64,000 bases of DNA from Ostreococcus lucimarinus (taxonomy: Eukaryota). This document shows, one piece after another, positions 1 to 64,000 of this stretch. How positions within the stretch are numbered: position 1 is the stretch's first letter; the number at the start of each line of letters is the position of its first letter. The stretch lies in NCBI GenBank assembly GCA_000092065.1, contig CP000594.1, one strand, 5' to 3'. A program made the translations under genes and the position numbers. Under the pieces are notes generated by a model that was given only the letters and a program-made list of their open reading frames with translations, was not told where the DNA came from and ran no database searches.

Positions 1-1
1 A

Positions 2-637
2 CCCCGCGCCAAGGGCAGCTTGGTTGAAATCGAGCGCGTCAACTACGTAGACATGAGCAAGAAGTTGATCGGCAAGATTGCAAAGCTTCACGCTGGCGAA
101 GAACCCGAAGTGTACGTGCCGCCTACGAAGAAGCGTGCTTCCGATGTCGGTTACGGGCAGGAGAACAAGATGCCGGCGTTCAACGGCGGTTGGAACCAAG
201 CGGGTGGGCAAGCCAACGGTGGTGGCGCGAGTGCCGCGAACGCCGCGAACGCAACTTGCTACAAGTGCGGTCAGACCGGTCATTTTGCGGCAGCCTGCCC
301 GAGCGGTGGCGGCGGCGGCGGCGGTGCGTCGTACAACCAATTCAATGGCAACGGCGGCGGTGGCGGCTTCAACAACAACGCTCCGAAGAAGGGCGCTTGC
401 CACAAGTGCGGCGGAGAGGGACACTGGGCGCGCGACTGTCCGAACGCGGCCTACATGGGCAACGGCAACGGCGGTAATCAACCGGTGCACAACGGCAACG
501 GCTACGGTGGTGGCGGCTACGGTGGCGGCGGCGGCGGCTACGGTGGCGGCGGCGGCGGCTACGGCGGCGGCGGCGGCGGCTACGGCGGCGGCGGCGGCGG
601 TTACGGCGGTGGTGGCTACGGCGGCGGTGGTTTTTAA
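2..637 (+). CDS. Glycine-rich RNA-binding-type protein with two CCHC zinc knuckles; 5'-partial (reading frame is open to the window edge).
   Basis: Frame is open from position 2 with no upstream stop; stop TAA at 635-637. Two CX2CX4HX4C knuckles (CYKCGQTGHFAAACP, CHKCGGEGHWARDCP). C-terminal (GYGGGGG)n tail encoded by a 21-nt tandem repeat. Domain recognition is from memory of CCHC/GRP families. Confidence 0.6.
   Translation, partial: PRAKGSLVEIERVNYVDMSKKLIGKIAKLHAGEEPEVYVPPTKKRASDVGYGQENKMPAFNGGWNQAGGQANGGGASAANAANATCYKCGQTGHFAAACPSGGGGGGGASYNQFNGNGGGGGFNNNAPKKGACHKCGGEGHWARDCPNAAYMGNGNGGNQPVHNGNGYGGGGYGGGGGGYGGGGGGYGGGGGGYGGGGGGYGGGGYGGGGF
501..634 (+). repeat. Tandem ~21-nt coding repeat (GGC TAC GGC GGC GGC GGC GGC)n encoding GYGGGGG repeats.
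   Basis: Repeat units are directly visible in the sequence. Confidence 0.8.
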
Positions 638-723
638 AATCAGATCACGAACAAACGCACGAACGCACGAATAGATGACACGCGCATGTAACATGAACGA
701 ACGAATACAACAAATTACAAACA

Positions 724-2790
724 CTATTCGTCGACGAGCGGAAGCGCGTCTCTCGAACGGATGGCTGGAAGCATAGCCGGAATCAAGTTCAGGTAATCTT
801 CCAACAGTCCTGTCGTGGTGATGAACTGCCACGTGAAGAAGGCCATGACGAGTGATACGAAAAGCGTGGCGACGAAAGCGCGCTCGCGGAAACCCGAACG
901 CCGGATCATAGCGATCGTCGTTGCCATGACGGGATGAATCGTCATTCTGAAGTAGAACATCGGATAGAAAACGACGAGCGCGACGGAGTACACGGCCAAG
1001 TGTCTCAAGTACTGACGACGCTGTGACCCAGACATTTGCTGCCACGTAAGACCTCGCCACGAGCCCGCTAAAGCTCGTCGCGGCGGTCTTGGAACGAAAG
1101 GTTCATGCTTGCACTTGACGCAGTGACACTTACCACCCACGATGCAACGAGGCAAGATGTGGGGCGAAAACTTTTCATGCAGCTTTTCGATGCCATCGTC
1201 GTCCGCTTGGTAAATCAAAATGCGTCCCTTTGTGCTACTACTCACGACCTCGAGTAATATTTGCAACGCACGTCTCATGAGCCACCACACATTGATGCAA
1301 TGCACCTCGCACGCCAGCTCCGGGTAGTTGGCGTCGAGCGTCACGAGAGTCGTGGCGACGAGGGAAATCGGAAGCGAAGTCAAATCGATACCCGAGCAAT
1401 CGACGAGCGCCACCAAACGACCTCGCATGACACCATTTGACTTCTTCAACCGCATCCACTCCTGCTCGGCGTGCGTCATCACCGCGGCAACGACTTCGTC
1501 CAAGCCTTCCATGCCCACTGCGTCCATGGCGGCTCGAAGTCTCAGCACGAGTTGATAACCGCCGCTCCAGCTTTGCTTCGGACCGTGAATGTATACCACG
1601 TTCTCAAACTGCTTCAGCTTGGCGTCGGTCAAGAACTCATACCTTCTGCGCCATTGCAACGATCGTTCCACGGCTTGCGCCGCGGCGGACGTGTGCTTCC
1701 ACTGTAACAAGAAAGCCGCGAGTTGGGTGTCGGTGAACTTGGCTCTCGCGGTCGGCGAGAGTTTATTTTTCAAAGCGTGAATCTCGTATTCGCGGGGAAT
1801 TAACAGTGCGTTCCCGTATCCAGTATCTGTCGCCACCACACCAGTGTACACGGCGGCTGGCAGTCGTTGTAATCTATTCATTCCGCCCTTGACCCAACCG
1901 ACGGGGCGCAGCAGCGCGTGCCTTTGCCTATGGCTTTCGGCGTACTCTCTCGATTGATTGATGCTCTCGTCGTCGCTCTCTTCATCGCTACCTATGTCTT
2001 CGTCACTGGCGTACTCTCCGTTCGTCCCCGTTCCCGATCCACGTCGACGCCTTCGTCTGTTCCTAGCCCCCGTGAATCGCGCGATGGTGCTCAGCTGTCC
2101 CTCCGCGTGCCGCATCGCGTACAGCACGTCCCTCGGCAACGTCTCCTCCAAAACCTCCCACGCCTCGTTCACCGCCGCCCTATACGAACTCACCTCATTC
2201 TTCACCTTATTCTTCGCCAACAACTTCCCCAACCGCTTCGCGTGTCGCTGCAGCTTTATCCGCACCGCCGGAATCTTGCACACGCGCGCCGCCATTTTCG
2301 CAAACTTCCGCACGAAACATTTATACGGCGCCGACGCCGCGACGAGCAGCGCCACGCGTCCCGTGATCGTCGGCAGCGGCTTACTCGACGCCAGCCCCTT
2401 CGTCATCGTCGCCAACGCCTTGACGACGAGCGTTTCGATCCTTCGTCTTCGCGTCCCGACCGCGTTCGCCTTTAAAAATCCCAACGTTCGTCGTCCGCGG
2501 TGGTTGACGCGATACATCTCTCCCGCGCACACGCACGCCGCGACCAGCGGGCCGCGTCGTCGTCGGGCTTTGCGCAGCCAGACGACTCGCGCGGCGTAGC
2601 TCGCGAACTGCGCCGTGGGCGTCGTCGCGCGGTACAATTCGCGCGCGACCGCCGCCGTGGACGCCGTCGCGAGCGCGACGGCACCGCGACCGAGCGGGCG
2701 CGTCGTCGCGCGCGCGACGACGCGAACGGCGACCTCAGCGGTAGCACCATCGTCCGCGCGCGTCGACGACGCGCCGGACGACGGCGTCAT
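724..2790 (-). CDS. Sec14-like / CRAL-TRIO lipid-transfer protein with C-terminal transmembrane segments. The start is uncertain; the Arg/Ala-rich N-terminal ~130 aa of the ORF may be non-coding.
   Basis: CRAL-TRIO signature ...RLVALVDCSGIDLTSL...LDANYPELACEVHCINVWWLMRRALQILLEVV...ILIY resembles the Sec14 'NYPE' core. Hydrophobic C-terminus (VALVVFYPMFYF..., FVATLFVSLVMAFFTW). Plausible alternative starts are internal ATGs (e.g. MYRVNH..., MTKGL...). Confidence 0.6.
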   Translation of the reverse strand: MTPSSGASSTRADDGATAEVAVRVVARATTRPLGRGAVALATASTAAVARELYRATTPTAQFASYAARVVWLRKARRRRGPLVAACVCAGEMYRVNHRGRRTLGFLKANAVGTRRRRIETLVVKALATMTKGLASSKPLPTITGRVALLVAASAPYKCFVRKFAKMAARVCKIPAVRIKLQRHAKRLGKLLAKNKVKNEVSSYRAAVNEAWEVLEETLPRDVLYAMRHAEGQLSTIARFTGARNRRRRRRGSGTGTNGEYASDEDIGSDEESDDESINQSREYAESHRQRHALLRPVGWVKGGMNRLQRLPAAVYTGVVATDTGYGNALLIPREYEIHALKNKLSPTARAKFTDTQLAAFLLQWKHTSAAAQAVERSLQWRRRYEFLTDAKLKQFENVVYIHGPKQSWSGGYQLVLRLRAAMDAVGMEGLDEVVAAVMTHAEQEWMRLKKSNGVMRGRLVALVDCSGIDLTSLPISLVATTLVTLDANYPELACEVHCINVWWLMRRALQILLEVVSSSTKGRILIYQADDDGIEKLHEKFSPHILPRCIVGGKCHCVKCKHEPFVPRPPRRALAGSWRGLTWQQMSGSQRRQYLRHLAVYSVALVVFYPMFYFRMTIHPVMATTIAMIRRSGFRERAFVATLFVSLVMAFFTWQFITTTGLLEDYLNLIPAMLPAIRSRDALPLVDE

Positions 2791-2937
2791 GACGCGCGTC
2801 GACGACTGACGCGGCGCGCGCCGAACGCGCCGCGCGGCGACGCCGCGAGCGACGAACGACGCGCCGCGAGATCACGCGAAACGACGCCGCGATAACGCTA
2901 CGACGAATACATCGAATAAATAGACGCGCCTACGAAT

Positions 2938-3400
2938 CTACGAATCGCGATCGCCGCTCGAATCGCGATCGCCCGCCTCGAGCGCGCCCGTCAACATCGC
3001 GCGCCGAAGCGTCAAGTTATCCTCGCGCGTCCGGTCGATCGCCTCAGCCTTCATCCAATCGTAATCGAATCCCTCGGCATCGCACGCCAGCACTTTTCTC
3101 GTCTCGATGATTCGCACGGCGACGAGTCGGTAATCCAGCTCTTCGTGCGCCATGAGTTCCGCCAACCACGCGCTCGCGTCGGCGCGCAGCGGCTTGGCGT
3201 GCAGGTAATCGATCCAGTTTCGGCGCCATCGGCGAGCGGTGTCGCGTCCCTGACATCTGGTCCAGGACGACGCGGACGGCGGACATGGTGAGGAGGTCGG
3301 CGAGCGCCTTGGCGGCCTTTCGCGGCGGCGTGAGACCGTCGAAGTCGACGGTGGCGAAGAAGTCCGCGCCGAGGGCGTCGTCGTCGTCGGCGGCGGCGCG
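2938..3400 (-). pseudogene. Disrupted ORF of unknown function. A protein-like translation switches reading frame by +1 near 3215-3235, indicating a frameshift or sequencing error.
   Basis: Upstream frame reads ...FFATVDFDGLTPPRKAAKALADLLTMSAVRVVLDQ. Downstream frame reads ...NWIDYLHAKPLRADASAWLAELMAHEELDYRLVAVRIIETRKVLACDAEGFDYDWMKAEAIDR...* (stop at 2938). Further upstream the second frame becomes Arg/Pro junk, so neither frame is complete on its own. No GT...ACTGAC...AG intron signature lies between them. Confidence 0.25.
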
Positions 3401-3598
3401 CGCGCGAGGCGAGGCGCGCGCGCGCGCGCGAGCGCGCGCGACGCGACCGGACGTGGACGCAGCGGCGGCGCTCGCGGCGGCGCTCGCGCGCATGACGGCG
3501 CGGCGCGCGCGGGTGTGAGGAGGACGCGCGGTCGACGCGCGCGAGCGGGACGCGAGGGGCGTCGGTTGACGTCGGTTCAGCGCGAAAGGTGCGTCGAT

Positions 3599-5893
3599 TC
3601 AACAGACGAGCGGGCTGGCCGGAGCGGCGGGACGGAGCAAAAGGAGCGTCGCGCACAGAGCGACGAGACCGAGCTCGGTGGACGTCAACAGGGACGGGAT
3701 GTGGGCGGCGCCGGCGTCGACGACGGCGGAGACGACGTTCGCGAGCGAGGCGCCGGACGCGAGGAGAGCGCGGCTGTCGGCGCCGACGATGGCGTAGAAG
3801 ACGACCCAGGGCGCCATACCGAATGCGGTTCCGGCGACGATGGCGCGGATGGGGACTTGAGTGAGACCCAGGAGGTAGTTGGTGACCGTGAACGGGGCGT
3901 GCGGGAGGAGACGCATCAACGAAACTTTGGAGGCTTGCACGAGGGCGTCGCCGTCGCCGCTCACGGCGCGGTTCACCTTTTTCAACTGCGCCGCGATCGA
4001 TCGACGCGCGGGCGCACCGATGCCCGTTTGCTGCGCCAAGTCATCGCTGATTTGCCTATACCCTCGAGCGCGGCTCGCGCTCGCGGAGATGGCGGCGGCG
4101 CACACGGCGGCGCATAAACCGAGCGCCGCGCCGTACGCGGGACCAAAAAATAAGCCAGCCATGATGAACAAAGGCTGCGTAGGAACGAATGGAATTATCG
4201 CCGCGAGCGTGGTGATCGCGGTGAGGCACAATGGCGCGAGCACGGGACCAGCTTTACTGATCGCGGACTCGGCGACGTTGAGCCAGCTCGTCGCTCCGAA
4301 CGCGGCCTTGACTTTGGTCGCCGTGGCGATCGGACCGGCTTGTCTCGCGTAAACCAGCGCGCTCACGGCGGCGGCGAAGATGGCGACTTGCAAAATGTGT
4401 TGACCACTGATCAAAAAGTCAAACACAGCCACCGCGCGTCGGCGAATACCGATGGCTTTGATCGCCTTGCGCAAGTTTCGCAACTTGAAAAATCGCTCCA
4501 ACCCTTTCGAGTACTGGTTCTCTCGGAGATTTCTATTGGACGACATCCATCCCCACTTTTCGACGTCTGCGCGACTTGCCGCACCCATGCGTTGGCGTTC
4601 GCTGTCGTTCTCGAGCAACATCTTGACGTGCTCGGCGGCTTTGTCGTAGTCGTACTCGGGGTAGAGCAAGCCGACGTCGCCCGGATTGGTGAGGATATCG
4701 AGTAAGCCACCGGCGGCGACGGCAACGACGGGTACGCCCGAAGCCATGGACTCCATGACGACAAAACCGAGCGTCTCACTCGGGCTCGGCATGACGAACA
4801 CGTCCAAAGACGCGTACGCTGCGGACAAATCGTCTCCCGTGATCATCCCCGTGAAAACTGTATTCGTTCCGGCAAAGTGCTCCTCGAGCCTTTTACGTTC
4901 GGGTCCGTCTCCGATGATGGCCAAATTCACGTTCGACGGTAATTTTGCGAGAATATCTTTGAGATCTCCCAAGCGCTTTTCCGCGCCGAGGCGTCCGACG
5001 CACCCGATGATCGGACCGTCGCGACCGCCGCTCAGACGCTTGCGCATCTCCTCGCTCTTAAAGCTCGGATTGAACGCCACCGTGTCCACGCCCTTGTCCC
5101 AGACTTGCAAATTTTTACACCCTTCTCCTCTCAACTCGTTCTCCAGAATGCTCGAAGTCACCAACGTCGTCGACGCGTAGCCGTTCCAAAACCGAATCAA
5201 GTCCCACATCGGCTTGACCAACCCCGCCCACGTGTACCTCGGAATGTAGTGCGGAATGTGCGTGTGATACGACTCCACGAGCGGTATATCCATCGCCTTA
5301 CAGTACGTCATCGCCCCAAAAATCATCCCTCCCGGCACCGCGCAGTGCACCAAGTCCGGTTTATTCTCCTTAAACTCCCGCCACACCCGTCCGTCGAGCC
5401 CGAACGAGCACAGCAGCGTGTCCGTCCCGTAAAACGGCAGCACGAACCCTCTCAACCCGATCACCTTCGCCCCGTGATACTCCTTCGGCGGATCGCGATC
5501 GGGCGTGATCACCACCACGTCGTCTCCCATCTCTCGCAGGTTCTCGATCAATCGCAGGAATCGATTCTTCATCCCGCTCACGTGCGAAAACGGGCTCGGC
5601 TCCACGAAGATGGCCACGCGTCGTTTCGGTCGCGCGTCCGTCGTCGCCGTCGCCGTCGCGGTCGTTCGCGTCGTCGCGCGTCGCCTCGCGACGACCACCG
5701 CGGCGTTCCGCGTCGCCGTCGAGCGCGCGTCCGCGCGTCCCGCGTCGCCGTCGCGTCGTTTCGGTCGGAATATACCACCGCCCGTCGTCGTCGTCGTCGT
5801 CGCGCGCGTCGTCGTCGTCGTCGTCGCGCGCCGCGGTCGCGCCGACGCTCGAGGCGCGCGCGTCATCGCGCGCGTCGCGAACCTCGCGTCCAT
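3599..5893 (-). CDS. SQD2: UDP-sulfoquinovose:DAG sulfoquinovosyltransferase (SQD2-type GT4 glycosyltransferase) fused in frame to a C-terminal DedA/TVP38-like membrane domain. Predicted organellar presequence.
   Basis: The GT4 domain (VAIFVEPSPFSHVSGMKNRFLRLIENLREMGDDVVVITPD...SYHTHIPHYIPRYTWAGLVKPMWDLIRFW...VGRLGAEKRLGDL...IGDGPERKRLEEHFAGTNTVFTGMITGDDLSAAYASLDVFVMPSPSETLGFVVMESMASGVPVV) matches plant SQD2 closely, from memory. It is followed without a stop by ~280 aa containing the DedA/TVP38 motif (LTAITTLAAIIPFVPTQPLFIMAGLFFG). The 924-aa ORF-track start (6373) lies in CGCG-rich sequence. I place the start at the internal ATG 5893 (MDARFATRAMTRAPRASARP..., transit-peptide-like). Confidence 0.75.
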   Translation of the reverse strand: MDARFATRAMTRAPRASARPRRATTTTTTRATTTTTTGGGIFRPKRRDGDAGRADARSTATRNAAVVVARRRATTRTTATATATTDARPKRRVAIFVEPSPFSHVSGMKNRFLRLIENLREMGDDVVVITPDRDPPKEYHGAKVIGLRGFVLPFYGTDTLLCSFGLDGRVWREFKENKPDLVHCAVPGGMIFGAMTYCKAMDIPLVESYHTHIPHYIPRYTWAGLVKPMWDLIRFWNGYASTTLVTSSILENELRGEGCKNLQVWDKGVDTVAFNPSFKSEEMRKRLSGGRDGPIIGCVGRLGAEKRLGDLKDILAKLPSNVNLAIIGDGPERKRLEEHFAGTNTVFTGMITGDDLSAAYASLDVFVMPSPSETLGFVVMESMASGVPVVAVAAGGLLDILTNPGDVGLLYPEYDYDKAAEHVKMLLENDSERQRMGAASRADVEKWGWMSSNRNLRENQYSKGLERFFKLRNLRKAIKAIGIRRRAVAVFDFLISGQHILQVAIFAAAVSALVYARQAGPIATATKVKAAFGATSWLNVAESAISKAGPVLAPLCLTAITTLAAIIPFVPTQPLFIMAGLFFGPAYGAALGLCAAVCAAAISASASRARGYRQISDDLAQQTGIGAPARRSIAAQLKKVNRAVSGDGDALVQASKVSLMRLLPHAPFTVTNYLLGLTQVPIRAIVAGTAFGMAPWVVFYAIVGADSRALLASGASLANVVSAVVDAGAAHIPSLLTSTELGLVALCATLLLLRPAAPASPLVC
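5783..5826 (-). repeat. (ACG)n/(CGT)n trinucleotide repeat inside the SQD2 presequence (poly-Thr).
   Basis: cgtcgtcgtcgtcgtcgtcg...cgtcgtcgtcgtcgtcgtcg, visible directly. Confidence 0.7.
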
Positions 5894-6622
5894 CGTCGCG
5901 GGCGTCGGCGCGAGCCCCCGCGCGTCCCGCACTGCCGCGCGCGATGGACGCCCCCGACGTCGGCGCTCGCGATCGACCGCGCGGCGGTCGACCGCATCGC
6001 GCGCGCCGCGACGCTGTCGACGCTCGCGGGCGCGCTCGCGGGCGCGGCGCTGGCGCTGCGACGACGCCGACCGCAGGCGGTGGCGCCGACGCACGCCGTC
6101 GCGGGCGCGGCGAACGTCGGCGCGTGCGGCGCGGCGCACGCGACGACGCTCGAGGCGCTGGACAGACGGCCGGACGCGCGAGGCGCGACGACGCACGCCG
6201 TCGCGGGCGCGTGCGTCGGGACGGGCGCGGCGTGGGTGAGGTGGGGACGACGCGCGGCGACGGCGGGCGCGGCGTGCGGCGCGGCGGCGGCGGGCGGCGC
6301 GAGGGCGTGCGCGACGGCGCTCGAGGGCGCGGGAGAGCGCGGGTACGAGTTCCCGAGGTGGTTTCCGGTGCAAATCGTGCGAGAGGAGGGGCGCGAGGAC
6401 GAGCTGCTGGCGCTTATGGGGCGGGCGCAGCGAGGCGAGCTGTCGGCGGAGGACGAGGCGAGGACGCGGGACGCGTACGCGCGGTGGAAGATGCGTCGAG
6501 CGGGGAGAGGGTAGAGGCGCGCGCGGCGAAGCGGTGAAGTGGAAAAGTTAGCGTAGAATACAATCGCGATCGGCGAACGTCGGTCGAGACGCGACGCGAC
6601 GCGACGCGCGCGCGCGCGAGGC

Positions 6623-7369
6623 TCAAATCATCGAAGGCGGCGTCGCGCCGAGAGACGCTAAACGTTTGAGCATGTCTCGCCCGAAACTCCCCGGCGAGTC
6701 GTCGCGCGCCAGAGGCACCGAAATTTCAAACGGGAAGCTCACGACGTCGCTCGTCGTCACCGGCGGCACGTGCGCCTTCATCTCGTTCACCAATCCCAGC
6801 ACGTGTCGCTGCGTCCCGACGACTTGGTCTCGCAGCGCCTCCCGCGCGCGCGCGCGCTCCGTCTCGTCCAACTCCTCACCCCTAAAAATCTCCAATCCGA
6901 TCCTCCACTGTTCCCAGTACCCATTCGCCGCGCGCGCTTCCTCCCGTCGCGTTCGTCCGCCGCTCAGCGCCTCTCGCAGCGCGCCGCCGCGTCTCGGCTT
7001 GTCCCGCTCGCGCTCGTAAAAGCTCACCGCCACGTCCGCCTCCCCGCCTCCCGTCTTCAGCGCCCATCGCACGAGGGCGTTTATCTTCTCCTCTATCTTC
7101 CCGTCCACCGCGCCGTCGCCGCACGCGACGTAGTGCACGTCCACGCGCTCGCATCGCGCGTCCCGAGGCGCGCAGCATCCGAGCGCGCGCGCGAAGACGA
7201 TCGTGTGCAGCAGCGCCGAGAGCACGTCGCGCACCTGCGACAGCTCGCATCGCAGCGGCGGCAGCGCGAACACCTCCCGCGCCCGCATGCGCGCGCGCGT
7301 CGACGCGCGCCGCGATGCGCGGTCGCGGCGCGGTCGCATCGCGATTCCGTCGCCACCGCGGCGTAACAC
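6623..7369 (-). CDS. ATG101: Autophagy-related protein 101 (ATG101, HORMA-like) homolog. The start may instead be an internal ATG (7339 or 7288).
   Basis: Similarity recalled to human ATG101 along the whole length (VLSALLHTIVFARALG ~ MLAVLHTVLLHRSTG; VAVSFYERERDKP ~ MSLEFYQKKKSRWP; YWEQWRIGLEIF ~ PWEVWTVKVHVV; C-terminal HVPPVTTSDVVSFPFEISV ~ YLPKMPTQSEVDNVF...YKISF). About 220 aa. Confidence 0.5.
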   Translation of the reverse strand: MLRRGGDGIAMRPRRDRASRRASTRARMRAREVFALPPLRCELSQVRDVLSALLHTIVFARALGCCAPRDARCERVDVHYVACGDGAVDGKIEEKINALVRWALKTGGGEADVAVSFYERERDKPRRGGALREALSGGRTRREEARAANGYWEQWRIGLEIFRGEELDETERARAREALRDQVVGTQRHVLGLVNEMKAHVPPVTTSDVVSFPFEISVPLARDDSPGSFGRDMLKRLASLGATPPSMI

Positions 7370-7450
7370 TATAAAACGCGCGGACGCGACGACGCCGACG
7401 GTGTCGCGCCGCAGAAGACGACGCGCGCGACGCGACGCGACGCGAGCGGC

Positions 7451-9610
7451 ATGGACGAGCGAGCGGCGCTGCTCTCGCGCGCGGTCGCGGACGCGGAGGA
7501 GCGGACGCGCGCGGAAACGCGCGGGCGCGCGCGCGCGCGAGGGAAAGATGGGAAAGTCTCGACGTCGCGATCGGACGACGACGACGACGCGGTGCTCGAA
7601 AGAAGCGCGGGACGGGGTCGACGGACGCGGGCGATGATGGTGACGATCGGACTGGCGTGCGCGGTGGGATTGGCGGCGCTCGGGGCGCGGACGCGCGGCG
7701 GAGACGGCGGACTTTTGGGCGGGCGCGGCGCGAGCGACGGCGCGGCGACGAAACGGGGCGAGCGCGGACGTTCGTCGCGCGCGAAGACTTCGACCGGGGG
7801 CGCGCGCGCGAGTGTGGATTTAACGGCGGAGACGGAGAGCCGGGAGGTTGTGCGCGTCGCGGGCGTGGAGGACTTCACGGCGAGCGATTCGCGATTGGCG
7901 GGTTACAGCAAGCTCGAGGTCGCGGACGCCATCAAGCACGCCGTGGAGTTTGTGAAGAAGGAGCAGTTGGAGGAAAAGCGACTTGAAGCGAAAACGTCGT
8001 CTGACGTGGGCGGGCTCGGCTCGGATGAGATCCCGGATGAGGATACCTGGGGCACGCCGATGCACCTGATGGCGAGACCGGGCGCGGCGAAGGACAGAGA
8101 CGCGCTCAAGGTGACGCTGAGCAAGCTGCTGACGACGCACGACGTTGAATTGGTGTCAAAGAACGTCAAAATCACCGCCAGTGTAAATCCGAAGAAATGG
8201 CCTGATGGCTTAGATCGCGCGGTGTACGCGCTCAAGTCGGTTTTTGAAATCCTCGGAGGCGACTACTTGCACCCGGATTTCTCCCTATTGAAAGGTTTGG
8301 ACTGGATCGAAGCGCCGAACTCGCGTGATTTAGACGGTAAGATCGCCGGTGCATGGGGCGCGCTCTCTAATCACGTCGGCACACTCTTCGGTCACATGTA
8401 CCAGTGGCAGCTCGCCAAGGATTCGATGAACAAGGCCACCATCATCGTCGACAGCGACGGCCTCGCGCCGACAAAGCTCGGGGTGCCGGTGTCGTCGTTC
8501 GGGGCCATCATAGACAACGTGCCGGCGGAGTACGATATCATCTTACTCAACACTTATCCCGATGTCGAGAACTCGCACACGGTCGCGGAATTTCCCGATC
8601 ACAGAGGGCACGACCTCAAGCTCACAACTTGGAAATCGCCCGGGCACACCGGCTTGAGCACTTACATAATCTCGTCGTCGTTCCCGGATAGAGTGTTCGC
8701 GTACGCCGCACAGAAGGGTGCGGGCTACTTAGACTCTTGGATTGTCGATGATTTGTGCACTCGTAAAGTATGCGATGACGATGGAGAAATTGTCGGCATG
8801 GGCGCAATCACGGCGAGCCAGCCTTTGCTGCGATGCTACCGAGCACACGGGGTCATTGAAACGCATCACGACAAGCAGAGCGACCAAGCGACGACTGTGA
8901 TCGCTGAGAACGTGGAAGCAAACACGACCACTGTGCTAGCGACTGGTAAGTTGGTTGGCGATCACAAACACGCGACGAAGGAAGACGACAAACCGGGCAA
9001 GGCCAAGGGGGTGTCTGACGACTCGCTCAAGAAAGTCATGGACGAGACTTTGGACGAAGACTCTGAGCGGCGTGCCAGTCAGAAGAAGTCTTCACACCAT
9101 GACAACGACTCCGATCATTCGTCGAAGGAGTCTTCGAACAAGGATTCCGACGCCGACGCGAAAAAATCAAAGCACGCGCATGTCCACGAAGCCGCTGCGC
9201 TCGAGGCGAGTCTCGGCGTGACGCCCTTTGCTCGCGAGTCTCACGCGACGAAGCCGACCGGGTTAACGAGCGATTTCATCTTCGATTCAATGCACGAGCT
9301 CAACGCTGAGCATGGATCTTTGATTCACAAGAAGTTTTCCTTGTTGCACAAGCATCAGCACGAGCGCGAGCGCGTTGAGGCGATGATAAAGCGTCTTCAT
9401 GACCTGAGGGCGTCGGGCAAGGAGGCGACAGCTCAGGACATCTTGAGCGCGGTACCGACGGAGGAAGAACCGATCGCGGAACCGATCGTAGAACCCATCG
9501 CCGTGGTGCCTCAGAGCGTGGTAGAGCCGGCGCGCAAAGAAGAATTCGAGGCGAAGAAGCCGGCGCCCGAGGCTGACGCAGAAGTCGGCAACTTTCTGAC
9601 GGGGCTCTGA
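7451..9610 (+). CDS. Hypothetical type-II membrane protein (N-terminal TM anchor MMVTIGLACAVGLAALG, large globular region, acidic/Lys-rich low-complexity tail); function unknown. Noticeably lower GC than its neighbours.
   Basis: Long clean ORF with protein-like composition and no family recognised by eye. The start may be the internal ATG ~7634 just before the TM segment. Stop at 9608-9610. Confidence 0.5.
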   Translation: MDERAALLSRAVADAEERTRAETRGRARARGKDGKVSTSRSDDDDDAVLERSAGRGRRTRAMMVTIGLACAVGLAALGARTRGGDGGLLGGRGASDGAATKRGERGRSSRAKTSTGGARASVDLTAETESREVVRVAGVEDFTASDSRLAGYSKLEVADAIKHAVEFVKKEQLEEKRLEAKTSSDVGGLGSDEIPDEDTWGTPMHLMARPGAAKDRDALKVTLSKLLTTHDVELVSKNVKITASVNPKKWPDGLDRAVYALKSVFEILGGDYLHPDFSLLKGLDWIEAPNSRDLDGKIAGAWGALSNHVGTLFGHMYQWQLAKDSMNKATIIVDSDGLAPTKLGVPVSSFGAIIDNVPAEYDIILLNTYPDVENSHTVAEFPDHRGHDLKLTTWKSPGHTGLSTYIISSSFPDRVFAYAAQKGAGYLDSWIVDDLCTRKVCDDDGEIVGMGAITASQPLLRCYRAHGVIETHHDKQSDQATTVIAENVEANTTTVLATGKLVGDHKHATKEDDKPGKAKGVSDDSLKKVMDETLDEDSERRASQKKSSHHDNDSDHSSKESSNKDSDADAKKSKHAHVHEAAALEASLGVTPFARESHATKPTGLTSDFIFDSMHELNAEHGSLIHKKFSLLHKHQHERERVEAMIKRLHDLRASGKEATAQDILSAVPTEEEPIAEPIVEPIAVVPQSVVEPARKEEFEAKKPAPEADAEVGNFLTGL

Positions 9611-9783
9611 TCTAGCGTAAACAAAATTTTAATGAGCGAAATGTAGCGAAATAATAGGAATTACTGAATGTTTGGTCGCGGTGAGGTCATTACAACCGCG
9701 TGACGCGTCACAAAGTGACGCATCTCGCGACAAACGAAGACTATATGGTGTCTACGCGTCGGTGACGTGAAACACGACAACGC

Positions 9784-11028
9784 TTACGCGGCCGCACGAA
9801 GAGCTTCGAGCTTGGCCTTGAGGTTGGCCTTCTTCTCTTCGTACGTGAGCTTCGGAAGCTTGAACAGACGCCCAGCGTCCGCCGGCTTCACGCGTTCCTT
9901 CTTCTCGTGGACGGGGTCTTCGCGAATGGCATCGAGGACGTCCTCCATGGCGTCTTCGAGCTCAGTCGGGTCGAAGTCCGCGGCCAAGTACTTGGCAAAC
10001 TGCTGTTCGAACTTTTCCGGTTCCTCCTCTTGCAGCTCTTCCGCGTACTCGGCGACAACACCACCCTTGATGTATCGCTCGAGAGTGTCCGGATCGTGGG
10101 ACTTGTCTTGGAGATCGTACCCAGCGAATCGCTTTTCGTTGTGCGGAATGTCCAACCCGCCGTCCACCGCACCCTTGAGCGCAGCGAACACTCGCGCGCC
10201 GGTCGACGTTCGCACCAAACCGGTGTCCAAGAAGCACTTGAACGGGCGCGCTTCCTCATCACCTTGTTCAACGTGGTAATCCTCCCCGAGGTCCTCCGTC
10301 TTACCCTCGTACGCATCCGCCAAGCCGTACTTCGTCAACAGTCGTCGCGCGCACAGCAACCCGGTCGCGTACGTCGCGGCGTAGTTCGTCAAACCCGCCT
10401 TCATCCCGTACTTCGGCAACTCGTGCGAGTACGCGGACGCGATGCACACGTCACCCGCGAGCGTGGCGTAGACAACTTGGCAAATCACATCGCGGTTCGT
10501 AAAGCGCACGACGAATCGGTACTTCGGCGAGTTGTACTTGTTCTTGTCCTGCGTGATCAAGCGCTGACGAGCGTAGTAATCCGTCTTGCCTGCGAGCGCG
10601 AAAACGTCCCGCGTCCAGCGCGAGCGCGTGATTTAAATCGTCAGTCCACACTCTGCGCGCTCGCACGCCCGCGCGCGCGTCGCGCGCGCGCTCGTTCGCG
10701 CCCGCGCGCGCGGTGCCGAAAAACCCTCGAGCGCGCCACCGCGCGGACATCGATGCGCCCCACGTCGCCGCGCCGCGCGCGCGCGCGATCGCACGCGTTC
10801 GAAACGAAGCATACGAATCATCCGCATCGAACGACGCGATCGACGCCGTCTCGACGGCGTCGACGCGTCGGTCGCGGCGCGATGATCGTCGCGCGATCGA
10901 GAAAGCCCTAAACGCGATGCCGAAGACGTACCAGCGCGGCGACGCGCGAACTTGACTTGGAAGCGCGAGAAGTACGCGTTGGTCTTCGCCACGGATTGGG
11001 ACTTGCGTTTGACTTTTCTGCGACCCAT
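9784..11028 (-). CDS. RPL5: 60S ribosomal protein L5 (uL18). Two exons: 11028..10932 and 10589..9784, with a 342-nt intron 10931..10590.
   Basis: Exon 1 encodes MGRRKVKRKSQSVAKTNAYFSRFQVKFARRRA+G and ends at donor GTACGT. Exon 2 begins after ...CTCGCAG and continues GKTDYYARQRLITQDKNKYNSPKYRFVVRFTNRDVICQVVYATLAGDVCIASAYSHELPKYG..., a canonical RPL5. Branch ACTGAC ~55 nt upstream of the 3' splice site. Total about 300 aa. Confidence 0.85.
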
Positions 11029-11504
11029 GGTTGCGTCGTGTGACACGCGAGGCGCGCGCGTCGAAAAGACGGAGCGCGACGGGCGGGGCGTGGCATCGTG
11101 CGCGCGAGGATGGTGTGGTCCGTGTTTGTAGTTTACGATTTTGTTCCAAAGGCGTACTGCTACAGGCGCTCGCGCACGACGACGGGCACCGTTCGCTCGC
11201 CCACGGGTTCGCCGCGAATGAAGAGCGGAATGTCGTACTCGCCGAAATCTACGATCGGGCGCTCGAGCATGAGCGCGCCAGGGGTAAGATTGAGGGATTT
11301 CTGACGTCGAATCTGGAGAGAGACGAAGGCGCGGCGGTGAGTCTTCGCGAGGGTAGAAATCAAACAAACGCCGGGTGTCGGCGGTGCTCGACGGTCGTCG
11401 TCGTCGGTGTCGTCGTCGCGTCAGAATAATGTCTCCTCACGGGTTATAGGCATGAATCCGTCCATTCAGACGGAGGCGCGATGCTATCAGGTGACAATTT
11501 CTCT

Positions 11505-11765
11505 TCACTCGCGAACGAAGACGAGACGAGACGAGATGAGAATCGAATCGACGGAGCGCGCGTCAGTCGAATCACGCACCTCTTCAACGATATTTTCCCG
11601 CGTCACCGCGATGCGAGGTTTCCCAGTTTTCTTGTCCTTAATTCTTCTAAAAGCGATCGCCGGTTCCGCGGTGAGCATCTTCATCACCGTGGCGCGTTCC
11701 TGCGAGTACGTACGATCGTCGTCGGCGTCAGTCCTAGCGCCATTGGCGTTTTGATTCATCGTCAT
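11505..11765 (-). CDS. Small protein (86 aa), possibly signal recognition particle 9 kDa subunit (SRP9)-like.
   Basis: Lower-GC, protein-like ORF. The alignment to human SRP9 is weak and recalled from memory (TYSQERATVMKMLTAEPAIAFRRIKDKKTGKPRIAVTRENIVEEV vs [45 protein letters not shown]). Termini are uncertain. Confidence 0.3.
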   Translation of the reverse strand: MTMNQNANGARTDADDDRTYSQERATVMKMLTAEPAIAFRRIKDKKTGKPRIAVTRENIVEEVRDSTDARSVDSILISSRLVFVRE

Positions 11766-11945
11766 GATTGACGACGTGCGACGTTCGCGCGCCAGATACT
11801 TTGCTCAGACAGCCAAGGGAAACGTTTTGTAAACACCGGAGCCGAAACTCGAATCTTCAGAAACTCTAGTCCGTAGAAAGTTCCAGTCATCATCGCAGGC
11901 GTATCAAATGCCTCGACTTCGTCAGCGTCGTCATCACGGCGACGG

Positions 11946-12455
11946 CTACTCGATCATTTCTCCCATCGCGTCGCTACGTACCTTGCGTTTGTGTTCCTCC
12001 TCTTGCGCCGTCGCCGCGGCTTCGTCTCCGTCCTCCCCCCCCGCCTCGATTCGCGCCCTCTCCCGCGCCGCCAACCGCTCGCGCGCCGCCGCTAACTTCT
12101 CCGCATTCACATACGTCGCCAACTTCCCCGGCACGAGATGATTCCTCGCCCGTCCCGGCCGCACGTGCGCGACCTCGTCGACGTCGCCGAGCCCGCTCAC
12201 CGGCGCCCTCAGAATCACCTCCACCCTCCGGTTCGCCTTCTTCCACCACCGCCGCTCGACGCGCATCGACGCCGGCATCACCCCAGCCTCCCCCACGCGC
12301 GCGCTCGCGCTCGACGCGATCGACAGCGCGCGCGCGCGCCCCGGCACCGTCGAACCTCCCGTCGGCGCGCGCGCCTCCACCGCGCGCTCGCCGAGCGCCC
12401 GCGCGAGCGCGCGCGTCGCGCGTCGCGTCGCGTCGCGCGCGCGCGGTCCCCACAT
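11946..12455 (-). CDS. Organellar ribosomal protein bL9 (N-terminal domain type) with a presequence.
   Basis: VEVILRAPVSGLGDVDEVAHVRPGRARNHLVPGKLATYVNAEKL matches the bL9 N-domain ([36 protein letters not shown]...). Preceded by an Arg/Ala-rich targeting-like N-terminus. The start codon is uncertain. Confidence 0.5.
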   Translation of the reverse strand: MWGPRARDATRRATRALARALGERAVEARAPTGGSTVPGRARALSIASSASARVGEAGVMPASMRVERRWWKKANRRVEVILRAPVSGLGDVDEVAHVRPGRARNHLVPGKLATYVNAEKLAAARERLAARERARIEAGGEDGDEAAATAQEEEHKRKVRSDAMGEMIE

Positions 12456-12834
12456 CGCGCGTCACGCGTTCGTCGCGCGCGCCGTCGCCGTCGCGCGCGC
12501 CGTCGTCGTCGCGCTCTGCCGCCGCGCGCGCCGATCGACCCACCGATCGATTCGTTTTCAATCGAACCTCGAGCGAGGTTCGCTCGCGCGCGCTCGATCG
12601 ACGATCGTCGATCGACTCCGGGGCGTCGAACGCGGCCTCGCGGGGGCAGAGCGCGACGACGCCGCGCGCGCGATCCGTCTCTTTGCGACGCGCGAAAGCC
12701 GACGCTCTTTCGAGATGCCGACGAGGTGCGGGCGATGAAACGGCGAGCGATGCGATGCGTTCGATCGGGCGCGACGTCGCGGCGCGCGCGCGGTCGCGCG
12801 CGCGACGGGAGGGGCGAACGCGGCGTGGGACGCG

Positions 12835-13596
12835 ATGGCGAGCCCTAGCGATCGGTGTGCGGCGTGGACGCGCCCGGGCGAGCGGCGCGAACGCGCGCGG
12901 GCGCTCGCGCGCGCGCGGTTGGGCGTGCGGGATTGCGATGCGTCGTTTCGAGGCGCGCGCGGGCGGGCGTGCGGGGGAGACGCGCGCGTTCGACGCGCGC
13001 GTTCGGCGCGTTCGGAGGCTTTAGGGTTTTTAGGAGGACTCGACGCGGGACGCGTCGCGGAGCGCGCGGCGCGGTGGTTCGCGCGATGGCGCGAGAGCGA
13101 TGGAAAAACTTCGGAGAATCGTCGACTGACCGAGGACGTGTGTTTGTTTGCGCGCGCGATTAGGTTGCATAAGAACCGCAAGAAGCGCGGGCACGTGTCC
13201 GCGGGTCACGGCCGTATCGGTAAGCACCGCAAGCACCCGGCGGGTCGCGGTATGGCGGGTGGTCAACACCATCACAGAATTATGATGGATAAGTATCACC
13301 CGGGTTACTTCGGTAAGGTTGGTATGCGTCACTTCCACAAGCTCAAGAACCACTACCACTGCCCGACCATCAACATTGACAAGCTTTGGACGCTCGTCGG
13401 CGAGGAGAAGCGTGAGGAGTGCGCCAAGAACACGTCTCAAGCGCCGGTGATTGATCTCACTGATCACGGTATCTTCAAGCTTCTCGGTAAGGGTCAACTC
13501 CCGAGCCAACCGGTCGTGGTGAAGTGCCGTTACATTAGCAAACTCGCCGAAAAGAAGATCAAGGATGTCGGCGGCGCGTGCATTCTCACCGCGTAA
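12835..13596 (+). CDS. RPL27A: 60S ribosomal protein L27a (uL15). Proposed micro-exon 1 at 12835..12854 (ATG GCG AGC CCT AGC GAT CG) spliced to exon 2 at 13164..13596.
   Basis: Exon 2 encodes (R)[78 protein letters not shown]...[24 protein letters not shown], a canonical L27a. There is no in-frame ATG directly upstream. A candidate 20-nt first exon ends at donor GTGTGC (12855). Branch ACTGAC at 13125-13130. 3' splice site TAG at 13161-13163. The join gives a 150-aa protein. The exon-1 assignment is inferred. Confidence 0.75.
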
Positions 13597-13759
13597 AGGG
13601 CGTCTCTCGAATTCGGGTTCGTCTTCTGGGTAGTCTGGGATTAGTACCGCGCGTTGTTATGAGTAACATTCATCTCACGCGTTCATCAACCTAACCACAT
13701 CCATCGAGCACGACTCCGCCCGCCTCACTCGTCGCCGCGCCGCGGAATATTCACTTCAA

Positions 13760-14356
13760 ATGTACCACGTCCTCATCGCCGCTTTCGCCACCTGCGTCGC
13801 GTGCGAGCTCTTCGAGACCGAGAAAATCTACGCCACCGATGATTACGCGATCGCCAAGCGTCGCATCGAGCTCGCGCGCGAGCGCATCGCCGTCGCCGAG
13901 GCTCAAGTTCGCGAAAAAGGCGAACGGAAGAGCGCGCGTTTGGAGCAAGCGCAAGTCGCGCTCGTGCACGCCGAGCAAAAGATGAAACAGATGTGCATGG
14001 CCACGGGACGGACGTTCATGATCGTTACGTTCATCGGCGCCACGGCGGTCAGATGGTACTACTCGTACGCCGAACAAAAGACTGGGTTGCGACTGCCGTT
14101 CGCCGCGCCGATGCGCTGGGCGCTCGGAACTGGCGAAGACGAACGCGATTTAAATCCCACCGCGGCGTATTTCATCGTGACGTATCTCTGGCGCGTGGTG
14201 TTCGGGGATGTGCTGGGGCGTAAGACGAGACAGATCGAGGCGTATTGGAGCACAAAGGACACGGAACGTTACATGGCCGCGCATCGACAAACCTTCAACT
14301 CGTTGACTCGCGACTCTACGATGGCGGTGGCGCCAAAGGTGAAGAAAATGCGATGA
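13760..14356 (+). CDS. TMCO1: TMCO1-like (DUF841) ER membrane protein, a putative Ca2+ load-activated channel family member.
   Basis: Has an N-terminal TM helix, a charged coiled coil and a second hydrophobic region. GLRLPFAAPMRWALGTGEDERDLNPTAAYFIVTYLWRVVFGDVLGRKTRQ resembles human TMCO1 AKLPFTPLSYIQGLSHRNLLGDDTTDCSFIFLYILCTMSIRQNIQK. 198 aa. Confidence 0.55.
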   Translation: MYHVLIAAFATCVACELFETEKIYATDDYAIAKRRIELARERIAVAEAQVREKGERKSARLEQAQVALVHAEQKMKQMCMATGRTFMIVTFIGATAVRWYYSYAEQKTGLRLPFAAPMRWALGTGEDERDLNPTAAYFIVTYLWRVVFGDVLGRKTRQIEAYWSTKDTERYMAAHRQTFNSLTRDSTMAVAPKVKKMR

Positions 14357-14446
14357 TCACGAACGCGTGTGATAGATTAGTAGATAGTTTTGTAGCCAGT
14401 TGAGCGCTTATTATTACATACGGCTTGGGAAAGGGGGAACAAATTA

Positions 14447-16384
14447 TCAATCCTTGTCGAAGGAGGAGCTCACGGAGATTTCGCGTGAATCGTACTGGTC
14501 CAAATCGTCCGTGGGGTCGGCTTGAAGCAAGCTCGCGAATTCGTCCATGTCGATTTTACCGTTACCATCGATATCAGCCTCACGGATACACGCCTTGACG
14601 ATGGCGGCGCGAACTGAATCGTTTGATTCGCTTGACTCTTCGAAAATCAATTGCGCCACTTCCTCGGCGTCAATTTGACCGCTATTGTCCTTGTCGAGAA
14701 TGTTGAACGCACGCTCGACCCACTTGGGGTACTCACTCGTCTGTTCAATCTTTTCCCAATCCAACAGCGCGGCGATGAATTCGTTGACATCAATCAAACC
14801 GTCGCCAGACGTGTCCAACGAACCTAAGAGCTGCTTGCTCTCTCGCCCTGTGACGTCGTATCCAATCTCCCTCAACCCCACCTCGAGCTCGCCGAGCTCG
14901 ACCATGTTATCACCTGAAGTGTCCAACTTCGCGAACAATGCTTTCAAGGTCTCGATGTCCGCATCTCGGGCTTGGGACAACGTCTTGATGTCGTCTTCGT
15001 CCTCGCTCAAGAGTTCTCGGGCGATGAGCCTGAGCACCGAACGCTTGAGCAAACCTTGAGTGGCGAAACGCTGCAGTCGAGCGACGACTTGACCGTCCAA
15101 CGCGGAATCCTGCCCCTTTGCTGCCTTTGCCTTCCAACTCGCCGACGTCTGCGTGAGCCAGGGGTGAAGGAGCGCAGCGCGAGCTATCGGTCGGGCTTCA
15201 GGATCGCGATCGAGTAGTTTGCGCACAAAATCCTTCGCCTCGTCGCTCACTTGGGACCAGGGATCGGACTCGAGGTCAACTTCGTCCTCAAGAATAGCCC
15301 TAAACACTTCCTTGGCGTTCGGTCGAGCGTTGACTTTATCGATGAAAGGCAGACGCCCGCTCAAAAGTTGATAGGCGACGACGCCGGCGGACCACACATC
15401 GGCTTGACTGCCGTAGTTGCGTTCAATCACCTCGGGTGCCATGTAGCTCGGCGTTCCACATCGGCGCGCGAGCACTTCTCCTTTGGGGGGCAATTTACCC
15501 GCCAAACCGAAATCCGTGGCTTTGAGAGGCGAGTCGTCATCTTCGGTTTGGAACAAAAAGTTATCCGGTTTGATGTCGCGATAGATAATCCCCCGACTGT
15601 GGCATTGCACCGCCGTCCGCAGCACGCTCTTCACCAATTGCGCCGCCTTTTGCTCGCGATAATCATTAGAATCGTTCATAGAGATGCGATCGAGCAACTC
15701 TCCGCCCGAGCACAACTCCATGAGAAGATGTACGCACTCGTCGTCTTCAAACGCGTCGTAAAGGTACACCACGCTCAACGAAGCTCCGATGGTTTGCATC
15801 ACCTCCACCTCGTTCCTCAGCTTGCCGTGATAATACTGCACCGCCGCTTTCGATGCCGGCGCAGTCTTCCACGGCGCCTTCTTCAGCGTCTTCAACGCGA
15901 ACGCCTCCCCGGTTTTCTTGCTCGTCGCCTTGCGCACGACGCCGTACGACCCCGCCCCCAGCGGCTCCTCATCCAAGCTCGGCACGTCGTACAGCTCGTG
16001 CAGATCCCTACGAAACCCAAAATCTGGTTTTAACTCTTCATTCGTGAAATCATCGAACGGACTATCGATCGTATCCGCCACCTTCGGCGCCGGTCGTCTT
16101 CGCTCGCTCGGCGTCGCGCTCTTCTTCTTCTTCCCGCCCGCGCTCGCCTTCCCCTTCGACCCTTTATCGTCATTCTTCGCCAACCAATCGCTCAGAAACC
16201 CTCGTCGCACGACCTCTACCCCTCGTCGCGCGTCCGCGTCGCGTCGCGCGAGCCGCGTCGCCGCCGTCGACCGACCGCGCGCTTTATCTTCCCTTTTCCA
16301 ACTTCCACCCCTCGCGATCGCGCGCGCGACCGCCGACGCCCGCGTCGTCGTCGCGCACCGCGTCGTCGTCATCTCGCACGACAT
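14447..16384 (-). CDS. CDPK: Calcium-dependent protein kinase (Ser/Thr kinase domain, autoinhibitory junction, four EF-hands).
   Basis: Kinase motifs (LGAGSYGVV, FALKTL, DIKPDNFLF, TDFGLAG, GTPSYMAPE, DVWSAGV) followed by four EF-hand loops (DTSGDNMVELGE, DTSGDGLIDVNE, DKDNSGQIDAEE, DIDGNGKIDMDE). Which ATG is the true start is uncertain. Confidence 0.85.
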   Translation of the reverse strand: MSCEMTTTRCATTTRASAVARAIARGGSWKREDKARGRSTAATRLARRDADARRGVEVVRRGFLSDWLAKNDDKGSKGKASAGGKKKKSATPSERRRPAPKVADTIDSPFDDFTNEELKPDFGFRRDLHELYDVPSLDEEPLGAGSYGVVRKATSKKTGEAFALKTLKKAPWKTAPASKAAVQYYHGKLRNEVEVMQTIGASLSVVYLYDAFEDDECVHLLMELCSGGELLDRISMNDSNDYREQKAAQLVKSVLRTAVQCHSRGIIYRDIKPDNFLFQTEDDDSPLKATDFGLAGKLPPKGEVLARRCGTPSYMAPEVIERNYGSQADVWSAGVVAYQLLSGRLPFIDKVNARPNAKEVFRAILEDEVDLESDPWSQVSDEAKDFVRKLLDRDPEARPIARAALLHPWLTQTSASWKAKAAKGQDSALDGQVVARLQRFATQGLLKRSVLRLIARELLSEDEDDIKTLSQARDADIETLKALFAKLDTSGDNMVELGELEVGLREIGYDVTGRESKQLLGSLDTSGDGLIDVNEFIAALLDWEKIEQTSEYPKWVERAFNILDKDNSGQIDAEEVAQLIFEESSESNDSVRAAIVKACIREADIDGNGKIDMDEFASLLQADPTDDLDQYDSREISVSSSFDKD

Positions 16385-16508
16385 TCGCGGCCGTCCGAGC
16401 TCGCGCTTCGCCCGCCGCGCGTCGCGCTTTCGCGTTTTCGTCGATTTCGCGCGTCGTCCCGATCGCGCGGTCGGTCGACGTCATCACATCGCGTCGTCGC
16501 GCGCCGCC
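16385..16508. promoter_or_regulatory. Short (124 bp) divergent intergenic region between the CDPK (minus) and FolD (plus) genes; putative bidirectional promoter.
   Basis: Inferred from head-to-head gene arrangement only. Confidence 0.3.
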
Positions 16509-17411
16509 ATGGGCGCGTCGCACAGCGCCGAAGCGGCGATCATCGACGGTAAGACGATCGCGTCGACGATTCGCGCGGAGATCAAGGGCGAAGTCGACGC
16601 GCTGCGCGCGAAGCACGGTAAAGTTCCGGGACTCGCGGTGGTCATCGTGGGCGATCGCAAGGACTCGCAGACGTACGTCCGCATGAAGCGCAAGGCGTGC
16701 GAAGAGGCGGGCATCGAGAGCTTTCACGCCGAACTCCCGGCGAGCGCGAGCGAGGCGGAGGTGCTGGCGACGGTGCGGAAGTTTAACGCGGACGCGCGCG
16801 TGCACGGGATACTGGTGCAGCTGCCGCTGCCGAAAGGGATGAACGAGGAGCGCGTCCTGGCGGAGATATCGCTCGAGAAAGACGTCGACGGGTTTCATCC
16901 GGAGAATATCGGGAAGCTGGCGATGAAGGGACACGAACCGCTGTTTGCGCCGTGCACGCCGAAGGGGTGCGTGGAGCTGCTGAAGCGAAACGGGACGGTG
17001 TTATCCGGAAAGAACGCCGTCGTCGTCGGACGATCAAACATCGTCGGCATGCCGGCGGCGATGCTTTTGATGAAGGAAGATTGTACCGTAACCGTGGTGC
17101 ACTCTAAGACGCGGGATCCGAAGAGAATCTGCCGCGAAGCCGACGTCATCGTCGCGGCGTGCGGGAGCGCGGAGATGGTGAAGAAGGATTGGGTGAAGAA
17201 GGGCGCCGTCATCATCGACGTCGGTACGAACAGCGTGGACGATAAGACCAAAAAGGCTGGCTATCGCTTGGTCGGCGACGTCGACTTTGCCGAGGTTAAG
17301 AAGGTGGCGAGCGCCATCACGCCCGTGCCGGGCGGCGTCGGTCCCATGACCATCGCGATGCTTCTCTCCAACTGCCTGGATTCTGGCAAGCGAGCCATCG
17401 CCAAGGCGTAA
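16509..17411 (+). CDS. Bifunctional methylenetetrahydrofolate dehydrogenase / methenyl-THF cyclohydrolase (FolD/MTHFD family).
   Basis: MGASHSAEAAIIDGKTIASTIRAEIKGEVDALRAKHGKVPGLAVVIVGDRKDSQTYVRMKRKACEEAGIESF...GILVQLPLP...DVDGFHPENIGKL...PCTPKGCVELLK...GKNAVVVGRSNIVGMPAAMLL...ITPVPGGVGPMTIAML. ATG at 16509 and stop at 17409-17411, both checked. Confidence 0.85.
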   Translation: MGASHSAEAAIIDGKTIASTIRAEIKGEVDALRAKHGKVPGLAVVIVGDRKDSQTYVRMKRKACEEAGIESFHAELPASASEAEVLATVRKFNADARVHGILVQLPLPKGMNEERVLAEISLEKDVDGFHPENIGKLAMKGHEPLFAPCTPKGCVELLKRNGTVLSGKNAVVVGRSNIVGMPAAMLLMKEDCTVTVVHSKTRDPKRICREADVIVAACGSAEMVKKDWVKKGAVIIDVGTNSVDDKTKKAGYRLVGDVDFAEVKKVASAITPVPGGVGPMTIAMLLSNCLDSGKRAIAKA

Positions 17412-17549
17412 TCTCATCTTTCGCTCGTCCATGGGTCCTCTATTTTTAATACGTATCGTCGTTGAATTCATTCTTCACTCTCGTTCGTCCCCGCGTCCCG
17501 AAGTTCAAACGCCGACCAGCTGTCGCCAGTCATCGCCGCGCCCTTCGCC

Positions 17550-19928
17550 ATGCGGGGCGCGCCCCCGCCCCTGTACCCGTGGCAGGCCGAAGCGATAAAC
17601 CTCGTCGCCGCGTCGCGTCGCTCGCTGTGCTACACGGCGCCCACGGGCGGCGGTAAAAGTCGCGTCGCCGATGAGTTGTTACGACTGTCCCTGACAAACT
17701 TTCCCGCGGCGAAAGCGCTCGTCGTGCTGCCGTACGTCGCGCTCGTGCGGGAAAAAGTGGCGTCGTTGGAGTCGTTGTTACGCCCGCTCGGGATCAAGGT
17801 GAGGGGCTACGCCGGGGTGGAGTGCGAGGGGGCGCCGTTGGGGAGCTCGAGAGAGCGCTGCGCGGTGACGACGATTGAAAAGGCGTCGTCGTGCGTCAAT
17901 AGACTGTTCGAAACGGGCGAGATATCGCTGCTCAGCGTCGTGGTGGTGGATGAGCTGCACATGGTCAGCGAAGACGAACGTGGGTGCGCGCTGGAGGGGA
18001 TGTTGGCGAAGATACGACACGGAGTGAAGTCGGGAAAGGTGTCGAGCGACGGCCCGCAAATCGTGTGCATGAGCGCGACGGTGGGAAAGTCATCGATGGA
18101 ACGCTTAGCGAGGTGGTTAGACGCGGAGATTTACGTCAGTCATCATCGGCCGGTGGAGTTGAAAGAGTACGTGGTGTGCGTGGGTGGGGTGTATGCGAAG
18201 GAGAATCGAGGTGAGGCGGGCTGGGAGCTGACGCGCGTGGCCGATTCGCCGTCGCGAGTGGAGTTGGAGATCGTCGCCGAACTGGTTGGTCAAGTGTTCG
18301 TCAACGCGCACAGCTCGTTGGTATTTTGCTCGAGCAAGAGTCAGTGTTCAGTTTATGCGACGAAATTGGCGAGCTTGCTTCCGGTGAATCCGAACACGGC
18401 GCACCTGCGAGAAGAGTGCGTGGCGAGACTCTACGAAGCTGCGGAGGGCGAGCCCGACCAAGCGCTAGTAGCGTGTGTTCGCTCCGGTCTCGCGTGGCAT
18501 CACGCCGGATTAACGACGGCAGAGAAGAGAGTAATCGAAGAGGGCTTTCGAGCTGGTGCGATTTTAGCGCTCACATGCACGACGACTCTTGCTGCGGGCG
18601 TCAACTTGCCCGCTCGCCGTTGCGTCATCCTTCGCGGCTTCATCGCCGGTTTACCGACGCCTTCGATGGCTCAGTACAAACAAATGGCTGGTCGAGCTGG
18701 AAGAAAAGGGCAAAGCGATTTCGGTGAATCTTTCCTAGTCACGACGAAACAAGAGGCCGTGGATTGGGCGCGAAATCTAGTACTCGGCGAGCTACCGGCT
18801 TTGGAGTCGCGTCTGTTTCCTCCTGCAATCAAGCGCCATGACATGCCCGTGACGCCAGAACAACGACGGTTTTATCTCGAATCCATCGCGTGTGGAGTAC
18901 TCAAGACAAAGGAAGACGCCGGTGAGCTGGCTTGTCGCACGTTTGCTTGGACATCTGGACGCGATAACGCGTCAATTCTCGCCCGTCAAAGCCGAGCGTT
19001 GAAGGAAATTTACGAAAAAGGGCTGGTTGTCGCGCGCTCCGGCGCGCATTGCGCTGAGTGGTGCTCTACTCCAGAGGGATTCGCGTTCTACAAGTGTACT
19101 TTACCGATAGCACACGCTAAGACGCTGCGGAAAGAGTTGTCTTTCGCGCTTACGAATGGATTGAATCTTTCGACGAAGACGCACTTGCTATTCTTTTGCG
19201 TGTCGAACGAAACCAACGTCTTCGCAGCAAACTTGAATTGGCACGCGTGGAGCGATTGGATGAGTCGATACGACAGTATTCATGAACTTGGGGAGAAACA
19301 TTTGAATGTCACCCGACAGTACGCAGAAAGAGCGCAGCATCGACAAGGGATATCAGACCAAGCCAAGGCGACTCGGTCGCGCCATGAGCGTCTCGCTGCG
19401 GCGTTGCTGTTGAGCGACGTGTTGGCGAGCGACGACACCACCGTCGACATTGCGCGCAAATGGTCAACGTTATCGAACAATCCCGTCAACCGTGGGATGA
19501 TTCAATCTCTTCAAAACAGCGCGGCGACGACGGCGGGCATGGCGAGCGTGCTGTGCGAACAGTGCGGCTGGCACGCGCTCGCAGGTCTTTTGCAAAACGT
19601 TAGCGAAGAGTTGCAAGCTGGCGCGCGACGAGAGCTATTACCGCTGATGCGTCTCGAAGGCATGACCGGCGCAAGAGCACGAGCTCTACATAACGCCGGA
19701 CTAACGACGCCTGCGAAAATCGCGGCACTTCAGAGCGATAAGTTTGACAAGCTGCAAGATGCTTGCCTGCGTTCGCTGACGCGATCGAGAAACGGCGGCT
19801 TGGATCAAGCCATGCGTACCACGGCGTGGAGAATCGCAAGCGCTCTCGTGCAATCGGCTCGTGAAGCGACAATCGAGGAGGCGAAACGGGCGTTGGAAGA
19901 CGATTCTAACGCTGAATGGTTAAATTAA
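17550..19928 (+). CDS. HELQ: Hel308/HELQ-type (POLQ-like) superfamily-2 DNA helicase.
   Basis: Helicase motifs YPWQAEAI..TAPTGGGKS (Walker A), VVDELHMV (DEAH-type), MSATVG, LAWHHAGL, TTTLAAGVNLPARRCVI, QMAGRAGR. C-terminal helix-hairpin-helix-like LHNAGLTTPAKIAAL typical of Hel308 domain 5. 792 aa. Confidence 0.8.
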   Translation: MRGAPPPLYPWQAEAINLVAASRRSLCYTAPTGGGKSRVADELLRLSLTNFPAAKALVVLPYVALVREKVASLESLLRPLGIKVRGYAGVECEGAPLGSSRERCAVTTIEKASSCVNRLFETGEISLLSVVVVDELHMVSEDERGCALEGMLAKIRHGVKSGKVSSDGPQIVCMSATVGKSSMERLARWLDAEIYVSHHRPVELKEYVVCVGGVYAKENRGEAGWELTRVADSPSRVELEIVAELVGQVFVNAHSSLVFCSSKSQCSVYATKLASLLPVNPNTAHLREECVARLYEAAEGEPDQALVACVRSGLAWHHAGLTTAEKRVIEEGFRAGAILALTCTTTLAAGVNLPARRCVILRGFIAGLPTPSMAQYKQMAGRAGRKGQSDFGESFLVTTKQEAVDWARNLVLGELPALESRLFPPAIKRHDMPVTPEQRRFYLESIACGVLKTKEDAGELACRTFAWTSGRDNASILARQSRALKEIYEKGLVVARSGAHCAEWCSTPEGFAFYKCTLPIAHAKTLRKELSFALTNGLNLSTKTHLLFFCVSNETNVFAANLNWHAWSDWMSRYDSIHELGEKHLNVTRQYAERAQHRQGISDQAKATRSRHERLAAALLLSDVLASDDTTVDIARKWSTLSNNPVNRGMIQSLQNSAATTAGMASVLCEQCGWHALAGLLQNVSEELQAGARRELLPLMRLEGMTGARARALHNAGLTTPAKIAALQSDKFDKLQDACLRSLTRSRNGGLDQAMRTTAWRIASALVQSAREATIEEAKRALEDDSNAEWLN

Positions 19929-19986
19929 AACCAGGCTAGTAGGCATAGGTAGAATTAGACGTAGAGAATAATAGGCAGCGGCGCGA

Positions 19987-20940
19987 TTACTGAAACGGCA
20001 AAGAGATGCCGAGCCCCTCGTTACCCGGAGCACGGTACTTCTTCTTGTTCGGAGTCGTCAATCTAAAGCTCTTGATCGTCTCGTCGAACCCACGGGCGAG
20101 CTCGTCCCAGTAAATCTCGGGGGCGCTCGAACTCAGCGTGTACAAGTACCCATCCCGCTCAACCGTCACGCCGTAACTGTGTCGAAACGTCGTCGCCTCC
20201 GGCTCGCGCAAATTCGGTGAGCCTTGCGATATGTACTCGTAGTAATAATACGGCACATCATCGATGACGTTGATGATCGCGTTATCCACCTCGGCCAGAC
20301 TCACGCGCTGTCCGCTCGCCACCCGTCCCGTGGCTTTATCCGCCAGAACCGCGTTCGCCACCTGCTTCGCCGTCCACTCCTTCACGGCTTTCGATTCAAG
20401 CGCTGGGGGCGTGTTGCTCACCGTCACCACCGTCGTCAACGGTCCTTTAAAACTCAACAACTCGTACACGATGCGTTGCCGAGCGTTCGGCGACATCGGC
20501 TCCGCGCTCGAGTACGTATCCCGCTCTCGGCTCACCGCCCAACTGATCGGCTTCCCGCTCTCCGCTTCCACCGCGTACGTGAACTCATACGCCAAACTCT
20601 CGCTCACCACGCGCTTCTTCTCGAGTTCGCGAACCTTCGACGCCGTCGGCGGCGCCGCCGCTTCGATCGCCGCCGCGCCGTCGATCGCCGCGTCGTCCTC
20701 CTCCGCGCGCGCGCCCGGCGCCGAAACGACGCTCGCGACGCTCGCGAGCGAGAGCACGTGCACGAACGCCCGGCGCGAGGGCGCGTTCGCGCGCGCGGTG
20801 TCGTCGCGCGCGTCGTCCCCGACGACGGCTCGACAGGATAGGCCGACGCTCTGGCGCCGCGCGACGGCGCGCGCGGGACGCCTGCGAGCGTCCAAGGACG
20901 CGAAAACGCGCGCGAGCGATGCGCGAGACATCGCAAGCAT
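19987..20940 (-). CDS. PsbP-domain (PsbP-like) thylakoid lumen protein with a twin-arginine (Tat) signal.
   Basis: N-terminal presequence followed by SRRAFVHVLSLASVASVVSAPGARA (RR motif + hydrophobic core + AxA). C-terminal GYLYTLSSSAPEIYWDELARGFDETIKSFRL resembles the conserved PsbP-family C-terminus. Confidence 0.55.
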   Translation of the reverse strand: MLAMSRASLARVFASLDARRRPARAVARRQSVGLSCRAVVGDDARDDTARANAPSRRAFVHVLSLASVASVVSAPGARAEEDDAAIDGAAAIEAAAPPTASKVRELEKKRVVSESLAYEFTYAVEAESGKPISWAVSRERDTYSSAEPMSPNARQRIVYELLSFKGPLTTVVTVSNTPPALESKAVKEWTAKQVANAVLADKATGRVASGQRVSLAEVDNAIINVIDDVPYYYYEYISQGSPNLREPEATTFRHSYGVTVERDGYLYTLSSSAPEIYWDELARGFDETIKSFRLTTPNKKKYRAPGNEGLGISLPFQ

Positions 20941-21044
20941 GTGTGCGGGCGAGGCGGGGGGCGTCGGGAAGTGCGGCGGTTTCGCGGCGGCGACGGCGCG
21001 GCGACGAATTCGCGCTGTGCTTTCGCGCTGCTAATCATAACGTT

Positions 21045-23078
21045 CTAGTTAACTAAGTCGACGTCCACGATCACGGGGATGTGGTCTGATGGAAATTGCG
21101 CGTTTGGTAACGCGGTGTGCGCGAGGACGGCGGACATGTCGGGGAGCGGCGATGTGGCGCGCGACGCGAAATCGCTCGTCGAACACCACACGTAGTCCAA
21201 CGCGCCGACGAATCCGCCGACGTAATTCGTCCATTCGAGGAATCCACCGGCAGAGAACAGTGGTCGCGCGGTTCGCAAGTGTGCGCCACAGCCGATCGGG
21301 ACCGCGCTGGCGTCGGGGACGACGGATGAAGCGAGCGCGGCTTGCTTCGCCGAGACGGCGGCGAAGCCGTCATCCTGCGCTCGCTTAATATCACTAAACG
21401 CGCGACGAGCAATCACGTGGTCGTCGGCATCCATCGTTAACCCAGGCGCGAGTCCACTCTCGCGTCGAAGTGTGAATGCAGCGACGGCGTGACAGTTTTT
21501 CAACGTGCATCCGCATTTGACGTGCTTCTTCACGGCTGCGATTGCGTTTGCGTCGTCGCTCGATTTTTCGTCGCATTTACACGACGCGCCCCACTCTTTA
21601 TCCAGCGTACGAGCGCAAAGAGACATGAAAATACCTCGTTCTGCGAGCGCTCGTAACTCAAAGGTATTGGTGACTTCATCAAAGTTGCGATTGAATGTCT
21701 CGTATCCTGTACCATCGTCACAAATATAGAAGAGATCTCGAGCGGCGTCTCGCGATGACGTCCCGCCCCACCGAAATAGACTACCACGAACCCAATCCTC
21801 GTCACTCGCGGAAATCTCGCCTTTGGTGAGATATCTGATGACGCCATCTTCAGGCTCACCGTTAAAATCGCCGCACAATACGAGTGGATCGCCGGCGGCG
21901 AACGCCGTTGCCCGAGTCGTAAATTCGTGAGCTTGCAAGACTCGTAAGTGCATCGCCCCTGGGTGAAAAAATAAGTGAGTGTTACCGACGCACAACGACT
22001 TGCCGCTCGCGCGTACTTTCACGCGCGCGAGCTGCGCAATGGACGTGATCTTTTTGAGAGCCATAGCCAACTCTGCGTTATCGTCATCCGCGATCCAGCG
22101 CCGCAAAGCTTTGTCTCCGATTTCCGTGAGTTTGATCGCTTCTTCGCGCTCGATGCTTTCAAACTTGCTCAATGCGAAGAACATCGCGCATCCTTCCAAC
22201 GTCTGACCGCTCTTACCGACCCAATCTGTCGCGATATATCCGTTTGCAGTGAGTACGGGCACGAACAACGTTTCGTGGTACTTCTTGTCCACTTCTTGTA
22301 GCGCCACGACGTCGGCTTTTGATCGTAAGATATCTTCCAATACTAGCTGCAAGCGTCGTTCCACTTTAGCCAACGCCGTGTCAAAGTAAGGAAACATCGT
22401 TCCCCAAGTGTGCGCGTACGCATCGGCCAACACGTTGTACGTCATGATACGATAATCCGCCGACGTCTCGGCGCTCGGCTCCAACCGTCGCAACGCCTCC
22501 GACCGATCAACGCCCAGCCGCGTCACAACGTTCGTAAACTCAAACCTCTCGTCCAAAGCCTCAACCGCTAATCTTTTACCGAAATCCTCTTTTGTGGGCG
22601 TGTACACGCGCCCTTGGCCGACGATCTCGCCGTCCGCGTACCATCGCCAGTCGACTTCGTCGTGCTGGCAAAATTCCAATCCGTGCGCGGTCGCTGGAAG
22701 CGGATATCCCACCATGGCGTAGTCCACGCTCGAGCACCCCGCCATCTCCGGCGCATCTAATCGTACGAGATACGATATCCGCGTCTCGCAGTCATCGATC
22801 GTGAGGACGCTTCCCTCGGACCACGCTTCGGCGTGCGTAGCGCTCCCAGCCACCGGCGCCCCGTCGCGCTCGAGCGTCACCGTCGTGGTTCCAGAAGCCG
22901 TCTTTCCCCGCGCCAGCGTTTTCAATAAGCGCTGAAAACTCTTTTCTATCGGTTCCGCCGCGTCGCGATGCAGCGTCTTCGATGTGCCGTCGCGCATCGG
23001 CACTTTTATCGTCACGCGCTGCTTTTCGACAAATCTTTTGACGTCGACGTAAAGTTCGTCGCAGGGCGCGTCGGACAT
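21045..23078 (-). CDS. Endonuclease/exonuclease/phosphatase (EEP) family protein, CCR4/nocturnin/PDE12-like deadenylase-type.
   Basis: EEP motifs YRIMTYNVLADAY, VVALQEVD, GNTHLFFHP, LCGDFNGEP, FPSDHIPVIVDVDL. The ORF-track start (23249) lies only 10 bp from the NRAMP stop codon. I moved the start to the ATG at 23078 (MSDAPCDELYVD...). Confidence 0.7.
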   Translation of the reverse strand: MSDAPCDELYVDVKRFVEKQRVTIKVPMRDGTSKTLHRDAAEPIEKSFQRLLKTLARGKTASGTTTVTLERDGAPVAGSATHAEAWSEGSVLTIDDCETRISYLVRLDAPEMAGCSSVDYAMVGYPLPATAHGLEFCQHDEVDWRWYADGEIVGQGRVYTPTKEDFGKRLAVEALDERFEFTNVVTRLGVDRSEALRRLEPSAETSADYRIMTYNVLADAYAHTWGTMFPYFDTALAKVERRLQLVLEDILRSKADVVALQEVDKKYHETLFVPVLTANGYIATDWVGKSGQTLEGCAMFFALSKFESIEREEAIKLTEIGDKALRRWIADDDNAELAMALKKITSIAQLARVKVRASGKSLCVGNTHLFFHPGAMHLRVLQAHEFTTRATAFAAGDPLVLCGDFNGEPEDGVIRYLTKGEISASDEDWVRGSLFRWGGTSSRDAARDLFYICDDGTGYETFNRNFDEVTNTFELRALAERGIFMSLCARTLDKEWGASCKCDEKSSDDANAIAAVKKHVKCGCTLKNCHAVAAFTLRRESGLAPGLTMDADDHVIARRAFSDIKRAQDDGFAAVSAKQAALASSVVPDASAVPIGCGAHLRTARPLFSAGGFLEWTNYVGGFVGALDYVWCSTSDFASRATSPLPDMSAVLAHTALPNAQFPSDHIPVIVDVDLVN

Positions 23079-23258
23079 CGCGGACGAAGGCTTCGAACGC
23101 GCCGCGACGCGCGTTTGACGATGGCGCGAATCGGGGCGAGGGAGACGGGCGGTGACGAGGGATGCGCCTCGCGGCATTGACGAGCGCGCGAGTGCGGCGG
23201 CGGCTGGACTGGAGCGCCGTCTATTCATAATAAAAATAATCTCTATCACGTTTGCCCG

Positions 23259-24968
23259 TCAGAGCGAGTACACCGCGGCGGTGGCGGGATCCGGTAATAA
23301 GTCATCGTTGTTCCACATCGCGTCGTCGAGCTCTTCGTCGGATAAGTTGGCGTCGCCGGGACGCTTCATGCGAACCGACGTGCGCGCGCTCAGATTTTGA
23401 TGCACGGGTCGCAAGGTGAGGTAGAGGAGGGTCGCGATGTATACGCCGAGCATGCTGAAGATGATGAGACCTAAGAACACACCCGCGAAAGAGCCCCACA
23501 CGAGCTTAGACTCGACGATGGCCGTGGAGATCAAAATCACGTTGGCGCCGATGATTCCGCCGGAGAGCCAGATGGTGTAACGCAACCGCTTCGCCGACAC
23601 CGCCATGGGACCCATGATTCGCTCGCTCGCGGTGAACTTGATGAGGGGAATCAGCGCATACGGGAGCTGTATCGCTAAAATTGTTGATGATATCACGATC
23701 AAGGACTCGGAGTACTTATCGCCAGCGGCCAAAACGACGATTAAAGACGGCACGATGGCGCACATGCGCGTCACAAACGCTCGAAGCACCGGGTTGACAC
23801 GAAGCTCCAAGAACCCATCCATGACGAACTGACCGGCATACGTTCCAGTAATAGTGGAACTTTGCCCCGACGCGAGCAGCGCGGCGGCGAAGAAACCTTT
23901 CGCCGCCGTGCCGAGCACCTCCTTCAACATTTGCGGCGCGTACTGCAACGGACGCTCGCGCACCTGGCGCATTTCCTCCGGATCGGTCAAGTGCGCGTAA
24001 TTCGACGCCGCGACGATGACGACGGCGAAGTTGATGAACAACGACACCGAGAGCGCCATCCCAGACTCGACGATATTGTACTTGTACGCCATCCTCAGAC
24101 TCTTTTCGCCTAAACTAAACCCGCGGCTCAACACCAGAGCGCTGTGCAAGAATAAATTATGCGGCATCACCACGGCGCCGACGAGAGATACGGCGATATA
24201 CAGCGCCTTGCTTCCCGGCAATCGAGGCAACACAATCCCCGCCACCACAGAGGACGCTTTCGCGTCCACAAACGTGACTTCAGCCAAGAAACACAACGAC
24301 ATCACGCCGACGAGCGCCGCCATGAACGCCTCCAACTTTCGCACCCCGAACGACTGCAACCCCAAAAACACCATCGTCGACATCGACGTCAGCACCACTC
24401 CCACCCACGTGGGAATTCCAAATATCAATTTCAGCGCCAACGCCGTGCCGATGACCTCCGGAACATCGCTCGCGATGATCGCCAGTTCCGTCATCGCCCA
24501 CAGCGCGTACCGCGTCGGGTCCGGATACTCCTCCCGCATGCACCGCGCCAGGTCCCACCCCGTCGCCAGCGCCAGCCGTATCGTCAGACCTTGTATGTAC
24601 CACCCCCCCAGCGTCGCCCAGAGCAACACCCAGAGCAATTTATACCCGAACAGCGTTCCCGCCTGCAAGTCGCTCTCAAAGTTCCCCGGATCCACGTACG
24701 CGATGCACATCAAAAATCCCGGTCCCATGAACCGCCACAGCGTCTTCAGGTTGAACCGATGATCGTCGTCGTCCAGGCCCTCGATCTCGACCCCCGCCGC
24801 GGCGCGCCGCGCCCCGTCCTCGCCTTTCGCGCGCGCGCCGTCGCCGCGCGCGTGCCATCGCGTCCCCGTCCCCGCCGTCGTCGTCCCGCCGTCGTCGTCG
24901 CCCTCGTGCGACCGCGCGGCGCGCGCGGCGCCGTCGAGCACCGGCGCGTCGTCGCGGTCGTCCTCCAT
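23259..24968 (-). CDS. NRAMP: NRAMP-family divalent metal (Mn2+/Fe2+) transporter.
   Basis: MGPGFLMCIAYVDPGNFESDLQAGTLFGYKLLWVLLWATLGG... (DPGN motif) and multiple TM segments throughout. ATG at 24968 checked. Confidence 0.9.
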   Translation of the reverse strand: MEDDRDDAPVLDGAARAARSHEGDDDGGTTTAGTGTRWHARGDGARAKGEDGARRAAAGVEIEGLDDDDHRFNLKTLWRFMGPGFLMCIAYVDPGNFESDLQAGTLFGYKLLWVLLWATLGGWYIQGLTIRLALATGWDLARCMREEYPDPTRYALWAMTELAIIASDVPEVIGTALALKLIFGIPTWVGVVLTSMSTMVFLGLQSFGVRKLEAFMAALVGVMSLCFLAEVTFVDAKASSVVAGIVLPRLPGSKALYIAVSLVGAVVMPHNLFLHSALVLSRGFSLGEKSLRMAYKYNIVESGMALSVSLFINFAVVIVAASNYAHLTDPEEMRQVRERPLQYAPQMLKEVLGTAAKGFFAAALLASGQSSTITGTYAGQFVMDGFLELRVNPVLRAFVTRMCAIVPSLIVVLAAGDKYSESLIVISSTILAIQLPYALIPLIKFTASERIMGPMAVSAKRLRYTIWLSGGIIGANVILISTAIVESKLVWGSFAGVFLGLIIFSMLGVYIATLLYLTLRPVHQNLSARTSVRMKRPGDANLSDEELDDAMWNNDDLLPDPATAAVYSL

Positions 24969-25634
24969 CGCGCGCGCGCGTCGGCGCGCCGTCGCGGTGT
25001 CGCGCCGCGGTGTCGCGCCCGCGGTCTCGTCCCGAGCCTACAACACGGACGACTCGCACACCTCGACGCGCGCGACGCCGCCGCGCGACGCCGCACACGC
25101 GCGCGCGCCGCGCGCGGACCTCGCGCGCGACGTTCCTCGCGCGCGCGGCGTCCCGAAGCGCGCGCGCGATCGCGCGACGCGACGCGACGGCGACCGAACG
25201 CGATCGGTTCGCGCTTTGAATCGTCGCGACGACGACGATGTCGACGTCGCCGACGCGACGATCCTCGCGACGAGGCGCGCCGACGCCCGACGGCGAGACG
25301 ATGGACGATGGAGGCGGAATCGCGCGCGACGCGCGCGCGGCGGCGTCGCGGGCGAACGTGAAGGTGCGATTCGATTTCGGAAACCTTTTGAGAATTTGAA
25401 TTTCGGACGGCGACCGACGCCGAGCGGAGGCGCGCGCGGATCGAGGATCGAGCGAGGCGCGCGATCGGCGCGCGGCGGAGACGGCGGTGGACGACGGGCG
25501 CGAAAGCGCGGGCGCGATGGGGCGGCGCGCGGGAGGGATCGGACGGGCGGGGAAGACTGACGGCGACGCGCGCTCGAAATCGACAGGTCGAGACGGAGGA
25601 GGGGAAGGAGGACGCGCTGGGACGAGGACGGCGG

Positions 25635-27908
25635 GTGCGAACGGCGAAGCTCGAGACGGGGGACGATGGAAGGAACGGGAGCTCGACGCGCGCGGGGTCG
25701 TCGACGCCGAAACGGGGGAGTTCGGTGGAGAACGAGCCGGCGTCGAAGAGCGACGGGACGACGACGGTTTCGGCGTTGAGCGTGCTCGGCGTGCAGGCGC
25801 CGCGAGTCGTGGGTAAGCGAACGCCCAGGAAGCCGTCGAGCGCGTACGTTAACTTTGAAAATGCGGCGGAGGTTCTAGTTTCGCTGTCGCCGCAGATCAA
25901 CCGCGAAGCGGTTCGCGCGGCGCAGCAAAATAGCCCGAGTAGGAGCTACGCGACGAAGAGTCAAATCGCGGACTTGGCGTTGGGTAACGTGACGACGCCC
26001 AGACGAAAGCGCGCGCGGGCGTTGTTCCCGGATGAAGTGTTCACGACGAGCACGGCGAACGGTTCATCGCCCGCTAGAAGGAAGAAGCCGATGTCGGCGG
26101 CGGATGAAGACACGCTCTACGGCGCTCTAGACGGATTGATGACGCTCGCAGAGAACGTCGCGGCTCCATCGCCGCAACAGACGGATAGCATGAAGAAGAA
26201 ACGTAAGCAAGGTAGTGGACGACCGCGCGGCTCGTACGGGTCACCTTCACGCCACCTGCCGCCGTTACCGAAGTATGCGCTCAAGCCGACGCCGATGCCG
26301 GTCGGGAAGAAGATGTTGAAGATAAACAGGCCTCGGCGCCACGTTTCGCGCGAGATCGAATCTGTTGGTCTCGGCGCGGCGTCCTCACTCTTTCACGATC
26401 ATCGTCTGAGCGAAACGGCTGAGGCGACGACGACGACGCAAGGAGACAACCGGGCGCGTTTGCTCATCGGTGCGCACGATCCGTTGACGAGACGCTGGGC
26501 AAACGCCAACTTCTTCACCGCTGGTACGGACAAGGGCTGGTTTGAAGACAGTGGCTTCTCACGATGGTTGCAGCACATTGGTAAAGGCGATATGCGCGTC
26601 GCTACGCGCGAAGAATGGCAAAAAGTCCGTCGAAAATTACCAAAGACGAGACGCCTTTCGCTCAAATTTTTGAAGGACGAGCGTGTGGACTTGGAGTATT
26701 TCCGACACGCCGCGCGCGAGATGACAAACTTGAAATTGCACGGTACGGTTCTAACGGATGAGCTTAAGGCCTTAATGCTCAAGTGGACGGGTGGCGTTCC
26801 GGTCCCGTCGCCGCTCGAAGTCGGGCAAACGGTGTTGGCGGTGCATCCCCGATTCCATTCGCCGTACATAGGAAACATATTGATTGTCGAGCGCGCCACC
26901 TGTCGCGTACAATTTGCACGTCCAGAACTCGGTGTCGAGCTCGTCCGAGACATCGATATCATGCCAGTAGACGCCAACCAAGAAGAGATGGATCTGATTG
27001 CTGCGGGGACCGCGGAACAAATCGAAAACGAAGCCTTCAACGCTGGTTTCCGAGGAATTTACGATCCGCTGCCGGTGGTCGGTGGCGGTGGCCACGCCTA
27101 CGGCGCCGGCGTCGCAGTTGCCGCACAAATGCGTGAGATGGACGTCCGTTTGCTCAACGAAGCTCAACAAGCTCTCGAGCGCAAGCGCGAGCTCGTCGAT
27201 GCGTTGCGGATGAAGAATGACGCCGCGGAGGAGTTCAAAAAGAAACCAGAACGCGTCAAGCAAGCGGCGGAGACGAACGGCGAAGCGCTTAAATTCCAAC
27301 GAGAATACGCCGCCATCGTTCTCGCCTTGCGCGGCGCCAACGCGGAGTTGGAGGGTGCTTTAGTTCGCTTGCGGCAGCAACAGGGATATCACGACAAACC
27401 CCTCGGGTTGTGGCGGAAAATCAAGAGTCAGAATTTGGGCGACGGTCATCGCGCTCTCTCTCGATTCGCCCCACCATCCGCGACGCCGAGCTCGGACGAA
27501 CTCTACGCTTCGACGGCGGAAGACATCGTCGCCACCGCCGGCATGGGCGCTCGTCGCATCGTTTACCACGTGCAAACCACCACCAACGCCGGCGCCGAGA
27601 GCACGGCGACGCTCAATCCGAGTCTCCAGGAACCTCTCGGAACCGGCGCCACTAAGTCCGATCTCCCTCCCACCGCCGCCGACGTCGACGCCGAAAAGCT
27701 CAAAGTCACCCAGCTCGTCACCGCCATCGTCCAGGCCGCGCTCACCATCAAAGCCTGCGCCGACCGCGGCGCCAGCGCGAGCGTCCTCGACGCCTGCCTC
27801 CGCCGCGTTTCCGATTCCCTTCGCCCCGTCGCCGTGAGCAATCGCGCCGCTTTCGACGCCGTCGAGCGCGCTCTCAAAGACCTTCGCGACGTCTTTCTCA
27901 TCCGTTGA
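25635..27908 (+). CDS. LIN9: LIN9 / ALWAYS EARLY (ALY) homolog with a DIRP domain; DREAM/MuvB complex subunit.
   Basis: DIRP-like region RRWANANFFTAGTDKGWFEDSGFSRWLQHIGKGDMRVATREEWQKVRRKLPKTRRLSLKFLKDERVDLEYFR. Downstream blocks (GQTVLAVHPRFHSPYIGNILIVERATCRVQFARPELGVELVRDIDIMPV; FQREYAAIVLALRGANAELEGALVRLRQQQ) parallel human LIN9, from memory. The start is uncertain. Confidence 0.65.
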   Translation: MRTAKLETGDDGRNGSSTRAGSSTPKRGSSVENEPASKSDGTTTVSALSVLGVQAPRVVGKRTPRKPSSAYVNFENAAEVLVSLSPQINREAVRAAQQNSPSRSYATKSQIADLALGNVTTPRRKRARALFPDEVFTTSTANGSSPARRKKPMSAADEDTLYGALDGLMTLAENVAAPSPQQTDSMKKKRKQGSGRPRGSYGSPSRHLPPLPKYALKPTPMPVGKKMLKINRPRRHVSREIESVGLGAASSLFHDHRLSETAEATTTTQGDNRARLLIGAHDPLTRRWANANFFTAGTDKGWFEDSGFSRWLQHIGKGDMRVATREEWQKVRRKLPKTRRLSLKFLKDERVDLEYFRHAAREMTNLKLHGTVLTDELKALMLKWTGGVPVPSPLEVGQTVLAVHPRFHSPYIGNILIVERATCRVQFARPELGVELVRDIDIMPVDANQEEMDLIAAGTAEQIENEAFNAGFRGIYDPLPVVGGGGHAYGAGVAVAAQMREMDVRLLNEAQQALERKRELVDALRMKNDAAEEFKKKPERVKQAAETNGEALKFQREYAAIVLALRGANAELEGALVRLRQQQGYHDKPLGLWRKIKSQNLGDGHRALSRFAPPSATPSSDELYASTAEDIVATAGMGARRIVYHVQTTTNAGAESTATLNPSLQEPLGTGATKSDLPPTAADVDAEKLKVTQLVTAIVQAALTIKACADRGASASVLDACLRRVSDSLRPVAVSNRAAFDAVERALKDLRDVFLIR

Positions 27909-28026
27909 CGCTTTTAACCACCACCCGCATCCCTGCGTCCCAATCCGCGCGCGCACCGTCAAAACGCGCCGCGCGCGCCGTCGCCGCGTCCGAGTCCCGC
28001 GAGAGCTAAAAGCGCGCGACGCCATC

Positions 28027-29205
28027 ATGCGCGCGAGCGTCGCTTCCGGCGCCGTCGCCGCCGCCGCGCGTCGCGCGTCGTTCCGGAATTCCGTCGACAA
28101 TTCAGTGGCGTCCCTGCGACGACCGAAGCGCGTCGCGACGAGCGCGCGTCGACGCCGATCGTCGACACCGCGCGCGCACCACGGACCGATGACCAATCTG
28201 CAGTTCACGCCGGACAGCGCGCTCGCGGGAGGGCTGATTTTGGGGTCGATGGTGGTGGCGAAGCGATTGAATTCGGGACGCAATTTGGGCGTGAGCGGGG
28301 ACACCAAGGCGTTCGCGCGAGGCGAGGGTCGAGCGACGAGCGCGGCGTTTTTGATCGGACTGCTCGCGGCGGGATACGCGGCACCGATGATTCTGGGCGC
28401 GCAGGCGGCGGTGCCGATGGTGGACGCGACGCGAGCCATCGCGGCGGGCGCGCTCGTCGGAGCGGGGAGCTCGCTCGGAGGCGGGTGCACGAGCGGACAC
28501 GGAATCTCTGGGATCGGACGATTGGACGTGCGAAGCGTGGCGTTCACGTGCGTGTTCATGGTCGTCGGTGCGATCACGGTCGCGGCGACGGGAACGATGG
28601 ATGAGTTACACGTGTCGCAAGCGACGAAGACGATCGACATGCTCGCGCGCTCGCCCGAGGCGAAAACGATTTTGTACGCCAAAATTTTCGCCGCCGGTGC
28701 GGCTGTCCAAGGCGTGCTCTACGCGCTCGCTAAGCGTGAGGGCGGAGGAATCACGGACGTCGTGAAGAAGCTCGAGCTCGTGAGCGAGTCCGTCGCCGGA
28801 CTGTTTTTCGGTCTCGGTCTCGTCGTGAGCGGGATGACGAATCCGGCGAAAGTCGCCGGTTTTCTCGCAGTCACCACTCAAGCTTTCGATCCGTCCTTGA
28901 TGTTCGTCATGGGCGGCGCGCTCGCCCTCGTGGTTGTTTCTATGTTCCTCGCGAAGAATGCCTTGGGCGTCTCTCGTCCGGCCATGGCGCGAGAGTTCTC
29001 GACTACTCCGAAGTACGTCGACAAGTCTGTTTTGATCGGAGGCGCGCTCTTCGGCGCTGGCTGGGGCTTGGGCGGCGTTTGCCCCGGCCCGGGCCTCGTC
29101 AATCTCGTTCTGAACTCCGGTCGCGAGATCACGCTCTGGTGCGTCGCGTACTTTGCCGCGCAAGCCGTCCAACAAAAGCTCTCCTCCCAGTACTCTCTCG
29201 AATAA
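28027..29205 (+). CDS. YeeE/YedE-family membrane protein (putative thiosulfate/sulfur-compound transporter) with an organellar presequence.
   Basis: Two YeeE/YedE repeats containing the conserved Cys motifs (GGGCTSGHGISGIGRL and GLGGVCPGPGLVNL). Polytopic. Arg/Ser-rich N-terminal extension. Confidence 0.7.
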   Translation: MRASVASGAVAAAARRASFRNSVDNSVASLRRPKRVATSARRRRSSTPRAHHGPMTNLQFTPDSALAGGLILGSMVVAKRLNSGRNLGVSGDTKAFARGEGRATSAAFLIGLLAAGYAAPMILGAQAAVPMVDATRAIAAGALVGAGSSLGGGCTSGHGISGIGRLDVRSVAFTCVFMVVGAITVAATGTMDELHVSQATKTIDMLARSPEAKTILYAKIFAAGAAVQGVLYALAKREGGGITDVVKKLELVSESVAGLFFGLGLVVSGMTNPAKVAGFLAVTTQAFDPSLMFVMGGALALVVVSMFLAKNALGVSRPAMAREFSTTPKYVDKSVLIGGALFGAGWGLGGVCPGPGLVNLVLNSGREITLWCVAYFAAQAVQQKLSSQYSLE

Positions 29206-29271
29206 CCGCCGTCCCGCGGCTGCAATACCAAACTTCACAACGTACCCTCACACCCCCGCGCGCGCGGCGCC

Positions 29272-29712
29272 GTGCGATCAGCGATGCTCTCGACGCGCGC
29301 GCGAGCGGCGCCGCCCTCCTTCGCGCGCGTCTCGAGCCGCTCGCGTCGCGCTCGCGTCCCCGCGGCGTCGCCGCGCGCCGTCGAGTTCGGCGCGCGGGAC
29401 ATCGCTTCCCTTCCTCGCGTCGCCGCGTCGTTCGCATCCGCCGGAAAACTAAAGTCGCCGGCGCCCCAGCGCGCGTCTCGCGACGTCAAAGCCCGCGGCG
29501 TGCCCGTTCTCTCGTCGCTTCCGCTCGTCGGCTGGGCGTTTTCGTCCCCAGTCGTGCTCGTGGTCTACGTTTTCGTCGCGATTAGGATGTATCTCGGCTA
29601 CGACAGGACCACGTTCGGAAGCGGCGTGCCCAAGATCGCCATGTGCGGCCTGTGGCCCGTCTTGGCCGCGCTATCGGCGTCGTTTCGCGAGAATTTAAAG
29701 CGCTCTTTGTAA
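29272..29712 (+). CDS. Hypothetical small organelle-targeted membrane protein (146 aa).
   Basis: Presequence-like N-terminus and two hydrophobic helices (LPLVGWAFSSPVVLVVYVFVAI; IAMCGLWPVLAALSASF). Lies in very GC-rich DNA, so it may not be real. Confidence 0.3.
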   Translation: MRSAMLSTRARAAPPSFARVSSRSRRARVPAASPRAVEFGARDIASLPRVAASFASAGKLKSPAPQRASRDVKARGVPVLSSLPLVGWAFSSPVVLVVYVFVAIRMYLGYDRTTFGSGVPKIAMCGLWPVLAALSASFRENLKRSL

Positions 29713-29939
29713 GACTTGAGGATTTGAATGCGCCCGGGACAGGCGTCAGAACGCGACGCGACGTCGCGTCGTCGCGCGCGCGTCGTCGGACCCGCGCGCG
29801 CGCTCGAAGGCGGAAAAGACTCGCGCGCGCGATCGCGCGCGCTCGAACTCGCGCGAATCGCGACGCGCGCGTCGATAGGCGCGCGTGAACGTCGACGCGC
29901 GGTGACAGTTGCGTCGAGTAAATCGCCGCGCGGCGGCGC

Positions 29940-31433
29940 ATGCGCCCTGGCCGATCGTCGCTCAGCGGACAGAGTTTGAACGAAGAACACCGCGCGCGCG
30001 CTCACGCGCGAGGGAGGACGTCGCTCGGGATGTCGGCGTCGAACAAGCGCGCGTTCGTGTTCACGTGCCTGGGCCTCGGGTTGGTGTTCGCCGATCAAAA
30101 TTTGTTAGCGCCGAATTTGACCGCCATCGCGAACGATTTGAATCTGTCGCCGAATGAGCGGGACTATAAATTAGGCGGGCAGATCGCGTTCGCGTTCTTC
30201 TTGCTCGGCGCGCCGGCGGCGGTGTTGATCGGGTCGATGGCGGATTACTATCCGCGCACGAAGCTCTTCGCGTGGACGATGCTGTTGGGATCGTGCCCCA
30301 ACGTCCTGGCGTGGATGCCGGGGGTGACGACTTTTGGTCAGTTGTATTGGTTGCGCGCGCTGACGGGAATCGCGGTAGGCGGCGCGGCGCCGTTGACGTA
30401 CTCCTTAATGTCAGACTTATTTCCGCCGAGCGAGCGGACGAAGATGAGCGCGGTGACGGGGCTATCGATGACGCTCGGGATCGTCTGCGGGCAAGCGATC
30501 GCGGGATTTTTGGGGGAGTCGTACGGCTGGCGCTTGCCGTTCGCGGTGGTGGCGATTCCGGCGATATGCGTGGCCATGGTGCTGATGTTCTTTGTCGAGG
30601 AGCCCGAGCGCGGGGCGATGGAGGCGCCGCCGGACGAGGAGGCAAGTCTCGAGCAAGAGTCGCTCGTCATCCAATCGTCCTCACGACCCTCGACACCGCC
30701 GATACCACCGCGAGGGCTGCACTTCAGCGCGACCGCGGCGAAGATGTATGCGCGAAAGTTGCACGGCATCGTCTCCGTGCGCACCGTGGCGTTGTTCTTG
30801 GCGCAAGGCGTGTCGGGTTGCGTGCCGTGGAGTATGATCAACACGTTCTTCAACGATTACTTAGCGCAAGATAAGGGGTTAGGTGTGAAGCAGAGCACGT
30901 CGATGCTGATTTTATTCGCCGTCGGCGGCATGTTAGGGACGATTTGGGCCGGGTGGTACGGCCAAATTCTTTTCAACAACAAACCGGAGAACGTATCGAT
31001 TTTCATGGGATCGAGCGCAATCGTGGGGGTGTTCCCGGTGGCTTACTTGGTGTTGGCGAATTACGACAACTCCGCGTCCGACATCGCGATCAAGTCGATC
31101 TTATCCTTTATTTCGGGAGGCATCGCTTCGTGCGTCGGCGTGAACATTCGAGCGCTGTTGCTCAACGTCCTGCATCCCATGAATCGCGGCACCGCGTTTT
31201 CCCTCTTCATGCTCACCGACGATTTAGGCAAAGGATTCGGACCTCTCGTCGTCGCCGGCTTCGTCGCCGCGTTCGGTCGCGAGACGGCCTTTTTCATCTC
31301 GGTTTTGTTCTGGATTCCTTGCGGGTGTCTTCTCGCCGCCTCGTGCTACACGCTGAAACGAGATTTACAAACCGCCGCTGCGCGTTACCAAACAGAACGC
31401 GCCGAAGAAAATCGTTCGGTTCGATTGGATTAG
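29940..31433 (+). CDS. Major facilitator superfamily (MFS) transporter. The start may be the internal ATG at 30030 (MSASNKRAFVF...).
   Basis: Twelve predicted TM segments. MFS-like loop motif ADYYPRTKLFAWTMLLGS...LRALTGIAVGG. Confidence 0.75.
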   Translation: MRPGRSSLSGQSLNEEHRARAHARGRTSLGMSASNKRAFVFTCLGLGLVFADQNLLAPNLTAIANDLNLSPNERDYKLGGQIAFAFFLLGAPAAVLIGSMADYYPRTKLFAWTMLLGSCPNVLAWMPGVTTFGQLYWLRALTGIAVGGAAPLTYSLMSDLFPPSERTKMSAVTGLSMTLGIVCGQAIAGFLGESYGWRLPFAVVAIPAICVAMVLMFFVEEPERGAMEAPPDEEASLEQESLVIQSSSRPSTPPIPPRGLHFSATAAKMYARKLHGIVSVRTVALFLAQGVSGCVPWSMINTFFNDYLAQDKGLGVKQSTSMLILFAVGGMLGTIWAGWYGQILFNNKPENVSIFMGSSAIVGVFPVAYLVLANYDNSASDIAIKSILSFISGGIASCVGVNIRALLLNVLHPMNRGTAFSLFMLTDDLGKGFGPLVVAGFVAAFGRETAFFISVLFWIPCGCLLAASCYTLKRDLQTAAARYQTERAEENRSVRLD

Positions 31434-31509
31434 CCCTTCTTCGCGCCCGCTGTAGATTATCCCTCATTTCAATCCGACGCGCTCGCGTCACTAATCCCCT
31501 CGCCGCGCC

Positions 31510-32400
31510 ATGGCGCCCTTCAACCTGAAAACGATCAGCGTCACCCGCGCCCACCACGGCACCTTACATCGGCTCCAACACGACTCCGAAACCTTGAGCT
31601 CGGTCGCGACTTTCGCCGTGTTCGTTCCCGGCGCGGTCGAAGACTTCAAAGACAAATTCCCCCTCTTGTTGTACCTCTCCGGATTGACGTGCACGGACGA
31701 AAATGTGGCGCAGAAAGGGTGCGCGTTCGAGCACTGCCACGCGCGGCGCGTGGCCATGGTCATGCCGGACACGTCACCGCGAGGAGACGACGCGGCGGAC
31801 GACGAGGCGTGGGATTTAGGGAAGGGGGCTGGATTTTATGTAGACGCGTCGGCGGCGCCGTGGTCTCGACACTACAAAACGTACTCGTACGTCACGAAAG
31901 AGCTGCCGAAAGTGCTGCGGGCGTGCGATTTTGCCGATGCGTTGGATCACGAGCGAGTGTCGATCTCGGGGCACTCGATGGGGGGACACGGGGCGTTGAC
32001 GTTGGCGCTGAGAAATCCAAACGCGTACGCGAGCGCGAGCGCGTTCGCTCCGATTGCTAATCCGACGGCGTCGGATTGCCCGTGGGGACAAAAGGCGCTC
32101 AAGGCCTACCTTGGGAGCGCGGATTGCGATGAGGCGAAATCGCACGACGCGACGGAGCTCGTGAAGAGCGTCGAGGCGGGCACGTTTAAGATGCCGATTT
32201 TAATTGATCAAGGCGCGGCGGACTCCTTTTATAAGACGCAGTTGCACCCTGAGCGTTTCGTGGACGCGGCGAAAGAGCGTGGATGTGATGTCACGTATCG
32301 TCTGCACGATGGTTACGATCATAGCTACTTTTTTGTTTCCACGTTCATGCGCGAGCACATCGAGTTCCACGCCGCGGCGCTGGGAAGTCTTAAAATTTAA
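31510..32400 (+). CDS. FGH: S-formylglutathione hydrolase (esterase D / FrmB family).
   Basis: MAPFNLKTISVTRAHHGTLHRLQHDSETLSSVATFAVFVPG...LLYLSGLTCTDENVAQKGCAFEHC...ISGHSMGGHGALTLALRNPNAYASASAFAPIANP...LIDQGAADSFY...HDGYDHSYFFVSTFMREHIEFHA shows high identity to esterase D as recalled. ATG at 31510 checked. Confidence 0.9.
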   Translation: MAPFNLKTISVTRAHHGTLHRLQHDSETLSSVATFAVFVPGAVEDFKDKFPLLLYLSGLTCTDENVAQKGCAFEHCHARRVAMVMPDTSPRGDDAADDEAWDLGKGAGFYVDASAAPWSRHYKTYSYVTKELPKVLRACDFADALDHERVSISGHSMGGHGALTLALRNPNAYASASAFAPIANPTASDCPWGQKALKAYLGSADCDEAKSHDATELVKSVEAGTFKMPILIDQGAADSFYKTQLHPERFVDAAKERGCDVTYRLHDGYDHSYFFVSTFMREHIEFHAAALGSLKI

Positions 32401-32454
32401 TGACATTGATAATCGGTTGTGAAAGTAATTATACGGTTGAGAAGGACCGCTTGA

Positions 32455-33730
<1,276 letters not shown>

Positions 33731-33849
33731 TCAGTGGCGACGCGCGAACGCGAAGGGGACGTTTTTCGCGACGACGATTCGACGACGACGGCGCGGGAAA
33801 CGACGAGGCGTCGCGACGGACGGCGCGCGGAGTTACAAGCGAGCGTCCG

Positions 33850-34077
33850 CTACGGCTTGGCGCTCGCGAGGGGGGCGACGTACTGCGTGGACTGCTGAAA
33901 CGCCTCGATCTCGCGGTGAATCGCGTCGACGGCGTCGGGCTGGACGAGGACGCGACGCGCGTCGAGGTCGACGACGACGAACTTGCGCTCCGCGGGCGCG
34001 ACGTCGTTGAGGTGGAGGATGTACTGCTTGATGGGGACGTCGGCGGTGATCATGACGCCGTGGACGGCGGAGACCAT
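33850..34077 (-). CDS. TFB5: TFIIH subunit TFB5 / p8 (GTF2H5, TTD-A) homolog (75 aa).
   Basis: MVSAVHGVMITADVPIKQYILHLNDVAPAERKFVVVDLDARRVLVQPDAVDAIHREIEAFQQ aligns along its length with human p8 ([63 protein letters not shown]), from memory. Confidence 0.65.
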   Translation of the reverse strand: MVSAVHGVMITADVPIKQYILHLNDVAPAERKFVVVDLDARRVLVQPDAVDAIHREIEAFQQSTQYVAPLASAKP

Positions 34078-34191
34078 GGCGCGCGCGAGGCGCGGTCTGC
34101 GGGTCGCGGCGACGACGCGCGCGGCGAAGGGAGAAATGGGCTAAAACGAGGGCTAAAACGAAGACCGATGGCGAGGTCGGTGATGGCTAAA

Positions 34192-35148
34192 TCATGGCGC
34201 GCCGTAGAGCCGCGCCCACGGTGGACGCGGGGCGTGGACGTCGACGCGGAGGTTGGATTTGGGGTGGCGAAACGCGACGCGCTCGGCGTGGAGCAACGCG
34301 CCGGCGACGCGACGCGCGGAGAAAGGCGCGTCGATCGGTCCGTCGCGAGTCGCGGCGATCGGTCCGCCGTATCTCACGTCGCCGACGAGCGGAAGTCCGA
34401 GCGACGCGCAGTGAAGTCTGATCTGGTGCGTGCGACCGGTGAGCGGGGAGCAACGCGCCAACGCGACGCGGTGTCGTCGGCGGTCGGCGTCGTCGGCGGT
34501 CGGCGGTTCGCAAAATCGCAGCGCCACGCCGTCGGTGATCACGCGCTCGACGATGATCGTGGTTTCGGCGTGCTTGACCTTGACCTTTTTGTTCCCGGGA
34601 AGCGCGCGGCCGATGTCCGCGGCGTCGTAGAGACGGAAGAGGCCGTATTTCGCGCGGCCCCAACCCGTGAATACTCTGCGATGATCTTCAACGCCGTCGT
34701 AATCCGCCGTCGCCGCGCACAGCGCGACGTACGTCTTCTGCACCGTGCCGTCGGCGAATTGCGCCGACAAGCTGCGAATGGCGTCTCGATTTCGCGCGAC
34801 GACGAGACATCCGGAGGTGTCGCGGTCGAGTCTGTGAACGACGCGCGCCGACTCCGAGGCGTTGAACGGCACGTCCCGCGTCGTCGCGCGGTTATCGACC
34901 GTGGTCGCATCATCGCATTTCACCATGCCTCGCTCGACGAGGCGTTCTATATCGTGCACGTACGTCTGCGCAGGCTTGTTCAGGACGTAGACGTCGTCGT
35001 CGACGTACACCGCGAGCAACGGGACGCCGGCGGCTGCGTCCGCTCTCGCCGCGCGTTCGCACGACTCCGCGCGCTCGCCCTCGATCGCGCGCGCTGCATC
35101 ACTCGGCGGCCCAGGACGGAGCGTCGGTTTGGGATATTCGGTCGACAT
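34192..35148 (-). CDS. RluA-family pseudouridine synthase.
   Basis: VHRLDRDTSGCLVVARN (HRLD catalytic motif)...PLTGRTHQIRLHCASLGLPLVGDVRYGG. The ORF-track start (35235) is 10 bp from the GST stop. I moved the start to ATG 35148 (MSTEYPKP...). Confidence 0.75.
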   Translation of the reverse strand: MSTEYPKPTLRPGPPSDAARAIEGERAESCERAARADAAAGVPLLAVYVDDDVYVLNKPAQTYVHDIERLVERGMVKCDDATTVDNRATTRDVPFNASESARVVHRLDRDTSGCLVVARNRDAIRSLSAQFADGTVQKTYVALCAATADYDGVEDHRRVFTGWGRAKYGLFRLYDAADIGRALPGNKKVKVKHAETTIIVERVITDGVALRFCEPPTADDADRRRHRVALARCSPLTGRTHQIRLHCASLGLPLVGDVRYGGPIAATRDGPIDAPFSARRVAGALLHAERVAFRHPKSNLRVDVHAPRPPWARLYGAP

Positions 35149-35245
35149 CTCGCCGCGAGGCGATAAATGATGAGACGCAGGGCGAAACCTCGAGCGTCCA
35201 GCGTCGCAAACTTTTGCGACGCGAATGACGCTCACCCCATTTTAC

Positions 35246-36223
35246 CTACGGTACAGCACAGTGACGACCGCCGATATACGCATACGTCGGTCTTTCATAA
35301 CGTGGAATCCGCGTCGCACTCTTGAGGTAGCGATCGATCGGCGGTTCGCGAGCGACGGCGGTTAAGAATTCACCACACCGCGGCAAATTCAGACGCGTCG
35401 CGAAATCGGGCACTAAATCCTCCTCCGCGAGCTCGAACAGCGTTTCGAATAAAGCTAAATCGACATACGTCAACGACTCGCCGACGAGCCGCGAATTTCC
35501 GTTACGCTCTAGGATTTCCTCGAACACGCGCAGCGCCTGCCGCGAACGCGCCGGCACCGATAAATTATTCACGCGATGCGTCTCTTGAAACCTCGCGCAC
35601 TCAGCGTCTTCGCGTCTTTCAATGCTCTCTTTCAATGCCCTCGCGCTGTACAGCTGTCCATCGTGCGTCAATCCGCCGTTGCGAATAGTGTGCCAATATT
35701 GCATAAAGAGTTCGTCGACGCGCGCGCGCTCATACTCGTTCGCGCCGTCCAAACTCAACTCTCGCCCCAGGTATCTGATTATCGCCGTTTCGTGGGAAAC
35801 GTCGTTCGCACACCCATCGATGTCTACCAAACTCGGCGTCTTCCCGAACGGCGTCTTCGGTTTCACTTTCGGCCACGCGAGGTAGCCGACGACTTCGACC
35901 GCGTGCGGCGCTCGCGCGAGTTCGAGCATCATCCGAATTACCTCGGCGCGATTCCGCATCGGCATGTACTGCAGCCAATATTTCGCAGCCTTCGCGCCGT
36001 CGCCGTCGCAGTGGCGGTACATCACCGCGTGGACGTCCGTGCTCCATAAATCTTTCGACGCGAAGAGTTGCTTTTTCAACGCCTCGGGCGTGATTTCCGC
36101 GAGCGTTTCGTCGCGTTTCGCGCGCGCGGCGACGCGTCGCGCGCGCGCGCGCGTCACAGTCGCGCGCGGTCTCGTCGCGCGCCGCGCCGCGCGCGGCGTC
36201 GGCGCGGGTCGCGCCGCGAGCAT
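35246..36223 (-). CDS. GST: Glutathione S-transferase (sigma/alpha-like fold) with a presequence-like N-terminus.
   Basis: GST N-domain features (AKYWLQYMPMRNRAEVIRMMLELA; ETAIIRYLGRE). C-domain features (LTYVDLALFETLFEL). The start may be further downstream. Confidence 0.6.
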   Translation of the reverse strand: MLAARPAPTPRAARRATRPRATVTRARARRVAARAKRDETLAEITPEALKKQLFASKDLWSTDVHAVMYRHCDGDGAKAAKYWLQYMPMRNRAEVIRMMLELARAPHAVEVVGYLAWPKVKPKTPFGKTPSLVDIDGCANDVSHETAIIRYLGRELSLDGANEYERARVDELFMQYWHTIRNGGLTHDGQLYSARALKESIERREDAECARFQETHRVNNLSVPARSRQALRVFEEILERNGNSRLVGESLTYVDLALFETLFELAEEDLVPDFATRLNLPRCGEFLTAVAREPPIDRYLKSATRIPRYERPTYAYIGGRHCAVP

Positions 36224-36281
36224 CGTTTTAAAGATGATTTCAGGAGAAACAGGATGATAAAGTGATATTACAGCGCGCGCG

Positions 36282-37991
36282 CTACGAGGACGCGAGACGC
36301 TTGGGAGAGACGTCGACCGCCACGGCGTCGACGAACGCCACGCGATCGTCGTCGATGACCTCTAAGTCGGGTGCGAGTAACTGCACGTAACGGTCAAAGT
36401 AAATCAGTTGTTTGATCAAGATGCCGAACGCTTTGGGGAGTTTGATTTTGTTCTCCTCGGCGGCGACGATCAAGTCGGAGGCCAACTGCGTCACTTGCTG
36501 TTGGTCGACGGTCACGGCGGCGCGAGGGGTGCCGTCGAAGGTGTCTTCATCGACAAGAACAGTCGGTTCGATGGAATCTAAGGTTTCGTAGACTTTGCGT
36601 AAATCATTAGCGAATTTCTTGACGTCGACTTCGCCGTCGGTGGCCCCCATCGTCACCAGCGCGAGCGCCATGCGCTCGTAATCGCGCGCGGCGGTGGATT
36701 GGAAAAAAGCTTGCACCGCGCCCCAAATTGACGGGGAAATTTTGCCGACGATGCCGAAGTCGATGAAACCAACGCGCCCGTCCGGACAAACGATCAGATT
36801 ACCCGCGTGCACGTCGGCGTGAAAACTCTCGCACGCCAGCACGCTGCCAAACCAAACGTTGAGCGCGTTGATGAGCGTCGCCTCGGGATCGCGCGTGCTC
36901 ACCGAACGAATCGCCTCCAAGTCCGTGAGCGGGACGCCAGAGAAGTACTCCATCACCATCACTCGTTTACCACTAAATTGTTTGTACACTTGCGGCGCCT
37001 TGGCGATGTTCGTCAGTTCCGCGTCTTCAAGGTATCGTCGAAAAGCGTCGACGTTTTGCGCCTCCTTTCTAAAATCCGTCTCCTCCAACATCGACTCTCG
37101 AATGTCTCCGACGATGTCCACCAACGATGTTCGCGAGAGTTCAGGATTCAAAAACTGTAACACCTTGCTCACGATTAACACAAAGCTCAAATCCGCCTTG
37201 AGCGTGTCCTCGACGTTCGGTTTCAGCACCTTGACGACGACGTCTCGCCCGCTTCCGAGCAGCGTCGCTCGATGCACCTGCGCCACGCTCGCGCTCGCCA
37301 AAGGCACCGGATCGATCGTCGCGAACACATCATCTATAGAACGTCCCAAGTCTTTCTCGATCGTCCGCTTAATGATGGAAAAATCCGTCACCTCGGTCGC
37401 GTCCAGGCACTTTTGAAACTCCTCCACGTACTCCTTCGGAAACACGCTCGGCGCGCTCGCGATGAACTGTCCCAATTTCACGTACGTCGCCCCCAGCGCC
37501 TCAAACGTCCGTCGCACGATCACCGGCGCCGTCGGCGGGTTCTCCATCGACAACTCCCCGAAAGATCTCACCGCCAGCGCCGCGAGCGACTCCACCGCGT
37601 TCAGCGTCCTCGCCACGCCCGGCGTCCCCGCGCCCGCCGCGATGCCCGCGATTTCGCTCATCAGCACCCTCGCCTCATCCGCCCTTCGCAACGCCTCCCG
37701 CGCGTCGAACGTCGCGCTCGCGCTCGCGAACGGGTTCGCCTCGAACGCGTTCCCGTCGTCGCGCGCGCCGGTCTCCCCCGGGATCGACCGCGAGCGCGCG
37801 CGGCGCGTCACGATGCGTTTCGACGTCATCGCGTTCGCGCGCGTTTTCGACGTCATCGCGTTCGCGCCTCGTCGCCGCGCATCGCGCGACGCCGACGCGT
37901 CCGCAACGCGCGCGATGTGCGCGCGCATGCTCGCGCGCGGGTTCGATCGTCGCACGCGCCGCGCGTCGCCGAGTGCGGCGCGCGTCTTCAT
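36282..37991 (-). CDS. ABC1/UbiB-family atypical kinase (ADCK / ABC1K).
   Basis: ATYVKLGQFIASAPSVFPKEYVEEFQKCLDA...IDPVPLASASVAQVHRATL...VVVKVLKPNVE...VMVMEYFSGVPLTD...FHADVHAGNLIV...VGFIDFGIVG, the canonical ABC1 kinase motifs. Confidence 0.85.
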   Translation of the reverse strand: MKTRAALGDARRVRRSNPRASMRAHIARVADASASRDARRRGANAMTSKTRANAMTSKRIVTRRARSRSIPGETGARDDGNAFEANPFASASATFDAREALRRADEARVLMSEIAGIAAGAGTPGVARTLNAVESLAALAVRSFGELSMENPPTAPVIVRRTFEALGATYVKLGQFIASAPSVFPKEYVEEFQKCLDATEVTDFSIIKRTIEKDLGRSIDDVFATIDPVPLASASVAQVHRATLLGSGRDVVVKVLKPNVEDTLKADLSFVLIVSKVLQFLNPELSRTSLVDIVGDIRESMLEETDFRKEAQNVDAFRRYLEDAELTNIAKAPQVYKQFSGKRVMVMEYFSGVPLTDLEAIRSVSTRDPEATLINALNVWFGSVLACESFHADVHAGNLIVCPDGRVGFIDFGIVGKISPSIWGAVQAFFQSTAARDYERMALALVTMGATDGEVDVKKFANDLRKVYETLDSIEPTVLVDEDTFDGTPRAAVTVDQQQVTQLASDLIVAAEENKIKLPKAFGILIKQLIYFDRYVQLLAPDLEVIDDDRVAFVDAVAVDVSPKRLASS

Positions 37992-38062
37992 CGCGTCAAA
38001 ACGCAGCGCGACGAGCGACCTCGTCGCACGCGCGCGCGCACGCCGCGTCGGAAGCGACTCGA

Positions 38063-38299
38063 ATGGCGTGGACGAACTTCATCATCACCGCCACGGGCCT
38101 GATCGCCGTCGCGTCGCTGATGCGCACGGACGTGCGACAATCGTCACGAATGTTGAGACAGAATTTAAAAACCATTCGACGCTGGGTCGAGGACGGCGCC
38201 GAGGCGACGGCGAAGACGAGCGAAAAAACCCTCGGGGACACCGCGGTCGGGAAAGCGATGAAAGAGATGCGCGACGAGGCGATGAAGAAGAAGGATTGA
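38063..38299 (+). CDS. Hypothetical small single-TM protein (78 aa).
   Basis: MAWTNFIITATGLIAVASLM... then a charged tail. The ORF-track start at 37973 would overlap the ABC1K start, so I used the internal ATG 38063. No family recognised. Confidence 0.3.
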   Translation: MAWTNFIITATGLIAVASLMRTDVRQSSRMLRQNLKTIRRWVEDGAEATAKTSEKTLGDTAVGKAMKEMRDEAMKKKD

Positions 38300-38453
38300 G
38301 GACGAGGTTGAAAGGCTTTTTGAGATTGGCGCAGACGCGGCGAGGTCGACGTCGAACGAGGGAGAGGTTTGCGTCGATCGATACGCTAGGCGGAAGTGCG
38401 GTCGAACTGCGTTCGGTTGGAGGGCGACGCGCGGAGGGGCGATCGAGGACGAG

Positions 38454-39668
38454 ATGAGTTCGCCGTTCGGGGCGAGGATCGAGACGCCGGCGTTGAGCGG
38501 GAAGTCGGCCAAAGCGATGCGGAACGCGAGCGCGGCGTGGGGTTGGACGTGTGTGCTCGTGTTGATGTACGAGGCGCTGGTGCGAGGGATCGATGAACGG
38601 CGCGTGCACATGCTGAACGTGTATTATCAAGCGCCGACGGTGGCGACGCTGGCGTGTTTGATGTGGGCGCACAACTTGCGAGTGTGGCACCGGTTGCGAT
38701 TGACGCCTTCACCGTTGATTTGTTTTGGGGTTGAGCAAAACGAGTCGGTGACGTTTGAGCACGTGTATCGATTGGCGCACGCGAGCGCGTTAGCTCTCTT
38801 GACCTCGGCGGTTTTGTTTCTATACGCGTACGACGTGGACGAACCGTTCGCCGCGACGACGATTTTGTTGGCGACGTATTTCGTTCCAATACTCGTCGCC
38901 ATGTGGCCAAATAGAACGAAAGGGCTTGGAGAATTACGGTCGTATACGCGACGGTTGCTTTATAACTGCTTCACTCCCTTGGTGCGGCCGGTCGGGTTCG
39001 CTGATTTCTTCTTCGCCGACATCTTGTGTTCGTTGGCGAAATCTTTGAGCGATTTAGAACGCGTTGTTTGCAGCGTGCGACACCGCGTGATGCTCATACA
39101 CACCGCCGCGGGTAAGTGCGGTGATAGAAGTATCATGATTCCCGTCGTGCTCATCATACCGTCCGCGATTCGACTGCTGCAGTGTCTGAGGCAGTTTGCC
39201 GACACGCGCGAGCCAAAGTGTCTGTACAACGCATTCAAGTACACGAGCGCGTTCCCGGTCATCATCATCTCCGGATTCCGGCACTTCATCGATCACGACG
39301 ATTGGGTCTTCTTTTGGCGTCCGCTTTGGATCGGGTTTTGCGTGTTCAACACGTGTTTTAGCTTTTACTGGGACATCAAGCACGACTGGGGGCTGTCGTT
39401 GCTCGGCGGCGGCGCGCCTCGGCGACCCGGCGAGAAATTTCCGTTTGGATTGCGCGAGCGTCGCATTTACGGCGCACCCAAGGTGTATTATCGGGCAATT
39501 TGGTTGAATTTCTTCTTGCGGATAAGTTGGACCTACAAGCTCGCGTCGCACTTGCGACATCATAGCGCCGTGCTCTGGCTCGTTACCGCCGCTGAAATCA
39601 CGCGACGATTTCAATGGTCGTTGTTCCGCGTCGAGGTGGAATATTTGAGACGATTGCAGCACGCGTAA
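38454..39668 (+). CDS. EXS-domain membrane protein (ERD1/XPR1/SYG1 family).
   Basis: C-terminal EXS signature KCLYNAFKYTSAFPVIIISGFRHF...WRPLWIGFCVFNTCFSFYWDIKHDWGL...YYRAIWLNFFLRISWTYKL. Multiple TM helices. Confidence 0.8.
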   Translation: MSSPFGARIETPALSGKSAKAMRNASAAWGWTCVLVLMYEALVRGIDERRVHMLNVYYQAPTVATLACLMWAHNLRVWHRLRLTPSPLICFGVEQNESVTFEHVYRLAHASALALLTSAVLFLYAYDVDEPFAATTILLATYFVPILVAMWPNRTKGLGELRSYTRRLLYNCFTPLVRPVGFADFFFADILCSLAKSLSDLERVVCSVRHRVMLIHTAAGKCGDRSIMIPVVLIIPSAIRLLQCLRQFADTREPKCLYNAFKYTSAFPVIIISGFRHFIDHDDWVFFWRPLWIGFCVFNTCFSFYWDIKHDWGLSLLGGGAPRRPGEKFPFGLRERRIYGAPKVYYRAIWLNFFLRISWTYKLASHLRHHSAVLWLVTAAEITRRFQWSLFRVEVEYLRRLQHA

Positions 39669-39737
39669 ATAGCATTCTAGTACCGATATAGGTTATTATC
39701 ACAACATCACGACTCTCTATCGATCCGTAAACACCCG

Positions 39738-40503
39738 CTATTTCGCGTGCGCGGTGAGCCATTTCAGGCACACGTCGATGTTTGTGGAATTCTTGCAACT
39801 CACGTTGTAGCAGCACACCTCCCTCCCGGTCGCGCGTTTCAGCTCCATCGCCTCCACCACGTCCTGCACGCGCACCGCGCTCTCTAAATCGCTCTTATTC
39901 CCGAGCACCAACAACGGAATCTCCCGCAGCGTCTCCCTCTTGAGCAACCCGTGCAGCTCGTTCCTCGCCGTCTCAAACAATTCCTTCGCCGCCGCATCCA
40001 CGACGTACACCACGCAATCCACGCCTCGACAGTACCGTTCCCACGTTCCCCGAAACCGTTCCTGTCCACCGAGATCCCACGTCTTCACGCTCACCCCATC
40101 CCTACGCAGTCTCCGCACGTTGAATCCCACCGTCGGAATCATATCCTCCTCAAACGTCCCGCCGCTCAGCGCGTCGATGAACGACGTCTTCCCGGCGTTC
40201 TGCAGCCCTGCGCGCGCGCGTTCGCGAAACGTCTTCGTCAGTCCCCGCGCGCGCGTCCCCGCGCCGTCCTCGCGCGCGATCGAATTCGTTTCGTCGCGAT
40301 TCAAATCAAAGTCCGACGCAACCGCCATCTTAAATCGCTCTCGCGCGCGCCGCGTCTCGCGCGCCGCGTCTCGCGCGTCGCCTCGCGTCGTCGTCGGCGT
40401 CGCTCGACGCACCGATCACGACGATCTCCATCTCGCGTCCGAAGAACAGCGCGCGCAACCACGCGACGAAGGCGTCCCAGTACGAGCGCGCGTCGTCGCC
40501 CAT
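39738..40503 (-). CDS. ARL8: ARF-like small GTPase ARL8. Two exons: 40503..40413 and 40207..39738, with a 205-nt intron 40412..40208. 186 aa.
   Basis: Exon 1 encodes MGDDARSYWDAFVAWLRALFFGREMEIVVI+G with donor GTGCGT. Exon 2 encodes (G)LQNAGKTSFIDALSGGTFEEDMIPTVGFNVRRLRRDGVSVKTWDLGGQERFRGTWERYCRGVDCVVYVVDAAA...LGNKSDL...CCYNVSCKNSTNIDVCLKWLTAHAK. It matches human ARL8 end to end and the length is identical (186 aa). Branch GGGGACTGACGAAGA. 3' splice site GCAG. Confidence 0.85.
40208..40412 (-). other. Spliceosomal intron of ARL8 (GTGCGT...GGACTGACGAAGA...GCGCAG). It exemplifies the window-wide intron signature.
   Basis: Removing it restores a 186-aa ARL8 identical in length to human ARL8. 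The other introns I mapped are 10590-10931 (RPL5), 12855-13163 (RPL27a), 33460-33556 (ADH3), 40721-40791 (Pcc1), 45358-45528 (MYB), 47820-48207 (ARID) and 50176-50280 (Tudor-SN). Confidence 0.8.
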
Positions 40504-40682
40504 CGCGCGTCGAGGTGTGAGGGGGACGACCGCGCGGCATCGCGAGACATTACGCGCCGCGCCGACGCGCGTGCATGGATCCCGCGAGACCGTTTTCGAC
40601 GTGCGTGAGAGAAACTCGCGCGACGCGCGCGATGCGACGTCGCGCGCGACGCGGCGGCGCGGGCGCGCGACGCGGCGGCGCG

Positions 40683-41047
40683 ATGGATGACGATCGATTT
40701 GAGATTTCGCGAGCTGTCGAGTGATTAAAAATAAAACGACGACGCGAAGACGCGGACGCGCGACTGACGAGGGCGAGGGCGAGGCGAACAGGACGGTGGT
40801 CGTGCCGCTCGAGGACGAGAGACGCGCGAGGGCCGTGGGAGGGGCGCTCGGGGTGGATAAGGAGTTGCAACCGAGGGTGGTGCGAAAGACGGTGACGACG
40901 CGCGAGAGGGAGAACGGGGACGGTTGGGAGGTCGTCGCGACGTTCGAGGCGAGCGAGTTGAAGGCGCTGAGGAGTGCGGTGAGTGGGTATTACGATTTGT
41001 TGACGGTGAGCGTGCGGACGGTGGAGGCGTTCGAGGAGGAGATTTGA
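40683..41047 (+). CDS. PCC1: KEOPS/EKC complex subunit Pcc1 (LAGE3-like), about 97 aa. Proposed exons 40683..40720 and 40792..41047.
   Basis: VVVPLEDERRARAVGGALGVDKELQPRVVRKTVTTRERENGDGWEVVATFEASELKALRSAVSGYYDLLTVSVRTVEAFE parallels LAGE3/Pcc1 (LSVPFPTPLEAEIAHGSLAPDAEPHQRVVGKDLTVSGRILVVRWKAEDCRLLRISVINFLDQLSLVVRTMQRF). An upstream in-frame stop and the lack of an ATG imply a short first exon (MDDDRFEISRAV + GA) with a weak donor GTGATT. Branch ACTGAC at 40763-40768. 3' splice site ACAG. Exon 1 is tentative. Confidence 0.5.
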
Positions 41048-41075
41048 ATCGGCGGTACGGGCGAGAACGGGCGAG

Positions 41076-44000
41076 ATGCCGACGCGCGAGTATCAGATGA
41101 GCGATTATCACACGTACGAGGCGATCGGGAAAGGGAAGCACAGTACGGTGTATAAGGGGCGACGGAAGAAGTCGATTCAGTACTTTGCGATGAAGAGCGT
41201 GGAGAAAGGACAGAGAAATCGAGTGATGCACGAGGTGCAAGTGATGAAGGCGTTTTCCCACGAAAACGTGTTGAAATTCATCGCGTGTTACGAGACGCAA
41301 AATCATCTGTGGTTGATTCTGGAATACTGCGTCGGAGGTGATTTGTTGACGCTGCTGTCGCAAGATCTCAAGCTTCCCGAACCTTCCATCATGACGTTCG
41401 CGCGCGATATGTTCGTCGCCGCGCGAGAGTTGCACAGTAAAGGACTGGTGCACTGCGATTTAAAGCCAAGTAACATGTTGCTCGACGAAGAAGGGCGGAT
41501 TAAGATTTGCGGATTCGGACTCAGTCGCAAGGTTTCCACTGTCGTGGCGTCTTCGGGTACGCCCACGCAGCTGTCGCGTCGAGGGACACCGTGTTATATG
41601 GCTCCGGAGATGTTTACACAAGAGGGCGTGCACTCGTACGCGACGGACTTGTGGGCGTTGGGGTGCGTGCTGTATGAGTGCGCCACCGGACGACCCCCGT
41701 TCACGAGTACGTCGTTGACATCATTGATCGAACAGATTTTAGAGCACGAGCCCGCACCGTTGCCCGCGGCGTATGGTACGACGTTTAAGAATTTGGTCTC
41801 TGGGTTGCTCATCAAGCGCCCGCACGCTCGTTTGACGTGGGACCAAGTCATTAACCATGAATTTTGGACCGAGCGCGGAGGGCAATACTTGGACGATCTT
41901 GGTGACTTAGTGACGCTTAGACTCCCACCGCAGCCTTCATTCGACGCGCTCGCGGCTAAACTGAAGAGCGAGGATTTGGCGGCGAGACTGCGAATGCTTG
42001 GAAACGCAAGAGCGTCGGGGGCGGTGGACGTGCGCGATTCTTTCATGCCCGTCTTGACGCAAAGTTTACGAGATAGCGTAAACGTCTCGCGACTGTCGAG
42101 GATTGCGCGTTCAAATTTGGAGCGAGAAGAAGTCGGTTCGTACGCGCCTAGCGGTGCTGCAGCTATCGAAGGCGACCCCTTGCAAGTCGCTGCCATTCAC
42201 GAAGACGTGGAGTTGGAGAATCCAGACGCTGAGCTCAACTTCACCGCTCCGAGCGGGAACGACGATTTGGACGTGGACATGGAAACCGAAGACGTTATCA
42301 TACCTTCAGCTCCCAAAACGCCTCCTAGGGGAGGTCGTCGTGGTGACGATGATTACGCAGATGAAAACAGAGCAGAGAACTTTGCCGATCCCGCTGAGTC
42401 GTTTGGTGACGAGATGCAGTCGGACAGCGATGACGCAACTCGCATCGTGCTCACACCTCCGACCGCGGACGCTATGTTAGTAGACACGCGTTCGCCGGCT
42501 TCGACGAGTCGCTCGTTACAGACGGCAGATGATGAGTTCGAAGAAACGTCGTCTTCGATGCGTCGCTTGGCGCCGCTTCCGGCGGAGACGCCGGCGGTGA
42601 TCGGGAGGACAGAAAGTAGGATGCCTTCGCTGGCGGCAAGGAATGATGTGCTGGCAAAAAGTGTCGATTACGACAAGTTCAAGAAGCTGTGCACGCATTC
42701 GACCGATTTGACCGTGCGACCCATCGTGTCCAATCACAGAATTGAAGTGGTGAAAGACGCGCCTCACGATCCAGAAAAGTTGCCCTTCAAAGAATTGAGC
42801 GTGGACAAAATGTTGGCGACTTCTCAGAGCGAGCTCGAAGCGTTTCTGACTCGTATTTACCGCTCCGTGGCGCACCCTTCAAACGTTCAAGAAAAAGTTA
42901 ACACTTTGGCTTATTTCGAGACGTTGTGCACCGAGGCGTCGAGCGCGAACGTCTTGGCGAATTCATCCTTGATGTCAATGTTCGTCCGAGTGCTCGGTAG
43001 CAGCAAATCTCCACCGTTGAAGATCAAGCTTTGCAGCATCATGGGCTTGTTGATGCGACATGCGACGCATATTAGCGATGAGTTCGCGAAGAGTGAGGCT
43101 GCAAAAGTACTGGCGGGCACTATGAGCGACGAAAACTCTCGCGTGAGACGCCGAGCTATGGCGGCGCTCGGGGAACTGTCGTTTTACGTCGCGACGCAGC
43201 AGAGGCCAGACGCATCACAAGTATGGGGTATCACCGACAGTGTGATTGAGGTCTTCATCAAGACGTTAGAAGAGGAAGAAGATGAAATTACTAAGCACTA
43301 CGCGTGCAAGAGCATCGAGAACATAGTCTCTCACGAGGGCTCAACGTGGATACAAGACGCATTCGCGGAGTGTCGCGTCGTAAGTGTTTTGTTTTCAATC
43401 GCGACGAATGACGCCGTAGACGACCAGCTTCGTGGTACTTCGGCAAGTGCGCTCGCAAGAATCGTTCGGCTCAAGTCGGAAACGCTTCACCCACTGGTCG
43501 GCGAAGAGGATTGCGATGGTTCAAATGCACGCGATGGCCTGGTGAAAATGCTTAGAGATCGTGAGAGAAAAGTACAACAGGCGGCACTCAACGTGTTGTG
43601 TAGAGCGCTGGTGGATGAAAAGTCGCGCTTGATTGCCACTATCATGGAAGTTCAAACGCTTTTGCCCATTCTTGCTGGATTGTACGAGCGAAGTCAAACG
43701 CCCATCATCAAAGCCAAGTCGTTGCTCGCGATGGCGCTTTTGATTCGCGCGCATCCAAAATGGTTGCAATCGCTTTGCAAGGCGCGCGTTTTGCCGATGT
43801 TGGATCGTCAACCGACGCAAATGGACCCTTATTTACAAGAATGTTTCGATACGTTCGTCACCACCGTTGTGGCCCTCGTGCCGGTCGTGAACACTGGTAT
43901 CTTGCAGTACGTCGAGCGATCGCTCTCCACGGGATTGTCATCGGAAAACGCCATGCGACCGCAAGCGTTTGAGTTATTTCCTGTGCTCATTCATTTGCTG

Positions 44001-44888
44001 CAATCGACTGTCATGCGACCAAAAGTATTGACCAGTGCGTTTGTGATCGACATTGCGAAGTACATTCGCGCCGCTGAGGCTGAAGAGGATTACCCTGGTC
44101 GCGACGAGCTTCGCGTGGGAGTTATGGCGTTGCTCGAGACGTGCGCACAGTGTACGAATGAGTTGATTCATAAGGTTGATGCGTTGACGCGTCACTTATT
44201 ACCGGCGCTGTGCGACTTACTCGAAGGAAGTGCGCACGTTGAAACTCGTTTCTTGGCGCTGAAGCTCATCTACGAACTCTTGCTGCCATTGCGTTTGGAT
44301 TTGGATATCGCCACGCAAAGCGGTCTCGATCGAAAAGTCGTTGCGCACCACTTGGACCAGCTCTTGATGCAAGACTTGTTCCCGATGTGCCCTGCGTTGA
44401 TCGATAGTGAAGACCCAATCCCATTGTACGCTTTGAAACTTCTCAGCGGCACGCTGGAGATTGAGCCCGCGCTTTGTCGCGAAATCATCGCCTTGGGTTT
44501 GGCGCCAAGATTCTTTGAGTTTCTCTCGCTCGAGCACACGAACAACAACGAGCACAACATACATCTGTGTCTCGCCCTCGCTCGATGCAAAGCGCTCAGC
44601 ACGCAATCATTGTGGGACTTCGACGCCCCTGCGAAAGTCGCGCAAGTATGTGCGTATAGCTACGAGCGAAACGTCACGCAGTTTGTCGAGCCCGCGCTCG
44701 GCATCGCCGCCACCCTCCTTCGCCGCGCCGCCGCCGACGCGCCTCGCGCCGCCGGAGACGCCGTCCCATCCGAAATCACCCCTCTCCTCGAGGTCGCGCC
44801 GACGCTTCGTCGGCTTGCAGCGACCATACCCGACGGTGCGCTCGCGCGCGATATCACTCATTCCCTCGACACCTTCAACGCGCATTAA
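41076..44888 (+). CDS. ULK4/RUNKEL-like protein: N-terminal Ser/Thr (pseudo)kinase domain plus a long C-terminal ARM/HEAT-repeat region (1270 aa, single exon).
   Basis: Kinase subdomains (IGKGKHSTVYKG, YFAMKSV, HCDLKPSNML, GTPCYMAPE, DLWALGCVLYE). The DFG motif reads ICGFG, so the Mg-binding Asp is replaced by Gly. About 950 aa of helical repeats follow. Confidence 0.8.
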   Translation: MPTREYQMSDYHTYEAIGKGKHSTVYKGRRKKSIQYFAMKSVEKGQRNRVMHEVQVMKAFSHENVLKFIACYETQNHLWLILEYCVGGDLLTLLSQDLKLPEPSIMTFARDMFVAARELHSKGLVHCDLKPSNMLLDEEGRIKICGFGLSRKVSTVVASSGTPTQLSRRGTPCYMAPEMFTQEGVHSYATDLWALGCVLYECATGRPPFTSTSLTSLIEQILEHEPAPLPAAYGTTFKNLVSGLLIKRPHARLTWDQVINHEFWTERGGQYLDDLGDLVTLRLPPQPSFDALAAKLKSEDLAARLRMLGNARASGAVDVRDSFMPVLTQSLRDSVNVSRLSRIARSNLEREEVGSYAPSGAAAIEGDPLQVAAIHEDVELENPDAELNFTAPSGNDDLDVDMETEDVIIPSAPKTPPRGGRRGDDDYADENRAENFADPAESFGDEMQSDSDDATRIVLTPPTADAMLVDTRSPASTSRSLQTADDEFEETSSSMRRLAPLPAETPAVIGRTESRMPSLAARNDVLAKSVDYDKFKKLCTHSTDLTVRPIVSNHRIEVVKDAPHDPEKLPFKELSVDKMLATSQSELEAFLTRIYRSVAHPSNVQEKVNTLAYFETLCTEASSANVLANSSLMSMFVRVLGSSKSPPLKIKLCSIMGLLMRHATHISDEFAKSEAAKVLAGTMSDENSRVRRRAMAALGELSFYVATQQRPDASQVWGITDSVIEVFIKTLEEEEDEITKHYACKSIENIVSHEGSTWIQDAFAECRVVSVLFSIATNDAVDDQLRGTSASALARIVRLKSETLHPLVGEEDCDGSNARDGLVKMLRDRERKVQQAALNVLCRALVDEKSRLIATIMEVQTLLPILAGLYERSQTPIIKAKSLLAMALLIRAHPKWLQSLCKARVLPMLDRQPTQMDPYLQECFDTFVTTVVALVPVVNTGILQYVERSLSTGLSSENAMRPQAFELFPVLIHLLQSTVMRPKVLTSAFVIDIAKYIRAAEAEEDYPGRDELRVGVMALLETCAQCTNELIHKVDALTRHLLPALCDLLEGSAHVETRFLALKLIYELLLPLRLDLDIATQSGLDRKVVAHHLDQLLMQDLFPMCPALIDSEDPIPLYALKLLSGTLEIEPALCREIIALGLAPRFFEFLSLEHTNNNEHNIHLCLALARCKALSTQSLWDFDAPAKVAQVCAYSYERNVTQFVEPALGIAATLLRRAAADAPRAAGDAVPSEITPLLEVAPTLRRLAATIPDGALARDITHSLDTFNAH

Positions 44889-44889
44889 T

Positions 44890-44894
44890 TGTAA
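44890..44894 (+). terminator. TGTAA putative poly(A) signal, 2 nt after the ULK4-like stop codon.
   Basis: The motif is in the sequence. TGTAA is the established chlorophyte polyadenylation signal. Confidence 0.4.
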
Positions 44895-45147
44895 CACAGA
44901 ACTCGCACGCGAGTCAACAGCACGCTGTCAACTCACACACAGATGCTCATTCGGTCAACAATCGACCGCACACCACGCGCGCGTCGCCGCACGACGTCGA
45001 GCGACACAGGGAGCCGTAACGGAACCGCACGGAACGTCACCTTCCGCCGCGCGCGAACGCTCGCGATAGACAACCGACGCGCGCGTTGTCGCAACGTCGA
45101 CCGGGACACGAAGCGTTTTTTCAACCGTCGCGCGCCTTCGCGTCATC

Positions 45148-46446
45148 ATGCCTCGAGATCACACCCGCGACGCCAAGCCGTGGACCGCGGAGGAAGATGC
45201 AGCGTTGTTGACGCTACAAGGCGCGCATGGGAACAGATGGAGCGAGATCGCGCGCGCGATGGGCACTCGGAGTGGACAACAGTGCGCACAGCGGTGGCGA
45301 CACAAGGTCAACCCAGGGATCCGACGGGAGCGGTGGAGCGAGGAGGAGGATGAAAAGGTGCGAATGCGGTCGATAACGTGAGCAAATGATATTGGTTACA
45401 TGCGTTGTGTGCGCAGAACACAATTTTGGTCGCGTGGCGGGAGAGATATCGTCGAGTGGTCCCGCGCGGTCCCGCGTCGTCTCAAACGATTTGACTGACG
45501 AAGAGAGCGATTTGATTTGACGTGACAGTTGAAGACACTGAAAGAGCGCTACGGGTCGAGATGGGCAACGATCGCGCGTGAAATGGGTGGTCGCACGGAT
45601 CAGCAATGTATGGGACGGTGGAGACGACATCTCGATCCGACAGTGACTCGCGGCGCGTGGGCTCGGGACGAAGACGAGCTCTTGTGCGGGTTGTACGACG
45701 AGTACGGTCCGCGATGGTCATTCATCTGTCAGAGCGTTCCGGGTCGCACCGCGCAACAATGTCGCGCGCGATGGTTTCAAGTCGACGGTAAGCCCAGGGA
45801 AGAGCGCGATCATCGCCCGTCCAGGCGGCAATCGCCCGTCGAGACTTCATCTCATGGACCCGCGGAGGATCATCCAGCGCGGCGATTTTCCGATCATGAA
45901 GGGTTGGTGACGCGTACTTCGATCGATTCGATGCCCATGGCGAGTCTGTCGCCAACACCAGTCGCTGAAAAACGACCATTCAGTCACATTCTGGCCGAAG
46001 TCAGCGCGCGCACGACGCAAAAGACTGGATCGTTAATAGAATCCGCCTCCATAGCGACTGCGCTCGGGCGCGCTTCGCCGGCGACTCTCTCAAAGCGCAA
46101 ACAAGTATCGACAGCGCTGGATCCGATGTCGCTTTGGCGCGACGTCGGCGGTACGAAAGCCGTCGGTAGCTTGGCGCCGACACTCGTGGAAGATGGTAAG
46201 CGCAAACGCGGACGCCCGTCGAAGACGGTGGACGCGCCGCGGTCGCCGATGGCGAGGCTTTCGGTACAATCTCCTCGCGCATCATCGGTGTATGCACCGC
46301 GAACGCGCGCGCGAGCGTCGACGGCATCTGCATCATCCAAATCTACGCCTCATTCGTCAGTGATTGGTCGATCGACAGAAGAGGATAAACTCTCCGTTTT
46401 GCTCGGCGTCGCGCTCGGTCGAAGCGACGGCGCGGCGCCGCGTTGA
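45148..46446 (+). CDS. R1R2R3-type (3R) MYB transcription factor. Two exons: 45148..45357 and 45529..46446, with a 171-nt intron 45358..45528.
   Basis: Three SANT/Myb repeats with regularly spaced Trp: R1 KPWTAEEDAALLTLQGAHGNRWSEIARAMGTRSGQQCAQRWRHKVNP; R2 RERWSEEEDEK|LKTLKERYGSRWATIAREMGGRTDQQCMGRWRRHLDP spanning the intron; R3 RGAWARDEDELLCGLYDEYGPRWSFICQSVPGRTAQQCRARWFQV. Donor GTGCGA. Branch GACTGACGAAGA. 3' splice site GACAG. Splicing restores the R2 repeat exactly. Confidence 0.8.
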
Positions 46447-46484
46447 ATCGGCTAGGGAAAAATAATGTTGGTTTGCTGCTCGTG

Positions 46485-46489
46485 TTGTA
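46485..46489 (+). terminator. TGTAA putative poly(A) signal, about 40 nt after the MYB stop codon.
   Basis: The motif is in the sequence. Confidence 0.35.
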
Positions 46490-46497
46490 ACGACAAA

Positions 46498-47274
46498 CTA
46501 CGAAGAGAAAAACGTTTTTATGAGCGCTGGATTCGGGAGTCGATAGCTACGCCGCGACGCACTCGAGGAGCGCTTGAAAGTCCGCCTCCTCGTTCGCGTC
46601 GGGGAGGGCGTCAAAGCGCGCGTCGTCGAGCCACGCGAAATCGTCGATGTCAATCCCATCGAGGTCATCTTGACTTTCTGAATGAATCCCCGATTCTGAT
46701 TCCGCGCCGCGGGCGAGGTCGCCGTCCAGGCTCCCGAGCGCGCCCTCGACGTCGTCCGAGTTCGCGCTCGGCGAGTTCGCCCGTCGTCGTCGTTTGCGGT
46801 TGGCATATTCATCGCGCTTTTCTCGCCGGCGCGTGGCTCGTCCCCGCGCGTCGCTCCAAACGGGCCCTCTCCGACGCGTCGACGAGACGAATCCCTTCGT
46901 CTCCTCTTCGCGTCTTCGATAGCCCTCGCGACGCGCGCGAGTTCCGAGCGCGTAGTCCGGCTTCGCGACCGCGTATAATCCGCCCCCGACGACGACGGCG
47001 TCCGCGCCGGCGTCCGCTCCCCATCGCTCGCGCGCGACGACGCCACCCTTCCGTCCCATCCCGCGCGCCGCTCGCGCGTCAGCTCCGACAGCGCGTCCTT
47101 CAGCACCGCGTTCTCCGTCGCGAGCGCGCGCGTCAACCGCTCGAGCGCGTCCACGCGTCGCCGCGCGTCCCGCTCGAGCGCCCGCTTCCGCGCCCGCGAC
47201 GCCGCGCTCGCCGCGCGATTCGCCTCGAGTCGACGCGCGCGTCGCGTCGCGTCGTCCGCGTCGCGCGTCGCCAT
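46498..47274 (-). CDS. bZIP transcription factor. The 3' structure is unresolved: an acidic activation-like tail is open in another frame at 46547..47059.
   Basis: Basic region plus leucine zipper RRARRLEANRAASAASRARKRALERDARRRVDALERLTRALATENAVLKDALSEL (N-x2-AA-x2-SR-x-RK signature, heptad Leu). The alternative frame ends ...DLDGIDIDDFAWLDDARFDALPDANEEADFQALLECVAA*. The start is assumed at ATG 47274. Confidence 0.4.
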   Translation of the reverse strand: MATRDADDATRRARRLEANRAASAASRARKRALERDARRRVDALERLTRALATENAVLKDALSELTRERRAGWDGRVASSRASDGERTPARTPSSSGADYTRSRSRTTRSELARVARAIEDAKRRRRDSSRRRVGEGPFGATRGDEPRAGEKSAMNMPTANDDDGRTRRARTRTTSRARSGAWTATSPAARNQNRGFIQKVKMTSMGLTSTISRGSTTRALTPSPTRTRRRTFKRSSSASRRSYRLPNPALIKTFFSS

Positions 47275-47717
47275 CGCGCGCGCGTCGGCGTGTGCGTCGA
47301 CGCGGTCGGCACCCGCGGCGTCGGACGCGTGGTCGCGCGTTTCGATTGGTCGGCGGCGTGCATCGCGCGTTTCGATTGGTCGGCGCACGTGCGTCGATTC
47401 GCGCGTTTTACACCGCGCGAACGCGATGTGCGCATATATGCGACGCGGGTAAACCCTACACGTGCGCGCGTGTGTCCGTTCCGTGTGTGTGTTACGGTCT
47501 CGCATTTGAACGCGTCGCCGCGGGATCGCGCGCGCGCGCGGTCACACGACGAACGCGCGCGCGGGATCGCGCGCGCGCGCGACGTCCGACGCGACGCATC
47601 GACGGCGACGCGTTTACATCGACGCGCGCGACGCGCGAAATCGGCGCTCGAACGCGACGGACGCGCGGAGCGACGGTATTAACACGCGCGGACGACGGGG
47701 CGACGGCGCGGGCGATC

Positions 47718-48627
47718 ATGGAGGCGACGACGACGACGACGACGACGGGCGCGGGAGAGCGCGACGAAGCGCGGCGATCGCTCGAAGCGCTCGGTGAACG
47801 CGAGTTTCTGGATGATTTGGTGCGCGGCGACGCTCGAACGCGCGAACGGGGACGGAATAGGGGATATTAAGAATGCGGACGCGCGAGGGCGATTGGCGCG
47901 CGGCGCGAGGGGCGGACGCGCGAAGCGCGCGACGAGGACGCGGGCGCGGCGACTGACGACGACGCGATCGACGGTGATTGGTTTTCGCGATAGATATTGA
48001 CGCTGAGGAAGGATCCGGCGCTCGCGCGAGAGGTTCCCGAGGGCGTGGGTGGGTGACGACGCGCGGCGCGAATCTCGTCGGAGCGGCGAATCGTCGCGAT
48101 TTCGGAGGCGCGCGCGGCGCGTTTGATTCGGCGCGGCGCGGACGAGCGATCGAGAGACTGACGACGAGGACGACGACGCTCGATCGCGAATCGCAGACTA
48201 CTCGCAGTTCCCGCAGCGCACGGTGAATGGTTTTAAACTGGATTTGTTTGGGTTGTATCACAACGTGTGCGCGCGGGGAGGTTTTCCCGTGGAGACGAAT
48301 GGGTCGGCGAGCAAGGTGCCGTGGTCGTGGAGCAAGGAAATTTTCAAGGGCATGGCGAACTGGACGGACAACCATCGGTGCACGTCGGTGGGGCACGATT
48401 TAATCTGCAGCTATCGCAAGTACTTGCTCGCGTACGAGCAGGCGCACCCGGAGGACGTCGACACGAGCGGCGCGCCCGTGGACGCGAACGCGGTGCCGCG
48501 CGGCGAGCAGACGATTCGAACGCGCGTGGCGACTGGCGCGCCGCAACGACGACGCGCGGGCGAAGGCGGCGCGGGAGGGAGTGGACGCGGGCGCGGACGG
48601 CCGCGCAATCCCGACGGCGGCGGTGGA

Positions 48628-48665
<38 letters not shown>

Positions 48666-49956
48666 ACCGCCGGGATTGCCCTCGCGAGGCGGGAACAATT
48701 TCAACTTTTCCATCGGCAATCGCGTGCGCGTGTACTGGCCGAGCGATAACGATTGGTACTCGGGGATGGTCGTGATGCAGGAGACGACGCCGGAGGGGGT
48801 GGTTTACAGTAAAATTGATTACGACGATGGTGATGAAGAAGTTTTGAATCTTTCAAACGAGATTTGTGAGTGTTTGGACGACGACGAAGATGGATTAGTG
48901 TATCGCCCGAGACCGAGCTCGAGGCGAGGCGCGAACACGGGCACTCCTGGGCAATTGGCGTTGGAGTACCAAGGTGGACACGAGCACGAGACGATGCGGC
49001 AGCCGATATCTATGGAAGAAGTCCTCGAGGCGATGAATCGTCGGGAAGCAGCGCGAGGTTTGTTTGAGCTATCGGCGGAACCGCACGAGGCGCAGGAAAC
49101 GTTTCGGCTCGGGTACATGATGGGCGTTCGTCGCGCCGCGTTCAAGGCGGTGGATGTCATGCAAACCATGCTGGCGAGGGCGTTTCCCGAGGGTGATCCG
49201 ATGCGGGATTTGGTGACGAAAGAAGATTTGCACAAGGCGGTGGTGGATGGCACGTACGAGGCTGATGCGGAGAGCGAGCTCGAGGAGGAACCGCCGGAGG
49301 ATGAAGCGAACGATCCCATTGAGACGAAGACGTACGATCGCCCTTGGCCGAAAGAAACTAATATCCCCACGGAACAGGAAGTGTCGGACGAATTAGAAGC
49401 CATGCGCGCCGCTGCAAAAGAACGGCAAGCGCAAATGCAGCAACCGCTCGACGCGGATGGGAACCCAAAATTGGTCTTCAAGGTGAAGCGATCGCGCGAG
49501 TCGACGGACGATTTAGTCGCTTCGGCGGATGGCAAAGACGTCGCGATGGACAATGCTGACAAGCAAACGGAAGGAACGAAACCAGCGGTGGAGATGACGA
49601 CTGGTACTGATCCCACCGGCGGAGAAGATGAAGAACCCGACGCGAAACGCCCTGCGCCCGAAGACGCCGCCGCGAGCGCCACGCCGCTCGGCGACCAACG
49701 CCGCATCGCCCTTAATAAAGTCGTCAATGTCGAATACGGCGGCGACAAGACCGTCCTTCGCTGGCTCGACACCCACGGCTGGGGTCATTACGCCGGTTCG
49801 TTCGCCGTCTACGGCGTCTCCCGCCGGACCCTGAACTACCTCTCGATGACAGATTTGGAAAACATTCAAGTCGACGCGCCGGCGCGCGCGCAAATGTTCA
49901 GAGCGCTCGATCGCCGTCGCAAGCGCAACGAAAAGTACCGCTTGAACGGCACATGA
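47718..49956 (+). CDS. ARID (AT-rich interaction domain) protein with RG/RGG repeats, a Tudor-like domain and a C-terminal SAM domain. Proposed exons 47718..47819 and 48208..49956.
   Basis: ARID core FPQRTVNGFKLDLFGLYHNVCARGGFPVETNGSASKVPWSWSKEIFKGMANWTDNHRCTSVGHDLICSYRKYLLAYEQ. Exon 1 MEATTTTTTTGAGERDEARRSLEALGEREFLDDL ends at donor GTGCGC. 3' splice site CTCGCAG at 48207 with branch GAGAGACTGACGACG. The join leaves helix 1 shorter than in typical ARIDs, so the exon-1 boundary is tentative. Tudor-like NRVRVYWPSDNDWYSGMVV...YDDGDEEVLNL. SAM-like LRWLDTHGWGHYAGSFAVYGVSRRTLNYLSMTDLENI. Confidence 0.6.
48629..48666 (+). repeat. (GGGCGC)n hexanucleotide repeat encoding an (RG)n stretch in the ARID protein.
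   Basis: gggcgcgggcgcgggcgcgggcgcgggcgcgggcg, visible directly. Confidence 0.7.
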
Positions 49957-50091
49957 CTTTTCATCGCAATTTGCATAGCACTTTTTAGCGTTTCATAAAA
50001 ACTTTCCACGCGTTCGCGACGAAGTCCATCCGCGTCTCGTCGCGCGGCGCCGCACACCGCGACGCGACATCCATCGCGAGATCGCGTCACC

Positions 50092-52953
50092 ATGTCCACC
50101 GGATGGCTCCGAGGCGTCGTCAAAGCCGTCCCCAGCGGTGATCAAGTCATCATCGCCGCACCGTGCGCGCCAGGGGTGCGTTCGCGCGCCGTACCGACCG
50201 ATTTCGTCGCGCGATGTCGACGCGACGGTTGCCCGATCGCGCGAAACTGACCACTCTCGCGACGATTCTCGCGCTCGCAGGCCCCGCCCGGCGTCGAAAA
50301 AACGCTCACGCTCGCCGGTATCGTCGCGCCGCGTCTCGGTCGCCGCGACGGGTCGAGCGCGGACGAGGCGTTCGCGCGCGAGTCGAGGGCGTCGCTGCGG
50401 CGCGCGCTCGCGGGACGACGCGTGTCGTTTCGCGTCGAGTACGCGGTGGAGTCGATAAATCGCGAGTTCGGCGTCGTGTTCACGGAGAGCGGGGAAAACG
50501 TGAGCGTGATGCAAGTGTCTAAGGGGCTGGCCAAGGTGAAGGCGCCCGGGGGGAACGATCGAGCGGTGGCGAACGCGGAGGAGTTGGAACGACGCGAACT
50601 CGAGGCGCGAGAAGCCGAGGCGGGGATGTGGAGTAAGGATCCCGCGGTGCTCGCGGCGGCGAGTCAGCGAACGGTCGTGCAGGCGATGAAAGCGGAGGAC
50701 GTGCTGGGTGCGTTGCGGATGAAACCGACGCCCGCGGTGGTGGATTACGTGCTGAACGGTGGGACGGTGAAGCTTGTGCTGACGGGGGACGGCGCGACGC
50801 GCGATCAGAATATCACGTTGTCTATCGGTGGGATTTCAGTGCCGTCCGTCGGGCGCAAGGGGGCGAAGAACGAAGATGGGACAGATCAAGGTCCAGAGCC
50901 GTTCGCGCTCGCGGCGAAGCATTTCACGGAGATGGCGCTCCTGCATCGAGACGTGCGGGTGATTTTGGAAGGTCTCGATCGTCGTAATAATTTCATCGGT
51001 TCAATCTTGCCCGCGGACGTGAACGATACGTCGTTCGTGAACGTCGGCGAAGAGTTGTGTCGGCTAGGTCTCGCGCAAGTGCACGAGGCGAGTGCGGCGG
51101 CGTTGATCGGTGGCGCGGCGACGCTTCGCGCGGCGGAGAAGATGGCCAAGGATCAGCAGTTGCGACTTTGGCATGGATACGTCCCGCCAATATCTTCCTT
51201 GAACGCGATGACGACGAAAGTCTTCGATGCCAGAGTAGTAGAAGTCATCAGCGGTGATTGCATTTCCGTGGTGCCGACGTCAGGGCCGGATACGTCTGAG
51301 AGACGAATCAATCTGTCGTCGATTCGGGCGCCTAGAATTTCCAACTCACGAGATGACAAGTCCAATCACGAACCTTGGGCGATAGAGGCAAAAGAGTTTT
51401 TGATCTCGCGTCTGATCGGGCGCACCGTATCGATTAATATGGATTACGCACGCAAGATTGGAGAAGGTGCGAACGAACGAACGTTGCACTTCGCCACGGT
51501 GAAGCTGCCAAACAACAAGACGGGCGGTGACCCGCTCAACGTTTCAGAGATGCTTCTCATGCGCGGTTTCGCGTCGTGCATTCGTCACCGTTCTGAGGAA
51601 GAACGTGCGGCAGACTACGATGAGCTCATCGCGGCGGAAAAGAAGGGCGTGGAGAGCAAAAAGGGAATGCACAACAAGAATCGCGAGGCGCCTGTACACA
51701 GGACGAATGATTTTAGCATCAACGCGCATAAGGCGAAGACGTTTTTGCCGTTTTTGCAACGCGCGGGTAAGTGCGTCGCTATGGTAGACTACGTCGCCGC
51801 TGGACACAAAATTCGAGTTTCAATTCCCAAAGAAGGCGCGGTGATCGCCTTTTGCTTGGCGGGCGTTCGCTGTCCCCAGCGCGACGAGCCGTACGCCGCC
51901 GAGGCGTTGGCGTACACGCGTTCTCGAATTCTTCAGCGAGAGGTGGAAATCGTGGTAGACTCCGTGGATAGAACTGGAATTTTCCTTGGCACCTTATTTG
52001 CGGACAACGGGCGATTAAATCTCGGTGAAGAACTCCTTCGAGCCGGATTAGGAAGCTTGCACCCGGCGTTCCCGGTGGATCGCGTTCACTACGGTCGCGC
52101 GCTCGCGGACATTGAAGCCGCGGCACGGGAAGTCAAGGCTGGTTTATGGAAAGACTGGACCCCTCCGATCGTCGAAGTAGACGGGCCTGAGGATAGTTCG
52201 ACCGGCGAACTCGTGCGAGTCGGCGTCACCGAGTGCGTCGCCGGGGGCCGATTCTTCGTGCAGAAGTTAGATGGGAGTAAGATTCAAGAGGTCACGGACA
52301 AACTCGCCGAGCTTTACGACGGCGTGGACACGAGCAAGCCGCACGATGGCGTGTTCGAACCAAAGCCTGGCGATGCCGTCGCCGCCAAGTTCACCGGAGA
52401 TGACAAGTGGGCGAGAGCCATCGTCACCGCGAAGCGCGTCGGTGATAAGCCCGTCAGCGTCTTCTACTGCGACTTTGGCAACGTCGAGGACATCGGTTTC
52501 AATCGTCTTCGACCTTTGAAGGATCCAACGGTCACCACAGTTGCTATCCCACCCATGGCCAACTTCTGCGCGCTTTCCTTCCTCAAGATTCCTCGCATCG
52601 ATTCCGATTACGGCTACGCCGCCGCTTCGCACGTCGGCAAACTCATCTCTGGCCAGGCTTTCCACGCCCGAATCGACGCCCGCGATCGTTTCCCCACCAC
52701 AAAACCATGGGAAATCGACGCACAGCCCGCGTTCTCGCTCACATTATTCCCCGACGCCAACGCTCGCGCCGCTGAATCCGTCGCCCTCGACCTCCTTCGC
52801 GCCGGCTTTGCGCGCGTCCACCGCCGCGCCGCCGCCCGTCGTCTCGATCGCGACGTCTTCGACGCCATGGTCGACGCCCAGGAGTCCGCGCGTCGCGCGA
52901 GGGTCGGTCAGTGGGAGTACGGCGACGTCGATTCCGACGACGACGCGTCTTAG
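50092..52953 (+). CDS. SND1: Tudor-SN (SND1): four staphylococcal-nuclease-like domains plus a Tudor domain. Two exons: 50092..50175 and 50281..52953, with a 105-nt intron 50176..50280.
   Basis: Exon 1 MSTGWLRGVVKAVPSGDQVIIAAPCAPG matches the SND1 N-terminus (RGIVKMVLSGCAIIVRG...). Donor GTGCGT. Branch ACTGAC at 50247-50252. 3' splice site GCAG. Exon 2 starts APPGVEKTLTLAGIVAPRLGRR...DEAFARESRASLRRALAGRRVSFRVEY... and includes the Tudor segment KPGDAVAAKFTGDDKWARAIVTAKRVGDKPVSVFYCDFGNVEDI. Stop TAG at 52951-52953. Confidence 0.85.
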
Positions 52954-53104
52954 CCTTGTAATCGCGTTCGCGTCTCCCGTCGCGTTTGAACGCGCCGCGC
53001 AGGCCGCGCCAAAACCCTGTTCTGGATAAGAAAAGCGAACAACGACGCGCGCGCGCCGCACACCGCGTCGCGCGACGCCGCCCGTCGGCGCGCACACGAC
53101 GACG

Positions 53105-54565
53105 ATGCACTCGCACGCGATGCGCGCGCGCGCGCCGCGCCCGCGCGCGAGCTCGCGCGCGTCGACGCTCGAAAGCGCGCGCCGAGGCCGATGCGACGGG
53201 ACGGGACGACGCGCGCTCGGACGCGTCGCGCGAAGCGCGAAGCGCGGCGACGGCGTCGCGACGCGCGCGCAGGGCGACGTCGACCTGCTGAATCACCTGG
53301 GAAAGAAGCGCGTGGTGATCACGGGGATGGGGGCGGTGACGGCGCACGGGGACGACGTGGATGAGATGTACGAAAAGCTGTGCCGAGGGGAGAGCGCGAT
53401 CGCGACGATCGATAAATGGGACACCGGAGAGATCGGAACGAAGTTCGCGGGGGAGATAAAAGCGTTCGATTGTGGGGATTATATGAATAAAAAGATGGCG
53501 CGCAGGGTGGATCCGTACATTGCGTACATGATCGTCGCGGCGAAGCGAGCGCTGGAGTCGGCAAAGGTGAACTGGAACGACGAGTCGGGGGAACATTACG
53601 TCGATAAAGCGTTGAGTGGATGTCTGATTGGTAGTGCGATGGGGGGGATGCAAACATTCGCGACGGCCACGGAGAATCTCGTGACGCAGGGACACAGAAA
53701 GATGAACCCGTTTTGCATTCCGTTTGCGATTACGAATATGGGAAGCGCGCTGACGGCGATGGATATTGGATTCATGGGGCCGAATTATTCGATCGCGTCC
53801 GCGTGTGCGACGGGCAACTTTTGCATCTTGAATAGCATCATGCACATTCAAAACGGAGAGGCGAACTTGATGCTCGCCGGGGCGAGCGACGCGGCTGTCA
53901 TTCCCATCGGTATGGCGGGTTTCTCCGCGGCGAAGGCGTTGAGCACGCGCAACGATGACCCCGCGGCGGCTTCGAGACCGTGGGACGCGAACCGAGACGG
54001 ATTCGTTATGGGTGAAGGTGCGGGCGTTCTCGTACTCGAATCTTTGGAAAGCGCATTGGCGCGCGGTGCGCCCATCGTAGCTGAAGTTTTGGGCGGGTTT
54101 GCGACGTGTGACGCTCACCACATGACTGAGCCTCGACCGGATGGCGTGGGCGTCAACTTTGCCATCGACAAGGCGCTCGAGATGACTGGCGTGAAGGCGG
54201 AAGATGTCAACTACATCAACGCTCACGCCACGTCCACGCCGGCCGGCGATATGGCGGAACTCCGTGTGTTGCAAAAGAAGTTCAAGGCGTCGGGGGCGAA
54301 GATTAATAGCACCAAGAGCTTGATCGGGCACTTGCTCGGCGCAGCTTCCGCCGTCGAAGCCGTCGTATGCATCAAAGCCATCACTAGCGGCGAAGTTCAC
54401 CCCAACAAGAACCTCGAAACCCCAGATGAAGGCGTTGACACCTCGATGTTGGTTGGCACAACGAGAGAAAAGCTCGACGTGAAGGTTGCTTTGTCCAATT
54501 CTTTTGGCTTTGGCGGGCATAACTCGGCGGTCCTGTTCGCTCCGTACAAGCCTAAACGCTCGTAA
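53105..54565 (+). CDS. KAS2: 3-oxoacyl-[acyl-carrier-protein] synthase II (KAS II / FabF-type) with a plastid-type presequence.
   Basis: KRVVITGMGAVTAHG...YMIVAAKRALESA...SIASACATGNFCILNSIMHI (active-site Cys)...NAHATSTPAGD...KSLIGHLLGAASAVEAV (His-His)...SNSFGFGGHNSAVLF. The start is uncertain (first ATG 53105). Confidence 0.85.
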   Translation: MHSHAMRARAPRPRASSRASTLESARRGRCDGTGRRALGRVARSAKRGDGVATRAQGDVDLLNHLGKKRVVITGMGAVTAHGDDVDEMYEKLCRGESAIATIDKWDTGEIGTKFAGEIKAFDCGDYMNKKMARRVDPYIAYMIVAAKRALESAKVNWNDESGEHYVDKALSGCLIGSAMGGMQTFATATENLVTQGHRKMNPFCIPFAITNMGSALTAMDIGFMGPNYSIASACATGNFCILNSIMHIQNGEANLMLAGASDAAVIPIGMAGFSAAKALSTRNDDPAAASRPWDANRDGFVMGEGAGVLVLESLESALARGAPIVAEVLGGFATCDAHHMTEPRPDGVGVNFAIDKALEMTGVKAEDVNYINAHATSTPAGDMAELRVLQKKFKASGAKINSTKSLIGHLLGAASAVEAVVCIKAITSGEVHPNKNLETPDEGVDTSMLVGTTREKLDVKVALSNSFGFGGHNSAVLFAPYKPKRS

Positions 54566-54662
54566 ACGACGCTTGATAATGTTATAAGAACTAGTCACCT
54601 GAATCACCGAACGTTCCTTCGTGCGTGCGCTTATATTTGATTGCCTAACGTATTGCAAATTG

Positions 54663-57600
54663 CTAAAAAATCAAATCAAGACCAAATACGGCGCTGATGA
54701 CAAATAATACACCGAAGGCGAGCGCGACGGCGCTCGATCCACGAGCGATATAGCTCACAAACTTGGGATTATTCTTCTCCAACGCTGCCGTACCCGCACC
54801 AATGCAGTACGTGTACGTCCCCATGGCGATAATGGTTCCGATGAAGAACGTCGCCAAAAAAGAAATCGCCTCGACGCGAGGGAGCGCCAGGGCAGGTAAA
54901 AGCAGAAACAATGAATCCGGTTGTAATCCATGGATGGTGCCAGTAATATACGTCCATGAGATGAAGCTGCTATCGCGCTTCGCGGGCACATCGCTCCCAT
55001 GCGAGTGCGAATGCGAGTGTGAGTGTGAGTGTGAATGTGAGTGCGAGTGACCGCCCATGCTTTCCCAAAAGCCAATAGCGCCAATAATAATGAGCGTCAA
55101 ACCGACGATTCCTTGTCCAAACTGACCGATAACTTCCAAGTTGAGCGGTAATTTATCCCTCAAAGCGATGAAAATACATCCAAATAAAATTTGACCCGTG
55201 TTATGCCCGAGCCCCCAAAGCGCGCCCATCAACGCGTTTTGCGCTCTGCTCGGTCCCACTGTCAGTGGCGTGAGTGCCGCTAAGTGGTCTGGCCCCGTGA
55301 GCGTGTGCAAGCAACCGGCTAATAGACCAGCCCATGCAGACTTAAACGCCGTGATTACGCTCATCCAGTGTGCGACGTGCAAATGTTTGACCCAAATGGC
55401 AATCGCTTCGCTGCACACCGAGTACGCTGCGCCCAAGCAACAAAACACGGTGAACGTCGTGAGGGCCACGGTAGTACTCTTGGACAACGGCTGTCGCCCG
55501 AACGTGACAAGCAAACGCACTGAGTTCATCGCCACCATGAGGGTCGCGCCTTCGTGCAGCAATACCGCCAACCATAGCGGAAACGCGCCGAAGAGAGCGG
55601 GAATAGCTGACCCCAAGATTGATACCACGGCGAGTGCGATGTTTTGTCGTAAAGTGCGTCGCGTGCGCTCGGCGATGGAAAACAGCTCTGGTAATTGAGA
55701 GATGCCTCCTTCGTCTTTAGTGAGCAACAGTACATCCGCCGCACTCGCGGCGGCATCGCTCGGCGTCGACGCGATGGCGACGCCGACATCCGCGGCGGCG
55801 AGCGCTGGGGCATCGTTGATACCATCGCCAACCATGGCCACGCGAGGATATTGCTTGGATTTCACGCGCTCTCGCATTGATTCAACCAGTGCAAGCTTTT
55901 GAGACGGAGTCAATCCGGCGTGTACGTCTTCCGGTTTCAACTTGATCTCCTCAGCCATGGCTATGGCGCTCGTCTTGTTGTCGCCCGTGAGCATGGCCAA
56001 CTCCATACCCGTCGAGTCGCTCGCCACCTCCCACCATCTCCGTCGGCACTTGCCAGTACGCAGGGACTCGATGGCATCGGGCGCCTGCAAATTAAGCGTA
56101 TCACTAAACCTAAACAGCGCCGGGCTTTCGCCCTCAATCGCGAGCACAGAGAGCACTTCGCCCTCTTGCGCGATGACCTCGGCGGAGCATTCCGCAGCGC
56201 CAGTGTTACACAGCTCGAGCGCAAACTCGGAGCTACCGAATCGCGCACGCTTGCCGTCGATCGTGCCTTCCACACCACTCCCCGCGATGACTTTGTAATC
56301 CGTCACGGGACCGACGTCTGGCAAAATGATCCCCCGCGCCGCTTGCGTCACCGCGGCGGCAATCGGGTGGGACGAACCGCGTTCGAGGCTCAGCGCGTAC
56401 GCCAGAGCCTTGACTGACGCGCTCGGAGCAGTGTCGTGTTGCGCACCGTCTTCAAATTGTGTGATATTCGTGCAGCTCATTTGCCCCGTCGTGATGGTTC
56501 CCGTCTTATCGAGCGCCACCGCGCCGACTTCGGCCAAAGCGTCGAGAGTCAAGCCGCCTCGAATGAGCACACCTCGCCGAGCCATGGCCCCGATGGCCGC
56601 CACGTACACGAGCGGCGACATCAACAATGCACACGGCGCTGCGGAGGATAAAAACGCAAAGCTGCGATACATGGCACCGCCGCGACCCAAAAATGGAATC
56701 CCGAGCACCATCGGCGCCGCGGCCATGGTAATAAAGGTGATGGCCAATATCGCCTTACTGTAGCGGTCTCCTATGCTATCGATCAATCGTGAGACTTTCG
56801 GACGACGCCGCTGCGCAGCCTCGGTGAGTCGCGCGATTCGCGCCGGTGTGCTCTCCTCGCTCGATCTCAAGCTCTTCACCACGAGCACGCCGTCGGTGTT
56901 CATCGCGCCGGCGGGAATCTCATCGCCGTATCTCTTCATCACCGGCAAAGCCTCACCGGTGATGTGTTGAATGCTCACTAACGCGCTGCCGTGGACAACC
57001 ATACCATCCAACGGCACTTGCTGTCCAGCCTTGACGAAAATCATCGTCCCAACGTCGACGTCCGCCGCGGGCATCTCTCGGAGCGTCGTCAAATCCGGCG
57101 TCCCATCGGCGAGCAACTGCACGACGTCCGCCGTCGTGGGCACCGTGCCCCACAACGCCTTCAAATCCCCCCGAGCGTGCAGCGTCAATCGATCCTCCAC
57201 GAAGTGCGCCAGGGCGAAGAGCACCAAGAGCAGCGCGCCCTCCATCGCGCACCCCAAGAGCACGGTGCCGAACACGGCCAACGTCGTGAGCACGTGAATG
57301 TTCACGTTCCCCACCGCGAGCTCGTACGTCACGTCCACAAACTCGGGCGTCCCCGCCAACACGTAAACCAGAATCGTGCACACCCGACTGACGTTCGCCG
57401 CCATCGTCGTCTCCACCAATCCGCCGCCGCCGACGTGCGTCGCCACGTGCGCCGCCCCCGCGACGAGAAACAGCGCCCACGACACCACCGCCACCGCCGC
57501 GTTCCCGCGCAGGAAATCCGCCACCGCGTGCAAACCAGTGGCGTTAAACATCGCATCCAGCGCCCTCTCCGTGCGTCCGCGCGGTGCAAACTCCCCGGAG

Positions 57601-58055
57601 CTCGTCGCCGCCATCATCCCCGCCTGCGACACGAACTCGTCCTCGTCCGCGCTCATCGCGCCGTCCATCGCCCGCGCGCCCCGCGCCTTACCGCACGAGT
57701 GCCCACAACACGAGTGAAATTCCCCACCGTGCGCCCGCGCGCGCTCGAAACCGCGTCGACCGCCTTCCCCGCGCGTCCGCGTCCCGCGTCCCGCGTCCAC
57801 CCTCGCGAACCTCCCCCCCCGCGCCCCCACGACGCGCGCGCGCTCGCGATTCGACGCCGCGCGCGCGCTCGACGCGTCCATCCGCGCGCTCGCGCGCGTC
57901 CGGTCGCATCTGTCTCGCGCGCGCGTCCCCGTCGCCGCCCCCGTCGCCGTCGCCGCGCGCGCGACAACGATGCGCGTCGCCGTCGTCGCGCGTCCGCGCG
58001 CGCGCGGCGCGCCCGCGAGCGCGCGCGGCGAGGGCGCGATCGCGTGCGCGCGCAT
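54663..58055 (-). CDS. HMA1: P1B-type heavy-metal ATPase (HMA1-like, 'APC' motif). It is fused, via a (HS)8 linker, to a C-terminal HupE/UreJ-like Ni/Co permease domain. N-terminal presequence and a His/Cys-rich metal-binding stretch.
   Basis: ATPase motifs: SSAAPCALLMSP (TM6 xPC), DKTGTITTG, SSHPIA, MVGDGINDAPALAAADVGVA. N-terminal HGGEFHSCCGHSCG. After the last ATPase TM, with no stop, comes GCLHTLTGPDHLAALTPL...GHNTGQ... then GGHSHSHSHSHSHSHSHSHG, then GTIHGLQPDSLFLLLPALA... These are two HupE/UreJ-like repeats (H-x-L-x-G-PDH signature). Single ORF of 1130 aa. Confidence 0.8.
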   Translation of the reverse strand: MRAHAIAPSPRALAGAPRARGRATTATRIVVARAATATGAATGTRARDRCDRTRASARMDASSARAASNRERARVVGARGGRFARVDAGRGTRTRGEGGRRGFERARAHGGEFHSCCGHSCGKARGARAMDGAMSADEDEFVSQAGMMAATSSGEFAPRGRTERALDAMFNATGLHAVADFLRGNAAVAVVSWALFLVAGAAHVATHVGGGGLVETTMAANVSRVCTILVYVLAGTPEFVDVTYELAVGNVNIHVLTTLAVFGTVLLGCAMEGALLLVLFALAHFVEDRLTLHARGDLKALWGTVPTTADVVQLLADGTPDLTTLREMPAADVDVGTMIFVKAGQQVPLDGMVVHGSALVSIQHITGEALPVMKRYGDEIPAGAMNTDGVLVVKSLRSSEESTPARIARLTEAAQRRRPKVSRLIDSIGDRYSKAILAITFITMAAAPMVLGIPFLGRGGAMYRSFAFLSSAAPCALLMSPLVYVAAIGAMARRGVLIRGGLTLDALAEVGAVALDKTGTITTGQMSCTNITQFEDGAQHDTAPSASVKALAYALSLERGSSHPIAAAVTQAARGIILPDVGPVTDYKVIAGSGVEGTIDGKRARFGSSEFALELCNTGAAECSAEVIAQEGEVLSVLAIEGESPALFRFSDTLNLQAPDAIESLRTGKCRRRWWEVASDSTGMELAMLTGDNKTSAIAMAEEIKLKPEDVHAGLTPSQKLALVESMRERVKSKQYPRVAMVGDGINDAPALAAADVGVAIASTPSDAAASAADVLLLTKDEGGISQLPELFSIAERTRRTLRQNIALAVVSILGSAIPALFGAFPLWLAVLLHEGATLMVAMNSVRLLVTFGRQPLSKSTTVALTTFTVFCCLGAAYSVCSEAIAIWVKHLHVAHWMSVITAFKSAWAGLLAGCLHTLTGPDHLAALTPLTVGPSRAQNALMGALWGLGHNTGQILFGCIFIALRDKLPLNLEVIGQFGQGIVGLTLIIIGAIGFWESMGGHSHSHSHSHSHSHSHSHGSDVPAKRDSSFISWTYITGTIHGLQPDSLFLLLPALALPRVEAISFLATFFIGTIIAMGTYTYCIGAGTAALEKNNPKFVSYIARGSSAVALAFGVLFVISAVFGLDLIF
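55001..55050 (-). repeat. Imperfect hexanucleotide repeat (CACTCG/CACATT)n on the coding strand, encoding the (His-Ser)8 linker in the ATPase-permease fusion.
   Basis: The plus strand reads gcgagtgcgaatgcgagtgtgagtgtgagtgtgaatgtgagtgcgagtga. Confidence 0.75.
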
Positions 58056-58477
58056 CGTTCGACGCGCGCGTCCCGGACGCGGCGCGCGCGGGCGTGTGAC
58101 GCGCGTCGCGACGCGATCGGACGCGCGCTAGGGAAGCCGCGCGTTCGCGGCCGACGATCGCGCCCGTAATCGCCATTTCGCGACGCCCGACATGGATTTA
58201 TTTCGGGACGCGCGCGTGGAGATGATAGGTTTAAAACGTCCTCGAACGCGCGTCGGAGGCGCACTTTTCGCGCGCGCGGGCGATGGATGCGCGCGCGTCG
58301 ACGACGCGGGGGGCGCGCGCGGCAGAGCGCGGCGGGTCGCGACGGCGACGGCGACGGCGCGGACGGTCGCGGCGAAGCCCGGACGAAGGCGCGTCGACGC
58401 GCGCGCGGCGCGCGGACGCGAGCGACGCGACGCGCGGTCGACGAGAGGCGTGAGTTCGAGTTGGGTGTTGACGGTGG

Positions 58478-59860
58478 ATGTTGACGACGGCGATGGCGTC
58501 GTTTTCGAGCGAGGCGCTTCGCGCGTGGCGCGCGGGGGACGAGGAAGACGCGCGCGAACGCGCGGCGTTGATCGCGGCGAGCTCGGGGGCGGAGTGCGGC
58601 GCGAATGGGGCGCGGGGGGGGGGCGACGACGGCGGCGCGAGGGCGAGCGCGCGAGGACGACGCGCGCTCGCGGCGGCGGCGTGCGTCGCGGCGCTGGTGG
58701 GCTTGGGGGCGTGCGCGCGCGCGCACGGTGCGGAGATGAGCGGGCGCGAGCGTGGGGTGCGCGCGGCGGCGCTCGGTGGGGAGGCGCGTTCGGGCGGGAC
58801 GCGGCGGCGCGGCGCGCCGAGACGCGCCGCGCCGAGACGCGCCGCGGCCGCCGCGGCCGCCGTCGGGCAGAGCGAAGCCGAGAGCGGTCTAGTGGTGTTT
58901 AATGAAGCGCCGGAGTATACGTGCGCGAAACGGAATAAAGCTTTGAGAGAGGCTGCTTACGCCGCGAGGATGGGGTCGCCGTGGACGCCGGGGTGTCACT
59001 CAAAGCTAGGCGAGGAGGGGTGCACGAAGATTTCAGACGCCGGCGCGCGACTGGCGGCGTTGAGCGATCACGTGTACGTCATCTGCATGAAGTGCGATAA
59101 AATAGTGCTCCCATTGCAGTGGGCGGGGAAGGTGACGACGGTGCACGGCGCCGACATCGATCCGTGCTACGGGCGCGCGGCCGCGGATCACTGGCACAAG
59201 GCGTCGATGTCGCACGTGCACGCGCTCCTCGACGCCGTCAAGTACCAGTACAAGACGGTGACCATCGTCGAAGAAGATGCGATAACGGTTTCACCCGATC
59301 GCGTGGACGCCAACGCGGGGTTCGACATCGACGGCTTAGAGCACGCGATCAAGAATGACTCGAGTTGGAACACCGTTCGCGTGGGTTACAGACCATTCTT
59401 TTTCGAGCAACAGTCTGCAAACGTCCCAGTCGGTTCGACACCGCATTACGCCTGCCCGCTGGCGTGTAAGTGCCACGAAACGACGGCGAAAAACGCGTGC
59501 ATCGTGCGCGAGAATGGATGTGACATGCGAAGCAGCGACTTTTACATGATTCGCATGTCGCAGTCGCGCGCCATCAGAAAAACCGTCGGCGCGGGGAGCA
59601 CGATCGACATGGAAGCTTTACGCAACGTGCATCATCAAATGTACGTGTTGCCGCAGCTCAGCTACCAAGCGAACCTCGATCGCACGCGCGAGCAGCAAGT
59701 GAATATGGCTCGACGATTCAGAGACTTGTGCTTTGTGCCGAAAACTCCGTCCGACGAAGTCGTGCAAGACGCGGCGACGGCGGAGCGCGAGTACGAAGAG
59801 CGAGTGAGCACCATCGAGTCCGCGGACTCGACGCGATATATCACCAAACCACAACGATAA
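58478..59860 (+). CDS. Hypothetical membrane-anchored protein, possibly a glycosyltransferase-like type-II protein; function unknown.
   Basis: Hydrophobic anchor (LAAAACVAALVGLGACA) after a low-complexity N-terminus. The ~330-aa C-terminal region has protein-like composition and many Cys. Start uncertain. Confidence 0.4.
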   Translation: MLTTAMASFSSEALRAWRAGDEEDARERAALIAASSGAECGANGARGGGDDGGARASARGRRALAAAACVAALVGLGACARAHGAEMSGRERGVRAAALGGEARSGGTRRRGAPRRAAPRRAAAAAAAVGQSEAESGLVVFNEAPEYTCAKRNKALREAAYAARMGSPWTPGCHSKLGEEGCTKISDAGARLAALSDHVYVICMKCDKIVLPLQWAGKVTTVHGADIDPCYGRAAADHWHKASMSHVHALLDAVKYQYKTVTIVEEDAITVSPDRVDANAGFDIDGLEHAIKNDSSWNTVRVGYRPFFFEQQSANVPVGSTPHYACPLACKCHETTAKNACIVRENGCDMRSSDFYMIRMSQSRAIRKTVGAGSTIDMEALRNVHHQMYVLPQLSYQANLDRTREQQVNMARRFRDLCFVPKTPSDEVVQDAATAEREYEERVSTIESADSTRYITKPQR

Positions 59861-59978
59861 CCACTCAGCTCGCGTCCATCGATTGTAGTCTCACGAGAGC
59901 CACTTAGCGAACGTCGCGCCGCCGCTCGACCTCGCCGCGCGCCGCGCGCCCGACCCTCCCCACTCCGCGGCGCGCGTC

Positions 59979-60221
59979 ATGGTCTTCGCCACCGCCGCCG
60001 CCCTCGCCCGTCGCGCCCGTCGCGTCGGTTTCAACGCCCTCACGACGAAGCTCGCCAAGAAGGGTTTCTACAAGGGCAAGGGCGCCGTCTCTCCCGGCGT
60101 CCGCACGCGCACCGGCCGGTTCAAGGTCGTCCCGTGGAAGCGTCCCGAGTACGTCGTCCCCGCCAGCGCGCACGGCGTCAGCGCGTTCGCGCCCTACGTC
60201 GAGCGCGCGAGCGTCAAGTGA
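59979..60221 (+). CDS. Mitochondrial ribosomal protein mL41 (MRPL41/MRPL27 family), 80 aa.
   Basis: LAKKGFYKGKGAVSPGVRTRTGRFKVVPWKRPEYVVPASAHGVSAFAPYV parallels MRPL41 (KRGPRTFRGRKGRGAKGIG...VPEFVVPDLTGFKLKPYVS). N-terminal presequence-like MVFATAAALARRARR. Confidence 0.5.
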   Translation: MVFATAAALARRARRVGFNALTTKLAKKGFYKGKGAVSPGVRTRTGRFKVVPWKRPEYVVPASAHGVSAFAPYVERASVK

Positions 60222-60313
60222 TCGCGCGCGCGCGTCGATCGATCGCGCGCGCGCGCGCGTTCGCGCGCGCGCGGTTTGTAATTCATTCGTAGCGTCCTAG
60301 TCGTCGTCACACG

Positions 60314-60320
<7 letters not shown>

Positions 60321-60346
<26 letters not shown>

Positions 60347-60375
60347 ACGCGACGCGACGCGACGCGACGCGACGC
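60321..60375 (+). repeat. (GACGC)11 pentanucleotide microsatellite immediately upstream of the ATG at 60376.
   Basis: Eleven perfect tandem GACGC units, visible directly. Confidence 0.85.
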
Positions 60376-61095
60376 ATGCGCGCGGTGCCGTGCACGTGCA
60401 AGCGCGGCGCGGCGTCCGCGCAGCGGCGCAAGCTGGAGAAGCGCCGGGACGCGCGCGAGGTCGAGCTCGAGCGCGCGCGAAGGCTCGAGGCTCGAGCGCG
60501 CGCCGAGGCGTTTCGACCGCCCGCGCCGGCGCCGGCGGCGACGAGCGAGCGAGAGGCGACGGCGCGCGTCGAGGAGGCGCGCGATGACGCGCGCGCGAGC
60601 GGAGAGGCGCTGCGACGGGCGAAGGAGGAGGCGAGGGCGAGCGAGGCGTGGGACCCGAACCGAGGGTATAAAAAGTTTCCAAACGTGACGGCGCTCTTCG
60701 CGGAGTACGACGCGAAACGCGCGCGATGGGTGGAGACGAAGCTCGAACGCGCGCTGACGATTTGGGGTGAGGTGACGGGGGGGGAGTTTAAGACGCTGGA
60801 GGCGTTTAATTGGTACTACGGGGAGGATTTGGACGCGCGCGACGGCGCGAACGCGAAATCCGTGACGTACATGCTGCCCGCGGTGATGAAAGCGTCGGCA
60901 CCGCGCGCGGTGGCGGAGATATGCGAAGTCGCGTGTCGCATCGGTGCGCCGAGAAGCGGTGCGATCGATTTAGGGGACAAGCTGCGCGCGCAGGCGGTGG
61001 CGAAGCTTGAAGAGGCGGCGGAGTTTGATTTGCTCGAAGACGACGAGTTGGAGACGCTCGAGGCGTTGAGGAGTTGGGTCGTGGAGGAAAAGTAG
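60376..61095 (+). CDS. Hypothetical protein (239 aa): charged/coiled N-terminal half and a globular C-terminal half.
   Basis: ORF with protein-like C-terminal region (WDPNRGYKKFPNVTALFAEYDAKRARWVETKLERALTIWGEVTGGEFKTLEAFNWYYGED...). Two TGTAA motifs at 61129-61138 downstream. No family recognised. Confidence 0.35.
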   Translation: MRAVPCTCKRGAASAQRRKLEKRRDAREVELERARRLEARARAEAFRPPAPAPAATSEREATARVEEARDDARASGEALRRAKEEARASEAWDPNRGYKKFPNVTALFAEYDAKRARWVETKLERALTIWGEVTGGEFKTLEAFNWYYGEDLDARDGANAKSVTYMLPAVMKASAPRAVAEICEVACRIGAPRSGAIDLGDKLRAQAVAKLEEAAEFDLLEDDELETLEALRSWVVEEK

Positions 61096-61210
61096 GTGGG
61101 AAGAAAACTTCTGTGTTGATGTATTTATTGTAATGTAAGAACTCGGTTGCGTTGAAGAATTCATTACGCGGGCTTTTCGGTGCAAAAAAGTACGCTCGCG
61201 CGGGTGCGTT

Positions 61211-62103
61211 TTAAAGCGCCGTCGGGCGCCCACCGTCGACGCCGTCGCTCGACGCCTCGGCGGAGGCGCTCAAAAACCCTTGCGCCCACGCCTCGTCGCG
61301 ACTCCATCCGTCCTTTCCAGATGAAATCGAATTCACCGCCGTGGGCTTGGGTTCAGACGTGTACGACGGTCTAGCGCTCTCGACGCGCGAACCGACGGCG
61401 TCGAGAAGATCGTTCGCCCACGGCGCGCCCGGCATCACTCCCGACAGATTGGGATCGGCGAAGTGGGTCTCATCTTTCGGAGCCACCACGTACTCTCCCA
61501 ATCGACGCTTGATCGCGTTCAGAGCCATCTCCGCTCGAAGCGTGCGCTTTTCAAGTCTTCTGTTCTCCGCGTTCAAGCTGAGCACTTCGCGCTCGAGCGA
61601 AAAGTCGTCCACGAGCATCTTCGCGCGCTCTAAGTGCATTTGCTCCACCTTCGCCCGCAACCGCTTGCGGTCGGCGCGCGCGGGCCAACCGAGAACCAAA
61701 TTCCCAAAAAAAGCGCCGAAAAACCCACCCTTCATCACCCGTCGCGTCTCCGGCTTGAGATTCATCCACTCCTTTCTAATCGGCTCCGTCACCGGCTTCA
61801 ACAAATTATTAATCTGCCTCGCCGTCGGCCCAAAGTGATCGACCGCCACGTTCATCGACGGCTGTATCAACTTCGCCTTCTCATTCATCTCCTTCGTCAC
61901 CACGTTCTGCGTCGACTGCGCCCACGTCGCCGTCGTCGCCGTCGCTCGTCTCGTCAGCTCGCTCGCCTTGTCGAACCACTTCCCCCACCCCCCGCCCTTG
62001 CCGTCGCCACCGCTCGCGCTCGTCGAGGCCCCACCGCTCGCGCTCTGCGCGCCGCTCGCGCCGTTCGGTTCCTTGATCGACCGCACCGCGCGTCCGCGCG
62101 CGC

Positions 62104-62140
<37 letters not shown>

Positions 62141-62317
62141 GCGTCGTCCCGTCCCTCGTCGTCGCGCGCCGTCGTCGCGCGTCGTCGCGCGTCCGCGAAA
62201 CGCGCCGGGTGCGCCGCGATCGAGTCCGCGCGCGCCGAGTCCGCGCGGCGGCGGCAGCATGGCGCCGCCGTCGTCGCGCGTCGGCGTGCGCGGACGCGCG
62301 ACGACGCGTCGCGTCAA
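61211..62317 (-). CDS. Hypothetical coiled-coil protein with a poly-Thr tract; start uncertain.
   Basis: C-terminal two-thirds look protein-like (KWFDKASELTRR...MKGGFFGAFFGNLVLGWPARADRKRLRAKVEQMHLERAKMLVDDFSLEREVLSLNAENRRLEKRTLRAEMALNAIKRRLGEYVV...). The N-terminal part is Arg/Gly-rich and may be non-coding. Confidence 0.35.
62105..62140 (-). repeat. (CGT)12 trinucleotide repeat encoding 12 consecutive Thr in the minus-strand ORF.
   Basis: cgtcgtcgtcgtcgtcgtcgtcgtcgtcgtcgtcgt, visible directly. Confidence 0.8.
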
Positions 62318-62596
62318 CGGCTCGGTCGGACGAGGACCGCTACACAGCGCAATTGGAGGTACTTTATGACCTCAGCGTTCATATTAGGACGGTGCGTGTA
62401 CCTATTTACCGGACGAGGACTGCGTCGTATCGGTAAACAGTGCGAGCGACTGACGCTTCAGTCGCGGTCGCGCGACGGACCCGTCGTCGCGCCGCGGCGC
62501 GCGCGACGGACCGCGAGCGAGGCGTCGTCCGTCGCTCGACGTCCGCGCGGCGTTCGCGCGCGCGATCGAGGCGCGCGCGCGTCGCGACGGACGACG

Positions 62597-64000
62597 ATGG
62601 TGTTCGAGCGGTTGTTGGCGGACCAACTGAACGCGAGGCTCGGGCGCGTGCTCGAGGGCGTCGATCGCGACGACGTGCGCGTGGGCGTGCTGAACGGAGA
62701 CGTGCGGATACGGCGGGTGCGGGTGCGGGCGTCGGCGCTGACGAAGATATTGGACGAGCCGAGCGCGCGGGTGCGGTGCGGATTCGTGGACGAGCTGCGC
62801 GTGCGCGTGCCGTGGAGGAACTTGGGGAAGGAGGCGGTGCGAGTGACGTTTCACGGGGTGTACGTCGTGGGGGAGATCGATGTGAACGGAGACGACGAGG
62901 CGCGGGAGAGCGAGGAGGAGCGGAGGGAGAGACAGCGGGTGAAGGCGTTGAGGACGGCGCGCAGGGCGGCGGACGCGGCGGAGCGGGCGTGGTTGAAGTG
63001 GAATCCGGCGGTGAACGCGGAGGCTTTGGAGGCGGAGGACGGCAGGGAGAGCGCGCAGGATGGGGTGAGGAAGAGGAGCGCGATCGCTGGGCTCATCGAC
63101 GTCGCCCTGGCGAACGTTCTGATTGAAATTTCAAACGTGCACGTCAGAATCGAGGGCGAGTACGGAGCGGGCGTTCCGTGGGGAATGGGACTCGTGCTCG
63201 AACGCGTGTCGCTGACGACCGTTGGAGAAGATTTCGAAAATGACTTCAAAGTCGGCGGTTTCGCCGACAGTTTACGAAAGATGATTGCGTTAGAGCGCGT
63301 CGGCGTGTACGCCGATTTCAATTCGCCGTCAGTCGCGTCAGAGACGCCGGACGGTTGGCGAGGCATCCGCGAAGACCAATTCGTGCGGCAAATGTCCGCG
63401 GTCTTCAATACCGAGGTTGGCGAGCGCATGAAAGAAGGCACCAGCGGCGATGTCGTGATACCGCAATCGTACGTATTCGGACCGTTACGAGGAACGGCGA
63501 CGTACGCGAGAAGAGGTCACGCCGAGGACACCAACACGCCGCTGCATCAATTACGGATGGATATAAATTCTATTCAAATCAGCATCAAGTCAACGCAGCT
63601 TAAGGTGTTTTACAACATGTACTCCAATTTACGCACCAGTCGCGTGCGGTACACGTATGCGCATATACGCCCAAGGGTCGGCGTCAAAGGAAATGCGCGT
63701 TTATGGTGGCGTTTCGCGGGCGCCGGCGTTCAGATGCACGTCGACGAAATACGTAAACGGCGTGGATTGGACTTTAAATCTAGTGTTAGCGCTATGGTGC
63801 GCATAACTGAGGCTCGCCAGCGTTATATTCCTTTATACGTCAAGCATTTGCGCTCTGCACCGCCACCTCCAGAGTGTCTAATCGCCGAACGCGCCGAGCG
63901 ACGCAATAAGCTTTGGCCACCTAAACTGAAGATTGGGATGTCGACAGAAATTGATGAAATCGAAGAAGGTATTCCCCTGCAGAGTATTATTACTTTCCGA
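62597..64000 (+). CDS. VPS13: VPS13-like protein, N-terminal Chorein-N domain; 3'-partial (continues beyond the window end).
   Basis: MVFERLLADQLNARLGRVLEGVDRDDVRVGVLNGDVRIRRVRVRASALTKILDEPSARVRCGFVDELRVRVPWRNLGKEAVRVTFHGVYVV matches the VPS13 N-terminus (MVFESVVVDVLNRFLGDYV...IPWKNL...). The frame stays open to position 64000. Confidence 0.75.
   Translation, partial: MVFERLLADQLNARLGRVLEGVDRDDVRVGVLNGDVRIRRVRVRASALTKILDEPSARVRCGFVDELRVRVPWRNLGKEAVRVTFHGVYVVGEIDVNGDDEARESEEERRERQRVKALRTARRAADAAERAWLKWNPAVNAEALEAEDGRESAQDGVRKRSAIAGLIDVALANVLIEISNVHVRIEGEYGAGVPWGMGLVLERVSLTTVGEDFENDFKVGGFADSLRKMIALERVGVYADFNSPSVASETPDGWRGIREDQFVRQMSAVFNTEVGERMKEGTSGDVVIPQSYVFGPLRGTATYARRGHAEDTNTPLHQLRMDINSIQISIKSTQLKVFYNMYSNLRTSRVRYTYAHIRPRVGVKGNARLWWRFAGAGVQMHVDEIRKRRGLDFKSSVSAMVRITEARQRYIPLYVKHLRSAPPPPECLIAERAERRNKLWPPKLKIGMSTEIDEIEEGIPLQSIITFR

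Follow-up and report, generated by a model that had tools for sequence, protein, structure and literature searches.

The window, by which we mean the whole 64,000-nucleotide stretch of Ostreococcus lucimarinus DNA analyzed here, carries introns in the genes for ribosomal proteins RPL5 and RPL27a, an organellar ribosomal protein L9, class III alcohol dehydrogenase (ADH3), ARL8, Pcc1, MYB, ARID, Tudor-SN, and a DIRP/LIN-9-like protein (Table 1). The set of 12 comprises the eight introns of an initial annotation made from the sequence, after correction and with the ARID intron split into two, plus three added here. With a GC content of 61.7%, the window belongs to the high-GC bulk of the nuclear genome of O. 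lucimarinus, which comprises all sequence except the low-GC half of chromosome 2. Reconstruction of the spliced proteins gives residue-for-residue identity with GenBank proteins of O. lucimarinus CCE9901, and seven spliced proteins match CCE9901, MMETSP, or Logan sequences exactly.

Table 1. Introns and associated features of the window. Slashes mark exon-intron boundaries; distances in brackets run from the branch A to the acceptor.
Feature	Position	Strand	Length (nt)	Phase	Signals or sequence
RPL5 intron	10590..10931	-	342	1	CTG/GTACGTCT ... GGACTGACGA (51 nt) ... CGCAG/GCA
L9 intron 2 (added)	11313..11579	-	267		GAG/GTGCGTGA ... CTCTCTCCAG/ATT
Box C/D snoRNA-like element in L9 intron 2	11416..11514	-	~99
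L9 intron 1 (added)	11700..11981	-	282		AAG/GTACGTAG ... GGACTGACGC (28 nt) ... CGCAG/GAA
RPL27a intron (corrected)	12726..13163	+	438	2	GAG/GTGCGGGC ... CGACTGACCG (34 nt) ... GATTAG/GTT
DIRP/LIN-9-like gene intron (added)	25364..25586	+	223	0	AAG/GTGCGATT ... AGACTGACGG (26 nt) ... CGACAG/GTC
ADH3 intron	33460..33556	-	97	0	ACG/GTGCGCGC ... GGACTGACGC (18 nt) ... GAACAG/CTC
ARL8 intron	40208..40412	-	205	1	TCG/GTGCGTCG ... GGACTGACGA (30 nt) ... GCGCAG/GGC
Pcc1 intron (corrected)	40601..40791	+	191	2	GAC/GTGCGTGA ... CGACTGACGA (24 nt) ... GAACAG/GAC
MYB intron	45358..45528	+	171	0	AAG/GTGCGAAT ... TGACTGACGA (30 nt) ... TGACAG/TTG
ARID intron A (probable)	47820..47993	+	174	0	TTG/GTGCGCGG ... 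CGACTGACGA (37 nt) ... CGATAG/ATA
ARID micro-exon (probable)	47994..48048	+	55		ILTLRKDPALAREVPEGV + 1 nt
ARID intron B (probable)	48049..48196	+	148	1	TGG/GTGGGTGA ... AGACTGACGA (35 nt) ... ATCGCAG/ACT
Tudor-SN intron	50176..50280	+	105	0	GGG/GTGCGTTC ... AAACTGACC (30 nt) ... CGCAG/GCC

The Tudor-SN intron, the focal member of the set, has a GTGCGT donor, and its removal yields a 918-residue product identical to XP_001421245. The same junction is present in the curated O. tauri model, and two other lineages carry an intron at the equal position with equal signals; no transcript contig was found for this intron. Its boundaries are exact as judged from the models in GenBank and O. tauri and from this conservation.

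All 12 introns are bounded by GT and AG. Nine donors read GTGCG, two GTACG, and one GTGGG, with G at +5 throughout and G at -1 in 11 of 12. ACTGAC occupies the branch position in 11 introns, extended to GACTGAC in 10 and to GACTGACG in 9; in the 11 introns with ACTGAC, the branch A lies 18 to 51 nt (median, 30 nt) from the acceptor. By position and by analogy, (G)ACTGAC(G) would be the branch site. The rule, though strong, has an exception: L9 intron 2 has GACTCAC instead. Acceptors are GCAG (five introns), ACAG (four), CCAG, ATAG, and TTAG (one each), lengths range from 97 to 438 nt, and GC content ranges from 53 to 76%. In-frame stop codons occur within introns; the Tudor-SN intron, for instance, has a TGA inside its ACTGAC. 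Across both strands of the window, 12 of 27 ACTGAC occurrences fall in intron sense sequence, which makes up 2.1% of strand-nucleotides (binomial P = 8e-14), and 11 lie within the final 62 nt of an intron compared with 0.09 expected; P values for motif placement span 1e-13 to 1e-20. The occurrences outside introns are antisense to, or within, long open reading frames (ORFs). One of the 27 words, at 62449, was rejected as a branch site: it sits in a small inverted repeat (GCGACTGA and TCAGTCGC), and the nearby AG is too close to serve as acceptor. The introns had also been described as richer in GC than the exons, which holds for pooled sequence (66.0% versus 60.9%, with CGCG tetramers 3.2 times denser in introns) but not for the MYB intron (53%), L9 intron 1 (53%), or L9 intron 2 (57%).

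Splicing is documented at three levels: 8 of the 12 introns by a transcript-type contig or transcriptome ORF, 2 by GenBank models, and 2 (ARID A and B) by comparison between lineages only. Logan and JGI contigs were taken as RNA-derived because GT-AG segments are precisely missing from them at 99 to 100% identity to the window, not on the strength of sample metadata; such removal was seen for RPL5, both L9 introns, MYB, ARL8, Pcc1, and ADH3. Run SRR847308 yielded a contig that matches the window at 100% identity. The RPL5 segment is precisely missing from contigs L008 to L013, and the 300-residue product equals XP_001421418; the GTACGT donor of this intron is also kept in L117. The ADH3 intron is missing from contigs L122 and L123, which match the window at 99.5% identity, contigs L014 to L017 lack that of ARL8, and the products of these two genes (387 and 186 residues) equal XP_001421423 and XP_001421426. 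Contig L007 precisely lacks the MYB intron, which recurs at the same site with the same signals in L001 and L004. The L004 lineage has the ARL8 intron, and the L001 lineage lacks precisely this segment. Intron position and signals are kept in four other lineages, while interior sequence is not.

All eight segments of the initial annotation begin with GT and end with AG on the coding strand and have ACTGAC near the 3′ end. Five of its intervals (RPL5, ADH3, ARL8, MYB, and Tudor-SN) proved exact, the first four of them as segments precisely missing from contigs with 99% or greater identity to the window, and those for RPL27a, Pcc1, and ARID needed revision. The RPL27a donor had been placed at 12855 (GTGTGC) and is in fact at 12726 (GTGCGG), after an 11-nt coding exon 1 (12715 to 12725, ATG CCG ACG AG/GTGCGG). 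The corrected 147-residue product (MPTRLHKN...) equals XP_001421232 and XP_001421267, the earlier 150-residue model had no exact match in the protein collection, and ATGCCGACGAG(A)/GTGCG is kept in L117. For Pcc1, the donor given at 40721 (GTGATT) gives way to GTGCGTG at 40601, so that the previously proposed exon 1 falls inside the intron. Contig L014, which matches the window at 100% identity, lacks 40601 to 40791 and joins ...TTTTCGAC/GACGGTGG, and the resulting 93-residue product equals P0316; coding exon 1 spans 40575 to 40600. The non-consensus donors GTGTGC and GTGATT were errors rather than variation. The prediction of tiny first exons was borne out by the 11 nt of RPL27a and the 26 coding nt of Pcc1. 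Each of the three corrections, ARID included, shifts toward the consensus.

The ARID segment from 47820 to 48207 had been annotated as one intron; comparison between lineages indicates that it is probably two introns flanking a conserved 55-nt micro-exon. The intron A donor is visible in genomic ORFs reading ...EFLDDL and then VRGD, the second ACTGAC of the single-intron model lies at a canonical distance from the intron A acceptor, and L001 and L004 have an equivalent intron A structure. In three lineages the putative micro-exon is a conserved island amid unalignable introns, 55 nt long in each, flanked by AG and GT, and encoding the common pattern LRxDxxxxREVxEG. Its inclusion slightly improves the Pfam ARID match (30.0 versus 28.7 bits; profile start at 17 versus 25), and 48196 is the sole acceptor that then keeps the frame. 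In a fourth lineage, P0173, the residues 5′ of the formerly proposed acceptor (..SQ/FPQRT) are conserved at the protein level. An exact 28-mer across the micro-exon junction had no match in the JGI metagenome and metatranscriptome collection, and a looser pattern for any spliced ARID form returned 99 loci, all of them dissimilar to the window. Neither ARID model was found as an exact protein in the collection; used as a protein query, the micro-exon model retrieved genomic ORF fragments only, and no database protein found contains the 55-nt exon.

The L9 gene supplies the one exception to the branch motif. Its intron 1 junction can be read straight off contig L010. Intron 2 has no NCTGAC near the 3′ end, where GACTCAC stands at 25 nt together with a pyrimidine tract; it is spliced in L010 and L011 and retained in L008 and L009, and the L117 ortholog has the canonical GACTGACC. 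Within this intron lies an element resembling a box C/D snoRNA, with the order stem UCGCG, GUGAAGA, CUGA, UGAGGA, CUGA, stem CGCGA. It has structural features of the class: a C box (RUGAUGA) at the 5′ side, read as GUGAUGA in L117 and GUGAAGA in the window, CUGA at the 3′ side, and a terminal stem. The element is ~98% identical to L117 to L121, compared with ~72 to 90% for the flanking exons, and pairing in the 5- to 6-bp stem is kept by a double change from U-A to C-G. Searched against Rfam at gathering thresholds, the window as a whole gave no hit, either to snRNA genes or to snoRNA families, and for the element permissive thresholds gave only noise (SNORD57 at E = 8.3). Neither the window nor the compared loci contain rRNA sequence; a snoRNA of this class would be expected to have a guide of at least 10 nt that pairs with rRNA or snRNA and ends beside D or D′, and to form a stable, fibrillarin-bound small RNA, both of which are putative here. 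L9 intron 2 is both the lone intron of the 12 with a degenerate branch site and the bearer of this element, and snoRNA production could be linked to its splicing efficiency. We consider it an evenly balanced question whether the putative, uncatalogued and almost invariant box C/D snoRNA of ~99 nt and the probable conserved ARID micro-exon together stand as annotation-level novelties.

The signature had been proposed as a means of finding hidden exons, and a consensus scan of the window did so at 25364 to 25586: the intron was predicted by the scan, and the spliced 815-residue DIRP/LIN-9-like product is identical to the MMETSP transcriptome ORF P0331. A loose triplet scan gave ~40 candidates, the majority within intact ORFs. 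Among those rejected, 46343-46562(-) would create an exon overlapping the opposite-strand MYB coding region, where contig L007 is collinear, and 61916-62086(-), 24354-24699(-), 7657-8181(+), 8530/8701-9078(+), 36973-37431/37485(-), and 50439-50808(+) fall within long ORFs that continue without a break. Further candidates lie near 259-668(-), 49254/49332-49585(+), and 62675-63505.

These introns are almost certainly ordinary U2-type GT-AG introns of the canonical class found in the high-GC, intron-poor bulk of the O. lucimarinus genome. For this species Irimia and Roy (2008) reported a GTGCGTG donor, a CGCAG acceptor, and a branch-to-AG distance of ~20 to 35 nt, with ACTGAC in 87.2% and GACTGACG in 66.5% of confirmed introns outside chromosome 2 (PMC2483917). 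The window's introns share these donors, branch words, and CGCAG-type acceptors, are GC-rich, and occur few per gene; apart from L9 intron 2 and one GTGGGT donor, there is no difference of substance from the published set. Canonical introns of Micromonas (RCC299, CCMP1545) likewise combine AG/GTGCGT with NCTGAC (Verhelst et al. 2013, PMC3879977) and are unique sequences in the high-GC bulk of the genome, but in that other genus the motif lies 43 to 52 nt before the acceptor (PMC3879977), compared with 18 to 51 nt (median, 30 nt) here. Hemiascomycete yeasts (GTATGT...TACTAAC...YAG) offer a further parallel: an intron-poor genome with a near-invariant donor and branch site, enrichment in ribosomal protein genes, and introns so near the 5′ end that the first exon is tiny. 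The yeast signals themselves differ (GTATGT rather than GTGCGT, ACTAAC rather than ACTGAC), and yeast introns are AT-rich rather than GC-rich; the resemblance is convergent, not inherited. BOC1 introns, from the low-GC chromosome 2 region of Ostreococcus, belong to the same organism and presumably use the same spliceosome, yet they are AT-rich, 40 to 65 nt long, and have loose GTRNGT donors with no recognizable branch motif; membership in that class is ruled out here by lengths of 97 to 438 nt, 53 to 76% GC, and a strict branch motif. Nor are these U12-type introns, since no donor or branch word in the window resembles the minor consensus ([AG]TATCCTT with branch TCCTTAAC).

On established splicing biochemistry, the near-invariant donor, G/GTGCG(T) or GTACGT, would be bound by U1 and then by U6. 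ACTGAC would be bound by SF1/BBP and pair with the GUAGUA box of U2 (C-G, U-A, G.U, bulged A, C-G), and the first suitable YAG, tens of nucleotides past the branch site, would serve as acceptor. The published interpretation of such rigidity is that few introns per gene would lead to convergence on a strict consensus.

Could the co-occurring motifs instead be a chance product of homology stitching, in segments that are retained as coding or untranslated sequence? GT, AG, and CTGAC are frequent in DNA of 62% GC, the loose scan found most of its candidates in intact ORFs, and two donors and one intron model of the initial annotation were indeed wrong. Against this stand products identical to GenBank and transcript-derived proteins, segments precisely missing from near-identical contigs, stop codons in frame, and the motif-placement P values given above; transcript-type contigs, the MMETSP ORF, and GenBank matches refute the idea for 10 of 12 introns, the remainder being the ARID micro-exon model, and we give it negligible weight. 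Membership in an introner-element or transposon-like family, like those of Micromonas, is also a very improbable reason for the likeness of the introns. The Micromonas elements IE-A to IE-D are GT-AG spliceosomal introns, IE-C of Micromonas commoda contains the identical GACTGACG motif (PMC3879977), and the window's introns have a CG-rich composition in common. What defines introner elements, however, is that many copies resemble one another over their full length, and BLAST of the 12 introns all-against-all and against the window gave no sign of such relatedness: the former comparison gave only CG-rich, low-complexity matches of 13 to 29 nt, and no intron has a second copy within the 64 kb. 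With no shared sequence beyond such low complexity, the introns are not introner elements, and because most positions are shared with other Ostreococcus lineages while interiors cannot be aligned, they are old and unique.

A change in the splicing machinery of the lineage (in an snRNA, in SF1/BBP specificity, or through a second spliceosome), rather than selection on the introns, is a less remote but still unlikely source of the uniform signals. Irimia and Roy raised this possibility (PMC2483917), and we infer that neither the G before ACTGAC nor the +3G/+4C donor improves canonical pairing with U2 or U1. Counting against it, no snRNA is reported in more than a single copy for O. tauri, the chromosome 2 introns of the same cell have loose signals, and the U1 pairing region is standard in the five Mamiellales searched (2022 preprint, bioRxiv 10.1101/2022.06.08.495308), so the +3G/+4C preference is not due to a compensating U1 change.

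The initial annotation thus recognized genuine spliceosomal introns with the yeast-like rigid signals typical of intron-poor picoalgae, and the GTGCG...ACTGAC...CAG signal set is already known, its consensus, strength, spacing, and contrast with chromosome 2 having been published for the same genome in 2008; for that reason the finding is correct but ordinary. The corresponding consensus in sister genera followed in 2013, and whether U1 carries a compensating change has been examined before. For compact algal genomes, the strict GTGCG...GACTGACG...YAG grammar beats homology stitching in locating hidden first exons; here it led to the correction of two donors and to one additional intron. Departures from the consensus, L9 intron 2 among them, point to sites that encode something else, in this case a snoRNA-like element.

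Each of the eight segments initially annotated as introns has GT..AG ends and, on the coding strand, an ACTGAC shortly 5' of the acceptor end, and conserved protein sequence runs across all eight junctions when they are spliced. The Tudor-SN intron (...CCAGGG/GTGCGTTCGC...GAAACTGACCACTCTCGCGACGATTCTCGCGCTCGCAG/GCCCCG; slashes mark splice junctions) separates frames encoding MSTGWLRGVVKAVPSGDQVIIAAPCAPG on its 5' side and APPGVEKTLTLAGIVAPRLGRR... on its 3' side; its length is divisible by three, and it cannot be read through because ACTGAC contains an in-frame TGA. Searches with the spliced Tudor-SN protein returned metagenome proteins at 99, 78, 75, and 70% identity and then streptophytes at <40%; O. 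tauri Tudor-SN belongs to the 75%-identity cluster, and its curated model reads APAALG/APPGPEKTL at the same junction. Conserved junction peptides include those of RPL5 (FARRRA/G/KTDYYAR), ADH3 (CHTDAYT/LGGHD), and ARL8 (EIVVI/G/LQNAGKT). Spliced RPL5, ADH3, ARL8, and Tudor-SN are full-length exact matches to Ostreococcus lucimarinus CCE9901 GenBank proteins, and therefore these four introns are annotated introns of the published genome. For RPL5, RPL27a, ARL8, and Tudor-SN, each identical protein carries two GenBank accessions ∼30 to 35 numbers apart (e.g., L5A/L5B, L27aA/L27aB), which means that the assembly contains two copies of a large block that takes in this region; no internal duplication was found within the window. 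The paired accessions would be explained if chromosome 21 is a chimera of chromosomes 9 and 13, a possibility raised by Lanier et al. in 2008 (PMC2367439).

Introns and associated features in the window
Feature	Coordinates	Strand	Length	Contigs with the segment spliced out or absent
RPL5 intron	10590-10931			L008-L013
L9 (organellar ribosomal protein) intron	11700-11981	minus		L010, L011
L9 intron 2	11313-11579	minus		L010, L011
Box C/D snoRNA-like element, inside L9 intron 2	11416-11514	minus	∼99 nt	
RPL27a intron (corrected)	12726-13163			
DIRP/LIN-9-like gene intron	25364-25586			
ADH3 intron	33460-33556			L122, L123
ARL8 intron	40208-40412			L014-L017
Pcc1 intron (corrected)	40601-40791			L014
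MYB intron	45358-45528			L007
ARID introns (two-intron model)	47820-47993, 48049-48196			
ARID probable micro-exon	47994-48048	plus	55 nt	
Tudor-SN intron	50176-50280		105 nt	

Exact-protein look-ups led to contigs, from public sequencing runs and one JGI sample, that match the window at 99 to 100% identity apart from short missing segments, every one of which runs GT...AG. Exactly the segments first proposed for RPL5, ADH3, ARL8, and MYB are missing, showing removal at these boundaries. We infer an RNA origin for these contigs from the precise deletions rather than from sample records. The L9 stop lies only ∼130 nt from the RPL5 start codon (window 11031-11160); transcript-type contigs span both genes, and likewise other neighbors elsewhere; neighboring transcription units therefore overlap, or transcription reads from one into the next.

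The initial annotation was essentially right, but some of its coordinates were wrong. For Pcc1 it had placed an intron at 40721-40791, but contig L014, 100% identical to the window, joins ...ATGGATCCCGCGAGACCGTTTTCGAC to GACGGTGGTC..., and therefore the intron begins at donor GTGCGTGA; the earlier exon 1 and GTGATT donor fall within the true intron, and the corrected 93-aa product exactly matches a transcript-derived protein. The donor assigned to RPL27a (12855) was also wrong. Its relatives are 147 aa long with a shared N-terminal start, and the window carries ATG CCG ACG AG/GTGCGG at 12715-12731. The resulting 147-aa product exactly matches XP_001421232 and XP_001421267, and the earlier 150-aa product has no exact match in the protein collection, so the donor lies at 12726. 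In ARID, the 388-nt segment 47820-48207 does contain ACTGAC, in two copies, but its reading as a single intron probably gives way to a two-intron model derived by comparison. The region in two other lineages consists of a pair of GT..AG units, both of which have a branch motif, on either side of a 55-nt block that translates there into a related peptide. In a three-way alignment, nothing else between the exons is conserved. The two-intron model is in frame and slightly improves and lengthens the Pfam ARID match, and the block is probably a micro-exon, its length and peptide pattern kept in three lineages; a search for transcript evidence of it found none. The protein collection contains no exact copy of the product of either ARID model, with one intron or with two; the publicly available model is therefore likely to be different from either.

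With these corrections and three additions, the window holds 12 introns in 10 genes. The proposed consensus scan for further introns predicted the one in the DIRP/LIN-9-like gene; splicing it out yields an 815-aa protein that an MMETSP transcriptome ORF reproduces exactly. The other two lie in the L9 gene between RPL5 and RPL27a. L9 intron 2, which is retained in L008 and L009, is the sole intron of the 12 without NCTGAC 18 to 51 nt from the acceptor; this intron instead carries GACTCAC, 25 nt before the acceptor, and a CT-rich pyrimidine tract, and its ortholog in L117, a contig of another Ostreococcus-like lineage, has GACTGACC. The snoRNA-like element within it shares ∼98% identity with the orthologous intron of L117-L121, compared with ∼72 to 90% for the adjoining exons. 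It carries the C/D-box features GUGAUGA/GUGAAGA, CUGA, UGAGGA, and CUGA, and a U-A to C-G double change preserves its terminal stem; an Rfam search gave no significant match.

Signals are rigid across the set. Donors are GTGCG in nine introns, GTACG in two, and GTGGG in one, with G at +5 in 12/12 and at −1 in 11/12; ACTGAC occurs in 11/12 (as GACTGAC in 10 of those 11), with the branch A 18 to 51 nt (median, 30) from the acceptor. Intron sense sequence, 2.1% of strand-nucleotides, holds 12 of the 27 ACTGAC in the window on both strands (P = 8e-14), and 11 are found within 62 nt of an intron's 3' end, where 0.09 would be expected. Relative to first-order Markov simulations, plain ACTGAC is only mildly enriched window-wide (27 versus 19.5 ± 3.8), and GACTGACG occurs 16 times versus 4.1 ± 1.7. 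A small inverted repeat at 62440-62470 (plus strand), GCGACTGA-CGCT-TCAGTCGC, includes a GACTGACG outside intron context. The claim that introns are GC-richer than exons stands for pooled sequence (66.0% versus 60.9% in host coding sequence, with CGCG density 3.2 times higher) but not for three introns below exon GC.

Syntenic contigs from three Ostreococcus-like lineages (L001, 78% protein identity; L004-L006, 70%; L117-L121) keep the positions of the MYB, ARID, Tudor-SN, RPL5, RPL27a, and L9 introns, with GTGCG or GTACG donors, YAG acceptors, and NCTGAC branch motifs apart from one TTGAC-type variant (L004 ARID intron A); intron interiors are unalignable between lineages. L001 precisely lacks the ARL8 intron (GTGATCGGGTTACAG, L001:100-240), and in L004 Tudor-SN contains a further intron (GTGCGT...GCTGACGA...TTAG; L004:9480-9960 versus window 50092-50400) shortly downstream of the shared one. 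The RPL27a intron (region 12715-13163 of the window) is offset by one nucleotide from that of L117, AG/GTGCGG...TTAG/G versus AGA/GTGCGTG...GCAG/TTG, yet both encode MPTR-LHKN, a pattern that resembles an intron slide of one base.

These segments are standard U2-type introns. By general splicing biochemistry, the donor would be recognized by U1 and then U6, ACTGAC would pair with the U2 GUAGUA box with its A bulged, and a YAG downstream of the branch would be selected as acceptor. Outside ARID, chance or artefact is excluded as the source of the pattern by the transcript and database matches. Micromonas IE-C introner elements carry GACTGACG (PMC3879977), and relatedness to introners had been suggested as a check; an introner origin is not supported, however, as the introns have only CG-rich 13- to 29-mers in common and most are old, with conserved positions. 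Changed splicing machinery could also underlie such signals, but for U1 the published evidence is against it: the U1 pairing region is standard in five Mamiellales (2022 preprint, bioRxiv 10.1101/2022.06.08.495308); U1 thus shows no compensating change.

The signal set of these U2-type introns was already known. Irimia and Roy analyzed the same GenBank assembly with ESTs and, in confirmed non-chromosome-2 introns, reported ACTGAC in 87.2% and GACTGACG in 66.5%, an atypical GTGCGTG donor (4.8 bits), preferred CGCAG, and a branch-to-acceptor peak at ∼20 to 35 nt; they also discussed convergence with yeasts (PMC2483917). Micromonas likewise has AG/GTGCGT with NCTGAC (Verhelst et al., PMC3879977). 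The noted resemblance of these yeast-like rigid signals to those reported for intron-poor picoalgae holds, with the consensus published for this same assembly.

Follow-up and report, generated by a model that had tools for sequence, protein, structure and literature searches.

A gene of Ostreococcus lucimarinus fuses an HMA1-type P1B-4 ATPase to a NiCo/CGF-type membrane module

P1B-type ATPases take up metal from the membrane face on which their ATP-binding domains lie. In plants, AtHMA1 resides in the inner envelope of the chloroplast (PMC3355532; PMC3922081); it has been described as an exporter (PMC3922081), and its transport direction is under dispute (PMC5948301). Another inner-envelope protein, At-NiCo, interacts with PIC1 in the yeast two-hybrid system and was placed together with PIC1 in a model of Fe uptake (PMC4780311), while a role in Fe sensing or release has also been proposed for NiCo, its uptake-only role being questioned by Pham et al. 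(PMC7214486). CGF1 and CGF2, the latter being NiCo itself, are located in the chloroplast, the integrity of which depends on them (PMC7168881). These plant proteins are encoded separately, and a literature search returned no paper on a fusion of HMA1 with NiCo/CGF.

We analysed a window of 64,000 nucleotides from contig CP000594.1 of O. lucimarinus, in which positions 54663–58055 on the minus strand, the strand of all features given below, form a complete coding sequence of 1130 amino acids including the stop codon. The encoded protein consists, in this order, of a presequence, a P1B-4 ATPase, an adaptor helix, and a NiCo/CGF-type module. The frame is single and uninterrupted, free of stops and frameshifts, and the core of the earlier note holds: an HMA1-like P1B pump of the APC variant is fused to a two-repeat, metal-permease-like module with a His-rich segment. 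The length of an ORF is no proof of a gene here, because GC-rich DNA also yields long spurious frames, such as one of 639 aa on the strand opposite the neighbouring KAS gene. The ORF was accepted as real on account of homology along its whole length, comprising the ATPase HMMs, the C-module homologs (the best reaching E = 7.5e-98), and full-length orthologs that share 81–83% identity with the 1130-aa protein. The genomic orthologs are single exons syntenic with KAS, with lengths of 959 aa (L020) and 1139 aa (L021 and L022). The RefSeq model for O. lucimarinus (632 aa, 'partial') contains the ATPase core only and misses the C-module fusion, and several metagenome gene models end or split at the His-Ser tract, which we attribute to frameshifts at this repeat. 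The earlier note knew no such architecture from plant HMA1/HMA6 or bacterial CopA/ZntA/CzcP and advised a search for prasinophyte orthologs; that search found the same fusion in other prasinophyte-grade algae, across which, and in Prasinoderma, it is kept. Both modules occur in the same order in 69 of 240 matches, and about 12 clusters (50% identity) align without a break across the junction, which is spanned by the transcriptome ORFs P0110, P0166, P0178/P0337, and P0419/P0420. With carriers in Pyramimonas, Cymbomonas, and Prasinoderma, the fusion spans two green-plant phyla. The C-module is standalone in core chlorophytes and in land plants/streptophytes, and its bacterial relatives adjoin a P1B pump in 1 of 19 loci.

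The ATPase core (residues 186–850; 55506–57500) comprises helices MA, MB, and M1–M6 together with the A, P, and N domains, and AF2 places its eight transmembrane helices at residues 186–207, 216–248, 253–266, 270–303, 420–451, 461–493, 784–821, and 827–850. The profile check that the earlier note had advised gave PF00122 at 2e-42 and PF00702 at 1.7e-16; TIGR01525 scored 460.6 bits (cutoff 346.25, E = 8.8e-138) and TIGR01512 379.5 bits (cutoff 313.5), and PDB matches included ZntA (4umv, 4.6e-58) and sCoaT (7qbz, 1.4e-55). The P-type catalytic motifs TGE (residue 366), DKTGT (phosphorylation motif, residues 516–520; 56496–56510), HP (563; the dipeptide of the N domain that is specific to P1B pumps), and GDGINDAP (743) are all invariant in alignment A2. 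The same holds for H834, E835, G836, and T838 of the M6 motif HEGAT (residues 834–838; 55542–55556), a P1B-4 signature that aligns with HEGST of sCoaT, where ZntA (P1B-2) has DTGAT. In M4, APC (residues 473–475; 56631–56639) replaces the SPC of canonical P1B-4 pumps; APC was found in 168 of 172 fused proteins and SPC in 29 unfused HEGxT pumps. Since PMC3922081 already documents APC in Ostreococcus, Micromonas, and Coccomyxa as a variant of the IB-4 clade, we read it as a sub-clade variant that gives no ground for exclusion from P1B-4. The ATPase part is thus assigned as a putative ATP-driven divalent-metal pump of the P1B-4 subgroup, and because green-plant species each carry one P1B-4 gene (PMC3922081), it is taken to be the HMA1 ortholog. 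With AtHMA1 and other P1B-4 pumps such as sCoaT it shares the full set of catalytic motifs, HEGxT in M6, xPC in M4, eight transmembrane helices, the lack of an HMA-fold metal-binding domain, and an N-terminus containing His and Cys. Unlike AtHMA1, which has 819 aa and no C-module, the Ostreococcus protein continues for about 280 C-terminal residues that contain seven more transmembrane helices.

The N-terminal extension (residues 1–156; 57588–58055) is rich in Arg, Ala, and Thr and predicted to be disordered (pLDDT <50 over residues 1–156), and its first 60 residues include 13 Arg, 18 Ala, 8 Thr, and no Glu. It probably represents a plastid presequence with a metal-binding motif, HSCCGHSC (residues 114–121; 57693–57716), which is a candidate N-terminal metal-binding site with the counterparts HSCGHSH, CCNHSH, CHGHSH, or HGHSH in fused orthologs. 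Comparison with P0122 revealed weak conservation of residues 1–130 (33% identity over 91%), and the true start codon could be M1, M59, or M130.

The pump and the C-module are joined by residues 851–895 (55371–55505), which contain a conserved TFGRQPLSKS and the adaptor helix TM0, a single hydrophobic helix with a di-Cys that spans residues 859–889 in the full-length AF2 model and 9–40 in the model of the C-module. A spacer of 40–153 aa with one hydrophobic helix is present in every fused ortholog, and connector identity is 77% within Ostreococcus and 0–27% between genera. In these models the extra transmembrane helix TM0 is the real connector. The (His-Ser)8 tract, previously proposed as the linker between pump and permease, is not that linker, as it lies inside the C-module, where it separates TM3 from TM4 about 150 aa past the last ATPase helix.

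The C-module, extending over approximately residues 896–1124, has a 3+3 arrangement of transmembrane helices. Its first half (TM1–TM3, residues 896–1000; 55056–55370), supported by invariant columns, AF2, and homologs, carries the mid-membrane residues H917, D923, and H924 (LHTLTGPDH) and H951 (WGLGH); the second half (TM4–TM6, residues 1026–1130; 54666–54980), supported by invariant columns and AF2, carries H1042, Q1045, P1046, and D1047 (IHGLQPD) and LPALALP. Columns D73, H74, and H101 of the first half and Q195, P196, and D197 of the second are invariant in alignment A1. The motifs GPDHLAAL (at 921; GLQPDS at 1043), WGxGHxxGQ, GLQPD, and LPALALP are all present, with columns invariant across 32 sequences. 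The AF2 model of the C-module (pLDDT 81, pTM 0.72) shows 1+3+3 helices, with TM1 broken at GPDH and TM4 at QPD, and we take the invariant His, Asp, and Gln at these breaks as a putative mid-membrane metal site. In the full-length model (pTM 0.62) the C-module reaches a pLDDT of only 48–81, and no defined inter-module interface is seen.

Of 728 homologs of the C-module, those bearing a name are CGF1/2, 'UreH-like TM', 'nickel transporter', and 'zebra-necrosis' proteins; the CGF, 'UreH-like', and 'nickel transporter' proteins among them align with 42–47% identity, 80–86% coverage, and E values of about 1e-50 to 1e-54. NiCo/CGF2 (At2g16800), CGF1 (At4g35080), and rice ZN (zebra-necrosis) are about 45% identical to the module over 80% of its length and share with it the motifs LHTLxGPDHLAAL, LWGxGHxxGQ, HGLQPD, and LPALALP, and a layout in which a hydrophobic segment precedes the 3+3 helices and the central loop is variable. 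In contrast to the Ostreococcus module, the plant NiCo/CGF proteins stand alone and bring a transit peptide of their own, the place of which is taken by the ATPase in Ostreococcus, and their central loop is acidic and contains Cys (e.g. ALENGECDVSVY), whereas the Ostreococcus loop is His-rich. Judged by homology and motifs, the C-module is a member of the plant NiCo/CGF ('UreH-like TM', PF13386) family, assigned to the LysE superfamily. PF13386 itself (DsbD_2; InterPro 'UreH-like TM domain') does not match the C-module at E<=10, while 19 of 32 aligned homologs match it (best 2.4e-8); the coverage of this clade by the HMM seems poor. In the RcnA/NicO proteins (PF03824), six transmembrane helices form a 3+3 layout; the cytoplasmic loop at the centre is rich in His, and TM1 and TM4 carry His/Asp motifs. 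The 3+3 layout is shared, and some members of the C-module clusters are automatically annotated as 'RcnA', but PF03824 matches neither the Ostreococcus protein nor any of the 32 homologs (E<=1), and the kinship would be at superfamily level at most.

The central loop of the C-module (residues 1001–1025; 54981–55055) is disordered (pLDDT <50) and contains the (His-Ser)8 tract HSHSHSHSHSHSHSHS (residues 1003–1018; 55002–55049). The repeat, previously called perfect, is so in the protein; in the DNA it is an imperfect hexanucleotide repeat built from CACTCG, CACTCA, CATTCA, and CATTCG, for which TRF gives a period of 6, 8.3 copies, and 86% matches. In agreement with the suggestion that slippage could alter its length, near-identical sequences differ in His-Ser length, with both in-frame and frameshift variants. 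The loop varies in length and composition across the family, and the His-rich form is confined to a Mamiellales-like sub-clade; other fused lineages have 0–1 His at this place, indicating that the His loop is not essential to coupling.

The protein is most likely located in the plastid inner envelope, because the land-plant homologs of both halves (AtHMA1; AtNiCo/CGF2 and CGF1) reside there; the plastid-envelope location previously suggested was judged plausible from these homologs and the composition of the presequence. Counting the helices from the cis end of M6 gives four more crossings (TM0, TM1, TM2, and TM3), from which we infer that the His-rich central loop would lie on the same face as the ATP-binding domains of the pump. 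The positive-inside count fits this topology only when the long central loop is counted in, since K+R without the loop amount to about 4.0 cis versus 4.3 trans. Taking these features together, we lean towards one bipartite divalent-metal transporter of the plastid envelope with 15 transmembrane helices, composed of a pump and a NiCo/CGF module that captures or senses metal. Both parts would act on one pool of divalent metal (Fe2+, Co2+, Ni2+, and Zn2+ are candidates), and the NiCo/CGF module, helped by its His loop and by the Cys/His motif of the N-terminus, would capture or sense the metal at the entry side of the pump. The C-module may then hand the metal to the pump, gate the pump, or offer a second low-energy pathway, resulting in a self-contained unit of metal release and homeostasis. 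Transport by plant NiCo/CGF proteins is itself a putative function, which we count against this reading. The same goes for the lack of a defined interface in the full-length model, the restriction of the His-rich loop to one sub-clade, the rarity of P1B pumps beside the bacterial relatives of the C-module, and the dispute over the transport direction of HMA1.

A possible but clearly weaker alternative is that the two modules form a pump-leak or proofreading pair, in which the C-module works independently as a secondary carrier and transports metal against the direction of the pump. It could import, for example, Fe2+ or Mn2+ with low selectivity while the ATPase expels metals that are in excess or wrong, such as Zn2+, Co2+, Ni2+, or Cd2+, the fusion merely fixing a 1:1 stoichiometry and co-localisation. 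The complete and highly conserved 6-TM core of the C-module, with its polar mid-membrane residues, looks like that of a working carrier; the module is standalone in core chlorophytes and streptophytes, and AF2 gives no tight interface between the modules. The opposing directions correspond to the placement of NiCo in an Fe-uptake model with PIC1 (PMC4780311) and the description of HMA1 as an exporter (PMC3922081), but the direction is putative for both modules and the uptake-only role of NiCo is doubted by Pham et al. (PMC7214486). Moreover, M6 is followed by a conserved tether (TFGRQPLSKS, then TM0) so short that it holds the modules close, closer than co-localisation would need.

The proposal that the C-module transports nothing and serves as a membrane-anchored regulatory or metal-buffering domain that tunes the pump, comparable to His/Cys-rich tails of P1B ATPases, is unlikely. 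The N-terminal Cys/His motif and the His loop do look like the metal-binding extensions that regulate P1B pumps, and the variable length of the loop would suit a low-complexity regulatory element, but conservation peaks in the transmembrane core (55–93% identity) instead of the loop (11–83%), the polar mid-membrane residues are invariant, and the loop lacks His in many fused lineages.

HupE/UreJ proteins are encoded by bacterial accessory genes of hydrogenase and urease, and the earlier note had identified the C-terminal part as a permease of this type. We regard it as improbable that the C-module is such a Ni/Co uptake permease within a dedicated Ni/Co(/Zn) module that supplies, for example, nickel enzymes. 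PF04955 does not match the C-terminal 279–280 aa, for which the earlier note had named the lack of a HupE/UreJ HMM hit as refuting, or the whole protein at E<=10, and the NCBIfam search was empty; close homologs are the plastid NiCo/CGF proteins of plants, a different clade in which 19 of 32 members match PF13386. The HTLTGPDH of TM1, presumably fitting the HupE/UreJ signature HPxxGxDH, does contain H-x5-D-H (H917-T-L-T-G-P-D923-H924) where the first helix breaks, but NiCo/CGF proteins have this motif as well, so that it cannot separate the families. PF04955 is also weakly matched by 4 of 32 family members (best 0.0028), and some metagenome members are automatically annotated as 'HupE' or 'RcnA'. 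HupE/UreJ would be at most a remote relative sharing H-x5-D-H. The evidence named for dedicated Ni/Co handling consists of family names, the Ni/Co specificity of clade members being putative, and we did not retain this claim.

It is very improbable that the C-module acts as a thiol-disulfide electron transporter of the CcdA/DsbD kind, supplying reducing power and moving no metal. The Pfam name of PF13386 is 'Cytochrome c biogenesis protein transmembrane region', and Foldseek returned CcdA (5vkv), but this likeness of fold (E 0.58, TM 0.37) is below significance, the breaks of TM1 and TM4 carry Asp/His and Gln/Asp in place of Cys, and the sole nearby Cys (AGCLHT) varies between C, V, and A, no Cys being invariant. 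An artefact, whether two adjacent in-frame genes or an assembly chimera giving two separate proteins, is hardly credible despite the ATPase-only RefSeq model and the metagenome models split or shortened at the His-Ser tract, which frameshifts at the repeat can explain, given the identical order and junction in the divergent clusters of two phyla, the transcriptome ORFs crossing that junction, the absence of a stop in all orthologs, and the conserved hydrophobic helix encoded by the spacer.

The bipartite metal transporter that we favour joins, in early-branching green algae, two proteins that are separate in the chloroplast envelope of land plants, which suggests that they work together. On the strength of the fusion, a partnership of HMA1 with NiCo/CGF is predicted for the chloroplasts of land plants as well.

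Analysis of the minus-strand ORF at 54663-58055 indicated that it is uninterrupted, as the earlier note had claimed, and that its 1130-aa product joins a P-type pump to a C-terminal permease module (C-module, aa ~896-1124). The GC content of the window DNA is 62%, and since such DNA also gives long spurious ORFs, the length of the ORF is no evidence by itself; the reality of the gene rests on full-length homology. All motifs on which the fusion had been proposed were found (APC at 473, DKTGT at 516, HP at 563, and GDGINDAP at 743), and TGE (366), HEGAT (834), GPDHLAAL (921), GLQPDS (1043), and (HS)8 (1003-1018) were also located.

The N-terminal half matches PF00122 and PF00702 in Pfam and exceeds the cutoffs of TIGR01525 and TIGR01512 in NCBIfam, and its 8-TM core was modelled confidently by AlphaFold. 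The nearest solved structures are ZntA (4umv, 4.6e-58) and the P1B-4 pump sCoaT (7qbz, 1.4e-55). Comparison of the M6 motifs revealed that LLHEGATLMVAMNSVRLL in the pump is equivalent to LVHEGSTLVVVANALRLL in sCoaT, whereas ZntA carries LADTGAT at this position, which assigns the N-terminal half, on sequence grounds, to the P1B-4 (HMA1-group) pumps. M4 reads APC instead of SPC, a variant published earlier for Ostreococcus, Micromonas, and Coccomyxa (Hanikenne & Baurain 2014, PMC3922081). Among the fused proteins, M4 carries APC in 168, TPC in one, no detectable motif in three, and SPC in none; SPC is the M4 motif of unfused HEGxT pumps, and every seemingly "unfused" APC protein is a fragment or a truncated model. 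As a strict rule, "APC implies fused" was rejected, because the IB-4 pump of Coccomyxa is reported to have APC (PMC3922081) yet NiCo homologs stand alone there (P0654, P0656, and P0664); APC may thus outlast or predate the fused state. A separate retrieved protein, P0195 (EukProt scaffold3.g6718.t1, 1148 aa), has an HMA1-like pump of the SPC type together with a precomputed match to PF00459 (inositol monophosphatase) and is either another fusion or a merged gene model.

The C-module had been assigned to HupE/UreJ, and the earlier note itself had made this identity depend on an HMM match in the C-terminal part. At E ≤ 10, Pfam and NCBIfam give no match to the final 279-280 aa (the last 279 aa searched alone gave nothing relevant), so that by this standard the assignment fails. 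A homology search instead retrieved 728 proteins, of which those with names are CGF1/2, "UreH-like TM", "nickel transporter", and "zebra-necrosis" proteins at about 45% identity (E ~1e-50). In an alignment of 32 members of this NiCo/CGF family, 19 match PF13386 (best 2.4e-8), and PF04955 is matched weakly by only four (best 0.0028). The alignment of these 32 sequences contains the invariant motifs LHTLxGPDHLAAL, LWGxGHxxGQ, TGxxHGLQPD, and LPALALP. In the AlphaFold model of the C-module (pLDDT 81, pTM 0.72), a leading helix is followed by 3+3 helices, with breaks in TM1 and TM4 falling exactly at GPDH and QPD and with a disordered central loop. No solved structure related to the C-module by sequence or fold was found, and a CcdA/DsbD identity is very unlikely, as the defining Cys pair is missing from the C-module. 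The Arabidopsis members are CGF1 (At4g35080) and CGF2 (At2g16800), which are needed for chloroplast integrity (PMC7168881); At2g16800 has also been described as "NiCo", a chloroplast inner-envelope protein that interacts with PIC1 in yeast two-hybrid assays (PMC4780311, PMC7214486). In four other proteins, P0457 (801 aa), P0459 (670 aa), P0476 (628 aa), and P0472 (528 aa, Botryococcus), the NiCo/CGF module begins at about residue 150-560 and no recognised Pfam domain lies upstream of it; they are possibly further fusions, or else gene models that were merged.

The fusion recurs in early-branching lineages of green algae. Both modules occur in the same order in 69 of 240 retrieved proteins, and when the junction segment served as the query of an exhaustive search, about a dozen 50%-identity clusters aligned unbroken over the junction. 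Junction-spanning transcriptome ORFs are P0110 and P0166 (MMETSP), P0178/P0337 (Pyramimonas parkeae), and P0419/P0420, and genomic orthologs of 959 and 1139 aa are each encoded by one ORF, at loci with GC contents of 68% and 50%. Among the carriers with a species name are Cymbomonas tetramitiformis ("HMA1 variant 2") and Prasinoderma coloniale; the phylum of the latter branched off before the Chlorophyta-Streptophyta split (PMC7455551). The surroundings of the gene are kept as well. Downstream, a beta-ketoacyl synthase gene (53105-54565, plus strand; PF00109 and PF02801) is convergent with the fused gene, with 97 bp between the stop codons, and upstream lies a divergent 460-aa ORF (58478-59860, plus strand) without a Pfam hit; the ketoacyl-synthase gene also adjoins the genomic orthologs, and together with a ~460-aa gene it flanks the fused gene in the genomic loci L020-L022.

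The exact 1130-aa product is absent from a collection of 15 billion proteins. Its 99%-identical cluster includes the O. lucimarinus protein XP_001421458.1 (P0241; 632 aa, "P-ATPase family transporter: cadmium ion, partial"), which covers the ATPase core only and ends just past …NSVRLL. Because this model omits a ~250-aa N-terminal extension and the entire 280-aa permease module, RefSeq under-calls the gene, and surveys that use its annotation will undercount NiCo homologs in Mamiellales. Residues 1-156 are rich in Arg, Ala, and Thr and are disordered, as judged from AlphaFold and composition. Within this otherwise disordered extension, the Cys/His motif HSCCGHSC (aa 114-121; window 57693-57716, minus strand) is a candidate N-terminal metal-binding site with the counterparts HSCGHSH, CCNHSH, CHGHSH, and HGHSH in fused orthologs, a recurrence that argues for a translation start upstream of the motif.

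Analysis of the junction revealed that M6 is followed by a short TFGRQPLSKS stretch and a single hydrophobic helix, TM0 (aa 859-889), which leads into the C-module. A spacer of 40-153 aa with one hydrophobic helix is present in every fused ortholog, and TM0 identity is 77% within Ostreococcus and 0-27% between genera, as against 42-94% in the flanking modules. This pattern marks the spacer as a coding adaptor that sets topology and speaks against read-through. TM0 also contains a di-Cys (FTVFCCLGAAY; aa ~871-875, window ~55430-55445), and its counterparts ACCxGG and LCCLGG occur in Mamiellales-like orthologs only and are missing from more distant fused lineages.

The His-Ser tract had been described as a perfect repeat that links pump and permease. 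It actually lies inside the C-module, between its helices 3 and 4, and its DNA (55002-55049) is an imperfect hexamer repeat (CACTCG, CACTCA, CATTCA, and CATTCG) for which TRF reports 86% matches. Because M6 ends on the cis side, the membrane face of the ATP-binding domains of the pump, and TM0, TM1, TM2, and TM3 make four crossings, helix counting places the His-rich loop probably on this same side. The positive-inside count gave K+R values of 8.2 versus 4.4, a bias that comes wholly from the long central loop, and about 4.0 versus 4.3 when the loop is excluded, so that it does not confirm this placement independently. A His-rich loop is found only in a Mamiellales-like sub-clade, where loops of 36-131 aa contain 8-24 His; in other fused lineages and in land plants, the loop has 0-3 His. 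Of the suggested slippage, the length variation is borne out: near-identical sequences differ in tract length, and some also in frame, which could reflect real slippage alleles or assembly error. One His-Ser unit distinguishes loops of 36 and 38 aa among sequences at least 90% identical, and four ENA metagenome-assembly models frameshift within the tract and lose TM4-6; the repeat is thus unstable in nature, in assemblies, or both. The frameshifted tails read …HSHSHSTLTLTLAFALAWERCAREAR followed by a stop or …THTHTRIRTRMGAM…, the latter matching the alternative-frame ORF at 54755-55084 of the window. The proteins in this comparison were P0121, P0242, P0244, P0245, P0251, and P0263.

The architecture, the family identities of the modules, their conserved polar mid-membrane residues, and the conservation of the fusion are established. 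By analogy with the plant homologs of both modules, the protein would be located in the plastid inner envelope, and we infer that the modules are functionally coupled. We favour a bipartite divalent-metal unit, in which the NiCo/CGF module would capture, sense, or conduct metal at the entry side of the P1B-4 pump and would work together with it. This reading fits the proposal that NiCo has a role in sensing or releasing Fe, beyond uptake alone (PMC7214486), and it also fits HMA1 having been described as an exporter (PMC3922081). Its chief competitor is a pump-leak pair, whose modules would move metal in opposite directions. Against tight coupling stand the lack of a universal His loop and the full-length AlphaFold model, which has no confident inter-module interface; its C-module confidence falls to 48-81 with a pTM of 0.62, so no packing of the modules can be claimed. 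Bacterial neighbourhoods are uninformative on coupling, as a C-module relative lies near a P1B pump in only one of 19 loci (L006). In that locus (L006:3301-9655, a Verrucomicrobiales MAG), genes for the ATPase, an AI-2E family transporter, the permease relative, and apolipoprotein N-acyltransferase (Lnt) follow one another in this order in a tightly packed co-directional cluster, with the AI-2E gene between pump and permease relative, which is not convincing as support for coupling.

NiCo/CGF proteins are standalone in core chlorophytes (Tetraselmis, Picochlorum, Chlorella, Chlamydomonas, Volvox, Coccomyxa, and others) and in streptophytes. In a neighbor-joining tree, the fused C-modules are set apart from both standalone clades; being midpoint-rooted and without support values, the tree is silent on fusion-first versus fission-first. 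In the same tree, the C-modules of two Cymbomonas tetramitiformis proteins, the fused P0165 (932 aa) and the standalone NiCo/CGF-like P0032 (386 aa), are sisters; the gene may have been duplicated or split by fission recently, or a gene model may have been divided.

The fusion is not mentioned in the literature retrieved, including PMC3355532, PMC3922081, and PMC5948301, although an earlier description may exist; both module families and the APC variant are already known, and fused sequences sit in public databases. Both modules are plastid-envelope proteins whose roles stay unsettled: the transport direction of HMA1 is disputed (PMC5948301), as is its substrate, and NiCo/CGF is tied to PIC1 only by yeast two-hybrid. 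Conservation of a fusion over deep branches of the green algae is a classic "Rosetta stone" argument for joint action, and this link between HMA1 and NiCo/CGF is the main value of the finding. It leads to cheap tests in Arabidopsis and in transformable Ostreococcus, and the fusion fixes how the modules are placed relative to each other, so that it can help to establish the orientation of both proteins in the envelope. From its presence in Prasinodermophyta and prasinophyte-grade Chlorophyta, one may speculate, although this is less likely than not, that the fusion is ancestral to green plants, that streptophytes and core chlorophytes later separated its halves, and that land-plant HMA1 and NiCo/CGF, as the two parts of one ancestral machine, still form a physical complex in the inner envelope of the chloroplast. 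If so, the uncharacterised essential CGF1 and CGF2 would gain a molecular role, and the fixed topology of the fusion would limit which orientation and transport direction, both disputed, are possible for HMA1.
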